Positions 1-32,000 of a stretch of 32,000 nucleotides of DNA are shown here, piece by piece. The position numbers and the translations under genes were made by a program. Source of the DNA: an archaeon (GTDB lineage Archaea; Asgardarchaeota; Thorarchaeia; Thorarchaeales; Thorarchaeaceae); the NCBI GenBank assembly GCA_024275415.1, contig JAJRZD010000017.1, forward strand, positions 75,058-107,057. Reading direction: 5' to 3'. The number at the start of each line of letters is the position of its first letter. Positions within the stretch are counted from its first letter, which is position 1. The notes beneath the pieces are model-generated. The model did not search any database, was not told the origin of the DNA, and saw only the letters and a list, made by a program, of their open reading frames with translations.

Positions 1-1
1 C

Positions 2-1147
2 CTTTCACATGCTGATGAGCTCTTCATGAAGCAAAAGGAGGTCGTGCTCAGGTCATGGGATGTGGTTCCCCGCTTCATGGATCGCAAAGAACTCGAGGCC
101 CTTCTCAGCAGGACTGAGGTGACTGAGATTGAGGATAGCATCCCTACTGAGACCCCACTGGACAGGTTTGTCGAGCTTCTATTTTCTGGTGTCAGGGCAG
201 GAGAGAGTGACGATTGGCACATCACTCTTGAGGAAATGCATCGATGGAAGGGATACAATGACATCGCGGACACCAAGATAGTTATTCGCCCACTTAATGC
301 AGCTGGCATCATCGCACCTGTCCTACGAACAGCTCGTGCTTCTCTGCTGATGAGCGGAACCTTGAGACCCACATCACTATATAGTCGTCTCATGGGCGTG
401 CAGGGCGCACTTGAGGAGGACATCACAAGCCCCTTTCCTCGTGGAAGTCGCATGGTGCTTCTTGAGCAGGAGTTGAGTACGAAGTATACCGAGCGTGGGA
501 CGGATTTGTGGAGGAAAATAGCTGGACGAATTGAAACTGCATTGCAGGCCATGCCTGCAGAGAAGTCCGCCCTTATCGCGTTCCCGAGCTATAACACCAT
601 GCAACAAGTGCTCAGCTTCAACATCGACACGGGATACAGGCAACGTGTTGTCGAAGAGCGTGGTGCGAAAATCGAAGAATTGATGGAACTCATCATACAA
701 AAGCCCTGTGCTATTTTCCTAGTGTTTGGCGGGAAGTTCAGCGAAGGTGTTGATCTCGTCCAAGATGGTAGGTCTCTCGTGGATTTGATAATAGGTGTTG
801 GTATCCCGTTCAGTCCTCCCACGCGATACCAACAGGCGTTGCAAGAGTGGTACGACAAAAGGTTTGGCGAGGGCACTGGTTATTATTACTCGTCAGTAGT
901 CCCCTCTATCCGGAAGGTCGTTCAGCTTATCGGACGGCTCCGAAGGTCTCCAGAGGACTCTGGGGTTGTCATGCTAGTGGATCGTCGTTTTGGGAGGCAT
1001 ATCAAGATGTTTGGTAAGGGTATCGAGTCTGACTTGTGGCCTTACAAGACCGATGAGGAGATTCGATATGCTATCAAGATGTTCAATCAACTTAGGCAGG
1101 AGAGTGTAAGAGAGAATGGAACTCCAACAGAATGTTTGGGATGTTAG
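2..1147 (+). CDS. xpd: XPD/Rad3/DinG-family SF2 helicase, C-terminal part (5'-truncated by window edge)
   Basis: Motifs LMSGTL (III), IAFPSY (IV), GGKFSEGVDL (V), GVGIPF and VVQLIGRLRRSPEDSGVVMLVDRRF (VI). The frame is open from base 2, so ATG 26 is not the true start. Confidence 0.88.
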   Translation, partial: LSHADELFMKQKEVVLRSWDVVPRFMDRKELEALLSRTEVTEIEDSIPTETPLDRFVELLFSGVRAGESDDWHITLEEMHRWKGYNDIADTKIVIRPLNAAGIIAPVLRTARASLLMSGTLRPTSLYSRLMGVQGALEEDITSPFPRGSRMVLLEQELSTKYTERGTDLWRKIAGRIETALQAMPAEKSALIAFPSYNTMQQVLSFNIDTGYRQRVVEERGAKIEELMELIIQKPCAIFLVFGGKFSEGVDLVQDGRSLVDLIIGVGIPFSPPTRYQQALQEWYDKRFGEGTGYYYSSVVPSIRKVVQLIGRLRRSPEDSGVVMLVDRRFGRHIKMFGKGIESDLWPYKTDEEIRYAIKMFNQLRQESVRENGTPTECLGC

Positions 1148-1334
1148 GAATCAGATCGTCAAAGTTTCGGCTGGAGGAGCGGTCGCTATCGTGCTGACAA
1201 TGATACTAGGCATTGTTGCAGTGATGGTTCTTGGAATCATCATGCTATGGGCATTTGGGGCACGCTTGACGCTTCGTGGGATGGGCGGCACTATCGATTA
1301 CGAGTCGATACAACAACGTGGTGACATCTTGTGA
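1116..1334 (+). CDS. small hypothetical membrane protein
   Basis: 72 aa with one long hydrophobic segment (AGGAVAIVLTMILGIVAVMVLGIIMLWAFGA). Its TGA overlaps the next GTG start (GTGA, 1331-1334). Confidence 0.6.
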   Translation: MELQQNVWDVRNQIVKVSAGGAVAIVLTMILGIVAVMVLGIIMLWAFGARLTLRGMGGTIDYESIQQRGDIL

Positions 1335-1924
1335 AGATAATGGATTCGTCGGCTCTCAGGTGGTCGATCCCCATCTCATTGGCTAGCGCGTGGGGAATCA
1401 AGGTGGCATTAGACGGCTCCCCAGATGTTCTCCTACAGAGTGTCATCGGGACTGCTGCACTTCTCTTGGTGGTCATGCTTGTCATCAGGAACAGAGGAAC
1501 CACCCGGATTTTCTGGGACGCGGAGAGGAGCCTACTGGCAATTGTCAGGACATGGACAATCGAGGTCAGCGCGGGACGCATGATAGAGAGCATACCCACC
1601 GAGATTGATCTCTCCCACAACAGCAGACGGGTCTTGGTCGCCATGGGTGCACGGTATGAAGACGAAGAAGGCGGCGAGCTGACGTTCTCTGTCCTGCGCC
1701 CCCTTGAGAGCGCACCTACGCTCATGGGGTTTGTTGTTTCACGAAAGAAGATGAGGATCGTCCGCGACTATGTGGATATGCAGTGCTTGGCCGATATGGT
1801 CACCAGTGACTCGCAGGTTCTTGAAAGTGCTATGCGAGCATCATTCTATCACACACCAATTTCAGTGGCTACCGCCGAGACCTTGGTGAGGATGAAGTCT
1901 GGAGGGGTCGCTCTTGCTCGGTAG
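1331..1924 (+). CDS. hypothetical protein with N-terminal transmembrane segments
   Basis: 197 aa, two N-terminal hydrophobic stretches then a soluble alpha/beta region. Overlaps both neighbours. Confidence 0.65.
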   Translation: MKIMDSSALRWSIPISLASAWGIKVALDGSPDVLLQSVIGTAALLLVVMLVIRNRGTTRIFWDAERSLLAIVRTWTIEVSAGRMIESIPTEIDLSHNSRRVLVAMGARYEDEEGGELTFSVLRPLESAPTLMGFVVSRKKMRIVRDYVDMQCLADMVTSDSQVLESAMRASFYHTPISVATAETLVRMKSGGVALAR

Positions 1925-2180
1925 TGATGTGATCTACCTAGAGATTCCATCATCCCTTCCCCTCCCCTCACTGATGGAGTCCCTTGCGATCGGACACGGC
2001 TACCAATGGACAGTCCTCGTAAAGACGCCCAAATTTGTTGCGTGGGGCAAGACTTCGATGGGGCCCGAAACTGAAGTACTGATCATTGGCAGACAGATGG
2101 TTCTGCAAAGTCAGCCCGCTATGGGTGAGCGGATGAAGCATCTAATCAAGGTGCTGGCGAGAAGGAGGAAACAGCGATGA
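1914..2180 (+). CDS. hypothetical protein
   Basis: TTG start preceded by GGAGGGG (1901-1907). ATGA overlap with the next gene. Basic C-terminus ARRRKQR. Confidence 0.55.
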   Translation: MLGSDVIYLEIPSSLPLPSLMESLAIGHGYQWTVLVKTPKFVAWGKTSMGPETEVLIIGRQMVLQSQPAMGERMKHLIKVLARRRKQR

Positions 2181-4516
2181 CACGGAGACATGTGATGGGT
2201 AGTGAGCCCCCAGTCGATCCGGTTGATCAGGTACGTCAGGCAATGCTTTCAGTCACGACGGATAACTCGATAAAGTTCAAGAACCGCAAGATACCAGAGT
2301 CGTGGACTGCCCCTACCGTTATCATTTTTCTATCGTTCATCGGGGTGTTCTTCTTCCCAATTCTTGTCATCATCCTTACGCTCGTCTTCATTCCTTCTCT
2401 ATTTGTGCTTCTCCAACTCCATCGGAGAGAACCCTTCGAGCAAGAAGGGCAGTGGCGTCTTACCCGTTTTACCCTTCCAAAGATAAGGGTTGTAGCAGGA
2501 TCGAAAGCCGTAGAGCTGAGAGGGGAACAGACCTCGTATCTGTCAGGCTCAAAAGTGACAAGGGTGGACAAGCACTTGCGCGGCGACCTTGCTAGTCTGG
2601 TCCGAGGCATCTACGCTGAAGATGGTTTCTGTCTCAACGTATCGATGAAACCAAGTGACACAAGTAGAGTAATGGACCACGATGTGCTGCACAGCAATAT
2701 CCGATCATTCTTACGGACTGGCTTTAGTGGAAGTGTCGAATCCTATATGGAATCACATGGCTACCTCTGGGATGTAGGAGTTTCTATCATTGGCAATATC
2801 CAGGATGAGCACATGGTCAGGAACTTCCAGAATTCCATAAAGGGAGCCCTACCTGTCAAACGATGGAAGACTGTCAAGCCTGATGCGCTGGCACAGACAG
2901 TCGAATCGTTCAACGCACAGAATGTCGAGCACACCTTCTATGCTGTGGGAGAGGAGCTTTCTGGATGGCTTGTCCAGATGCGGTCAGAGCTGACAGGCGA
3001 GGTGGGGATGAACGTCCCAGGGCAGTTCTATGCATCAATCCGTCCGCGTGTGGACGAGATTGCCATCGGCAACGTCATACATCCCGATACCCTGAGAGAA
3101 GGCCCTCCGATTGGACTGCTACCAGAGGAAGTCGCTGATGGCGTGCTAGTGTGTGGGGGTTCTATCGCGAATCGAAGGCTCGTGCTTGGACATCTTATCA
3201 AAGGGCTTCTTGAGCGTGGGAAACGTATCCTCATTTTGAGCGCACATAGCGAGACACAACTATTCACAGCACTCCACGATTCGGGAGTGGGGTTCGTGCT
3301 TGGAAAGAACTTCGTGCTCAACCCCGTAGACAACGAAAGGGTGCCAAGAGCAGAATATGTCACGCAGTTGCTGATGTCGTTGGAAGTCCTTACAGAGAAG
3401 ACACTGACCTTTGCCGCTGACCTTGAGCAGGCACTCGTACGGGCGGTGGCATTACCCTATTCCACTGTGGCAGATGTGAAGATGGAGGAAGACGAGACCA
3501 TCTCCACTGAATCAGGAACCACTTCTCAGCCATCGACATTGGGCGACAACAGGCACTCATTCATGGGGATGGAAGCTGTGCGTCGCCTGTGTCAAGGTGC
3601 GGGTGCTCGGGCGTTTTATGGCACACAGACTGTCTTGATCGAACGGTTGACAGGGCTTCCGCTCAGTGTGCTTTCTGTCCCCCTTGGCAATGATGCTCTG
3701 GAAAACTTCGCTTGGGACCTGCTCCTGTTGAAGCTCGGAGCTGTCAGGCATGACAAGGATTTAGTAGTAGTCCTAGACGACCCATTATCTTTACGATACA
3801 CATTTAGAAGGTTCGGACGCCGAGAGACCTTCATCGAGCGCCTGATGCGAGCTCTTTCTGAACGGTTCAGTCTCATAGTCAGCATCGATCGCCCCAGCGA
3901 CATTGGAACCGGAGTCCGGAGTCTTCTCCAATCATGCATCTCCTTGCGGTTGAAGCATGACGATGATGTTGCCAGTGTCACCTCGACCCTTTCACTTAAT
4001 GTCGTGAGTTCAGGACTACACAGCAAGGCAAGGTGGTCTCCGCGGGAATCGGCATTCCTGCGAACGCTTGATGATGGCATGGCACTCATTGTGCGGGATG
4101 CCACTGAAACTGCACAACCAGTGAAACTTCTCCCGCCTCTGGAACTTGGTTCTATCTCTGATGATGATATGAATTCTAGGATCACTACTGTTGTTCCAAG
4201 CGTTGAGACCCCGTCTGATATGCGGGATGGGACGCTCATCGAACGAGTTGGCAAGGGTGACTCCGAGTTGACTACCCATGTGTTGCGCCTTCTTGAGAGA
4301 TATGAGCCTCTCACCGAGAACGCGGTCAGGAAGTTCATCCAGTCCAAGGGTGCCTTGTCTGAAGATATCGATGTGGAAGGCATCCTCATCCGTCTGAAGC
4401 AGGCAGGAATGATTCTCGAAGGGCATGAAACTCACAGTGGGGTTTCCTACAAGAACTATCGATTGACCATGAAGGGAACGCTTGCACTTAGACAGGCTGA
4501 GGAGGTGACAGGATGA
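2177..4516 (+). CDS. membrane-anchored HerA/VirB4/FtsK-like P-loop protein with degenerate Walker motifs and probable C-terminal winged helix
   Basis: N-terminal hydrophobic hairpin. The Walker A position reads VLVCGGSIANRR (no GKT/S) and Walker B reads VVVLDDP. HerA/VirB4-style segment LIVSIDRPSDIG...LQSCISLRLKHDDDVASV. C-terminus LIRLKQAGMILEG...YRLTMKG is wHTH-like. Confidence 0.65.
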   Translation: MTRRHVMGSEPPVDPVDQVRQAMLSVTTDNSIKFKNRKIPESWTAPTVIIFLSFIGVFFFPILVIILTLVFIPSLFVLLQLHRREPFEQEGQWRLTRFTLPKIRVVAGSKAVELRGEQTSYLSGSKVTRVDKHLRGDLASLVRGIYAEDGFCLNVSMKPSDTSRVMDHDVLHSNIRSFLRTGFSGSVESYMESHGYLWDVGVSIIGNIQDEHMVRNFQNSIKGALPVKRWKTVKPDALAQTVESFNAQNVEHTFYAVGEELSGWLVQMRSELTGEVGMNVPGQFYASIRPRVDEIAIGNVIHPDTLREGPPIGLLPEEVADGVLVCGGSIANRRLVLGHLIKGLLERGKRILILSAHSETQLFTALHDSGVGFVLGKNFVLNPVDNERVPRAEYVTQLLMSLEVLTEKTLTFAADLEQALVRAVALPYSTVADVKMEEDETISTESGTTSQPSTLGDNRHSFMGMEAVRRLCQGAGARAFYGTQTVLIERLTGLPLSVLSVPLGNDALENFAWDLLLLKLGAVRHDKDLVVVLDDPLSLRYTFRRFGRRETFIERLMRALSERFSLIVSIDRPSDIGTGVRSLLQSCISLRLKHDDDVASVTSTLSLNVVSSGLHSKARWSPRESAFLRTLDDGMALIVRDATETAQPVKLLPPLELGSISDDDMNSRITTVVPSVETPSDMRDGTLIERVGKGDSELTTHVLRLLERYEPLTENAVRKFIQSKGALSEDIDVEGILIRLKQAGMILEGHETHSGVSYKNYRLTMKGTLALRQAEEVTG

Positions 4517-6693
4517 TCTCCACTGATCAGGTACACCCGATCATCAAGATGGTCGAAGAAGTTGGTTTCTCGCCACGAGGCATCCAGAGAAAGGCAATCG
4601 AGTACGGACTGCTCGATGGGAAAAGTGTCCTTGTCTGTGCTCCCACGGGTGCAGGGAAGACCCTCATTGGGGAAATGGCACTCCTGCGAGCTATTGAGGC
4701 TGGACGAAGAGGATTGTACCTCGTGCCCCTGAGAGCACTAGCAAACCAAGTCTATAGCATTCTGAAAGAAAGGTATGAGCGTCAGCGGATTACCGTCGGA
4801 ATTTCGACTAGCGACTATTACAGTACCGGTGAGCTCCTGAGTTAATATGACATCCTAGTGACGACTTATGAGAGGGCTGATTCATTACTCAGGCACAGGA
4901 CTCCATGGCTGTCAGAAGTAGGCACATTAGTCATCGATGAGATCCAGAGCCTGGGTCTTCCGGGTCGTGGCGCACGCCTTGAGAGTACTATCATCCGCTT
5001 TAAGAAAATCGTAGAGAACCTTCAGATAGTCGGCCTGTCCGCCACAGTCGGGATGCCTGAGCTGTTGGCTGAATGGTTGGAATGCGAACTCGTCGAATCG
5101 AATGAACGAAAAGTCCCTCTTCTAGTTGCTGTTGCAACACGACCAAACCGTGATGAAGCTGTCCGCACATATACAATGAAGACTATCCAGACCAATGGAC
5201 AGGTGATCATTTTCCACCGGACACGGAAAGAAGCCGAGGCGGAAACAAAACGATTGATGCCTCATGTTTCAAGGCATCTGACAGAAGAAGAGCGGGCACT
5301 CTTGCAATCCACGCTCGGGTCGATAGAGTACTTTGATGCATATCTTCCAGAAGGACTGAGTTCGGCTATGCTGAATGGTGTTGCCTATCACAATGCCAGC
5401 TTGAATGGAGGTGCCAGAAGGATGGTGGAGCGCTTGTTCAGGAAAGGACTTATCCGTGTCATTTGCGCCACAAGCACATTATCTACAGGAATGGATCTTC
5501 CTGCAAGAACCGTCATCATTGCTTCGTGCAGGTCTCCTGCAAACTACAATGAGCTGTTGCCTGCAAATCGAGTACATCAAATGTTGGGACGAGCGGGCAG
5601 ACCTGGGATGGACAGGAAAGGTTACGGTTTTGTGATTGCCCAGAGCAAGGGACAGGCAGAGGAAATCAAGCGCAGGTACTTCATAGAAAGTACTGACGAC
5701 CTAGGAGCCACTGTGCTCCTCCCAAAATATGATCCAGTGAACAGTGTTCTTGGAGATTCCAAGGTGTTAACAGAGCAGCTGCTTGTCGCGTTGGATATGT
5801 TGCGGGAGGGCTCAATTGAGGACGTTGAGGACTTCCTGCTGGCACCGTCACTGCTGACATTCCGTTCAGTTAGACAGTCGCAGCCGACCATGCGACTCTT
5901 CATACTAGGTGAGATTACGGCAGAGGCCGTCATTGAACGGCATGGTTTCATGGATACGGTTCGTGCAGGACGAGGTGATGTTCTGGGAACTGTAGATTTG
6001 AGAGAGAAGACTGAGCACATCATAGGCGGACTGGTGACTGAAACTGGTGGGGCTAGCTATACCTGCCGGTTCAGTACTAGAGTCACTCAGTCAGGAACAA
6101 TGGAGGGTCCTCAATGCTCTTGTGGGAAACCTCTCGATGCCAGTGGTGTTCTCTGTCAGCATCTTGTCACATTAGGGTTACAAGCTATACAGCAGGAGCC
6201 CGAGAGGGCTGACTTTATCATCCCACTTGCATTGGACGAGATCAGCCCCCTCAGGGTGTTGGTACGACTCGGTCTTGTTGAAGGGGGAGAATCCAGCGGA
6301 ACCTATCGACCGACGCCGTTGGGATTGCTTGTATCACGATTATACTTGAGGATCGATACGGCCCGCGAGATGCTAGCAATGATGCCGTTGATTGAGGAAC
6401 CGCAATCCTTTGTCCGGTTCTTGCTGCATCTGATCGAGATTGATACAGGCACAAACCTGGAACAACCACACGAACGTCTTCTTACACTTGCGGCTTCGAC
6501 CACGATGCCCTTTGATCAACTATCCGAATACAGTGGTATCCCAACCGGCGATATCTACACATTCCTTCAACATGCGCGATGGCTGAGCTATGCAGTCATG
6601 GCAATTGCAAAGAAAGGTAATCTGCTTGAACTGAGCGACATGGCACAAAGACTCTACGAGGAGGTTGACGCTCGTTTTACAGGAGGAACTTGA
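4513..6693 (+). pseudogene. Hel308/Ski2-like SF2 helicase with inserted SWIM zinc finger, interrupted by one in-frame TAA (4843-4845)
   Basis: ORFs 4513-4845 and 4858-6693 share a frame and join as ...GELLS*YDILVTTYERADSLLRH. Motifs APTGAGKT, DEIQ, SAT, FHRTRKEAE, TSTLSTGMDLPA and QMLGRAGRPG. SD GGAGGTGA at 4501-4508. The stop may be an assembly error. Confidence 0.85.
6115..6162 (+). other. SWIM-type zinc finger motif (CxC-x10-CxH) inside the helicase
   Basis: CSCGKPLDASGVLCQH, preceded by the beta-rich segment GASYTCRF, matches the SWIM consensus CxCx(n)CxH. Confidence 0.75.
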
Positions 6694-6694
6694 A

Positions 6695-8395
6695 TTGACA
6701 ACATCAGACGAAACAGAGGTTATTGCAAAGGAGGCTACGGCCGAGGACGAAAAGGAAGCGCCAACAAACATGATTGTAGGGCTTCTCGAACGAACAGGAC
6801 ACAAGACCCACATCTATTCGAACGGTATCATTGCAGCCCTTCGACTGGAGGGCATTGAGGGAACGAGAGGGGTTCATGTGGACATCGTGTTCATCGTGGA
6901 CTGGGATTTAGGAGCGTTCACTGGAACCAAGATGGGTACTCAGGCTGTGCTCCTTGAGATTGTCAATAGAAGCACAGACTCGATTCTCAGGGACTTCGGC
7001 TACGGGGATAGGTATTGTACAATATCAAAACGCACGCTAAAAGGCAATGTTTGTATTGACACCCTGTGTCCAGATCTCGGAAAACAGGGAAGTGTTATCC
7101 ATGCCACTCGCACAGTTTACGTGGTCTACGAGGAGCGAAGACCAGGGATGGATTTGTCGTGGTTGACTGAGGAAGCCCGTATCCTTCCAAAGGAGGATTT
7201 CATCGTAGCACGTGAGAGCGATATACGAAGCCACAGACCTGAAGTCCAACGTCGGGTCGCTGAGGAGAAATGGACCTTCCTCAGCCGCGGGCTGGTGTTC
7301 CTCTATGGGATGGCTTTTGCATCGGTTTTTACGATATCGAGTTTGGTCGGTCTTCTTGTGGCGTTCATCAACGCGAATGGTATAATGATCCCATTGGCTG
7401 GATTAGTGGTTGGTGCCGTCCTCTCACTCGGCACCGCTTATCTATCGATAACCCATATCTCCCAGTTCAATAGAGATCTGGAATCGGAGAGGCAATCGCT
7501 TTCCAAAATCGGGGATACTGCAAGAGTCGAGGCCAGTGCCAGCACCAGCAAGGACACGTTAGACCTGCTAAGAGACCTGTCCTTTGTGGTTTCGCCACTC
7601 ATGGCTGAAGTCGGAGGGGCAATCCGTATTGGCGATACCGAGGGGGCCGCTGAAACAGCGAACCTCATCATTGATGAAGTAGTCCGGCTCTCACCTCATT
7701 CAGTGAAGATGGGGGATGAAGGCATCTCCAAGTTCATCGGTATGTTCACGTCGCAGGATCCCGAGTGCGATGTGGGTGAGCTCTCTCTCTGTTATTCTTC
7801 ACTCACTGGGCACATCACTAATCCGCTAAGCGAGGAAGATGTCCTGCGCAATTGTACCGTGCTGCTCAATTCATTGCATAGGATCGGAGGAGTCCGCACC
7901 GAGGTGAAAGAAACTGTTGACAATATGATGAATGAACGCTCGATGAAAGCAGCATTAGCAGAGATTCGCAAAGAGATGGATGTGCCGGTACAAGAGGAGC
8001 CCTCTCAGGAAGACCTCCCTGTTGGTGCCGATGATGCAGACATCAACTTGTTGAAAGAGATGGACAAGGAGGCTGAGGAGATTACCCCTGACGAGCCCTC
8101 AGAAGTGGTCGAGACCGCCAAAGATGCTTTAGACACAGCACATCCCGAAACAAAGGATCATCCCCATTCAGAGGAGGACGATACAGCAGCCAGTGACCAA
8201 CCGGACTCTGGGGAGGTGATTGACTTCGTAGAAGTGGAGGCAGTGACAGTGGAAACGATTGAGGTCACTCCTTCCGTGGAAATCACAGCAGCCGATGTCA
8301 TAGACCAATCCAAGAAAGAAGCAGTAATGTATGCAAACTCAGGACGTGACAACTCTCGTCCTGAACGGAGGAGGAAGGCAAAGAGTGCAGCATGA
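6695..8395 (+). CDS. hypothetical membrane protein with two central TM helices and a long acidic low-complexity tail
   Basis: Likely TTG start at 6695 after AGGAGG (6681-6686); the ORF track starts at 6665. Two hydrophobic segments (GLVFLYGMAF...; IMIPLAGLVVG...). E/D-rich region about 7980-8330 and a basic end RPERRRKAK. Confidence 0.75.
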   Translation: MTTSDETEVIAKEATAEDEKEAPTNMIVGLLERTGHKTHIYSNGIIAALRLEGIEGTRGVHVDIVFIVDWDLGAFTGTKMGTQAVLLEIVNRSTDSILRDFGYGDRYCTISKRTLKGNVCIDTLCPDLGKQGSVIHATRTVYVVYEERRPGMDLSWLTEEARILPKEDFIVARESDIRSHRPEVQRRVAEEKWTFLSRGLVFLYGMAFASVFTISSLVGLLVAFINANGIMIPLAGLVVGAVLSLGTAYLSITHISQFNRDLESERQSLSKIGDTARVEASASTSKDTLDLLRDLSFVVSPLMAEVGGAIRIGDTEGAAETANLIIDEVVRLSPHSVKMGDEGISKFIGMFTSQDPECDVGELSLCYSSLTGHITNPLSEEDVLRNCTVLLNSLHRIGGVRTEVKETVDNMMNERSMKAALAEIRKEMDVPVQEEPSQEDLPVGADDADINLLKEMDKEAEEITPDEPSEVVETAKDALDTAHPETKDHPHSEEDDTAASDQPDSGEVIDFVEVEAVTVETIEVTPSVEITAADVIDQSKKEAVMYANSGRDNSRPERRRKAKSAA

Positions 8396-9071
8396 TCACA
8401 TCGAGCATCTGATCAACGACGGTGGGATTATCCATCTCTCTGGAGAGCCCTTCTCGGGAAAGACTCGACTAGGGATACACTTTGCAGCAAAGGCATCTCA
8501 GTCCGGACATGTGATATGGCTGTGCGCAGACGGAAAGACCTCATTCGTCGAGGACTTGCGAAAGAACATCACAGCGAGTCAGGGAGTGGTATCTAATTTG
8601 GAATTGATCTTTCCGAATGGACATGAAGAAATCTACGAGTCTCTTATGACGATCCATAGTTTCCTTAAGGATGATACAATTCTGGTCGTCATTGACCCCA
8701 TCACCCGAGCTATTGACCTTGGCAGAAGATATGACGATGAGATGTGGGGACGAGAATTGTTCGAAGACGTTCTTCCAAGCCTTGTCGGGCTGGCCATGGG
8801 GAATGAACTATGCATCGTGTTCACAAGTGAAGTACGTATGGGTGAAGGGGGTGCTACCCGTCCTGTGTTTCACAAGAAGCTCACACAGTGGGCTGATGTA
8901 GAGATACACGCAGAACGTGCCATGACGATGACCTATTCTCACCTTACTCTCAGAAGGTGTAATAGTGAACCAGCAGATTTTGGCATCATGCGCATCAAGA
9001 ATGGACTTGTCACTATTGATGTAAGTGGTCAGGAGGTGCAGGATTGTTCGGAAAGCTCGTGTTCCGTCTAG
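8385..9071 (+). CDS. RecA-superfamily RadB-like paralog with intact Walker A
   Basis: IIHLSGEPFSGKT (Walker A), VIWLCADGK and LVVIDPIT (Walker B). Probable GTG start at 8385 after GGAGGAGG; the ORF track starts at 8331. Confidence 0.75.
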   Translation: MQHDHIEHLINDGGIIHLSGEPFSGKTRLGIHFAAKASQSGHVIWLCADGKTSFVEDLRKNITASQGVVSNLELIFPNGHEEIYESLMTIHSFLKDDTILVVIDPITRAIDLGRRYDDEMWGRELFEDVLPSLVGLAMGNELCIVFTSEVRMGEGGATRPVFHKKLTQWADVEIHAERAMTMTYSHLTLRRCNSEPADFGIMRIKNGLVTIDVSGQEVQDCSESSCSV

Positions 9072-9979
9072 CCAAGTGGGGTGTGATAGGCGCGTTCGCG
9101 TTGATAGCGGGCGTCTATTTCATTTCGTCCGTGTCAGGCATAGTCGTCCAGACTAGGACTGGCAACTTGCTACCGTTCGTGAGCCTTGCGGTGGCTGCAT
9201 CACTACTTGTATGGGTGTCGGAGAACAAAGAGATAGAATGGAAGATTGGCGCGCTCATCCTGAAGGTACTCTCAGGATTCTCGGCAGTGTTCTTCCTCCT
9301 CACACTCTTCCTCTTCTTCGCCCCGAACATCATCTTAGGAATCGTTGCTGCACTAGGCGGGCTCTTTTATCTTGCAATGCTTTCGAACCCAAAGTCCTTT
9401 TCTAGAATGATGGACTCGTCCTATGCCTTCTCTGGTGGGCTTGGCCCCATTACCCCTATCAACTATGAGCGTGCAGTCCATGCATTCAAGCAGCATGTAC
9501 AGGCGTATATGATAACACCTGCACAGACAGACACTATCATCACCCATCTCAAGGACCGCCCCCAGCTCCCAATCGCTATCACGCGCTTCGAAGAAACAGA
9601 TATCCTGTATATCCAAGAGAAGTCCGAGGTGACCACCCGGATCCTCTCTCTGCTAGAACTCGCTGCTGTCTCACCAGCGCCACCGTTCCTCACACATATA
9701 GTCGTGGCACTTCCACTGATCGAGAATGAGAACGGGTTTGCTCTCTCGGAATACCGGATTGTGGACGACCAAACAGTCGTCGAGAGGTTGCTGACAAATC
9801 TTCCACTTCGAACCACTGTCATCCCGCACCAGAACGGGCCCCGACTCATTATCCCTGAAGAGCATATCATCGGGATGGACGCCAAGACGATTCCACGTAG
9901 TCACCTCTTCAGGGCAGTAGTGATGAAAAATATCAGGGGATTGGAACCCTCCATGGAGGTCGTGCATGTTGCCGATTGA
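9044..9979 (+). CDS. hypothetical membrane protein (about 4 N-terminal TM helices plus soluble domain)
   Basis: 311 aa with four hydrophobic segments in the first ~115 aa. TTG start after GGAGGTG. Overlaps both neighbours. Confidence 0.7.
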   Translation: MFGKLVFRLAKWGVIGAFALIAGVYFISSVSGIVVQTRTGNLLPFVSLAVAASLLVWVSENKEIEWKIGALILKVLSGFSAVFFLLTLFLFFAPNIILGIVAALGGLFYLAMLSNPKSFSRMMDSSYAFSGGLGPITPINYERAVHAFKQHVQAYMITPAQTDTIITHLKDRPQLPIAITRFEETDILYIQEKSEVTTRILSLLELAAVSPAPPFLTHIVVALPLIENENGFALSEYRIVDDQTVVERLLTNLPLRTTVIPHQNGPRLIIPEEHIIGMDAKTIPRSHLFRAVVMKNIRGLEPSMEVVHVAD

Positions 9980-10703
9980 GGGTGTGTCACTGGATGAGAT
10001 CGAGGTCTGCTTGCAACCTGTCGTACGCCTGCTTCCAAGGAGGCTCGACAGGACGCTTGGGGCATTGCTGTTGCCCAGACAGATATCGGTACTTCATGGT
10101 GCCGAACGGGCTCCTCTGAGTATTATTGCTCACGGAGTCACTGTGTCCAGTCTTCGTCAGAAAAAGGACGCTCGTGTTGTGTTCCTTGACAGTGGTAGCA
10201 ACTACAAACCTAGAACCATCAGGAACCTGTGTAAGATGATGGGCATTTCAGGGGACGATATCAAGCGGATCGTTGTGGGAAAAGTACTTGACCTTTACAA
10301 CCTTGAGCGGATGGTCGCGCAAGTCAAAGGTATGCATGACGTTACAGTGGTCATTCTTGACAATCTGACCTCCACCCTTAACAAATCATTTCCTCCCGGA
10401 AGCAAAGGACGACAGAGGCAGTTATTCCAGACCCTAGAAGATTTCAGGGATCTAGTGAACGAGATCGGATGTCACTTGCTCATCACTGACCATTCTTCTG
10501 TTGACTGGAACTCTGGTGCTAGAACTCCCGTCGGAGGAAATGTATTAGCCCATGCTGTCGACACTCTGGTGTCTGTGACCGTCATCGATTCACATGAACA
10601 TCTGGTTTCGCTCCTTGTGGAACAGACCCCGGTCACACCGATGCCAGCAGGATGTGTGCTGGTCGTAACAGTGGATGGGATACGCACAATAAAGGGGGCC
10701 TGA
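9966..10703 (+). CDS. RecA/Rad51-paralog-like protein with degenerate Walker A
   Basis: RecA-fold layout: ISVLHGAERAPLS (Walker A position, no GKT), VVFLDSGSNY, VVILDNL (Walker B), CHLLITDH and PVGGNVLAHAVDTLV (cf. RadA/RadB GG..LAH). SD GGAGGT. Confidence 0.7.
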   Translation: MLPIEGVSLDEIEVCLQPVVRLLPRRLDRTLGALLLPRQISVLHGAERAPLSIIAHGVTVSSLRQKKDARVVFLDSGSNYKPRTIRNLCKMMGISGDDIKRIVVGKVLDLYNLERMVAQVKGMHDVTVVILDNLTSTLNKSFPPGSKGRQRQLFQTLEDFRDLVNEIGCHLLITDHSSVDWNSGARTPVGGNVLAHAVDTLVSVTVIDSHEHLVSLLVEQTPVTPMPAGCVLVVTVDGIRTIKGA

Positions 10704-10711
10704 GAACAGAC

Positions 10712-11707
10712 ATGGGCGTGCGCAAATGGGACTTCATCCAGTGGGAACTTGCAGACCTTGACGAGATACGACCACGGGTAATGGCAATTGATACCCCGAA
10801 CTACATCACTCGACTGACACAATCGTATGTATATCATCAGAAACGGAGGGATGCAGAACGGATTCCCACGCAACATGTCTGGGCTGTCCTCGGGATAATA
10901 AGACAGGCACTACGACATGGCTTCACTCCGGTATTCGTCTTTGATGGGCCACCAGAAGCCTTGAAACGCCCTCCCAATCCTGAGCTGGTTTCGTCAGCGA
11001 CGGAGCTGTACAGGAAGTTTCGTGAACATAATGACATCTACAACTCGCGATTGGCAGAAGCACTCAACGATAGCAAGGCTATGCAATGGTATTTTGCAGT
11101 CAACCACTTGAAGGATCTGTTCAAGGCCATTGGCATCCCTTCATTCACCGCACCAAGTGAGGCAGAGATGGCAGCTGCGGTTATGGTAAGTGATGCAACT
11201 GCCGGCACTGTTGTCACGAATGACATCGATGCACTCCTTTTCGGGGCACCCCATGTGACCAGGGCAGTCAAGTTCGCTAAAAAACAGATCGAGAGGGTAT
11301 ACCTGAATGATGTGGCGGCAGGGCTCAAGACAGACCTAACTCGTCTCAGAGACCTTGCAATCCTATGTGGGTGTGACTTCTATCCGAGTGGCATCAAGGG
11401 CATCGGCCCCCGCAAGGGACTGGCTCTCCTCAATCAACACGGAAACCTAGAGAGAGTCCTAAAGGCAAGGGGACTCCCCCCAAATGAACGGGCAACAATC
11501 CTCGATGCTAGGGCAGTCTTCGACGAACCTATGTTCCTCCAGTTAGATGGAATCCCCTCCTCGATAAACCCCCCCTTAGTGTCCCGAGTCAGCGAACTGT
11601 TACGCCCCGTCATGGGGAAGGAACGTGCAAAGAAAACTACAGAAGAACTGGTCAAACTCTGGAAAGAGTTCGGTCGAGAGCAAGTCACATTGGAGAGGTG
11701 GACATAG
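10712..11707 (+). CDS. fen: flap endonuclease FEN1/XPG family nuclease with C-terminal PIP box
   Basis: ATG 10712 gives MGV. All seven acidic active-site positions are present (AIDT, VFDG, SEAE, NDID, GCDF), with H3TH GIKGIGPRKG. C-terminal QVTLERW fits the archaeal PIP box QxxLxxW. Confidence 0.9.
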   Translation: MGVRKWDFIQWELADLDEIRPRVMAIDTPNYITRLTQSYVYHQKRRDAERIPTQHVWAVLGIIRQALRHGFTPVFVFDGPPEALKRPPNPELVSSATELYRKFREHNDIYNSRLAEALNDSKAMQWYFAVNHLKDLFKAIGIPSFTAPSEAEMAAAVMVSDATAGTVVTNDIDALLFGAPHVTRAVKFAKKQIERVYLNDVAAGLKTDLTRLRDLAILCGCDFYPSGIKGIGPRKGLALLNQHGNLERVLKARGLPPNERATILDARAVFDEPMFLQLDGIPSSINPPLVSRVSELLRPVMGKERAKKTTEELVKLWKEFGREQVTLERWT

Positions 11708-11904
11708 TGGACAGGCGTATGGTTCTCCCCGAAGATGCATTGAACTCTCCTATTATCGAGTCTGTGTCAAGTCCTTGTGTCGCCTGCATACACTATACCT
11801 ACTTTGGTTGTACTCTTGGACACCCTTGCGCTAGAAAGGTCGTATGGAACGCAATCCAGAGGAGGATCGATTCAAATGAAAAAGAACAAGACCGAACTAT
11901 TTGA
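11698..11904 (+). CDS. small Cys-rich putative metal-binding protein (CX2CX7CX5C)
   Basis: 68 aa, with Cys codons at 11776, 11785, 11809 and 11827. The start is uncertain (GTG 11698, GTG 11707 or ATG 11719). Confidence 0.55.
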   Translation: MDIVDRRMVLPEDALNSPIIESVSSPCVACIHYTYFGCTLGHPCARKVVWNAIQRRIDSNEKEQDRTI

Positions 11905-12022
11905 TATCAGGCAAGAATATGGGACAGTGCTGAGAAAGCATATGCATAGTTCAGGCACTATCACCCAAAACACCCGGACGGTGAGAGTGGCATCTAGCAT
12001 GAGGGTGGAGGTGGACGAATGA
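11876..12022 (+). CDS. possible 48-aa hypothetical protein
   Basis: ATG 11876 follows GAGGAGG and fills the gap before xpf, with an ATGA overlap at 12019-12022. No recognisable motif. Confidence 0.3.
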   Translation: MKKNKTELFDIRQEYGTVLRKHMHSSGTITQNTRTVRVASSMRVEVDE

Positions 12023-12762
12023 GTATCGCAGACGACATCATCATCAATGACTTGGAGCTTGAGATGATCATCAGGGACTGTCCTCAGAACAGGATCATTT
12101 ACGATTCACGAGAGAGCTCAGACTACATCACAAAGCTTCAGGCAATCCTTGTCAACGAGGGGCTTGAGTGGGAGCGGATAATGCTGCCTATTGGGGACTA
12201 TATAGTCAATGGGACAGTGATTGAGCGGAAGACCCCAGAGGATTTTTTGAACTCGATTTATCCTGTTCCGCGTCTGAATAACCAGTTGGTTCATATGTCA
12301 AGGAATTGTGCAGAGTCCGTCATTGCTATCATCGGTAATCCCTGGGCCGCCACTGGACAAGATCCAGTACGAGAAGCCATCGTTTCATCCGCGCTCGCGA
12401 GTATCTGGAAACGGAGGGCCGCTGATGGTGTTAGAGGGATTGTCATCCCCCAAGTGTTCTTGCCTCCTGATGCCGACAGGAGGTTCGCACTTTGGCTGAA
12501 AGCGCTCAGTAGGAAGGAGCCGGTCAGAGAGCTCAAGTTGAGCAGAGGTGCGACAAGTGGTGGAAACCAGTTAGTGCGGACTGTGTCAACTGTGCCCGGA
12601 TGGGGTGTTGAGCTGTCCCGAAGAGCATTGGAAGCGTTCGGTACACTCAAGATGCTGATTGACGCGTCTCCCTCGGATTTGAGCGAGCGTATTGATAATG
12701 TTGGATCAGCCAAGGCTAAGATATTCCATGAATTCTTCAGAAGGCCTTACAATAATAGTTAA
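12019..12762 (+). CDS. xpf: short-form XPF/ERCC4 (Mus81/Hef-type) structure-specific nuclease with HhH2 domain
   Basis: GDYIV...ERKTPED (GDY plus ERKx3D) and RLNNQL. Tandem HhH motifs STVPGWGVELS and IDNVGSAKA. SD GGAGGTGG. Confidence 0.88.
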   Translation: MSIADDIIINDLELEMIIRDCPQNRIIYDSRESSDYITKLQAILVNEGLEWERIMLPIGDYIVNGTVIERKTPEDFLNSIYPVPRLNNQLVHMSRNCAESVIAIIGNPWAATGQDPVREAIVSSALASIWKRRAADGVRGIVIPQVFLPPDADRRFALWLKALSRKEPVRELKLSRGATSGGNQLVRTVSTVPGWGVELSRRALEAFGTLKMLIDASPSDLSERIDNVGSAKAKIFHEFFRRPYNNS

Positions 12763-12786
12763 CGTGTGACCAACACCTTGCATACA

Positions 12787-14493
12787 TTACTCGCCAGGTG
12801 AGGACCAAGGATCCATACCATCACTCAGGAACGGATAAAGACGAGTTGGCAATGAAATATAGCTGCTCTGCTCTTCATGGACCAGAGTGGCTGCAAAATC
12901 CAAACCTTTTGCTTCAAGTTCCTCCCGAATCTTGCTGCGTACCAAGACACTCCTTAATCTGGGTGTTCGCAAGAACGTGACTAGATTCCTGCCATCACGT
13001 GATAACAGGATCCGAGCAAAAGGGATAGCATCTCGGAACCAACTGATTGCCCAGTCTATTTCCTTCTTCCTAGCATTCCTAATGGCAAGGAGAAAGACCT
13101 CCGGAAGACCCGCTAACTCCAGCCTAGGATGGTGGACTACGTCTATGATGCCCGAGTCCATGAAATTCTGCATGAACTTTTGCGGATTCCATCGGTCCTC
13201 GCCCAACCACCTTAGCAGAAGGTGTTGGCTTTCTCTAGAAGATATGTTCCAACACATCCTAGACAGCACAAAGAATTCTTTCCGTGGTGGGATTCCTGCC
13301 ATGCGGTCTGTGAGCGTGCTTCCACACAGACGCGAAAGGGTCTCATCGGGGATACCTTGATGGTTCCAAGGGGCCACGACCCACTCTCCAGACTCTCGCT
13401 TGAACAAGTCGTATCTTATCGAGATCACTTCATTGTCCACCACTACATCGATTGCCCCGTCCGGCAGCGCCCTTGGTCCTCCAGATGACACCGGCTCCAG
13501 ATGTACTTGGACCGAACGGAAGGGTGAAGATGAAAGATAAAACGTCGTCGCATAAGTGGCAATATTGACCGGACCGGGCACACCCGGGAAGAATATGAAC
13601 CGATAACGCAATCCCAATGCGTTCGGGCTCAATATGAACCGTCGAGAGAACATGTGAGTTGGGATATCGGTAGCTGCGGGGACACTGATGTCAAGGAGAG
13701 TGGCGAGGGACTTTGCCGATAATGCATGGAGCACATTACTATGGAGAAGACTTGATGCTACCGTGAACATCTGGGAGTTCCTGAGGAGGTTCATGCCCGA
13801 CCACAATCGCATGATGAATCGTCTATGTGAGTCATTCCAGAGTAGCGTGTCGGGAGTCAAAGTCAATGATGGGACGTATGTCCGGGGTAGTTTCTCATCG
13901 CCTCTCGAATTGACACATGCTATCCATTCGACCTTTTGTTTCAACATTGACACTACGCTATAGATGAAAAGGAGTGCATTGGTAAAGGGGTCAAGATCAG
14001 GCGAAGCAAGTTGGGGTTTGTATTTCCTACGCAGTCCCATGAGCATGATCCTGCCAATGACATAGGCCAGACTATGGCGAGTTTCCAGCTCTGATAGCAA
14101 GTCAGGGTCTGATTTCAGTTTCCGCCTTATCCGTTCGAGATAATCGGGGTCATTCCGGTGCTGTTTCACATACTCCATGAATCCTTCAGGACTGCTATCC
14201 ATCGTTAGGGGGTGGTCAGGAAGCAACGTGTACACCTGAAACCAGAAGGTCTGACCAAAGGGTGTCCTTCCAACCGTGCGGATATCAGGATGGTACTTGA
14301 GGAACTTGTCATATGTCCATCCTTCTTGTCTGAACGGATGTATGTTTCGGGACTTCTCGAACTCGGTAATTGAGAATGCCGGATACCCGTTAGGATATAG
14401 ATGCTTGTCAGCAAGAGATCTCAGTACCAATCTGTCCTGATAGACTCGACTCTTGCTTGAACGCATAACCTCCAGTGGTATCCTCATCGCCAC
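12787..14493 (-). CDS. hypothetical protein, probably with tandem Lrp/AsnC-like HTH and effector-binding modules
   Basis: 568-aa ORF. LSAKSLATLLDIS is HTH-like. ILSPNALGLRYRFIF and FMDSGIIDVVHHPRLELAGLPEVFLL resemble the Lrp hinge. Recognised by eye only. Confidence 0.5.
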   Translation of the reverse strand: MAMRIPLEVMRSSKSRVYQDRLVLRSLADKHLYPNGYPAFSITEFEKSRNIHPFRQEGWTYDKFLKYHPDIRTVGRTPFGQTFWFQVYTLLPDHPLTMDSSPEGFMEYVKQHRNDPDYLERIRRKLKSDPDLLSELETRHSLAYVIGRIMLMGLRRKYKPQLASPDLDPFTNALLFIYSVVSMLKQKVEWIACVNSRGDEKLPRTYVPSLTLTPDTLLWNDSHRRFIMRLWSGMNLLRNSQMFTVASSLLHSNVLHALSAKSLATLLDISVPAATDIPTHMFSRRFILSPNALGLRYRFIFFPGVPGPVNIATYATTFYLSSSPFRSVQVHLEPVSSGGPRALPDGAIDVVVDNEVISIRYDLFKRESGEWVVAPWNHQGIPDETLSRLCGSTLTDRMAGIPPRKEFFVLSRMCWNISSRESQHLLLRWLGEDRWNPQKFMQNFMDSGIIDVVHHPRLELAGLPEVFLLAIRNARKKEIDWAISWFRDAIPFARILLSRDGRNLVTFLRTPRLRSVLVRSKIREELEAKGLDFAATLVHEEQSSYISLPTRLYPFLSDGMDPWSSPGE

Positions 14494-14752
14494 ATCATAT
14501 CCACATACCTGTTGCAGTCAATGGTTAAAAAAACACCCATCCTTGTTAATATTTGAGGTGAAACTTTCGCCAATCGGTATTATTATCGCTTTGTTTATTT
14601 GTATGGGTGCTAAAACCTGATAATTTTTGCAAATACCAATCAATACAACGCATCATGTTATACAGAAGTCTATCATTCCTTTATCATGGTAAACGAAAGC
14701 TACATGCCTATTGGTTTCCCCTTATACGTGGAGAGATTGTAAATTGCAATTG
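14494..14752. promoter_or_regulatory. AT-rich divergent promoter region
   Basis: ~260-nt non-coding gap between divergent genes, much more AT-rich than its flanks, with several TATA-like runs (TTAAAAAAA, TTAATATTT, TTATAC). Confidence 0.5.
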
Positions 14753-15343
14753 ATGGACATCCAAACACTGGTTCTGGTCAACCTGTTCTTATCCATCCAG
14801 CTCACGCCGCTTGTACTTGTGAGCGTGACCATAATCAGGGGAGTCCTTCTGCTACGAGGTCGGAAACGGGAGTTTGAGGACTGGACGAGAAACCCGTTGA
14901 TGGCGGTACTGTCTATCATCTTCCTTCCGGGAACATTGATCTACATAGGGATACGCTACGCCATCACGAGGCTGGCTCGAATCAGGGTTGACCGCATCAG
15001 CGGGTCAAGCACCTACGGAGAGGTCAACCTCTTTCTCGTCGTCGAAGATCCCCCAAGCCTTGGAATCGTCCTTGTCGCCCTTTATTCGACCTTAGTCCTG
15101 ACAGTCTTCGTAGCACTTACTCTTCTCGTGTTGCCCTTGGCACTAGTGCCCAATCTACCACTCTCGGTTCTCCTCTGGTATGTGGGAGTGGGCACTTTCT
15201 ACAATGCATCCGTCCGCAGCGGTGACGCAAGTCTTGTCCTTTCCTCGCTTCGGGACAACCCACGACGAGGAGCGCTAGAGCTTGTCGCATTCATCGCATT
15301 GCTATACATACTCCAAACACAACTCGTGGTGATGATCCTATGA
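14753..15343 (+). CDS. membrane protein resembling M50-like/zincin membrane peptidases but lacking HExxH
   Basis: Likely ATG 14753; the ORF track starts at 14711. IFLPGTLIYIGIRYAITRLARIRV aligns with the family pattern FLPGTxxHELSHxxxxxLxGxxV with H/E/H replaced, and a later VRSGD matches the PSxxD-like motif. ATGA overlap with the giant gene. Confidence 0.55.
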   Translation: MDIQTLVLVNLFLSIQLTPLVLVSVTIIRGVLLLRGRKREFEDWTRNPLMAVLSIIFLPGTLIYIGIRYAITRLARIRVDRISGSSTYGEVNLFLVVEDPPSLGIVLVALYSTLVLTVFVALTLLVLPLALVPNLPLSVLLWYVGVGTFYNASVRSGDASLVLSSLRDNPRRGALELVAFIALLYILQTQLVVMIL

Positions 15344-18300
15344 AACGCACGCATATCATCCGGATATTCAACGTCAGAGGTACCCGACAAGTAATGGTCA
15401 CTATTGTTGCTATGTTCCTCTTTGTCAACTTTGCTGGCTCTTTGTTCGCACAAGTACCACTGACCGGACATGCTTCAGCCGAGGGGGTGAATGACCACTA
15501 CCCACTGGAATCAACATCCTTCATCCCTTCGGCATCACTCGGAACACCTGCAAGAGTTGGGGAGTATATCATTCTGCGCTACACTGGCCAAAGCACGCCA
15601 AGCAGGGCTACATCTCTTGAGAGTCTGATGGTATCATGGGGGATGATTACCACCACCTATGACGTTACTGATGTCATGGGAAACCCAGAGGTCTTGAGAG
15701 ATGCCCCTGCAATCATTATCGATGGTAGTGTTGGTTCGGACCAAGGGATTGCCATTCCACGAAGCGTCATCATCGCGCTCATTCAGGCTGACAGACCTGT
15801 CATTCTCCTAGGCAATGCGAGCTGGCTCGTTCCAGCTCTGTCTGGGCACAAAGGTCCCCCCATCAAGACTGCTCCGGTGACGACACAGTTCTTTCCAGAT
15901 CACGGAGCAGTCTACTCGGTCTATCCGAACAACATCACGGACGGAGCAACTCTCACCTCTGAGTCATTGACATTACCGATTAATCCTGTCCAGACTGAAT
16001 ATTCTAGACTGGTCAACCTGACATCGAGCAGCAATCCGTCTGTTCTTCCGGTACTCCAGTATCTCTCTTACCGGCTTGACACATTCATCGTGGGATTGGG
16101 AGATCCCCTTCTCTGGACTACAGACGGAGAGATGTTGCTTGAGAATATCATTGCCTACGCCACTACCCTATCAGAATCACCGACAAGCGTGGCGATAGGG
16201 GACACACAATATTATGACACAGTTTCAGGAGGACTTGCCTACGGTCATGTCCCCGAGGTGAAAAACACATACTATGCGGTTCATATGGCATATGACCTAC
16301 TGAGTCCGTCTGAGTTCTCAACATGGGCCCTTCAGAGAGAATCCGTTGTATTCTCCATCCTTTCTGACCTATATGTGGATGAGGGATCCGTTTCTGGTTT
16401 CAAGAAGAACAGATATGCTACAGGGACAGACCTTGTATCGACTGCACAGGGACTCTGGGTCATGGAAACTATGGGACTTGCTTCTTATTTTGTAGAGGCA
16501 GAAGTCATCTCGTATCTCTCCAACGCCCAAGACGCGGATGGTGGGTTTGCAAACGATGTGACGACAACATACCTTGTGACAGAAGCATTGGCGGTCTCTG
16601 GATCGCTTTCGACCGTGAACACCGCCAATCTCATCTTCTGGCTGCACGAGTGCCAGGTCAAATCTGCTGACAGCGGGGACATAGCCACTTGGGGTGGCTT
16701 TGGCAAGAATCCGACAGACGGGAACCCCTCATCGCTCTACACCTTCCAAGGGCTTCTAGCCCTGCAGTTCCTGAATGAGGGACACGACGACCTCAAGACA
16801 GTAGAATGGTTATGGAACCGGATGAATGGTGATGGCTCGTTTGATAATACGATTTCTGACGGTTCAGACCTCATTGTAGGTACTGCAAGTGCCATTGGTG
16901 CGCTGGAACTGTTCTCTGTGCTTGATACAGGGAACAAGTCACAGAGCCTTGGGTGGCTTGCGAACAAGCAACTCCCCTCTGGCGGCTTTGGGAATAACGA
17001 TGCAGATATCGTAGGAAGGACAAAGGACACCGCATACGTGGCCTTGAGCCTTGCGGTTCTTGGGGAGAGCGCGAACCCAATTGCATCGTCCATCATGTCA
17101 TTCATTAACACAATAGAACATGAGGCAGGGTTCGATGGCATGAGGATCATCCCCTCTTTGATGTGGGGTTATTATCTCGGCACCGCAGCAAGGTACAGTC
17201 ACGCGTCAGGCAGCGTCAACATGACCGATCTTGAGAGATACCTTCTGCGATTGACCGACATGAGCATCTATCCGCCATGGTCCAATATCTCAGCATATAT
17301 CACACCAGAATACAGCATAAACCAGTACTGGATGAAGAGCGTATGGACATATCTCTTCGGTGTCGGGATGGCTAATATCACTGGGGTTCAACTTACAAGC
17401 ACAGACTACATCGCCACCTACCTTGTTCAGCAACAGGACTCGTCTGGTCACTTCAAGCCCTACATCTATCCTAGCACACCACACATGCAATACTCGGTCG
17501 CTGCCGTAGAGGCACTCTATCTTCTAGACGCGCTAGATCTCATGTCTTATCGGGCACAGTTGGAATCTGCTGTTCTTGCCGAGTATGCAGCCGGCTCGTG
17601 GTCGGGTATTGGCTGGACACTTGAGCCATTGGCGGGAAACCAACCAGTCATAGATTGGCTCTCCACTCGTGCAGCAGCCCGGTTAGGCATCCTCAACACC
17701 ACGATGGCTGCCGAGATCGCATCATCAGTAATTGGACGACTTCAGTACACAGACCTGTGGGCGTTATCACGTGACGTGGCATCTCTATCTCTTCTTGACT
17801 CCATATTCTCCTCTGACTATCTTGGATACGTCAACAAATCCCAAGTTTTGGATGCATTACGTTCGTCTAGCTTACGTACCACCGGTTGGTACAACACGAC
17901 GTCAGTGTGGCAACCTCTATTCACATCGGGTGTTCTAGAGATGGTTTCGCAGCTGGGACTGCGAACGAATCTCACAGATGCGTTTGGTTCACGAATCACA
18001 GCCACACTGGCGTCACCACCCATTGTCGGGAACAACCTCGATATCGATGTGAACATCGAATCATCCCAGAACAATCATTCCATCTATGTCTACGCCTTTG
18101 GTACTTGGACACTGTTCGAGAATGTGACAAATACAGATACGCTTATTCTCACTGTCCCTGCTGATGCATCGATGCTGGGCCCCCAAGACATCTCGATTAT
18201 GCTATGGGACACTGGGCAGTCCCGTGCTTACGGTCTGGTTCCTACTACGGTCAGCAGTAGCCTGACAGGGAGCATGGTTCTCGATGAAACAATGTTGCTG

Positions 18301-21300
18301 ATGGGCGATAATGTGAATGGCACTGTCACATGGTTCCTACAGGACTCGATTGATGCAGGATTGACCAATATCACAGTCAAGCTCGGTGATCCCCCGACGT
18401 ACAAACAGTGGTACTACACTGATGTGAGCCCGTTCTCATTCTCGGTGCCCACAACTGATTTTGGTGCGGGAACCTACAACCTGACGGTCACGCTTGAAAA
18501 GGACTATTGCGCAACGCTTGTCCTTCAACAGGAGGTCATTATAGATGTGCCAGTTGAGGTCTATTTCCAGACCAATGCCACATTGTCGGGACATGTCCTT
18601 GAGCAGAGTACGATACCGTTTGACCTTCTATTCGTTGGGAACGACAGTCAGGCAGTAGGACAATCCGTGACTCTCATCATCACAGACGAGTACTCGACTG
18701 TTGTGTACACTGATAGCATGGTTTCTACTCCGGGTACGGACAATTTCTTGTGGACGCCATCACAACGAGGGAATTACACATTCACTCTCTCTACTGAGCG
18801 CAACGGCACGATTGAAGCGACACAGACCAGTGGTTTCATCGAGATAAGTGAGGATTCTGCCCTGACATGGTACAACGACGGGACACACGAGCAATATTCC
18901 AATGTCACACTGACAGCATACCTCTCCGGAGAAACTGGGGGTTCACTTGCCGGGAGGAGTGTCCGTGTCATCATCATGTCTCCTTCGTCCTCAACAGTCA
19001 TCGATACTGTATTGACCACGAACTCGACAGGGCATGTATCTATCGATCTCTATCTAGCCGAGAATGGCTTCTACACTCTCAGATGCGAATATGCAGGAGA
19101 GTATCTGATATCACCGACGTTCTCACTGTCCACGATCAACTCGTTCTCCAATACCAGTATCACCCTGTCAGGCGTTGCACCTGAGGGATTGGTGAACCAG
19201 ACATGGGAGATTGCTGCAGAACTGGTCGATTCGCAAGGACTCCCGCTATTTGGGAAGAACGTCACAATCACTATCACGTATCTACCTTCAACTACCGTAT
19301 ATCAAGCAACTCTGACGACGAATGCCACCGGTCACGTATCGCTCCAATGGACATTTCCTGCTCATGGAGCGTATTCCGTCAAGGCAGTGTTTGCAGGCAC
19401 AGCATCACTTCTTGCAAGCAACGTTACAGCCCTCTCGGATCTGTACACACCATCCTCACCTTCTATCACAGCTACATCATCTTTTGAGGTAGGAATCCTA
19501 GGATGGATTCAAGTCTTGGTTGAGGATCATGACGCGAATTCCTTGAACGGTGTGAATCTCTCTTTCGTCGTCAGAGACCCTCTTGATACTGTTATCTATT
19601 CAGCGACAGGCACCACTGTGAATGGACTATACAATTTCACGTTTTTGCCAACAATGAGAGGCGTGAACAGTTACGAGGTTTCGATTGACCGCCAAGGCTG
19701 GATAGAAGGTTCATTCATTGCAGGAACCATCAGGGTGTACGAACAGGTGCAGGTCGTGTTACAGCTTGATGCGCCACCGATAGCAGTAGGCTCTGGAACC
19801 CTGACAATAACAGTATTGGATTCAAGCGGCAACCCAATCCCGTCGTTAACCCTGACGACCGTGAGTACGCTTGACGGGACAATGATTCTTAATGTCACAG
19901 CCATTACTGACGGCAATGGTCAGGTCACCCTGTTATTGAATTATAATGCCATTGGAGCACTCTACATAGCAGTGGACATACCACAGCAGTCATGGCTCTA
20001 TGAGTCACACGTTTCAGATGGCTGGACAGTCCTAGGCCAGACAACACTTGGTATCCCACACAACGGCCTTCCGATTGACCAGGGCACGACCATCGGGTAC
20101 ACTGTCACTCTTTCTGATTGGATGGACAATCCGCTTGCGGGAGGGGATATTACCATCACGATCGAGTTCTCCAATGGCACTCTACTGCGAACCATTGCAC
20201 GGGTGACAGGCACGGACGGAACCTGTGCCTTTGGTCAGACCTATGACCTAGTAGGCGATTTCGTCGTACGTGCATCGTATTCAGGTACTGGGTTGAACGC
20301 TTCTTCTGAATCGTTCATCATTCAACGTGTGACGGTGACTCCTGACCTTGTACTGCTTAGCGATCCGACTGTCCAACTTGGTGACACCGCTGAGTTCCTA
20401 GTTGCCTTGAAAGACAACTATGGTGCGTTCATTGCTGGGAGGTCAATCACCCTATCGGTCAGCATGGACGGGATCACTATCTACGAAACAGTCACTCTAT
20501 CCGAGTCACAGACAATTGCAATACATTGGACTCCGACAGCACGAGGGCTAGCCACGGTGACTCTGCTGCATCAAGGAGATGTGTACTATCTTGAGAACTC
20601 GACCTACAAGACGATATCAGTGATGGAAGTTGCGACAGGTGAAGTCGTCTTCGAAAATGATGTCATCGACCTCTTTGATTCAGTCGTCATCAACTATACA
20701 CTAACGTGCAATGACGCATTAAACGTCACGATCGATTTCACGATACTGGACGCTGATATGTTCCCAATCTGGACACAAACAGTGGTCACTGATGCGAACG
20801 GGCTTGCGACTGTTAACTATATTGCCGATGACGCTTACGGAGTCCTCTCAGTGCTTGTGGCTCCTTCCATCGACCAGTTCCTGATGGGTGCAGATATACA
20901 GGCACTATTCACGGTCAAAACGACTGGAACCCCTGATGTCATATTGGAACCCTACCCTGCTATCGTCTTGAAGCCTGTCAACATCACCGTTAGTGTGACA
21001 GACCAGCTTGGTGGTGGGATTGATGGAATCACTGTCAGTGTTTCTGCTTACTTCCAAGGACAGAAAGTGGATCTTGGCGGTTTCGCTGGCACTGCACGAG
21101 TCGATATCATCGATGGCATTGGCATTGTCACCTTCGTCCCGGAGAGGGCTGGTGCGTACAGCTTCTCGGTTTCCTACTCTGGTGGCAAGATAGTCTACTC
21201 ATTCGATGCAAGCGGTTTTGTGAGGAATGTACATTCTCCCACCTACCTCACATTCGTGTTACTCACTTCAGACCTAGAAACGGGGAACACTTTGAATGCG

Positions 21301-23160
21301 ACAGTGAAGCTTACTGACTATGAAGGAAACCCGATGTCGTTCATGACAGTCCATCTCACTCTGGAAGGTGTGGAATCCACCGATTTCTTGACAGACGAGA
21401 ACGGCGAGGTCTTCTATTCCTCTCTTATGGCATCCGAAGGAACCAAGACCCTTACAGTATCATTTGATGGCTACACAGTATACCTAGCATCATCAAATGC
21501 AACCGAGATTCAAGTCCGTACAGGTACATCAATCACAGCGTTGGTCACGAGTAATTGGGTTCCCATCGCAGCTTCCCTTCCTGTCACGATTTCTGTCCTC
21601 CTTGAGGATGATTCAGGAACCCCACTTGAAGGACGCACGGTCACCATGATGGTCTATCATAACGGGACAGACCTCCTGTGGACTGACAATATCATCGCCT
21701 TTGGACAGGATCCTGAGATACTAAATGTCACACTTCCACTGATGGGCAACTATACCCTCATCCTCGCCTTTGCTGGTACCGATTCCTATTATCCATCATC
21801 TTCAGCCATTGACATATTCGTTATTGGGACAAGTAACATAGAGTTAGAGTTCCCGAACGATATGGATAGATCTGATAACGTTACTGGGATTATCACTTTC
21901 TTGGACGAGATCTCATCACCATTAGTGGTTGAAGGACTAGACATTGAGATTAGCCTGACAGGAACCAACCTTGACAGCCGCTTGGTCTTCGACGAACAGT
22001 CAATCCAACTGCGACTGATGGGACTGGAAGTCGGCAATTACACATTGGATGTTGTCCTACATGAGTCAGCCGTTCGACTGGGTTCTAGCATGTCCTTCGA
22101 GTTCACGGTGTACGCCAATTCCACACTTAGCGTGTCCAACGAGACCCTGAGCGGTATCACGTACGAGGAACACTGGGTCGAACTGCTGCTGGTCGACTCA
22201 CTCGGCGAAACGATAGAGGATGCGACACTGTTCATCAGCCTCTGGGATCCAGATGGTAAGGAGATATACGGCAACATTGTCACATCAGTCACGAAGGTTC
22301 ATTCCGACGATGGTCTTGTGTTGATCACATGGGTTCCTTCAAAAGCGGGGAACTACACCCTTAAGGCACGCTACGATGGGACAGAGTTTACCAAGGGGAC
22401 TGAGTTCGTCCTCACTAGCTATGCTCGTCACGCTACGATAATGGATGCATCGGGTCCGGGGTCAATCCAATTTCCCGACATACCTACTATCTCGATCTCC
22501 TTACAGTCAGGAAACAAAAAGATTGCAAATGCCCCAATCACAGTCCGACTTGTCTTGGGCAATTCGAGTGTGACTAGCTATCTCGTCACGACGGACATAT
22601 GGGGGCGTGCATCATGCCAGCTCGCAGATATCGTGGCAGGGAACCTAACAGTGGTCATCGAGTATGCCGGGAACGACCAGTATATGCCCTCGGAGAGAAT
22701 CGTGTCAATCATTGTGTCCCCCGAGGTGGATGTGGACATCAGCACCACCGGAAACCACTTTCTTGGTGGAAACATCACGATTCACATCTCTGTGGATTTG
22801 CTCGGCGTTCAGGACACGTTCGAAGGCAAGGCTGTTGTTGAGATCAGTCCTCAGTTCGAAGGTGGAGAGGCAGTGCTCAAGACACGTCAGATTGGGTCTC
22901 AAGAGTCGTGGGATATGCAGTTCATTCCATATGCCGAGGGCGAATACGTCATAACCGTCAAGTTGAGCGGTATCCCAGTTATCGGCTCGTTCTACAAGAA
23001 CTTCACACTTACAATCACTCAGCCGGTTCTACAGATAGAGATGGAACCAAGCACAACTCCGGTCATTGGAAGTGGGGTGGCTCTGAGCATCCTAGGCATC
23101 GCCCTTCGAAAGAGGCTTCATGGTGCGGTTGATACAATCGTAGGCGAATGGGACTCCTAG
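15340..23160 (+). CDS. 2606-aa cell-surface protein: signal peptide, prenyltransferase/squalene-cyclase-repeat barrel, Ig-like stalk, C-terminal TM anchor
   Basis: Uninterrupted 7.8-kb ORF with an N-terminal hydrophobic signal, QW/PFTB-type repeats and T/V/S-rich Ig-like repeats. Ends in PVIGSGVALSILGIAL-RKR. Confidence 0.85.
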   Translation: MKRTHIIRIFNVRGTRQVMVTIVAMFLFVNFAGSLFAQVPLTGHASAEGVNDHYPLESTSFIPSASLGTPARVGEYIILRYTGQSTPSRATSLESLMVSWGMITTTYDVTDVMGNPEVLRDAPAIIIDGSVGSDQGIAIPRSVIIALIQADRPVILLGNASWLVPALSGHKGPPIKTAPVTTQFFPDHGAVYSVYPNNITDGATLTSESLTLPINPVQTEYSRLVNLTSSSNPSVLPVLQYLSYRLDTFIVGLGDPLLWTTDGEMLLENIIAYATTLSESPTSVAIGDTQYYDTVSGGLAYGHVPEVKNTYYAVHMAYDLLSPSEFSTWALQRESVVFSILSDLYVDEGSVSGFKKNRYATGTDLVSTAQGLWVMETMGLASYFVEAEVISYLSNAQDADGGFANDVTTTYLVTEALAVSGSLSTVNTANLIFWLHECQVKSADSGDIATWGGFGKNPTDGNPSSLYTFQGLLALQFLNEGHDDLKTVEWLWNRMNGDGSFDNTISDGSDLIVGTASAIGALELFSVLDTGNKSQSLGWLANKQLPSGGFGNNDADIVGRTKDTAYVALSLAVLGESANPIASSIMSFINTIEHEAGFDGMRIIPSLMWGYYLGTAARYSHASGSVNMTDLERYLLRLTDMSIYPPWSNISAYITPEYSINQYWMKSVWTYLFGVGMANITGVQLTSTDYIATYLVQQQDSSGHFKPYIYPSTPHMQYSVAAVEALYLLDALDLMSYRAQLESAVLAEYAAGSWSGIGWTLEPLAGNQPVIDWLSTRAAARLGILNTTMAAEIASSVIGRLQYTDLWALSRDVASLSLLDSIFSSDYLGYVNKSQVLDALRSSSLRTTGWYNTTSVWQPLFTSGVLEMVSQLGLRTNLTDAFGSRITATLASPPIVGNNLDIDVNIESSQNNHSIYVYAFGTWTLFENVTNTDTLILTVPADASMLGPQDISIMLWDTGQSRAYGLVPTTVSSSLTGSMVLDETMLLMGDNVNGTVTWFLQDSIDAGLTNITVKLGDPPTYKQWYYTDVSPFSFSVPTTDFGAGTYNLTVTLEKDYCATLVLQQEVIIDVPVEVYFQTNATLSGHVLEQSTIPFDLLFVGNDSQAVGQSVTLIITDEYSTVVYTDSMVSTPGTDNFLWTPSQRGNYTFTLSTERNGTIEATQTSGFIEISEDSALTWYNDGTHEQYSNVTLTAYLSGETGGSLAGRSVRVIIMSPSSSTVIDTVLTTNSTGHVSIDLYLAENGFYTLRCEYAGEYLISPTFSLSTINSFSNTSITLSGVAPEGLVNQTWEIAAELVDSQGLPLFGKNVTITITYLPSTTVYQATLTTNATGHVSLQWTFPAHGAYSVKAVFAGTASLLASNVTALSDLYTPSSPSITATSSFEVGILGWIQVLVEDHDANSLNGVNLSFVVRDPLDTVIYSATGTTVNGLYNFTFLPTMRGVNSYEVSIDRQGWIEGSFIAGTIRVYEQVQVVLQLDAPPIAVGSGTLTITVLDSSGNPIPSLTLTTVSTLDGTMILNVTAITDGNGQVTLLLNYNAIGALYIAVDIPQQSWLYESHVSDGWTVLGQTTLGIPHNGLPIDQGTTIGYTVTLSDWMDNPLAGGDITITIEFSNGTLLRTIARVTGTDGTCAFGQTYDLVGDFVVRASYSGTGLNASSESFIIQRVTVTPDLVLLSDPTVQLGDTAEFLVALKDNYGAFIAGRSITLSVSMDGITIYETVTLSESQTIAIHWTPTARGLATVTLLHQGDVYYLENSTYKTISVMEVATGEVVFENDVIDLFDSVVINYTLTCNDALNVTIDFTILDADMFPIWTQTVVTDANGLATVNYIADDAYGVLSVLVAPSIDQFLMGADIQALFTVKTTGTPDVILEPYPAIVLKPVNITVSVTDQLGGGIDGITVSVSAYFQGQKVDLGGFAGTARVDIIDGIGIVTFVPERAGAYSFSVSYSGGKIVYSFDASGFVRNVHSPTYLTFVLLTSDLETGNTLNATVKLTDYEGNPMSFMTVHLTLEGVESTDFLTDENGEVFYSSLMASEGTKTLTVSFDGYTVYLASSNATEIQVRTGTSITALVTSNWVPIAASLPVTISVLLEDDSGTPLEGRTVTMMVYHNGTDLLWTDNIIAFGQDPEILNVTLPLMGNYTLILAFAGTDSYYPSSSAIDIFVIGTSNIELEFPNDMDRSDNVTGIITFLDEISSPLVVEGLDIEISLTGTNLDSRLVFDEQSIQLRLMGLEVGNYTLDVVLHESAVRLGSSMSFEFTVYANSTLSVSNETLSGITYEEHWVELLLVDSLGETIEDATLFISLWDPDGKEIYGNIVTSVTKVHSDDGLVLITWVPSKAGNYTLKARYDGTEFTKGTEFVLTSYARHATIMDASGPGSIQFPDIPTISISLQSGNKKIANAPITVRLVLGNSSVTSYLVTTDIWGRASCQLADIVAGNLTVVIEYAGNDQYMPSERIVSIIVSPEVDVDISTTGNHFLGGNITIHISVDLLGVQDTFEGKAVVEISPQFEGGEAVLKTRQIGSQESWDMQFIPYAEGEYVITVKLSGIPVIGSFYKNFTLTITQPVLQIEMEPSTTPVIGSGVALSILGIALRKRLHGAVDTIVGEWDS
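16390..17530 (+). repeat. prenyltransferase/squalene-oxidase-type (QW) protein repeats, probable (alpha/alpha)6 barrel
   Basis: YLSNAQDADGGF, WLHECQ...WGGFG, WLWNRMNGDGSF, WLANKQLPSGGFG and YLVQQQDSSGHF, each followed by a T/S-x-x-A-x-x-A-L helix. Confidence 0.75.
17990..23040 (+). repeat. tandem Ig-like (Big-type) domains, about 15-17 of ~100 aa
   Basis: Recurrent T(D/N)xxGx(V/A) motifs (TNSTGHV, TNATGHV, TDGNGQV, TDANGLA, TDENGEV, TDIWGRA). At least 9 GxYx(L/V)xxx(Y/F)xG-type strands (e.g. GFYTLRCEYAG, GAYSVKAVFAG, GNYTLKARYDG). The domain count is estimated from length. Confidence 0.75.
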
Positions 23161-23176
23161 GGATTCTGTCATGGGC

Positions 23177-23183
23177 TTAAATA
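23177..23183 (+). promoter_or_regulatory. putative TATA box for a leaderless transcript of 23205-23570
   Basis: TTAAATA lies 22-28 nt upstream of ATG 23205, which has no SD sequence. Confidence 0.4.
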
Positions 23184-23204
23184 GAGCCATCAACACATCC
23201 CATC

Positions 23205-23570
23205 ATGAGAGTGCTGGAGCTAGAAAAATCGAGAGATAGGGCATTGAAAAATGGGAATCTTTGGAGGGCAGCTATCGACCCGACCTCGCACTGGCTATTC
23301 CGAGCGGATGCCATGAGAGAGCTAGTCAAGGTCAATGACCCTAAGATCGAGGACTATGTTATCTCTTTGCTCACAACAGACGACATTGACCAATGGTTTA
23401 CAGCATTGGAGGTTCTTTCTCTCATCCCGACCGAGAAGGTGAGGCTCGCATTGATGAGCGAGTACAAGCGTGTGGACCGGGTACACAAGCCCTATGTCAT
23501 GCGGGCACTTGTGGGAAACGCCAGTCAGGAGCAGCTTGAAATGTTCCAGCCTACCACCTACGACTTCTAG
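23205..23570 (+). CDS. small HEAT-repeat-like helical protein
   Basis: Helical pairs FRADAMRELVKV-NDPKIEDYVISLL and QWFTALEVLSLI-PTEKVRLAL resemble HEAT_2/PBS-lyase repeats. Confidence 0.6.
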   Translation: MRVLELEKSRDRALKNGNLWRAAIDPTSHWLFRADAMRELVKVNDPKIEDYVISLLTTDDIDQWFTALEVLSLIPTEKVRLALMSEYKRVDRVHKPYVMRALVGNASQEQLEMFQPTTYDF

Positions 23571-23603
23571 GCAGACGACCAAAGACTTGCAGGATAGATC
23601 TGG

Positions 23604-24356
23604 TTAGAATAGTGCGAAGAGGCTCATCTCTGGGAATATCAGTACCCACATGAGCAACGCAGTCACCAAGGGAATAAAGAAGTTATCAGTCCATCCGACA
23701 CTGAACAGTTCGATGAGCATGATGACAAGACCGATGAATGCGATTTGCGGGATATAACACAAAGGGCATCTGTCTACGGAATAGAGTACCATTGCGACTA
23801 GCACTGATACCATGGTCATCGCATACACACCAAGACTGCCTTCAATTGATTTTCCATTGAATTTCCGGGACACGAAAGTTCCACCCACACTTCTCCCCAC
23901 AACCTCCCCTGCTGCATCACCCCATGCTACAGCCAATATGGCTGCCGAGAAGATCTCGGGGTGTTGAAAGAACATCAGGAACGCTAGGACGAACGCGACC
24001 ATGCCCATGAAGCCTGAAGCAAATGTGTTCAGCGAGCTCTCATTCTCTCTGCTTCCTGCCACTAGTAACTCGGAAATCAGACTGCTCTTATGGGCCCAGG
24101 CATACATCAATATCGTAAGGAATATCCCTGCCGCCAAGGAAGGGCCACTGATGGATGTGTATGAATGGACAGTAAGGGCAATGATGGAGCCCATTCCAAT
24201 ATGTACCAGTTTCCGCGGCTTCCAACGGTCAATCCCTCTCTCAGCCATTATGTAGGCTACAGCCAATATCACTCCTCCACCAAGTCCGGTGAACAGGGCA
24301 AGGATGACATCAATCTGTGTTAGATCGCCTATGATGAGTTCCACCATTTGTACCAA
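23604..24356 (-). CDS. CTP-dependent phytol/dolichol/polyprenol kinase family membrane protein
   Basis: RKLVHIGMG, LAVAWGDAAGEVVG, KSIEGSLG and TDNFFIP motifs, with about 7-8 TM helices. Confidence 0.85.
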   Translation of the reverse strand: MVQMVELIIGDLTQIDVILALFTGLGGGVILAVAYIMAERGIDRWKPRKLVHIGMGSIIALTVHSYTSISGPSLAAGIFLTILMYAWAHKSSLISELLVAGSRENESSLNTFASGFMGMVAFVLAFLMFFQHPEIFSAAILAVAWGDAAGEVVGRSVGGTFVSRKFNGKSIEGSLGVYAMTMVSVLVAMVLYSVDRCPLCYIPQIAFIGLVIMLIELFSVGWTDNFFIPLVTALLMWVLIFPEMSLFALF

Positions 24357-24481
24357 GCCAAATCAACATCAACACCCATATCATATTATCTGCTTCCTAT
24401 TCAGTTCGTTGTGCCGGGGCTTTGACCTTAGAATAGGTAGCCTTCTGAATACCTGTTCATCGTCATGCTGGGCATACTATC

Positions 24482-25327
24482 TCACAATCGCTTGCAATCC
24501 CTGAATCTCAGGAACGATACACACGCGTTGAATTCCGCATACGTCTTTCCTAGATCAACCTGTTTGACAATCTCTGATTTTACGGCATCATAATAGTCAT
24601 GGAAGCATGATGGGTCTGTGGATTCCAATTTCATTTTGGCTTCATCCAGTGCTTCCCGAAAAGAGTCGATGATGTCAGACATTACTGAATTGCTAGAGAA
24701 CATCTGCCAGTGAAGGTCTGCGCTCTGGTACATTATTGCTCCGAGAAGCATCCTTTGGATCTCGAAGGTGGTTCCCCCAAGCTTTTCTAACAATCCCATA
24801 TCTTCGTGCTGATAAACTGATGCCATTGCGACATGAACGAGATACGGAAAGGAGATGACAAGAGCTGCTACTCTGTCGTTATCTTTCGCATCAACTAGAA
24901 AAATCTCGTTCTCGCTGAAGACCTGGGCTGCCAAGTCCACCTCAGCGGGTGCATCAAGCACGGGGATGACAGCAATCCTGTTGTTTGACAATGACGCTCC
25001 ATGACCAAATAGCGGGTGGATAGAGAGCGGAATGATATCTCCAGATGCGGCCTCTCGAAGCAGGTCAACCGTTGAGCCCTTGATGCTGGAGATCTCGCAC
25101 AAGACGCACGAACCCCTGAGATGTTCAGTAACCTCTCCTATGACTTCTGCCATCGCGTTGATGGGCACCGCGATGAGTACGAACTCTGCCTCGGATAGCA
25201 GTCCCGCCCTCTCATGATCTAAATGGGTGTGGACATCGATGCCAATCACCTCATGATGTGTGGCTTGAAAGAACCTCACGAACCAGCGTCCCATCGCGCC
25301 CTTGGAACCAATCACAATCACTCTCAC
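24482..25327 (-). CDS. tyrA: prephenate/arogenate dehydrogenase (TyrA family)
   Basis: Rossmann motif VIVIGSKGAMG, acidic GIDV (NAD-type), EISSIKG and the catalytic LSIHPLFG. GTGA overlap with the upstream fusion gene. Confidence 0.85.
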   Translation of the reverse strand: MRVIVIGSKGAMGRWFVRFFQATHHEVIGIDVHTHLDHERAGLLSEAEFVLIAVPINAMAEVIGEVTEHLRGSCVLCEISSIKGSTVDLLREAASGDIIPLSIHPLFGHGASLSNNRIAVIPVLDAPAEVDLAAQVFSENEIFLVDAKDNDRVAALVISFPYLVHVAMASVYQHEDMGLLEKLGGTTFEIQRMLLGAIMYQSADLHWQMFSSNSVMSDIIDSFREALDEAKMKLESTDPSCFHDYYDAVKSEIVKQVDLGKTYAEFNACVSFLRFRDCKRL

Positions 25328-26718
25328 CCGACCACCTCGTCCATGATGTTGATTGCCTGTGCGATGGTGTCGATCGGTTGTGTCATTGCTATCCTAATGT
25401 GGTCAACATACCTTTTGCCGTAGGCAGAGCCTGGTGTGACACAAATGCCCCGCTCAAGCAGTTTCATGACAAATGTATCGCCGTTCATTATTGTAGTGTC
25501 GATGCGTGGAAACAGGTAGAAGCTACTTTGTGGCTCTCCCACGTTGAACTTGCTCCTCGATAGGAGCTTGTAGGATGCCAGCACGCGCTCCTTCATCAAC
25601 CTCTTGTACGACAAGCGCTCATCAATGCATGACAGTGCCTCTCGGGCTGCAATCTGGATGAATTCAGGTACACAGGTCACCATCATTCCTTGCAACTGTG
25701 CCATCCTCTTTATCCTCTCTCTCGATGAAACCACATAGCCAATCCTGAACCCCGTCATCCCAAAAGACTTGGACATTGAAGAGATGTAATCAGACTCGGA
25801 ACCCGGGAACTCCAAGATACTCGTATGAGGTACGATGCTGAAGTCTGAATAGACCTCATCGGAAATGACACTAACACCTCTCTCTTGAGTCACTGCGACA
25901 ATATCCTGCATCTCATCTCGAGTCAGGACATGTCCAGTCGGATTGCTGGGTGTGTTCAGGACCAGCAGGCTTGTGGACTCGTTCATTGCTTCTTCAATTA
26001 TATCAACATCAAGTTGCCATTCATTATGGGCATGGGTCTCGATGAACGTGGGCTTTCCGCCAAGAGCCCTGATACAACTCCCATATGGCGGGTAGGAAGG
26101 ACCAATGAGCAGTACCTCATCACCGGGTCGTAGAGCCGACATCAGGGACAGCCATATAGCACCTCTGGCACCTAGAGTCACTAGAACCTCATCCGACTCG
26201 ACCTCTCTTGCATGGCTTGTACCGATATGTTGCGCCAGCGCCTCTCTCAGTGAGTGGATCCCTGCCTCATGACAATAGTGTGAGGCTCCTCCTGCGATTG
26301 ATCTTGAGGCTGTCGTCTTCACCTTCGTGGGCGGGCCAAAGTCAGGCTCTCCAATCTCAAGATGTATGACCTGCTGTCCGTCCATCTCCAGCTTTTTTGC
26401 AATTGTATTCATTCGTGCAGGCGATAGTGGACGCTCATCCATCACGCTTGATTGAGCATTGATTGCATGCTCTATCAGATTGTTGAGGATTCTAAGGACT
26501 ATTCCCTCGCTCACTCCGTGATGTTTACACTTGTTGATGATGTCCGACCGCAGCCGTGCCTCAGCGGCCCTGTCGATGAGTGGAAGGCCTTGACGTTTCT
26601 TTTCAAGGGCTATCTCCTTTACAATCGACTGTCTGATCCCAATCTGCCGGATGATTTCCCTAGTCGCTCCAAGGACTTGCCTCCTAAGGGTTTCCAATGA
26701 ATAGATGTCAGTTGTCAA
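25324..26718 (-). CDS. AroQ chorismate mutase fused to class I/II PLP aminotransferase
   Basis: The N-terminal domain aligns without gaps to E. coli PheA CM residues R11, R28, K39, D48, E52 and Q88. Aminotransferase motifs LEIGEPDF, NTPSNPTG, SDEVY and SMSKSFGMTGFRIGY. Likely TTG start at 26718 after GGAGGT; the ORF track starts at 26784. Confidence 0.88.
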   Translation of the reverse strand: MTTDIYSLETLRRQVLGATREIIRQIGIRQSIVKEIALEKKRQGLPLIDRAAEARLRSDIINKCKHHGVSEGIVLRILNNLIEHAINAQSSVMDERPLSPARMNTIAKKLEMDGQQVIHLEIGEPDFGPPTKVKTTASRSIAGGASHYCHEAGIHSLREALAQHIGTSHAREVESDEVLVTLGARGAIWLSLMSALRPGDEVLLIGPSYPPYGSCIRALGGKPTFIETHAHNEWQLDVDIIEEAMNESTSLLVLNTPSNPTGHVLTRDEMQDIVAVTQERGVSVISDEVYSDFSIVPHTSILEFPGSESDYISSMSKSFGMTGFRIGYVVSSRERIKRMAQLQGMMVTCVPEFIQIAAREALSCIDERLSYKRLMKERVLASYKLLSRSKFNVGEPQSSFYLFPRIDTTIMNGDTFVMKLLERGICVTPGSAYGKRYVDHIRIAMTQPIDTIAQAINIMDEVVG

Positions 26719-27435
26719 CGACGCTACCTCCCTCACTATAGCGTACCGAGCTATAGCAAAGGAGGGAGCCAATCGGGTTGTCATTCCATGGTGTTGTGTG
26801 TTCTTCCTTTTTCGTCAATTCGGGTAGGTTCGTACTCATAACAGTTTCACCAAAAGGAGATTGTGTATCCAGGAGCCAGTCGCTGCATACCGTTAACGAT
26901 GATCCCTATAGCTATGATAGAAAACCATTGAGTGGTCTAGTCCACCAAGCATATGGTTCCTCATCGTTTTGCCTCTCCCAAATGAGCATCCTGTCACCTA
27001 TTATATTTTCGCCTTCAAGACGCTCCTTATGATGGAGTGTCCTTGTGCGTTTAACTAGTTCAGGTGTTCGATAATATGATGCACTATCTTGACCACACTC
27101 CATTTTTCTGAACTGTTGTTGTTGACTAATTCACAAGATGCAGGATACATTAGTGCTGTCAAACATTGGATACCTCAATACGTTGGGACATACACCGCCG
27201 ACATCAGGCCCCTAAGATATTGCTCGGTTCTGTGAGCCTCATCTTTCCATCCTATCGACTTTATTTGCAGTCCTGTTAATACTGCATGATGCCCATTCGT
27301 TAAGTTTCGTTACTGTGAAAATGCGTGTCTTTCCAAGATTTTGTGCTGTCCCGTTCGAGTGTTACCATTGCTCTTGCGCTCCTTCGCAATTCGCCAATCC
27401 TCTGCGTTTTTAGGAGGGCTGTGTTGGTTGGGAGG

Positions 27436-27443
27436 TTTATATA
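27436..27443 (+). promoter_or_regulatory. putative TATA box upstream of the large secreted gene
   Basis: TTTATATA about 85 nt before ATG 27528, within an ~800-nt intergenic region. It also reads as a TATA box on the minus strand. Confidence 0.45.
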
Positions 27444-27527
27444 TCTCCATCAAGAAGGAACATCAGGAAAGGAGCTTGGTATCGGTTGGAGGATGCGAGT
27501 TTCCGTGAGATTGAGGAAGGTCTAAGG

Positions 27528-30500
27528 ATGCGTGTGAACCGTCGATCTGGTATCGTATTATGTGCCGTATTGATAACTGTGATGTTGTCGTTCCAGCTGG
27601 TCGCTGCTACTGCGTGGACTGCTGATGCTGCGAATGATGGCCCTGGGATCGTCATACTCCAGATGTCTGATGACCCTGACACTGATTGGGCTGTCCGTGA
27701 CCTGTTGAACAGGTTATCAGCCTTTATAGTGGACGACCTGTACTTCCCTGACCGTGTGCGAGTGGTCAAGACAAGCGACCCCTATGTGGCTACCCGACTG
27801 GAGGGGGAGATTGTCATCTATGCCTCCCACGGTGGTCCACTGGGGATCGTCACAGGGAAACGACTGACCCTCTGGGACACGATGGCCGACATCGTGATGG
27901 ACTCGCCTGCAGTCCTGCACCTGTTCATGGCGTGTTCAAGCAAGGACATCTTGCGCTACGGTGACGAGGAGTCAGGGAAGAAGCTGTACACGGTAACGGG
28001 GTCACGTCCTGCCGAGGTCACCAACGTGGAGATCACGGCAATGGTGATGCTTGCCCTTGGGTTGGACGCAGACTATGTGGAACAGTACCGGACAGAGGAA
28101 CTGACCCGTGCGAAGTACCTGATACAGAACGGGATCAGTGTGCATATCATGGACTTCCAGCAGGTGGTATTGGACGAGATCGAGTACATCGACAACACCT
28201 ACTCAGACTCGTACACCAGCACACACCGGGTGTACAGGTATTCCGTCGAAACCACTATCTCAGGGTTAGGTGGGTTCTCAGACCTGCCGCTTGACCTTCA
28301 AGACATTATCGTGCATTATTATCGCCTCTACGTCGACCAAGACGGTGTGCCGACTCTCAGGAATCTTGAGGACTTGCGGATAACCTATACGAAGAACTAC
28401 TACTACGAGGCGTGGTGGGTCGTCGATGAAAACCCGCCCCCAGCAGACGACCCAGACCCTACACCACCTCCGAAGGACGAACCGCTCGCAGCCCCTGACC
28501 CCGGAGACCCGACACTGTTCTCCTCGACCTACGTGACTACAGCCGCTGCAACAAGCGGTCATTGGGAGTACGGACCCGACCAGTTCTCTGGGGGGACCTA
28601 TTCTGGAGTGGTCATCTACTCTGGTGACGGAAGTGACTGGGTCCAGGTCGTGGTCAACGTGACCGCAAGCGGTCCCACACTTGCATCTGACGGCAAGACG
28701 AACGTCGAATCGATATCCCTGAACCAGTATGGCGCTCGTGGTGTGTCTGTGTCCAAGCAGAAAGTGGACGGGGCCTGGCAGGAACCAGTTGTGACCCGGA
28801 ACCCATCCCGTACCGGTGGAGCATGGTCTGACCCTGCGGTCAAAGTGGACTACGAATATGATTCAAGCTGGCCACTGATGCCCGGGTACTCAGCAAAGAC
28901 TACAGGCTCACTCCGGTCCAATGGCGAATACCTCTATGTCACCGGCATCCCGACCGGCACAGGATGGCACGGCCCCTCCTTCGTCCGTACCCTTCCGTCA
29001 TACTTCAAGCTCAAGGACCTGGGCTCTTTCAGCGCGAACATGTCATTATACCATGCAGGCGTCAAGAGCAGGATGACATCGACCTTCGTGAACCTGTATG
29101 ACTCGAACAGGAAACTAGTCGTTGCCTTGCAGATGGCAGATGCTTGGGCATCCTACACAAAATGTTACTTACGAGTGACCTTCTACAAGGAGGATGGCAC
29201 ATATGCAGCACTAAAGTCTGGTTATGTCTACACTGACCTGAATGGCATTGCGACCTTGCGGTACGACCCATTGGTCGGAGTCTTCGCAGATGTCCCCGGA
29301 AAGAGCGAAACCCTCCTGTATGCACGAAACCAGGTCAACGAGGACCGCTTGATCAAGTACGTAGCCATCCAGAGCTACCGGTACTCGAGCTACTCCGAGC
29401 ATGATGAACGCATCTATAACATCCGGTTGGACTACGCAGGCTCCGAGTACACGGTGTTCCACGACACCGCCAATGACATGGACGAGTTCGTGAAGTCCCC
29501 CGACTTCCCCTACGGCTCTCGTTCGGACGGGATCTCTTGGCGGTGCCCTCTGGTCAGAGCTACATGAAGTTCACCTCCATCGCCACAGGTTCCGGTTGGC
29601 ACGGTCCCATGTACGTCCACACCCTCGACAGGCCCTTCCGCCTGTACCAACTGGAGGAGTTCTCCGTCATTGGACAGCTTGTCCAGAGTTCGAACACCAA
29701 CGGCAAGACCTACGTGGGCCTCTTCGACGAGAACAAACGCCTCGCCCTGCTGGTCTTCTGGGGCGACTCCTGGGTGGGGAGCAAGAAGGGGTACTTCAAC
29801 GTCTACTACTACCCCCAGAGCGGCGGTTACTATACGCAAGGCTCAGGGTACCTCTACTACTCCTTCACCAAGACGGGGAAGTTGTGGTGGGGCCCGTACC
29901 ATGGCGGTGACGGTGCCGTCTTCGCAAGCATCGACGGGGCAGGGTCATCGCAACCCATCGGGGAGGTGGAGAACGCCTCCCGGGTCATCAAGTACGTGGG
30001 GGTCCTGGGCTACCGCATGGACAGCTACACCCTGGTGGACATGCGCCTCCACGACGTCAACGTGGTCGCCGATTTGAACGAGCAAAATCCAAACTCGTCC
30101 ACACCACCGCCAACGCGGGACCCGCCCGCTGGGGAAACCCAATCCTCAGTGGACTACGATGGCACAAGTTCTTCACCTAAGGCTTCCATGATAAATGCAG
30201 ATGTTGATCTTTCGGCTGCATCTTTAAGGATAGCCACATTTTGGACCGGCTGGTGGCCTCTTCTCCACTTTGTTGTAGACGTTTCTATTGCGCCCGATCA
30301 AGTACCCGCGGGACATCCGGCAAAGCCTGCTGAAGGAAAACTAATTCATATTAGCGTTGCGAAGAATCTCTTTGGTATAACAGAAGACCAGCAAATTGAA
30401 ATACTCGGCGATGGTTCTTTCGGTCAGCCCTCTGATGAAATCCTTAACCAGCAAGTCGATTTATTAAGCGGTATCATGCTTGGATCTTTGAACTTGGCTT

Positions 30501-30901
30501 TGATTGGACTTGAGATTGCCTCATCAACCGGCAATGCACCAGCTGTAGCTAGCTTTATTGCTTCGACGGTCATTCTCACGTTGAGCTTTTTCGGTCTGGT
30601 GGATTGGTTCCAACAGAAAATGCTCGATGAGGGCAAGTGGACTCACTATGAATGTTTCCACCAATGGTTGATGATAGGTCTCGGAATTATCATTAACATG
30701 CTGATGGTTGGGGCATTATCCATGTTCCTCAATTTCATTGATCCACTGACACCAGTAGCAACGATTGCATTGGAGTGGGCAAGCGAGATGGCTCCTATTA
30801 GGACAATAGCTGCGGGAGCAAAGTTGGCTTTCTTCTACCTATTGGCTATGGCAATAACTAGCTTTTTACGTGCTCTGCGACACCTAATAGAATCATTCTA
30901 G
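27528..30901 (+). pseudogene. ~1124-aa secreted multidomain protein (clan CD peptidase-like domain, two beta-rich repeats, hydrophobic tip) split by a 1-nt frameshift at ~29536
   Basis: Signal peptide RVNRRSGIVLCAVLITVMLSFQLVAATAWTADA and dyad YASHG...FMACSS. ORFs 27486-29567 and 29537-30901 overlap in different frames inside the second repeat. Restoring one base at ATC TC- TTG joins them. Confidence 0.75.
28900..30070 (+). repeat. two tandem ~200-aa beta-rich (lectin/ConA-like?) protein repeats
   Basis: Shared motifs TG[TS]GWHGP (28953 and 29585), TLxxxFxLxxL, TxVxLxDxNxxL, SGYxY, VFA and RxIKYVxxxxYRxxSY. The fold assignment is a guess. Confidence 0.8.
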
Positions 30902-30923
30902 AAACACCCGGAGATGGTAAATC

Positions 30924-31463
30924 ATGGATACCATGGACATGTTCATAATCTATCTAGTAGGCATCATTCTAGTGAGCATTCCCAACCTTCTATTTCAGAG
31001 GGAGATATTTCGCTGCACACTACGCAAGAAATGGGGGCTCTCTCTCGCACCTAGTTCCAAGTTCGATGAGTTGGCCGCCCACACAGTATGCGGCGACCAT
31101 AAATGCCTGAAGAGATCAGCCATGATTTCCATCCCTTTACTGCTTTGCTCCATTGGTCTTCTTTTTTGGCCGAATATTCTCCATACTCCCTCCTCGCGGT
31201 ATGCGATACCTCTGATTCTATCTATCCTAGTACTCAACATCTTCATGCCACTTGTACGACTCTGTGTTGAGCGATGGGCTGACCCCGTTGAAAAGGCAAT
31301 GGATTTCATTAGGAGGTATGAGCAACGGCCACAAGATGGGATTCACAACACCGAGCTACAGACTCTTTTGAGCCGATTAGACATGACCGGAGAGGTGTTT
31401 CGCACAGCCTACGCGAAATTGAATGAGGATCAGAACACTCTTGATTCCGAACCGATTGGTTAA
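30924..31463 (+). CDS. hypothetical membrane protein, candidate immunity/partner of the upstream tip
   Basis: 179 aa, three hydrophobic segments and a charged C-terminal tail. Starts 22 nt after the upstream stop and has similarly low GC. Confidence 0.65.
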   Translation: MDTMDMFIIYLVGIILVSIPNLLFQREIFRCTLRKKWGLSLAPSSKFDELAAHTVCGDHKCLKRSAMISIPLLLCSIGLLFWPNILHTPSSRYAIPLILSILVLNIFMPLVRLCVERWADPVEKAMDFIRRYEQRPQDGIHNTELQTLLSRLDMTGEVFRTAYAKLNEDQNTLDSEPIG

Positions 31464-31482
31464 GTGATAGTGCTCAGACTAG

Positions 31483-31770
31483 CAATACCGCGGTTACTGG
31501 ACAAACGAGGATGCATTTTGGTTCTTGTGGAACTACGGCTCAGCGTATTTCATTGCTGGGGCCGGTGCCATAACAGCAGCAATGCTATTGCCCAAGATTA
31601 TTGGATCATCCGCAGCTCTTGCAATTGAATTCCTCGATGCTGCCAAAACTAGATTCGGCCCATTAACATACCTGCCTTCGTTTAGCATTCTGGCTTCAGC
31701 AACTATTTTAGGGATTGGGCTTGTTTTGTGGCTTACTGCTACGAGCGATTATGGATGGTACTGGTGGTAA
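31483..31770 (+). pseudogene. 5'-truncated orphan C-terminal tip fragment, distantly similar to the end of 27528-30901
   Basis: The frame opens after TAG 31480-31482 with no good start codon. RGYWTNEDAFWFLWNYG...ALAIEF parallels EGKWTHYECFHQWLMIG...TIALEW. The ORF track calls 31525-31770. Confidence 0.45.
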
Positions 31771-31844
31771 CCATGGTGAATGAGGAAGCGATATGGTTCA
31801 TGAAGGGGATGAAAGATGACAGCAAGTGAGATGGCGATCGTATA

Positions 31845-31909
31845 TACCGTTTATTGTAAATTGTACAACACTCTGGTGACCAAGGTTGTACAACTAACAA
31901 TGAACGGTA
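31845..31909. repeat. 65-bp imperfect palindrome (25-bp arms, 15-bp spacer)
   Basis: Left arm TACCGTTTATTGTAAATTGTACAAC (31845-31869) matches the reverse complement of 31885-31909 (TACCGTTCATTGTTAGTTGTACAAC) at 22/25. Confidence 0.9.
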
Positions 31910-31915
31910 AGGCAC

Positions 31916-32000
31916 ATGCCTATCGTCAATACGATTGACAAGCTCGACCAGCAGGACCCGAACTCGTCGACACCACGCCCAACGCAGGATTCGCCGGATG
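31916..32000 (+). CDS. start of an ORF (runs off the window) beginning with a second copy of the P/S/T linker, probable orphan cassette
   Basis: MPIVNTIDKLDQQDPNSSTPRPTQDSPD versus LNEQNPNSSTPPPTRDPP at 30074-30127: 12/18 aa and 39/54 nt identical. Confidence 0.6.
   Translation, partial: MPIVNTIDKLDQQDPNSSTPRPTQDSPD

Follow-up and report, generated by a model that had tools for sequence, protein, structure and literature searches.

Thorarchaeota carry a tightly coupled operon that we read, with about even confidence, as a second, private set of homologous-recombination enzymes built around membrane proteins and an inactive VirB4-type protein, p779. We infer that its most likely function is that of a recombination machine acting on DNA at the membrane; that the proteins form a complex, that the reaction takes place at the membrane and which DNA serves as substrate are predictions of the same kind. 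This toolkit, which stands apart from the housekeeping set, comprises one recombinase with two partners of the RecA fold, a pair of helicases that run in opposite directions, and a FEN paralog with a PIP-like tail. It is always encoded alongside membrane proteins and a disabled conjugation-type motor, and occurs in looser form in at least six other Asgard families. Full-text literature searches found no description of the cluster.

Organization and conservation of the operon

The window, the whole 32,000-nucleotide stretch of DNA that was analysed, opens inside the operon. An initial guess that the DNA is Asgard proved right. All genes of the chain lie on the forward strand, in the order XPD2, tm72, p197, p88, p779, Hel308b, p576, RadB-like, tm311, Rad51-like, FEN2, p81 and XPF (coordinates are given with each gene below). 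A preliminary description had claimed a co-oriented, overlapping chain with four-base stop/start overlaps at positions 1331, 2177, 4513 and 12019. The ORF coordinates agree at all four positions, the ATGA being read directly at 4513, and the largest intergenic gap in the chain is 69 nt. The span of 12.7 kb given in the same description was too short: the first ∼4 kb of the operon, from G000:C119:70996 on, lie outside the window, and the whole covers 15.8 to 16.8 kb. Five genes make up this upstream extension, one of them a third RadA paralog (RadA2). The core operon comprises 15 genes over ∼15.8 kb, ordered u1-u2-RadA2-u3-u4-XPD2-p197-p88-p779-Hel308b-p576-RadB-like-tm311-Rad51-like-FEN2, the FEN-like gene (FEN2) being the last.

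Core gene order was unchanged in genome stretches of 13 relatives and in 46 public loci, two overlapping sets labelled nearly throughout as Thorarchaeota. Median intergenic gaps, calculated on about 30 to 46 species loci with the same order, ranged from -35 to +20 nt. Order and gaps kept in relatives thus bear out the coupled chain and its synteny across the family. Membrane genes were co-inherited with the repair genes in fixed order, as had been supposed, and independent inheritance was not seen. The operon is best explained as vertically inherited in Asgard archaea.

The surroundings are also conserved. The convergent neighbour m568 (12787-14493, reverse strand), for which no Pfam or PADLOC match was found, occupies the same place in most Thorarchaeota loci. 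Beyond it, p210 (5 TM) and a giant protein of 2606 aa, joined by an ATGA overlap (14711-23160, forward strand), form a conserved pair located downstream of the operon in the Thorarchaeota genomes checked; in a sister-family genome (G025) the pair is co-oriented and contiguous with the operon. Conservation of these three neighbours as well puts the operon locus at a fixed chromosomal position.

A second set of recombination enzymes

Canonical copies of the repair genes, whose presence elsewhere had been proposed as a check, were found in the same genome (FEN1, 431 bits; Hel308, 594; RadA, 467; Hef, 806; XPD, 306), and the operon copies therefore constitute a second set. The proposal that they are paralogs of housekeeping enzymes was correct, the operon repair proteins falling far under NCBIfam equivalog cut-offs. 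In trees, the canonical FEN1 and RadA clades leave out the operon copies. Among genomes in which canonical RadA shows 87-95% identity, that of RadA2 is 49-55%; to judge from these identities, the operon copies evolve much faster than the canonical set. Ortholog alignments revealed that catalytic motifs are retained in RadA2, RadB-like, XPD2, Hel308b and FEN2.

Three proteins have the RecA fold. RadA2, encoded upstream of the window, is a full-length protein that has both the HhH domain and unbroken Walker A and B motifs; it scored 197 bits, under the TIGR02236 equivalog score of 361 (467 for canonical RadA, on contig C116). The RadB-like protein (8331-9071) is a small ATPase of this fold, Walker A and B both being intact (GxxxSGKT and hhhhD conserved), matching TIGR02237 with 42.5 bits against a cut-off of 172. 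The Rad51-like protein (9966-10703) is a core domain (Pfam Rad51, 41 bits) in which HGxERxPLT stands in place of Walker A GK[TS], a loss shared by 34 orthologs. Its profile matches RadA, Rad51 and DMC1 chains in the PDB (E 1e-10 to 1e-16).

XPD2 is a 660-aa XPD/Rad3-type paralog (Pfam Helicase_C_2, HBB and DEAD_2) whose gene starts upstream of the window, at G000:C119:74222, the C-terminal 381 aa being encoded at 2-1147. It shares 28% identity with canonical XPD (contig C10), its two halves scored 83 and 70 bits against TIGR00604, under the 247-bit cut-off, and 41 orthologs keep GVGKT, DEAH and the four cysteines of the FeS cluster. A match of XPD2 to type IV DinG (252 bits) was discarded as generic, canonical XPD scoring higher (318 bits).

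Hel308b (4513-6693) is a Hel308/Ski2-type paralog in which motifs I, II and VI and a CxC-x10-CxH zinc-finger motif (6115-6162) are conserved in 40 orthologs. It scored only 274-327 bits with the NCBIfam Hel308 models (NF040935 / NF002654; cut-offs 887-1200) and is devoid of HhH domain 5, Pfam HTH_61 and HHH_5 not being matched, whereas canonical Hel308 has both. The Hel308-like helicase of the preliminary description is thus identified as a paralog, but its reading frame in this genome is broken (4513-4845 plus 4858-6693). The interruption is a TAA in frame at 4843-4845, after motif Ia and before motif Ib of the helicase; the gene would have 726 codons if the stop were read through. No TAA occurs at this position in 58/58 relatives, most of which have Glu there, making a GAA to TAA change likely.

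FEN2 (10652-11707, with a likely start at a conserved MGV at 10712) is a flap-endonuclease paralog scoring 132 bits with TIGR03674, under the equivalog cut-off of 352 (431 for canonical FEN1, on contig C123). The acidic active-site motifs AID, FDGPPE, PSEAEM, NDxDALLFG and GCDF are conserved. Most orthologs keep a C-terminal Q-x-T-L-E-x-W PIP-like motif, so FEN2 probably acts on PCNA.

Two further ORFs follow FEN2. p81 (11777-12022) is a doubtful 81-aa ORF bridging FEN2 and XPF, with no homolog in the relatives' loci compared and no Pfam match. XPF (12019-12762) is a short nuclease of ERCC4 plus HhH2 type (Pfam ERCC4, HHH_2 and HHH_5), a type with 3'-flap specificity, and its nuclease motif (GDY...ERK...D) and HhH2 are intact. 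The gene was absent from all relatives' loci compared and had no ortholog in 40 relatives' genomes, where the best match was 33% identical; identity to Hef of its own genome is 32%. Being found only in this genome and absent at this position in relatives, XPF was rejected as a core member, and on this comparison it is a genome-specific addition at the operon end. The gene content first proposed therefore stands for XPD, the Hel308-like helicase, the two RecA paralogs (here RadB-like and Rad51-like), the FEN1-like protein and five TM proteins, and falls for XPF as a conserved operon member.

p779 and the other membrane proteins

A hydropathy scan placed TM segments in five proteins: tm72, p197, p779, p576 and tm311. 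p779 (2177-4516; 779 aa) combines an N-terminal TM hairpin, a VirB4-like N-domain, an ATPase-fold domain and a winged-helix-like C-terminal domain. In an AF2 model (pLDDT 75), residues 285-657 gave their best structural match with the VirB4 C-domain (4ag6; Z 28.4, rmsd 2.8 A, 321 residues); HerA matched with Z 24.7, and full-length TrwK/VirB4 aligned to residues 100-667. Walker A reads GGxxxxR, an invariant R333 replacing the lysine and no Ser/Thr following, and the Walker B acid is variable. Neither Walker A GxxxxGK[ST] nor a conserved Walker B acid was present in any homolog (37 Thorarchaeota orthologs and 9 proteins from other Asgard families), so that p779 is not catalytically competent by motif. 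Canonical ATP hydrolysis would be impossible and p779 is therefore not a motor. It is best explained as a membrane-anchored, catalytically inactive VirB4-type ring protein. The p779 gene is single in each genome and keeps the same chromosomal place and neighbours in the genomes and genera examined.

The other proteins of this group have few recognisable relatives. tm72 (1116-1334) is a small membrane protein with one ∼40-aa hydrophobic stretch; similar small TM ORFs occur only in the five nearest loci, and elsewhere XPD2 abuts p197. Compared with the VirB2-like 2-TM pilin of Ced/Ted (CedA1/TedC), tm72 is small and hydrophobic but limited to the nearest clade, and it has no sequence match. p197 (1331-1924), with a TM segment at the N-terminus and a soluble domain, is conserved in 35 loci and has no Pfam or PDB sequence match; the small soluble p88 (1914-2180) is conserved in 32 loci and has no Pfam match. 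p576 (6665-8395) is composed of an N-terminal beta-rich domain, a TM hairpin, a helical domain and a disordered acidic tail. It is conserved in 29 loci, and its AF2 model (pLDDT >90 for most blocks, residues 40-440) gave no significant PDB match. tm311 (9044-9979) begins with 3-4 TM helices and ends in a soluble domain of ∼190 aa. The VirB6-like channel of Ced/Ted (CedA/TedA) has 6-7 TM helices, against these 3-4 in tm311 and 5 in p210; neither tm311 nor p210 had a Pfam or PDB sequence match.

Looser versions in other Asgard families

In six other Asgard families, the pseudo-ATPase and a TM partner gene lie beside second-copy genes. The second copies there scored 325-334 bits for RadA (canonical, 480-489), 139-299 for FEN (449-518) and 172-305 for Hel308 (625-639). 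A RadB-like gene and small and polytopic TM proteins are also present, and the profiles of p197 and p779 both match the TM gene that precedes the pseudo-ATPase. Weaker matches to the p779 profile were obtained in ∼1260-aa proteins of the largest family sampled (f9), which we guess to be Lokiarchaeia; because of these matches, published omics of cultured Lokiarchaeia are worth re-reading. p779, RadA2, Hel308b with its zinc finger and FEN2 are concrete targets for biochemistry.

Proposed mechanism and alternative explanations

In the mechanism we propose, p779 and the TM proteins p197, p576 and tm311 would serve to hold, or to receive, the end of a DNA molecule at the cytoplasmic membrane. XPD2 (5'-3') and Hel308b (3'-5') would unwind the DNA, providing the motor activity lost by p779. 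RadA2 would perform strand exchange, with the RadB-like ATPase and the ATP-dead Rad51-like protein as putative mediators, and FEN2 would trim 5' flaps, probably on PCNA. This reading draws on the fixed order, the tight coupling and the interleaving of five TM proteins with enzymes, together with paralogy, retained catalytic motifs, the VirB4 fold of p779, the fixed locus, recurrence in six Asgard families and the precedent of Ted loci beside herA and rad50 (PMC9905601). It has to accommodate a VirB4-like protein that is not a motor, the lack of recognised VirB6-like and VirB2-like components and seven conserved proteins with no assigned function (u1-u4, p88, p576 and tm311). Moreover, fast divergence of operon proteins is also typical of conflict systems, and the stop in Hel308b, if real, would deprive the machine of one helicase, at least in this genome.

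The VirB4 resemblance could also reflect DNA uptake or cell-to-cell DNA exchange of Ced/Ted type, in which DNA would enter via the TM proteins and the p779 ring and then be recombined into the chromosome by the operon enzymes, the giant protein mediating cell contact. VirB4 is the best structural match of p779, with an N-domain that aligns to full-length TrwK/VirB4, and the N-terminal TM hairpin recalls known VirB3-VirB4 fusions. In several Asgard families the module comes with small 2-TM and 4-5-TM proteins. Both p210 and the 2606-aa protein are adjacent in all cases (in the same direction and contiguous in G025), and Ted loci adjoin recombination genes (PMC9905601). On the other hand, no p779 homolog keeps the Walker A lysine or Ser/Thr, unlike CedB/TedB, which are thought to power transport (PMC9905601). 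Pfam and PDB sequence searches recognised neither a VirB6-like channel nor a VirB2-like pilin, and pilus genes were not seen in the locus. Nor, as far as we know, has any Asgard archaeon been shown to exchange DNA, which also speaks against this explanation. We regard it as rather unlikely, and judge alike the existence of a so far undescribed Asgard envelope apparatus for DNA intake or exchange, based on an ATP-dead VirB4 descendant, powered by dedicated XPD- and Hel308-type helicases and tied to its own recombinase, mediators and flap nuclease. If true, Asgard archaea, the archaea closest to eukaryotes, would possess a machine dedicated to gene exchange and recombination, with the neighbouring giant protein acting in cell contact.

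Fast divergence would also suit defence against viruses or plasmids, with membrane sensors and a HerA-like scaffold directing helicases and nuclease at foreign DNA. Structural matches of p779 include HerA-fold proteins that partner nucleases or Sir2 in defence systems, and Hel308b is weakly similar to Hachiman HamB helicases (∼112 bits). PADLOC-DB 2.0 returned only generic helicase matches, 13/18 proteins having none, so that no system was matched and the DinG match of XPD2 is generic. In addition, the p779 gene is single-copy, in the same place and with the same neighbours, unlike mobile and patchy defence islands, and a full recombinase, two mediators and a PCNA-linked flap nuclease suit repair better than destruction; we consider defence improbable. 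Equally little weight is given to an ordinary cytoplasmic repair operon with membrane genes as passengers, or to chromosome segregation or replication restart at the membrane. Operons can hold unrelated genes, and FEN2 retains a PCNA-binding (PIP-like) motif, which points to replication-coupled work. Yet four TM genes are interleaved with stop/start overlaps at every locus over family-level divergence, the module and TM genes recur in other Asgard families in different gene orders, and in p779 a TM hairpin and the fold of a DNA motor are parts of one protein.

Comparison with known systems

In some Asgard archaea (Heimdall-, Njord-, Gerd- and Lokiarchaea), a clade of RadA paralogs has been reported that is separate from the main RadA of the same MAGs (PMC12722695). 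The paper is silent on gene context, the words operon, neighbo- and Thor- being absent from it. The operon-linked RadA2 copies resemble this clade in falling outside the canonical RadA clade in our own tree, a likeness that does not imply shared identity.

Like the Mre11-Rad50-HerA-NurA operon, the operon encodes a ring protein of the HerA/VirB4 clade and a 5'-polarity nuclease, feeding a RadA recombinase. A Pfam search of the operon proteins found no NurA, Mre11 or Rad50; here the ring protein is membrane-anchored and devoid of ATPase motifs, and the nuclease is a FEN paralog.

Eukaryotes possess HELQ with RAD51 paralogs, and SWIM-finger Shu/SWS1 complexes. Similarly, the operon encodes a Hel308-family helicase and RecA-fold paralogs, one of them without the ATPase motif, and Hel308b carries a CxC...CxH motif of SWIM type, Pfam SWIM itself not being detected. 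The likeness is one of gene content and motifs, and the membrane components of the operon have no counterpart in HELQ or Shu/SWS1 systems.

Ced (Sulfolobales) and Ted (Thermoproteales) are DNA-import systems derived from domesticated type IV secretion systems, and the position of Ted loci beside the recombination genes herA and rad50 has been read as import-recombination coupling (PMC9905601). The operon shares with them a membrane-associated VirB4-fold protein and several small or polytopic membrane proteins. It differs in that its VirB4-like p779 has no Walker lysine or Ser/Thr, in that no VirB6/CedA-like or VirB2/CedA1-like protein was recognised in it by Pfam and PDB sequence search, and in that it holds private paralogs of its own: two SF2 helicases, three RecA-fold proteins and one FEN.

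A conserved operon of repair genes and membrane proteins

The forward strand of the window carries, from position 2 to 12762, a continuous chain of ORFs whose neighbouring ends overlap or almost abut. Pfam and NCBIfam searches identified the repair products in this chain as two helicases (the C-terminal part of XPD and a Hel308-like protein), two RecA-fold proteins (RadB-like and Rad51-like) and two nucleases (FEN1-like and ERCC4 + HhH2), while a hydropathy scan placed TM segments in tm72, p197, p779, p576 and tm311 (named by length in amino acids). Since ORF chain, family matches and TM scan agree, the preliminary description of co-oriented, overlapping repair genes mixed with five TM-protein genes was right at its coordinates. 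The window covers positions 75058-107057 of contig C119; the operon does not start within it but upstream on the same strand, at position 70996, after a divergent GH3 gene. In order, the genes thereby added encode u1 (227 aa), u2 (149 aa), RadA2 (361 aa), u3 (153 aa) and u4 (201 aa), followed by XPD2's N-terminal half; RadA2 is a RadA paralog of full length and contains an HhH domain. Directly before u1, about 550 nt (C119:70447-70995) hold no listed ORF of at least 80 aa on the + strand; this sole long intergenic stretch of the operon is likely its promoter region. Scans of the window for tRNAs and Rfam families gave no match.

Gene order was compared in 13 genome stretches from relatives and 46 public loci, two sets that overlap. 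Wherever the contig was long enough, the order u1-u2-RadA2-u3-u4-XPD2-p197-p88-p779-Hel308b-p576-RadB-like-tm311-Rad51-like-FEN2 was fixed. The proposed association of repair and membrane genes thus held across relatives, a single order, membrane genes included, being common to both sets. Median gaps between neighbouring genes were -35 to +20 nt, and the relatives' operon proteins were only 22-67% identical to those of the window's genome. The related loci are mostly labelled Candidatus Thorarchaeota, several Promethearchaeota or uncultured archaeon, and one Hermodarchaeota; this last MAG (L104, JBHLLF010000010.1) has a complete Thorarchaeota-type operon. A 2.1-kb contig in a Desulfuromonadales bin (L095, MAXT01000013.1), with p779 of the Thorarchaeota type and the beginning of Hel308b, is probably misbinned. 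Scanning contigs with the p779 sequence alone yielded no confirmed locus; the loci were found by an alignment-based scan.

Not all of the window's chain is conserved. The XPF-type gene (12019-12762), which the preliminary description had counted as an operon member, was absent, together with the preceding 81-aa ORF, from every relative's locus compared; its product is 33% identical to its best match in 40 relatives' genomes and 32% identical to the Hef of its own genome. A counterpart of tm72 is limited to the five nearest loci.

Conservation extends downstream, where the operon is followed by the convergent m568 and then by p210 and a giant protein (about 2600 aa); the operon therefore holds a stable chromosomal place. 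A mobile-element reading was rejected because these flanks are kept across genera. In most Thorarchaeota loci, m568 (568 aa; window 12787-14493, minus strand) separates the operon from p210; it has no Pfam or PADLOC match. The genes for p210 (5 TM helices) and the 2606-aa protein, joined by an ATGA overlap (window 14711-23160), come after the operon in all Thorarchaeota genomes checked. The sister-family genome G025 has a shorter version, in which RadA2-u3-u4-XPD2 is followed by two small genes, p779, Hel308b and a gene for 503 aa; m568 is absent, and p210 and the giant protein come next without interruption, in the same orientation. Given this contiguity and shared orientation, the pair and the operon may form one functional unit. 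The remainder of the window (23205-32000) holds more ORFs on both strands, e.g. 25324-26784 (-), 27486-29567 (+) and 29537-30901 (+), and GC content reaches 0.56-0.57 at 28-30 kb.

The operon enzymes are a second, divergent set

All operon repair genes score far below the NCBIfam equivalog cut-offs, and a higher-scoring copy of each is present elsewhere in the same genome. As the preliminary description had suspected, canonical counterparts exist: FEN1 (contig C123, 431 bits), Hel308 (C43, 594 bits), RadA (C116, 467 bits), Hef (C123, 806 bits) and XPD (C10, 306 bits), the last sharing 28% identity with XPD2. Using an identical set of five genomes for each protein, identity to the window's genome was 87-95% for canonical RadA versus 50-55% for RadA2, and 62-78% for canonical FEN1 versus 40-53% for FEN2. 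Judged by these identities, the operon copies evolve far faster than their canonical counterparts. In maximum-likelihood trees, no operon-linked copy falls within the canonical FEN1 (support 100/98) or RadA (100/99) clade, so the operon paralogs are not recent duplicates of Thorarchaeota housekeeping genes. Because the divergent copies sit on long branches and their mutual relationships are poorly resolved, we do not claim a single origin for them. A second RadA clade has been described in some Asgard lineages, its gene context not being given (PMC12722695).

Divergence has left most catalytic motifs in place. We saw no loss in RadA2 (GxxxxGKT, Walker B, HhH domain), the RadB-like protein (GxxxSGKT, Walker B), XPD2 (GVGKT, DEAH, four FeS cysteines) or FEN2, which keeps the acidic active-site motifs and a Q-x-T-L-E-x-W tail similar to the canonical QSSLSDFF PCNA-binding motif. 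The Rad51-like protein retains a Walker B-like hhhhD stretch (VVLDSLT) and is predicted to be ATP-dead because HGxERxPLT stands in place of its P-loop.

Further copies were noted outside the operon. Two relatives have a third FEN-like gene (G007:C14:48923-49879 and G017:C21:11939-12895), 41-43% identical to canonical FEN1 and placed inside the canonical side of the tree, with an in-frame TAA in one of the two; a TIGR03674 search found no such third copy in the window's genome. In that genome, canonical XPD adjoins a RadA-like frame with an in-frame TGA (C10:15829-19156; 54 bits to TIGR02236), and the same contig has a Hel308-like match some 10 kb away.

An in-frame stop in Hel308b

The Hel308b gene appears as two ORF calls (4513-4845 and 4858-6693) that share one frame and are split by a single TAA at 4843-4845, immediately ahead of the YDILVTTYERADSLLR motif. 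This site is read through in 58/58 relatives in which it could be examined, with Glu in most, so the stop likely originated by a single GAA to TAA change. It is either a real nonsense allele or a consensus error; if real, it would be recent, since the other codons are intact. Stop-codon recoding is unlikely because the position is a sense codon in all relatives and none of the other operon genes requires recoding. Hel308b keeps motifs I, II and VI and a conserved CxC-x10-CxH motif (6115-6162); it is without the HTH_61 and HhH domain 5, both of which canonical Hel308 has. A survey of archaeal Ski2-like helicases covering 27 Thorarchaeota genomes did not single out this paralog (PMC10946056).

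p779 is a VirB4-type pseudo-ATPase

An AlphaFold2 model of p779 (37 orthologs, mean pLDDT 75) began with a TM hairpin, followed by an alpha/beta N-domain, a domain of RecA-type ATPase fold and a winged-helix-like C-terminus. The best structural match was the VirB4 C-domain (4ag6; Z 28.4, rmsd 2.8 A over 321 residues, 18% identity), ahead of the DndH C-domain (Z 26.1), HerA (24.7), TrwB (21.4) and FtsK (15.9), and model residues 100-667 also aligned with full-length TrwK/VirB4. The P-loop reads GGxxxxR, with an invariant Arg for Lys that is not followed by Ser/Thr; the Walker B acid is variable. Since the degenerate loop is common to all nine aligned homologs from other Asgard families (9/9), these proteins are old pseudo-ATPases rather than products of local decay. 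The family is small: 191 representatives match among 1.84 billion proteins (E <= 0.001).

The other uncharacterised proteins gave less. Foldseek and VIA-align wide comparisons of a confident p576 model with the PDB returned generic helical hairpins only and no matching solved structure; a HEPN assignment was rejected, the four-helix match being sub-threshold (Z 9.3) and an invariant His or Arg pair absent. Protein atlas searches with p576 and u4 gave no usable match, PDB sequence searches with u4, tm311 and p197 profiles nothing, and family searches for u1-u4, p88, p197 and tm311 no match. An hhalign comparison of p197 with p779 was not significant (E 0.07).

Related modules in other Asgard families

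When 400 genomes of the phylum were searched with a profile, full-length p779 was confined to the window's family (53/85 genomes, many incomplete) and its sister family. Several other families have short forms of about 500-570 aa, and the largest family sampled gave weaker matches, to proteins of about 1260 aa. Near the short p779 in six families (f7, f8, f12, f21, f22 and f24) lie Hel308-like, RadA-like, RadB-like and FEN-like genes, a TM gene matching p197 and the N-part of p779 alike, and small 2-TM and 4-5-TM proteins; in f7 they form a compact co-oriented operon whose order is unlike that of Thorarchaeota. There too the linked enzymes are second copies: linked RadA scored 325-334 bits versus 480-489 for canonical copies elsewhere, FEN 139-299 versus 449-518 and Hel308 172-305 versus 625-639. 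We conclude that the module is widespread in Asgard archaea, as is its link with membrane proteins; of the versions examined, that of Thorarchaeota is the largest and most compact.

Possible functions of the operon

Taken together, these results demonstrate a conserved, co-inherited set of active-looking recombination enzymes amid membrane proteins and a dead VirB4-type protein that is anchored in the membrane. A search of the full-text literature found no published description of this cluster. Its proteins are probably co-translated, and we infer that they act jointly on DNA at the membrane. There, p779 could form a ring or dock, with XPD2 and Hel308b as motors; strand exchange would fall to RadA2 and its two RecA-fold partners, and FEN2 would trim flaps on PCNA.

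A defence system would account for the fast divergence of the operon proteins and so fits in part, but inheritance is strictly vertical, single-copy and fixed in place, and no PADLOC system matched. Joint action on DNA at the membrane might, alternatively, serve to import or exchange DNA. This reading fits but is weakened by the dead ATPase of p779 and by the lack of recognised VirB6-like or VirB2-like parts; in its favour are the relatedness of p779 and VirB4, the number of small TM proteins, the giant protein adjoining the operon and the precedent of the Ted loci, which adjoin herA and rad50 (PMC9905601).

Follow-up and report, generated by a model that had tools for sequence, protein, structure and literature searches.

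The question raised by this locus is whether an archaeon encodes a counterpart of the partnerships in which SWIM proteins and the helicase HELQ engage Rad51 paralogs. How these proteins cooperate in eukaryotes is still poorly understood, and among prokaryotes no closer relatives of eukaryotes are known than the Asgard archaea. The window analyzed here, i.e., the whole 32,000-nucleotide stretch of contig JAJRZD010000017.1 from a Thorarchaeaceae genome, had been read from the letters of the DNA as possibly harboring a Shu/HELQ-like module built from a SWIM-bearing Hel308-type helicase and two RecA paralogs. The reading preferred here is a private membrane-linked recombination or DNA-processing module, at most analogous and not homologous to the Shu and HELQ-BCDX2 systems, and we put its chances at about even.

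The genes concerned belong to an operon of ∼19 genes, conserved in Thorarchaeota and with a gene order fixed in ∼30 Thorarchaeota MAGs, and all those described below lie on the plus strand. The operon begins ahead of the first window position, a third, full-length RadA-like paralog being located ∼2 kb upstream of the window, and enters at the window edge with the C-terminal part of a second-copy XPD-like helicase (2..1147; Pfam Helicase_C_2, 7.6e-24, and HBB), a gene that occupies the same position in all Thorarchaeota loci. Two small conserved proteins of 197 aa (one hydrophobic segment) and 88 aa (1331..2180) showed no Pfam match, and their order is kept across these loci. The gene for a 779-aa VirB4/HerA-fold protein (2177..4516) follows, its stop overlapping the start of the helicase frame (4513..6693). 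Further downstream are a 576-aa membrane protein with two hydrophobic segments and an acidic tail (6665..8395), the RadB-like paralog RecA246 (8331..9071), a 311-aa membrane protein with about four N-terminal hydrophobic segments and a soluble domain (9044..9979), the RadA-core paralog RecA245 (9966..10703), and a second-copy FEN1-like nuclease (10652..11707; Pfam XPG_I, 9.5e-17, and XPG_N) overlapping the end of RecA245. The helicase gene and both paralog genes are translationally coupled within the operon. A fusion of RecA245 with the FEN1-like protein, considered in view of open frames of 576–596 aa, was rejected owing to one same-frame stop between the two genes. Related loci were retrieved with the family alignment as the query, as the single helicase protein retrieved none.

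The assignment of the helicase to the Hel308 type held well, the family profile matching Hjm/Hel308 (PDB 2zj2) at 3e-132. The protein (Pfam DEAD and Helicase_C) showed the SF2 motor motifs I, II, and VI together with the winged-helix and ratchet domains, and 14 of the 15 family members matched Pfam Helicase_dom4_arc. Domains RecA1 and RecA2, the winged helix, and the ratchet are common to archaeal Hel308/Hjm (2zj2, 2p6r, 2va8), whereas an insert of ∼120 aa within the winged-helix domain is added and the C-terminal HhH domain 5 is dropped, the protein ending at about Hjm residue 646. Its scores of 180–219 bits were far below the equivalog level of the NCBIfam Hel308 models (cut-offs 887–1216), and a canonical Hel308, with domain 5 and without SWIM motif, adjoins MCM elsewhere in the same genome. 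By these comparisons, the window helicase is a Hel308 paralog and not the canonical Hel308 orthologue of this genome.

The helicase frame of 727 codons carries one interruption, an in-frame TAA (4843..4845) between motif Ia and motif Ib. The orthologues (723–736 aa) are all uninterrupted and have E, D, or T in this column, GAA to TAA being a single change, and the stop is private to the source MAG, where it reflects a recent nonsense mutation or else an error of the assembly. Were the stop real, the helicase could be a pseudogene and its neighbors relics of a locus in decay. In favor of this are a stop where all orthologues have a sense codon and the lack of any relative above 55% identity for the window proteins, the latter leaving room for drift. 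However, the lesion is the only one, all 38 invariant helicase columns are retained along with the zinc ligands and motor motifs, the neighboring genes are all intact and overlapping, and comparable single breaks in other MAGs (L051, L027) look like assembly errors. Decay of the locus is considered rather unlikely. The TAA, the absence of domain 5, the winged-helix-internal position of the insert, and the third RadA-like paralog upstream had gone unnoticed in the sequence-only reading.

The motif CSC-x10-CQH had been located at 6115–6162, and these coordinates were confirmed exactly: the stretch CSCGKPLDASGVLCQH corresponds to residues 420–435 of the frame window:4858-6690, with the predicted zinc ligands of the insert encoded at 6115–6123 and 6154–6162. 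When the helicase was shuffled, the pattern C.C.{6,25}C.H arose in 6 of 20,000 shuffles. Residues C420, C422, C433, and H435 were invariant in 15 aligned helicases, down to 21% identity, and in 76 homologues altogether. The motif was present in all of the 73 full-length Asgard homologues retrieved and absent from the single Methanobacteriota Hel308 compared. The placement of the insert between the winged-helix region and the ratchet had to be revised, as it interrupts winged-helix domain 3, with Hjm residues 450 and 458 on either side and its structured core at 5914..6207. The AF2 model (pLDDT 79.7, core 83–94) is composed of two helices, four strands, the CxC element, and then a helix beginning at CxH. 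Comparison of the model with the PDB using VIA-align gave ZSWIM8 (9rwz_M) as the sole outlier (Z 6.2, rmsd 3.6, 88 aa), followed by matches at Z 3.9 and 3.2; Shu2 was absent among the matches listed, and Foldseek against the PDB gave no match. Neighbors in the protein atlas were clusters with Pfam SWIM or SNF2_assoc (TM ∼0.5). The CxC-xn-CxH motif, the helix starting from CxH, and the preceding four-stranded sheet are shared with the SWIM domains of ZSWIM8 and of bacterial SNF2-associated proteins. At the sequence level, the window helicase did not match Pfam SWIM (PF04434) even at E ≤ 10, three of the 15 family members matched it weakly (best E 0.0096), and the insert profile found no match among PDB sequences, those of Shu2 and ZSWIM8 included. 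The same profile retrieved five stand-alone proteins that pass the Pfam SWIM cut-off (22–35 bits against 19.6). The SWIM assignment was upheld by the invariant ligands, the predicted fold, and this sequence link to Pfam-SWIM proteins, but not by a PF04434 match of the window protein itself, and the insert is predicted to be a SWIM zinc module that would bind zinc. Bacterial SNF2 proteins likewise join a SWIM domain to an SF2 motor; here, in contrast, the host is of the Hel308 type and the module is internal. The charge of the insert is close to zero (mean −0.6), so that DNA binding by the module is not indicated.

The two paralogs were found to differ in the Walker A motif as had been proposed, being intact in RecA246 and dead in RecA245. 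RecA246 contains GxxxSGKT as well as an intact Walker B. Its best NCBIfam and PDB match was RadB, with 6.4e-11 and 42 bits for TIGR02237, which is under the cut-off of 172; the family profile matched RadB 2cvf over nearly its full length at 1e-6 and RAD51D at 7e-4. In the tree, RecA246 joined the RadB-like proteins (99/93), and its relation to the Rad51 family was seen at the level of these RadB profile matches only. Similar to RadB, it is a RadA paralog that consists of the core alone and has both Walker motifs; unlike RadB, it is encoded between two membrane-protein genes, scores far under the RadB cut-off, and retains ∼35% identity even within the genus. RecA245 showed G-x-E-R-x-P-L-S/T where GxxxxGK(S/T) is expected, while PxGGNVLAH is kept; among 115 family representatives, none had a canonical Walker A and 113 had GGN[VIL]. 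It matched Pfam Rad51 (PF08423) at 1.4e-10 (41 bits, above the cut-off of 22), and its family profile matched RadA/Rad51/DMC1 at 4e-16. Judged by its motifs, RecA245 is a RadA-core pseudo-ATPase. Matches to KaiC-type models were confined to the P-loop region (E 0.002–0.03), and profiles and tree placed the pair with RadB and RadA/Rad51 and not with KaiC. Eukaryotic RAD51B/C/D, SWSAP1, Psy3, and Csm2 were compared not in the tree but by profile E-values against PDB chains; there, neither paralog showed a sequence relation to SWSAP1, Psy3, or Csm2. The RecA245 family was present in 23 of 26 genomes of one Thorarchaeota family and in none of 124 other Asgard genomes. Both paralogs appear to be lineage-specific inventions, one RadB-like and the other RadA-derived.

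These features allow the Shu-like proposal to be weighed. According to it, the SWIM insert would be a dock for the RadB-like and the dead RadA-core protein, in the way that Shu2/SWS1 is for Rad51 paralogs; Shu-like and HELQ-BCDX2-like contacts would meet in one polypeptide, and the module would mediate RadA filament assembly. That one paralog is non-catalytic and the other catalytic is reminiscent of Psy3-Csm2 and Rad55-Rad57. The Shu complex (Shu2/SWS1 with Shu1-Psy3-Csm2 or SWSAP1) likewise unites a SWIM protein with paralogs of the Rad51 family, among them a non-catalytic one. The Shu2 SWIM domain contacts the Rad51-like Shu1 (PMC5727457), and HELQ binds the BCDX2 RAD51-paralog complex (PMC13623763). 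The parts of the proposal that stood are the predicted SWIM fold, the Rad51-family paralogs, and their strict operon linkage in the ∼30 Thorarchaeota MAGs. However, Shu2/SWS1 are small stand-alone proteins, whereas the SWIM module here is embedded in a helicase of 727 codons and its link to the paralogs is one known from the genes. In the profile comparison with PDB sequences, the insert showed no sequence relation to Shu2/SWS1, whose signature is CxC...CxHxxA (PMC6316741), and the alanine of this signature is not conserved: at this H+3 position the window has T, and the residue differs among orthologues. Similarly, HELQ-BCDX2 also ties a Hel308-family helicase to Rad51 paralogs, but HELQ has no SWIM domain, and the tie in Thorarchaeota is a genomic one through the operon. 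Genes for membrane proteins lie between the helicase gene and the paralog genes and also between the two paralog genes. Complex prediction for RecA246 and RecA245 with the SWIM insert as partner gave a score of 0.02 against a mark of 0.32, which counts neither for nor against binding.

The distribution of the helicases bears on the same proposal. Outside Thorarchaeota, most of the Asgard SWIM helicases retrieved lack a RecA-type neighbor. SWIM helicases of these other lineages, too, are surrounded by membrane proteins, along with a Hef-like helicase and large prenyltransferase-toroid proteins, which speaks for the membrane-linked reading. Between the Zn-ribbon protein encoded in the Thorarchaeota operon and the DUF1922-like neighbor of the 840-aa helicases, similarity was not significant (E 0.24). 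On the other hand, RadB-like genes that group with RecA246 were found two genes upstream of the SWIM helicase in an Odin/Baldr-type locus and beside it in a Loki locus, and a metagenomic contig encodes a natural SWIM-RecA-like fusion protein (P0187), which hints at direct SWIM-paralog contact more than the membrane-module reading allows. Judged by its occurrence among the homologues, the SWIM insert characterizes an Asgard helicase family as a whole. Since the insert also occurs without RecA neighbors and RecA245 is found in one Thorarchaeota family only, the private-module reading is favored, with analogy at most; the same confinement of RecA245 makes an ancestral Shu/HELQ precursor unlikely. 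A SWIM dock for the RecA246/RecA245 pair is therefore regarded as unlikely. The wider claim that the insert docks RadA-family paralogs throughout the Asgard helicases, as a fused prokaryotic analogue of the Shu and HELQ-BCDX2 partnerships in a membrane-linked recombination machine, is likewise improbable.

The Shu picture leaves aside the VirB4-fold protein and the membrane proteins of the operon. Hydropathy analysis showed hydrophobic segments in four operon proteins. In the 779-aa protein, residues 42–83 form a hydrophobic hairpin, residues 285–700 were modeled by AF2 at pLDDT 82.7, and Foldseek matched the model to VirB4 (4ag5, E 1e-10, TM 0.63–0.72), with HerA and TrwB next. The Walker A position reads GG-x4-R in all orthologues. 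Hence, the protein is predicted to be a membrane-anchored VirB4/HerA-fold pseudo-ATPase. The 576-aa and 311-aa membrane proteins gave no family match and the protein atlas was empty for both; the position of their genes is conserved across Thorarchaeota loci. The Ced/Ted systems of Thermoproteota are DNA-import systems, and HerA-NurA is a resection module. The operon shares with them a membrane-anchored VirB4/HerA-fold protein, small membrane proteins, and DNA-processing enzymes, but the P-loop of that protein is degenerate and the operon contains no NurA, Mre11, or Rad50. A role in DNA import is suggested only by the VirB4 fold and the accompanying membrane proteins, and the VirB4-fold ATPase lacks a P-loop.

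Better-scoring copies of XPD (G000:C10) and FEN1 (G000:C123) are encoded elsewhere in the genome, as is a canonical RadA. Within the genus, the RadA core shows 93–95% identity against 45% for RecA245 and 35% for RecA246, and canonical Hel308 shows 70% against 53% for the window helicase. By score and identity, all operon enzymes tested (RadA, XPD, Hel308, RadB, and FEN1) are second, faster-evolving copies of housekeeping enzymes. Such paralogs are typical of defence systems, and the fast evolution of most parts and the HerA/VirB4 fold would suit an anti-virus or anti-plasmid conflict system in which a HerA-like hub, a Ski2-type helicase, and a nuclease act with RecA-like sensors or effectors, as paralleled by Hachiman and HerA-based systems. 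PADLOC matched the helicase to HamB models (1e-19) and the 779-aa protein to mad8 (1.6e-4), but these matches are generic to SF2 or weak, seven other proteins had none, and no specific system was called. Moreover, defence islands are patchy, whereas this operon is single-copy and syntenic in 23 of 26 family genomes and in every complete locus examined; it also contains a full-length RadA-like recombinase and XPD, neither of which is, to our knowledge, a known defence part. A defence role is held to be very unlikely.

In the preferred membrane-linked module, the cluster would be active at the membrane, where imported or exchanged DNA may be its substrate. RecA246 and RecA245 may act as a pair of mediators for the RadA-like recombinase that the operon itself encodes, the helicase could remodel or unwind intermediates, and the FEN1-like nuclease would trim flaps. 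Throughout the Asgard helicase family, the SWIM module would provide an extra surface to which a DNA branch or a shared partner binds, and probably not a dedicated Shu2-type dock for RecA246/RecA245, so that the likeness to Shu and HELQ-BCDX2 would be one of analogy and not of descent. In Thorarchaeota, a helicase is hard-wired to private RadA/RadB paralogs and a VirB4-fold membrane protein, and the operon offers a simple protein set for biochemical tests of helicase-paralog cooperation and of whether recombination may be linked to the handling of DNA at the membrane. The family of SWIM-bearing Hel308-type helicases was observed in Asgard archaea only, and a literature search found no paper describing these proteins. 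Where looked up, their database names were "hypothetical protein," "DEAD/DEAH box helicase," and "replicative superfamily II helicase" only.

The window was obtained from a 3.5-Mb MAG (G000:C119:75058-107057) and harbors a run of overlapping genes, all on the + strand, extending from an XPD-like helicase, of which the C-terminal end is present (2-1147), to a FEN1-like nuclease (10652-11707). Between the two lie two small proteins (1331-2180), a 779-aa protein (2177-4516), a Hel308-type helicase (4513-6693), a 576-aa membrane protein (6665-8395), the 246-aa RecA-like protein RecA246 (8331-9071), a 311-aa membrane protein (9044-9979) and the 245-aa RecA-like protein RecA245 (9966-10703). This gene order was found to be kept, with occasional gaps, in ∼30 Thorarchaeota MAGs spanning at least 11 genera, most of which also carry a RadA-like gene upstream; the parts picked out by the sequence-only reading were confirmed and their linkage proved conserved. 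Past the FEN1-like gene, an 81-aa ORF (11777-12022, + strand) and, directly 3′ of it, an ERCC4/XPF nuclease with HhH (12019-12762, + strand) showed no match (11777-12762) in 14 related loci searched with the window proteins. The predicted structure of the 779-aa protein has a core resembling VirB4 in fold (4ag5; E 1e-10, TM 0.63–0.72), then HerA and TrwB; its Walker A is degenerate across all orthologues, and its N-terminus bears a hydrophobic hairpin. Hydropathy analysis revealed hydrophobic segments also in the 197-, 576- and 311-aa proteins. PADLOC returned nothing specific for the operon proteins. In several genomes (L120, L121 and L122), RecA245 and the FEN1-like gene share a frame, and a fusion of the two was rejected as a single stop and 3–5 codons separate them.

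The helicase family profile matched Pyrococcus Hjm (2zj2) at 3e-132, with profile positions 4-458 aligned to Hjm 5-450 and 579-624 to Hjm 458-503. The profile gap between Hjm 450 and 458 therefore places ∼120 inserted residues within winged-helix domain 3, and not between the winged-helix-like region and the ratchet, as previously read. The C-terminus falls where HhH domain 5 of Hjm would start, and the Pfam archaeal helicase domain 4 is present in 14 of 15 family members. An in-frame TAA (4843-4845), overlooked earlier, lies after motif Ia and ahead of motif Ib and leaves helicase parts of 110 and 611+ codons; the orthologues are unbroken (723–736 aa) and carry E, D or T at this column. The TAA is either a mutation or an assembly error, and translation could restart at a GTG at 4858. 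The canonical Hel308 of the genome (783 aa) possesses HhH domain 5, lacks the insert and adjoins MCM, its gene directly following and overlapping that of MCM (L117:13-3862, G000:C43). A third Hel308 relative (675 aa; L118:2405-4429, G000:C17) contains a textbook SWIM motif, CTC-x14-CKH, and is the top Pfam SWIM match of the genome (E 0.025); its N-terminal region shows no GK(T/S) P-loop.

The motif CSC-x10-CQH in the insert was located at 6115-6162, exactly where it had been reported. Upon shuffling of the helicase, a SWIM-type motif arose in just 6 of 20,000 sequences. The four ligands were invariant in 15 helicases with identity as low as 21% and in 73/73 full-length Asgard homologues fetched; the single Methanobacteriota Hel308 fetched lacks the motif as well as ∼93 residues at the insert site. 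The Pfam SWIM profile (PF04434), suggested earlier as a check, failed to match the window helicase and weakly matched three distant members among the 15. AlphaFold2 modeling of the insert with a 52-sequence alignment (pLDDT 79.7) predicted two helices and four strands, the last strand ending in CxC and CxH starting a helix. A structural search, all versus representatives, gave ZSWIM8 as the lone outlier (9rwz_M, chain 114-214; Z 6.2, rmsd 3.6 Å, 88 residues), followed by a match at Z 3.9, and a repeat search agreed. ESM Atlas neighbours beyond the insert's own cluster comprised clusters with Pfam SWIM in 60–80% of members and also bacterial SNF2/SNF2_assoc proteins (TM ∼0.5 across ∼90 residues). 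Among 1.84 billion representatives, the insert profile retrieved just 77 proteins, mostly 720–870-aa helicases matched at residues ∼450–640, along with small proteins above the Pfam SWIM cut-off. The predicted fold, the ZSWIM8 match and the link to Pfam SWIM through ESM Atlas and the insert profile support the SWIM identity first given to the motif, and the insert is accepted as a predicted SWIM domain with a putative zinc site. No description of a SWIM-bearing Hel308-type Asgard helicase family was found in the literature searched, and SWIM goes unmentioned in a published overview of the Ski2-like helicases of archaea (PMC10946056).

RecA246 was found to contain both Walker A and Walker B. 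The P-loop of RecA245 reads G-x-E-R-x-P-L-S/T, with GK(S/T) in 0/115 family representatives, in agreement with the earlier description of one intact and one dead Walker A. RecA245 scored above the Pfam Rad51 cut-off and retains PxGGNVLAH, and its family profile matched RadA, Rad51 and DMC1 down to 4e-16. The top matches of RecA246 were RadB (NCBIfam, 6.4e-11; PDB 2cvf, 1e-6 across nearly the full domain), followed by RAD51D (7e-4), and its KaiC matches were confined to the P-loop. Phylogenetic analysis of RadA-family proteins from Asgard archaea grouped RecA246 with RadB-like proteins (support 99/93), including long-branched RadB-like neighbours of SWIM helicases from an Odin/Baldr-type and a Loki locus, and placed RecA245 on the RadA side with a very long stem. 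Tree and profiles place the two paralogs with RadB and RadA, respectively, and not with KaiC. The third, upstream RadA-like paralog is full-length (361 aa); its P-loop is intact and it includes an HhH domain. A canonical RadA is encoded elsewhere in the genome. A further RadA-related family of 254–262 aa without a GK(S/T) P-loop (L110:1441-2202; relatives in L126, L128, L130 and L131) was present in 5/5 genomes checked, as sister of canonical RadA in the tree.

Among the genomes sampled, the RecA245 family was detected in 23 of the 26 from this Thorarchaeota family and in 0 of 124 other Asgard genomes; in a collection of 5.8 billion proteins, all its named members came from Thorarchaeota or generically labelled Asgard MAGs. 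For each enzyme tested (XPD-like, FEN1-like, RadA-family proteins and helicase), a better-scoring copy exists elsewhere in the genome. Within the genus, the canonical RadA core is 93–95% identical as compared to 45% for RecA245 and 35% for RecA246, and canonical Hel308 70% as compared to 53% for the window helicase. On the best reading, the operon would constitute a membrane-attached, private recombination module.

Other Asgard SWIM helicases (∼840 aa, motif spacer 19–21 residues) occupy a distinct conserved neighbourhood with membrane proteins, an HhH protein, a Hef-like helicase, a Zn-ribbon protein and a prenyltransferase-toroid protein, from which a RecA-type gene is mostly absent. An Odin/Baldr-type locus contains a toroid protein, a RadB-like gene, the SWIM helicase and a HerA-like protein with wHTH. 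In a Loki MAG (L064:4102-8523), a FEN1-like gene is overlapped by that of a divergent RecA/KaiC-like P-loop protein; next come the genes of an Arf-family small GTPase and of a SWIM helicase, in this order. Large prenyltransferase alpha-alpha toroid proteins (770–2600 aa, some with Ig-like domains) are encoded up to ∼8 kb from SWIM helicases (window 15340-23160; L058:12922-19758; L069:1783-5793; L080:2007-5009; L085:16278-19202), an association recurring in Thorarchaeota, the Odin/Baldr-type locus and ∼15 Loki, Hod and Hermod loci.

The sequence-only reading had proposed a counterpart of the Shu complex and of HELQ, which associates with the RAD51-paralog complex BCDX2 (PMC13623763). The SWIM domain of Shu2 touches the Rad51-like Shu1 (PMC5727457), and the signature of Shu2/SWS1 is CxC…CxHxxA (PMC6316741). 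Profile searches against PDB sequences found no sequence relation of the insert to Shu2/SWS1 or of the paralogs to the Shu paralogs. Since, in addition, the SWIM insert is common to the whole Asgard helicase family and RecA245 is a young, lineage-specific family, the likeness is argued to be an analogy. The SWIM domain and the RecA paralogs may nevertheless be in direct contact. Such a contact is hinted at by the metagenomic protein P0187 (L132:8001-9167; 388 aa), a fusion in which a RecA/aRadC-like ATPase and a SWIM domain form one polypeptide. The contig encoding P0187 carries many small co-directional genes, with a DNA ligase and the large subunit of a primase among the products, and is probably a virus or a plasmid/mobile element.

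What the first reader, a model, noticed from the sequence alone, without database searches (positions are those of the whole stretch)
27528..32000. Polymorphic-toxin-like locus with swappable C-terminal tips in an archaeon
Seen in sequence: a large secreted protein with signal peptide, His/Cys peptidase-like domain, two beta repeats, a P/S/T linker and a hydrophobic low-GC tip. A small membrane gene follows directly, then a truncated alternative tip (31483-31770), then a new ORF at 31916 that begins with a diverged copy of the same linker. Established: bacterial polymorphic toxin loci (CDI, Rhs, MafB) are arranged as full-length toxin + immunity gene + orphan tip/immunity cassettes. They are exchanged by recombination at a conserved junction and often carry autoprocessing proteases. 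Inference: this is an archaeal, possibly Asgard, version with membrane-active tips, or else an antigenic-variation cassette system. I do not recognise this architecture as a named family.
Basis: partly seen in the sequence, partly recalled or inferred. Interest (0 to 1): 0.88.

Follow-up and report, generated by a model that had tools for sequence, protein, structure and literature searches.

The report
Swappable membrane-tail surface protein of Thorarchaeota
This is the main gene of a cassette system found only in Thorarchaeota (Asgard archaea): a large surface protein whose membrane-embedded tail, with a small partner gene, can be swapped for about 20 spare copies, laid out like bacterial toxin/immunity loci although its action is untested.

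Summary
Window 27528-30901 encodes one ~1,130-residue exported protein: signal peptide, caspase/CHAT-like His-Cys domain, two lectin-fold repeats, a P/S/T linker and a 4-helix membrane tail.

A 3-TM partner gene follows (30924-31463). Then come the last third of another tail (31483-31770) and the start of a new cassette (31904-32000), where the contig ends.

The rest of this genome holds about 20 more tail+partner cassettes on five other contigs. All DNA homology to the main gene stops within 100 nt of the linker.

Tail types that are spare copies here sit in the main gene of other Thorarchaeota. Tails and partners co-vary (permutation p<1e-4). The tail family was found in 27 of 76 genomes of one family and in none of about 225 genomes from 29 other Asgard families.

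No part matches a named family or a known toxin fold, and toxicity, delivery and partner binding are untested. I read it as a new variant of polymorphic effector/immunity systems.

The scan had already found this system's spare arrays on other contigs of this genome (e1-5424397, e1-5445711). This window adds the expression locus.

The parts
27528..29567 (+). Main gene, 5' part (ORF1; an alternative TTG start lies at 27486). Contains the signal peptide (27528-27617), the caspase/CHAT-like domain (about 27636-28415, with His115 at 27828-27830 and Cys150 at 27933-27935), a Pro-rich spacer (28431-28496), a small beta domain, and lectin-fold repeat 1 (28806-29462). It ends at TGA 29565-29567 only because of the frameshift.
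   Evidence: Homologues of 1,060-1,123 aa read straight through this point.
29531..29536 (+). Frameshift site: 2 extra nucleotides in 'atCTCTtgg' compared with five intact homologous genes.
   Evidence: DNA alignment. Protein homologues read ...DG(T/V/E)L(G/E/V)(V/S)PSGQSYM... across this point. An uninterrupted 1,040-aa frame is present in a same-genus genome (G161:C590).
29537..30064 (+). Main gene, 3' part (ORF2, -1 frame): lectin-fold repeat 2. The source annotation calls a 445-aa protein from ATG 29564.
   Evidence: (P0018).
30041..30166 (+). Conserved junction and P/S/T linker (MRLHDVNVVADLNEQNPNSSTPPPTRDPPAGETQSSVDYDGT). This is the recombination boundary: all nucleotide homology with the orphan cassettes ends at 30072-30169.
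   Evidence: blastn, consensus of 60 junctions, coordinates.
30167..30901 (+). Variable tail. A 'neck' (helix plus 4-strand sheet with the invariant W..WP motif at 30239-30259 and a DLLG-like motif) is followed by a bundle of four TM helices (30455-30511, 30545-30601, 30674-30730, 30812-30868). The stop codon is at 30899-30901.
   Evidence: (model pLDDT 83.9). Sibling tails are 49-50% identical in other genomes.
30924..31463 (+). Partner gene (179 aa), 22 nt after the tail's stop codon. It has three TM helices, a basic first loop and a ~60-aa C-terminal soluble domain shared with two other partner genes of this genome.
   Evidence: A search of 5.8 billion proteins found only the protein itself.
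31483..31770 (+). 5'-truncated orphan tail: only the last ~95 codons, with two TM helices and a W-rich end. No partner gene follows.
   Evidence: matches the C-terminal third of P0074, P0062, P0100 and P0078.
31846..31908 (.). Palindromic dispersed repeat with 24-nt arms. It abuts the start of the next cassette. The same arrangement occurs in front of the sister cassettes on C110 and C102.
31904..32000 (+). Start of the next orphan cassette: an open frame TVRHMPIVNTIDKLDQQDPNSSTPRPTQDSPD, a diverged junction plus linker, which runs off the contig end.

Best explanation
This is the expression locus of a Thorarchaeota-specific polymorphic effector/partner system.

Shown:
- One Sec-exported protein carries a caspase/CHAT-like domain, two lectin-fold domains and, after a conserved junction (…LVDMRxHDxNVVxDL..H(D/N)PN.P…), a hypervariable module made of a small beta 'neck' and a 4-TM helix bundle.
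- A small polytopic membrane gene follows directly and co-varies with the tail.
- The genome keeps about 20 start-less tail+partner cassettes. Their 5' ends are copies of the resident main gene's last codons, and their homology to it stops at the linker.
- The same tail types occupy the main position in other genomes.

Inferred:
- Homologous recombination at the junction replaces the expressed tail and partner with a stored pair.
- The lectin domains bind surface glycans of neighbouring cells.
- The tail and its cognate partner bind each other inside the membrane, as a lock and key.
- A tail that meets a membrane lacking its partner damages it (depolarising or pore-like action). The pair would then work as toxin and immunity, or as a lethal kin-discrimination marker.
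- The His-Cys domain may cut at the conserved (D/N)-P linker.

In this genome the main gene carries a 2-nt insertion. The system may therefore be switched off here, or the assembly may be wrong at that point.
For: - Full-length intact homologues exist only in Thorarchaeota.
- The junction is sharp: the right-hand ends of 13 orphan homologies fall at 30072-30169, while the left-hand ends range from 29655 to 30041.
- About 20 cassettes lie on C39, C110, C102, C53 and C96.
- The body is 57-74% identical between genomes, against about 20% for the tail.
- Orphan tails here are 65%, 43% and 42% identical to the main-gene tails of P0001, P0004 and P0009.
- Their 5' flanks match the resident main gene (82-85%) rather than those foreign genes (46-67%).
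- Tail/partner covariation: 9 of 12 partner-similar cassette pairs are also tail-similar among 780 pairs; 0 of 10,000 permutations reach that number.
- A partner gene lies within about 50 nt downstream of the main gene in all seven other loci examined.
- Extra partner-like genes without tails, and decayed tails (frameshifted or truncated), occur in the arrays, as in immunity-gene accumulations.
- Distribution is patchy, with 1 to at least 9 copies per genome.
- Lectin fold. CHAT-like fold with an invariant His/Cys pair.
Against: - No toxin fold or family was recognised in the tail.
- Glycine-zipper motifs are not enriched.
- The tails follow the positive-inside rule: 156 Lys+Arg in loops 1+3 against 42 in loop 2 plus the C-terminal tail. 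The region before TM1 is acidic. This is what one expects of a domain inserted into the producer's own membrane by the translocon, not of a toxin entering from outside.
- No delivery machinery is evident.
- The three closest relatives of this window's tail have partners with no detectable similarity to the 179-aa partner here.
- The main gene is frameshifted.
Confidence: 0.55

Rival explanations
1. Non-lethal identity or adhesion system. The tail is simply the protein's polytopic membrane anchor. With its partner it forms a variable membrane complex that marks 'self', for example to gate cell-cell contact, fusion or syntrophic attachment, and kills nothing.
For: - The tails have the charge pattern of normal cis-inserted membrane proteins.
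- No toxin fold was found.
- The lectin domains point to glycan-mediated contact.
- The partner co-varies with the tail.
Against: In prokaryotes, silent arrays of paired cassettes plus surplus partner-only genes are so far known from toxin/immunity systems. Spare partners have no obvious use in a pure recognition system.
Confidence: 0.17
2. Surface or receptor variation to escape viruses or grazers: cassette switching changes an exposed part of a surface protein that viruses use as a receptor.
For: The silent cassettes with a conserved 5' junction resemble the pilE/pilS and vls type of antigenic variation. The acidic neck and the outer loops of the tail are exposed.
Against: The variable part is mostly buried in the membrane, while the large exposed lectin and protease domains are conserved. 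Antigenic-variation cassettes do not carry a co-varying partner gene.
Confidence: 0.1
3. No switching. The 'orphans' are independent two-gene membrane operons (tail-like protein plus partner), expressed from internal starts such as the conserved Met of ...VDMRVHD.... They share a duplicated 3' gene segment with the big protein.
For: Gene callers annotate many of them as 280-400-aa proteins. A conserved in-frame Met (93%) lies in the junction. The tail family also occurs behind other bodies, for example fn3.
Against: - The 5' truncation points are nested, and the products would lack a signal peptide.
- The 5' flanks are homogenised to the resident main gene while the tails are shared across genomes.
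- The same tail type occupies main and orphan positions.
- Several orphans are frameshifted or truncated.
Confidence: 0.1

Closest known systems
Polymorphic toxin systems with orphan CT/immunity arrays (CdiA-CT/CdiI, Rhs-CT/RhsI, MafB/MafI), as defined by Zhang et al. 2012 (PMC3482391) and Ruhe et al. 2020 (PMC8019152); both taken from reference lists and my own knowledge
   Same: A conserved large exported body, a short conserved junction motif, a variable C-terminal module, a cognate small gene directly downstream, and arrays of promoter-less orphan cassettes that keep a stretch of 5' homology for recombination. Tail types are shared between genomes.
   Different: - No homology to any of these proteins: no FHA, YD, VENN or LXG elements, and no Pfam hit.
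- The host is an archaeon with one membrane and only a Sec-type signal.
- All tails belong to one hypervariable 4-TM family instead of many unrelated enzymatic toxins.
- Toxicity is not shown.
TspA/TsaI of the Staphylococcus aureus type VII secretion system (PMC9484751)
   Same: A polymorphic toxin whose C-terminal part acts on the membrane (depolarising). It is neutralised by a polytopic membrane immunity protein encoded downstream in strings of non-identical copies that evolve by homologous recombination.
   Different: TspA is an LXG protein exported by a T7SS in a bacterium. Its arrays hold immunity genes only, not tail+partner pairs. There is no sequence or fold similarity.
VARTIG module of Thermococcales (PMC8416519)
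   Same: An archaeal, lineage-restricted locus: a large signal-peptide protein with a hypervariable C-terminal part, followed by small, mostly membrane proteins that track the variant. Its authors compare it to polymorphic toxin systems and note that no toxin is identifiable.
   Different: In VARTIG the variable part is an Ig domain, not a TM bundle. It has no arrays of 5'-truncated spare cassettes with a sharp junction, and no lectin or caspase-like domains. The two are not homologous.
Predicted archaeal polymorphic toxin systems (Makarova et al. 2019, mBio, PMC6509191)
   Same: The general idea that archaea encode PTS-like loci with toxin and immunity cassettes.
   Different: I could not read this paper (not held), so I cannot exclude that it lists this family. 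As quoted in PMC6393860, its signature elements are DUF4157 Zn-proteases, colicin D and PD-DExK nucleases, none of which is present here.
IdsD/IdsE self-recognition pair of Proteus mirabilis (own knowledge)
   Same: Identity is set by a variable, membrane-associated region of a transferred protein and by a co-varying small polytopic membrane partner encoded next to it.
   Different: Ids depends on a T6SS, has no silent cassette arrays, and is not homologous.

Membership tests
Polymorphic toxin system (general definition) | Conserved exported N-terminal body with a variable C-terminal module demarcated by a conserved junction | tested here: met
   Body 57-74% identical against about 20% for the tail. 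The junction consensus has invariant H-D and D-L and a 92% (D/N)-P. The boundary in DNA is sharp.
Polymorphic toxin system (general definition) | Cognate immunity-type gene directly downstream that co-varies with the variable module | tested here: met
   Covariation holds across 40 cassettes (9 of 12 partner-similar pairs are tail-similar; permutation p<1e-4). It is not demonstrable for this window's own pair.
Polymorphic toxin system (general definition) | Orphan cassettes with 5' homology to the main gene | tested here: met
   About 20 cassettes on five contigs, plus two in the window.
Polymorphic toxin system (general definition) | The variable module is a toxin, neutralised by the downstream protein | not testable with these tools
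   No toxin family or fold was recognised. This needs expression and rescue assays.
Polymorphic toxin system (general definition) | Dedicated delivery route (T5SS, T6SS, T7SS and the like) | tested here: inconclusive
   Only an N-terminal Sec-type signal peptide was found. The neighbouring genes are housekeeping genes and differ between genomes.
CDI (CdiA/CdiB/CdiI) or Rhs/YD proteins | FHA-type or YD repeats, VENN or PxxxxDPxGL junction, CdiB transporter | tested here: not met
   No Pfam or NCBIfam hit on either half of the protein. The junction motif is different.
Clan CD cysteine peptidases (caspase / CHAT / legumain-like) | His(-Gly) after strand 3 and (Ala-)Cys after strand 4 of a caspase-like alpha/beta sheet | tested here: met
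   H115-G116 and A149-C150 are invariant in 14 sequences. Their positions follow E109-113 and E144-148. Structural match to SAVED-CHAT 8tl0_A: Z 11.2, rmsd 3.9, 160 residues.
Clan CD cysteine peptidases (caspase / CHAT / legumain-like) | Recognition by a family profile (Pfam C13, C14, C25 or CHAT), or proteolytic activity | tested here: inconclusive
   No Pfam hit for 15 N-domains at E up to 10, and no hit with a profile against PDB sequences. ESM feature search gave a CHAT cluster at 0.87 only. Activity was not tested.
ConA-like lectin/glucanase fold | Jelly-roll fold similar to L-type lectins, GH16 enzymes or CBMs | tested here: met
   5ly8_A: Z 17.9, rmsd 3.3, 206 aligned. Other matches include VIP36, Emp46/47, calnexin and GH16 enzymes. 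Sugar binding was not tested.
Pore-forming colicin-type or glycine-zipper membrane toxins | Colicin pore-domain fold, or enriched GxxxG zipper motifs | tested here: inconclusive
   No Foldseek match at E<=0.001, and only generic helix bundles (Z<10) with VIA-align. No Pfam Colicin hit in 80 tails. Zipper motifs are not above shuffled controls. ESM features place Colicin and PT-TG clusters at only 0.80-0.82.

The most novel reading that the evidence does not exclude
The tails are ordinary cis-inserted membrane modules that reach another cell only when membranes merge, through vesicles, protrusion contacts or cell fusion. Such transfer would preserve their topology. The system would then be an Asgard allorecognition checkpoint: the lectin domains make contact, and a tail without its partner punishes or aborts membrane sharing with non-kin. 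[quoted passage not shown]
Probability: 0.15. Interest if true: 0.9.

Novelty: new variant of a known kind. Interest (0 to 1): 0.72.

Why it matters
[quoted passage not shown] This locus offers a concrete, testable candidate: a lineage-specific surface protein with lectin and caspase-like domains, and a library of exchangeable membrane modules with cognate partners.

If the tails are membrane toxins, this adds a new effector/immunity family and a delivery problem without precedent, since the host has one membrane and no known injection machine. If they are identity markers, it would be a prokaryotic allorecognition system with stored alleles.

It also gives a clean natural example of junction-directed cassette exchange in archaea. 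The 80+ diverse tail/partner pairs are raw material for studying specific helix-helix recognition inside membranes.

Tried and rejected
- Public reads: none was listed for window 28800-30900 or 29300-29800. The 2-nt insertion and any tail switching in the population could therefore not be checked, and read laying was not used.
- Complex prediction on the tail (alignment A2) with the 179-aa partner gave no verdict (score 0.00, controls not run). This is not evidence either way.
- Tail fold: Foldseek against PDB found nothing at E<=0.001. VIA-align wide gave only generic helix bundles, Z<10. The ESM Atlas shape search gave TM<=0.30.
- ESM feature search: the nearest named clusters (Tle1-like_C, PT-TG, DUF4225, Colicin) score 0.80-0.83, within the range that shuffled sequences reach. 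I keep them as a lead only.
- Pfam on ORF1, ORF2, the partner, 15 N-domains and 80 tails, and NCBIfam: no meaningful or recurrent hit.
- A profile of the N-domain against PDB sequences returned only chance hits.
- Homologues of the 179-aa partner: only the protein itself was found.
- Glycine-zipper enrichment in the tails: none relative to shuffled controls.
- Makarova et al. 2019 (mBio) could not be read by DOI or by PMC id. Full-text searches for Thorarchaeota/Asgard with toxin, immunity or orphan terms found no description of this system.
- I looked for main genes with near-identical bodies but different tails in same-genus genomes. The bodies are only 57-66% identical there, so that test was not possible.
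- I considered ORF1 and ORF2 as two genuine coupled genes (ATGA overlap at 29564-29567). I rejected this because homology to lectin repeat 1 and to the intact homologues continues upstream of that ATG in the -1 frame.


Full report
WHAT IS IN THE WINDOW. The window is the last 32 kb of a 107-kb contig (G000:C119:75058-107057) of a 3.5-Mb, 47% GC genome in 127 contigs. Between 27486 and 30901 lie two overlapping frames, ORF1 (693 aa) and ORF2 (454 aa, -1 frame). ORF1's homologues are single proteins of 1,060-1,123 aa, labelled hypothetical proteins of Candidatus Thorarchaeota or Promethearchaeia. They read straight through the point where the window changes frame (…DG(T/V/E)L.(V/S)PSGQSYM…). 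A DNA alignment with five of their genes shows that the window has two extra bases in 'atCTCTtgg', at about 29531-29536. A same-genus genome has an uninterrupted 1,040-aa frame covering both halves (G161:C590).

So this is one gene that is broken here, either by a real mutation or by an assembly error. No public run was listed, so I could not check which.

ANATOMY OF THE PROTEIN.
- Signal peptide: a basic n-region, a strongly hydrophobic core and an Ala-Thr-Ala site.
- N-domain: residues ~51-310 form an alpha/beta domain in which H115-G116 and A149-C150 are invariant in 14 sequences. They sit right after strands 109-113 and 144-148 of the AlphaFold model. That is the caspase-type arrangement. 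In a search of 48,161 PDB chains the only non-lectin row was the CHAT protease of a SAVED-CHAT filament (8tl0_A: Z 11.2, rmsd 3.9, 160 aligned, model residues 51-213). No sequence profile recognises the domain, so I call it caspase/CHAT-like, not a member of a named family.
- Lectin repeats: after a proline-rich spacer come two copies of a ConA-like lectin/glucanase jelly roll. The copies are 33% identical to each other (E 3e-21). The best structural match is the carbohydrate-binding module of phage J-1 Dit (5ly8_A: Z 17.9, 206 aligned), followed by VIP36, Emp46/47, calnexin and GH16 enzymes.
- Junction and linker: the last strand of repeat 2 runs into a junction that is conserved across the whole family, …LVDMR(I/V)HDINVVADL..H(D/N)PN.P… (60 sequences). 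Here it continues as the P/S/T linker NEQNPNSSTPPPTRDPPAG (30071-30150).
- Tail: modelled from 80 aligned tails at mean pLDDT 83.9. It has a helix plus four-strand 'neck' that carries the only invariant residues (W..WP), then four long hydrophobic helices (TM helices at 30455-30868).

DOWNSTREAM OF THE MAIN GENE.
- A 179-aa gene starts 22 nt after the stop. It has three TM helices, a basic first loop and a ~60-aa soluble C-terminus.
- The frame 31483-31770 matches only the last third of complete tails (P0074 residues 211-303 of 303, 37% identity, E 1.8e-16, and three others). It is a 5'-truncated tail without a partner gene.
- A 63-nt palindromic element (31846-31908) follows.
- From 31904 an open frame repeats the junction and linker and runs off the contig.

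THE RESERVOIR. C39 (15.7 kb) is nothing but 9-10 cassettes in one orientation. C110 has six or seven near its end, C102 three, and C53 and C96 one each. Each cassette starts inside the end of lectin repeat 2 or inside the junction, without a signal peptide. It continues through a linker and a W..WP neck into a tail of 200-230 residues, and is followed within a few nucleotides by a small gene with 2-4 TM helices.

In DNA, the homology of 13 cassettes to the main gene starts anywhere between 29655 and 30041. It always ends between 30072 and 30169, in the linker. Several contigs begin or end inside this repeated junction (C102 position 1 corresponds to window 31873 at 94.5% identity). The assembly therefore probably broke at the repeats, and these contigs may belong to one or a few large arrays. 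That last point is inference.

The N-terminal half of the main gene is single-copy in the genome. Some tails are frameshifted or truncated, and at least eight partner-like membrane genes stand without a tail.

EVIDENCE THAT TAILS MOVE. Between genomes the body is 57-65% identical, lectin repeat 2 is 57-74% identical, and the tail is about 20% identical, which is background level. Yet orphan tails of this genome are 65%, 43% and 42% identical, over their full variable length, to the tails in the main genes of P0001, P0004 and P0009. The window's own main tail is 49-50% identical to the main-gene tail of P0019 and to an orphan tail in the genome that holds P0007 (L012). The 5' flanks of those orphans resemble the resident main gene (82-85%) and not the foreign main gene that carries the sibling tail (46-67%). 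This mosaic is what exchange at the linker, plus homogenisation of the flanks, would produce.

Other genomes have a main gene plus partner with zero, one or three orphans, placed downstream or divergently upstream, in unrelated genomic neighbourhoods.

TAIL AND PARTNER CO-VARY. I compared 40 cassettes from this genome and seven other loci, giving 780 pairs. Thirty pairs have similar tails, 12 have similar partners, and 9 have both. None of 10,000 label permutations reached 9. Partners diverge faster than tails (for example tail 65% with partner 52%, or tail 43% with partner 27%).

There is an exception that matters for this window. The three closest sibling tails of the window's tail have partners with the same 3-TM layout but no detectable similarity to the 179-aa gene, and that gene has no relative in 5.8 billion proteins. 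A complex prediction of the window's tail with its partner gave no verdict.

DISTRIBUTION. A profile of the 80 tails found matches in 27 of 76 genomes of one family-level group (13 of its genera), with 1 to at least 9 copies each. It found none in about 225 genomes of 29 other families of the phylum among those searched. In a 1.8-billion-protein library, 191 clusters match ORF2, and many of them are 280-420-aa orphan-type proteins. The tail also occurs behind other bodies, such as fn3 or with DUF2341-type inserts between the lectin repeats.

HOW IT PROBABLY WORKS. The shown facts are the architecture, the sharp junction, the main/orphan exchange of tail types and the tail/partner covariation. 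From these I infer a cassette-switching system in which the tail and its partner interact specifically within the membrane.

In prokaryotes, every well-studied case of paired cassettes stored in silent arrays is a toxin/immunity system. Membrane-depolarising polymorphic toxins with polytopic immunity proteins are known (TspA/TsaI; PMC9484751). So my leading reading is an effector/immunity or lethal kin-discrimination system, at about 0.55.

Against a simple 'secreted membrane toxin' reading:
- The tails obey the positive-inside rule: Lys+Arg 156 in loops 1+3 against 42 in loop 2 plus the C-terminal tail. The neck is acidic. This fits insertion into the producer's own membrane with the N-terminus outside.
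- No toxin fold, family or glycine-zipper signal was found.
- No delivery machine is visible.

This keeps open a non-lethal identity system, and a model in which tails reach other cells only through membrane merging. A role for the His-Cys domain in cutting the conserved (D/N)-P linker is speculation.

COMPARISON AND NOVELTY. The layout is that of polymorphic toxin loci (CDI, Rhs, MafB), but none of their defining domains or motifs is present. The nearest archaeal analogue, VARTIG of Thermococcales (PMC8416519), has a variable Ig domain and no truncated spare cassettes. Full-text searches found no description of this system. I could not read the 2019 survey of archaeal polymorphic toxins.

Two earlier notes of this scan (e1-5424397, e1-5445711) describe the spare arrays of this same genome on other contigs and reached the same general reading. 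I re-derived those arrays independently. This window adds several things:
- the expression locus and its domain structure;
- the frameshift;
- the junction mapping against the main gene;
- the main/orphan exchange;
- the covariation test;
- the topology argument;
- the phyletic range.

I classify it as a new variant of a known kind.

Noticed in passing
window 31846-31908: A palindromic element with 24-nt arms (ACCGTTTATTGTAAATTGTACAAC / GTTGTACAACTAACAATGAACGGT). Its ~46-80-nt core recurs about 20 or more times on many contigs at 85-95% identity. It sits directly in front of three sister cassettes (window, C110:79264, C102:1). It may be a MITE-like or structured-RNA repeat; its nature is unknown.
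   Followed up: partly
window 15340-23160 (+): A 2,606-aa protein with Big_1, MG2, MG4, filamin and prenyltransferase-like (thioester-domain-like) matches. This is an alpha-2-macroglobulin-like giant surface protein in an Asgard archaeon, flanked by small ORFs of unknown function.
   Followed up: no
window 26-12762 (+): A same-strand cluster of DNA repair/recombination genes: an XPD-like helicase C-terminus, a DEAD helicase, two RadA/Rad51-type paralogues, an XPG/FEN-type nuclease and an ERCC4 (XPF) nuclease, interleaved with three large proteins that have no Pfam match (779, 576 and 311 aa).
   Followed up: no
L006 (C102) 3436-4091; L007 (C53) 984-1727; L008 (C96) 526-1360 and 1985-2296: Pairs of small ORFs that look by eye like nucleotidyltransferase plus HEPN-type toxin-antitoxin modules are interspersed in the cassette arrays. 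I did not run them against Pfam. In a metagenomic relative, genes with precomputed NTP_transf_2/Polbeta and HepT-like hits sit next to a tail gene.
   Followed up: no
L005 about 10598-10800 (C110:82597-82800): A chimeric scar: a piece of the TM region of a C110:75692-type tail (…VVDASF..GVL.IGIGF…YQQRQQ.DA…VW) is fused in frame to the junction (VLGYRMDSYKLVDMRLHDINVV) of the next cassette. This is a footprint of an earlier recombination inside the array.
   Followed up: partly
window 27486-30070 versus the whole genome: The conserved body of the main gene is markedly GC-richer (0.54-0.61) than the genome (0.47) and than its own tail (0.455). The cause could be amino-acid composition, gene conversion or a foreign origin; I did not examine this.
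   Followed up: no
P0047, P0011, P0016 (relatives in other samples): The same tail family is attached to other bodies: an fn3-containing 470-aa protein, and main-type proteins with DUF2341 or PF21174-type modules inserted between the two lectin repeats.
   Followed up: no
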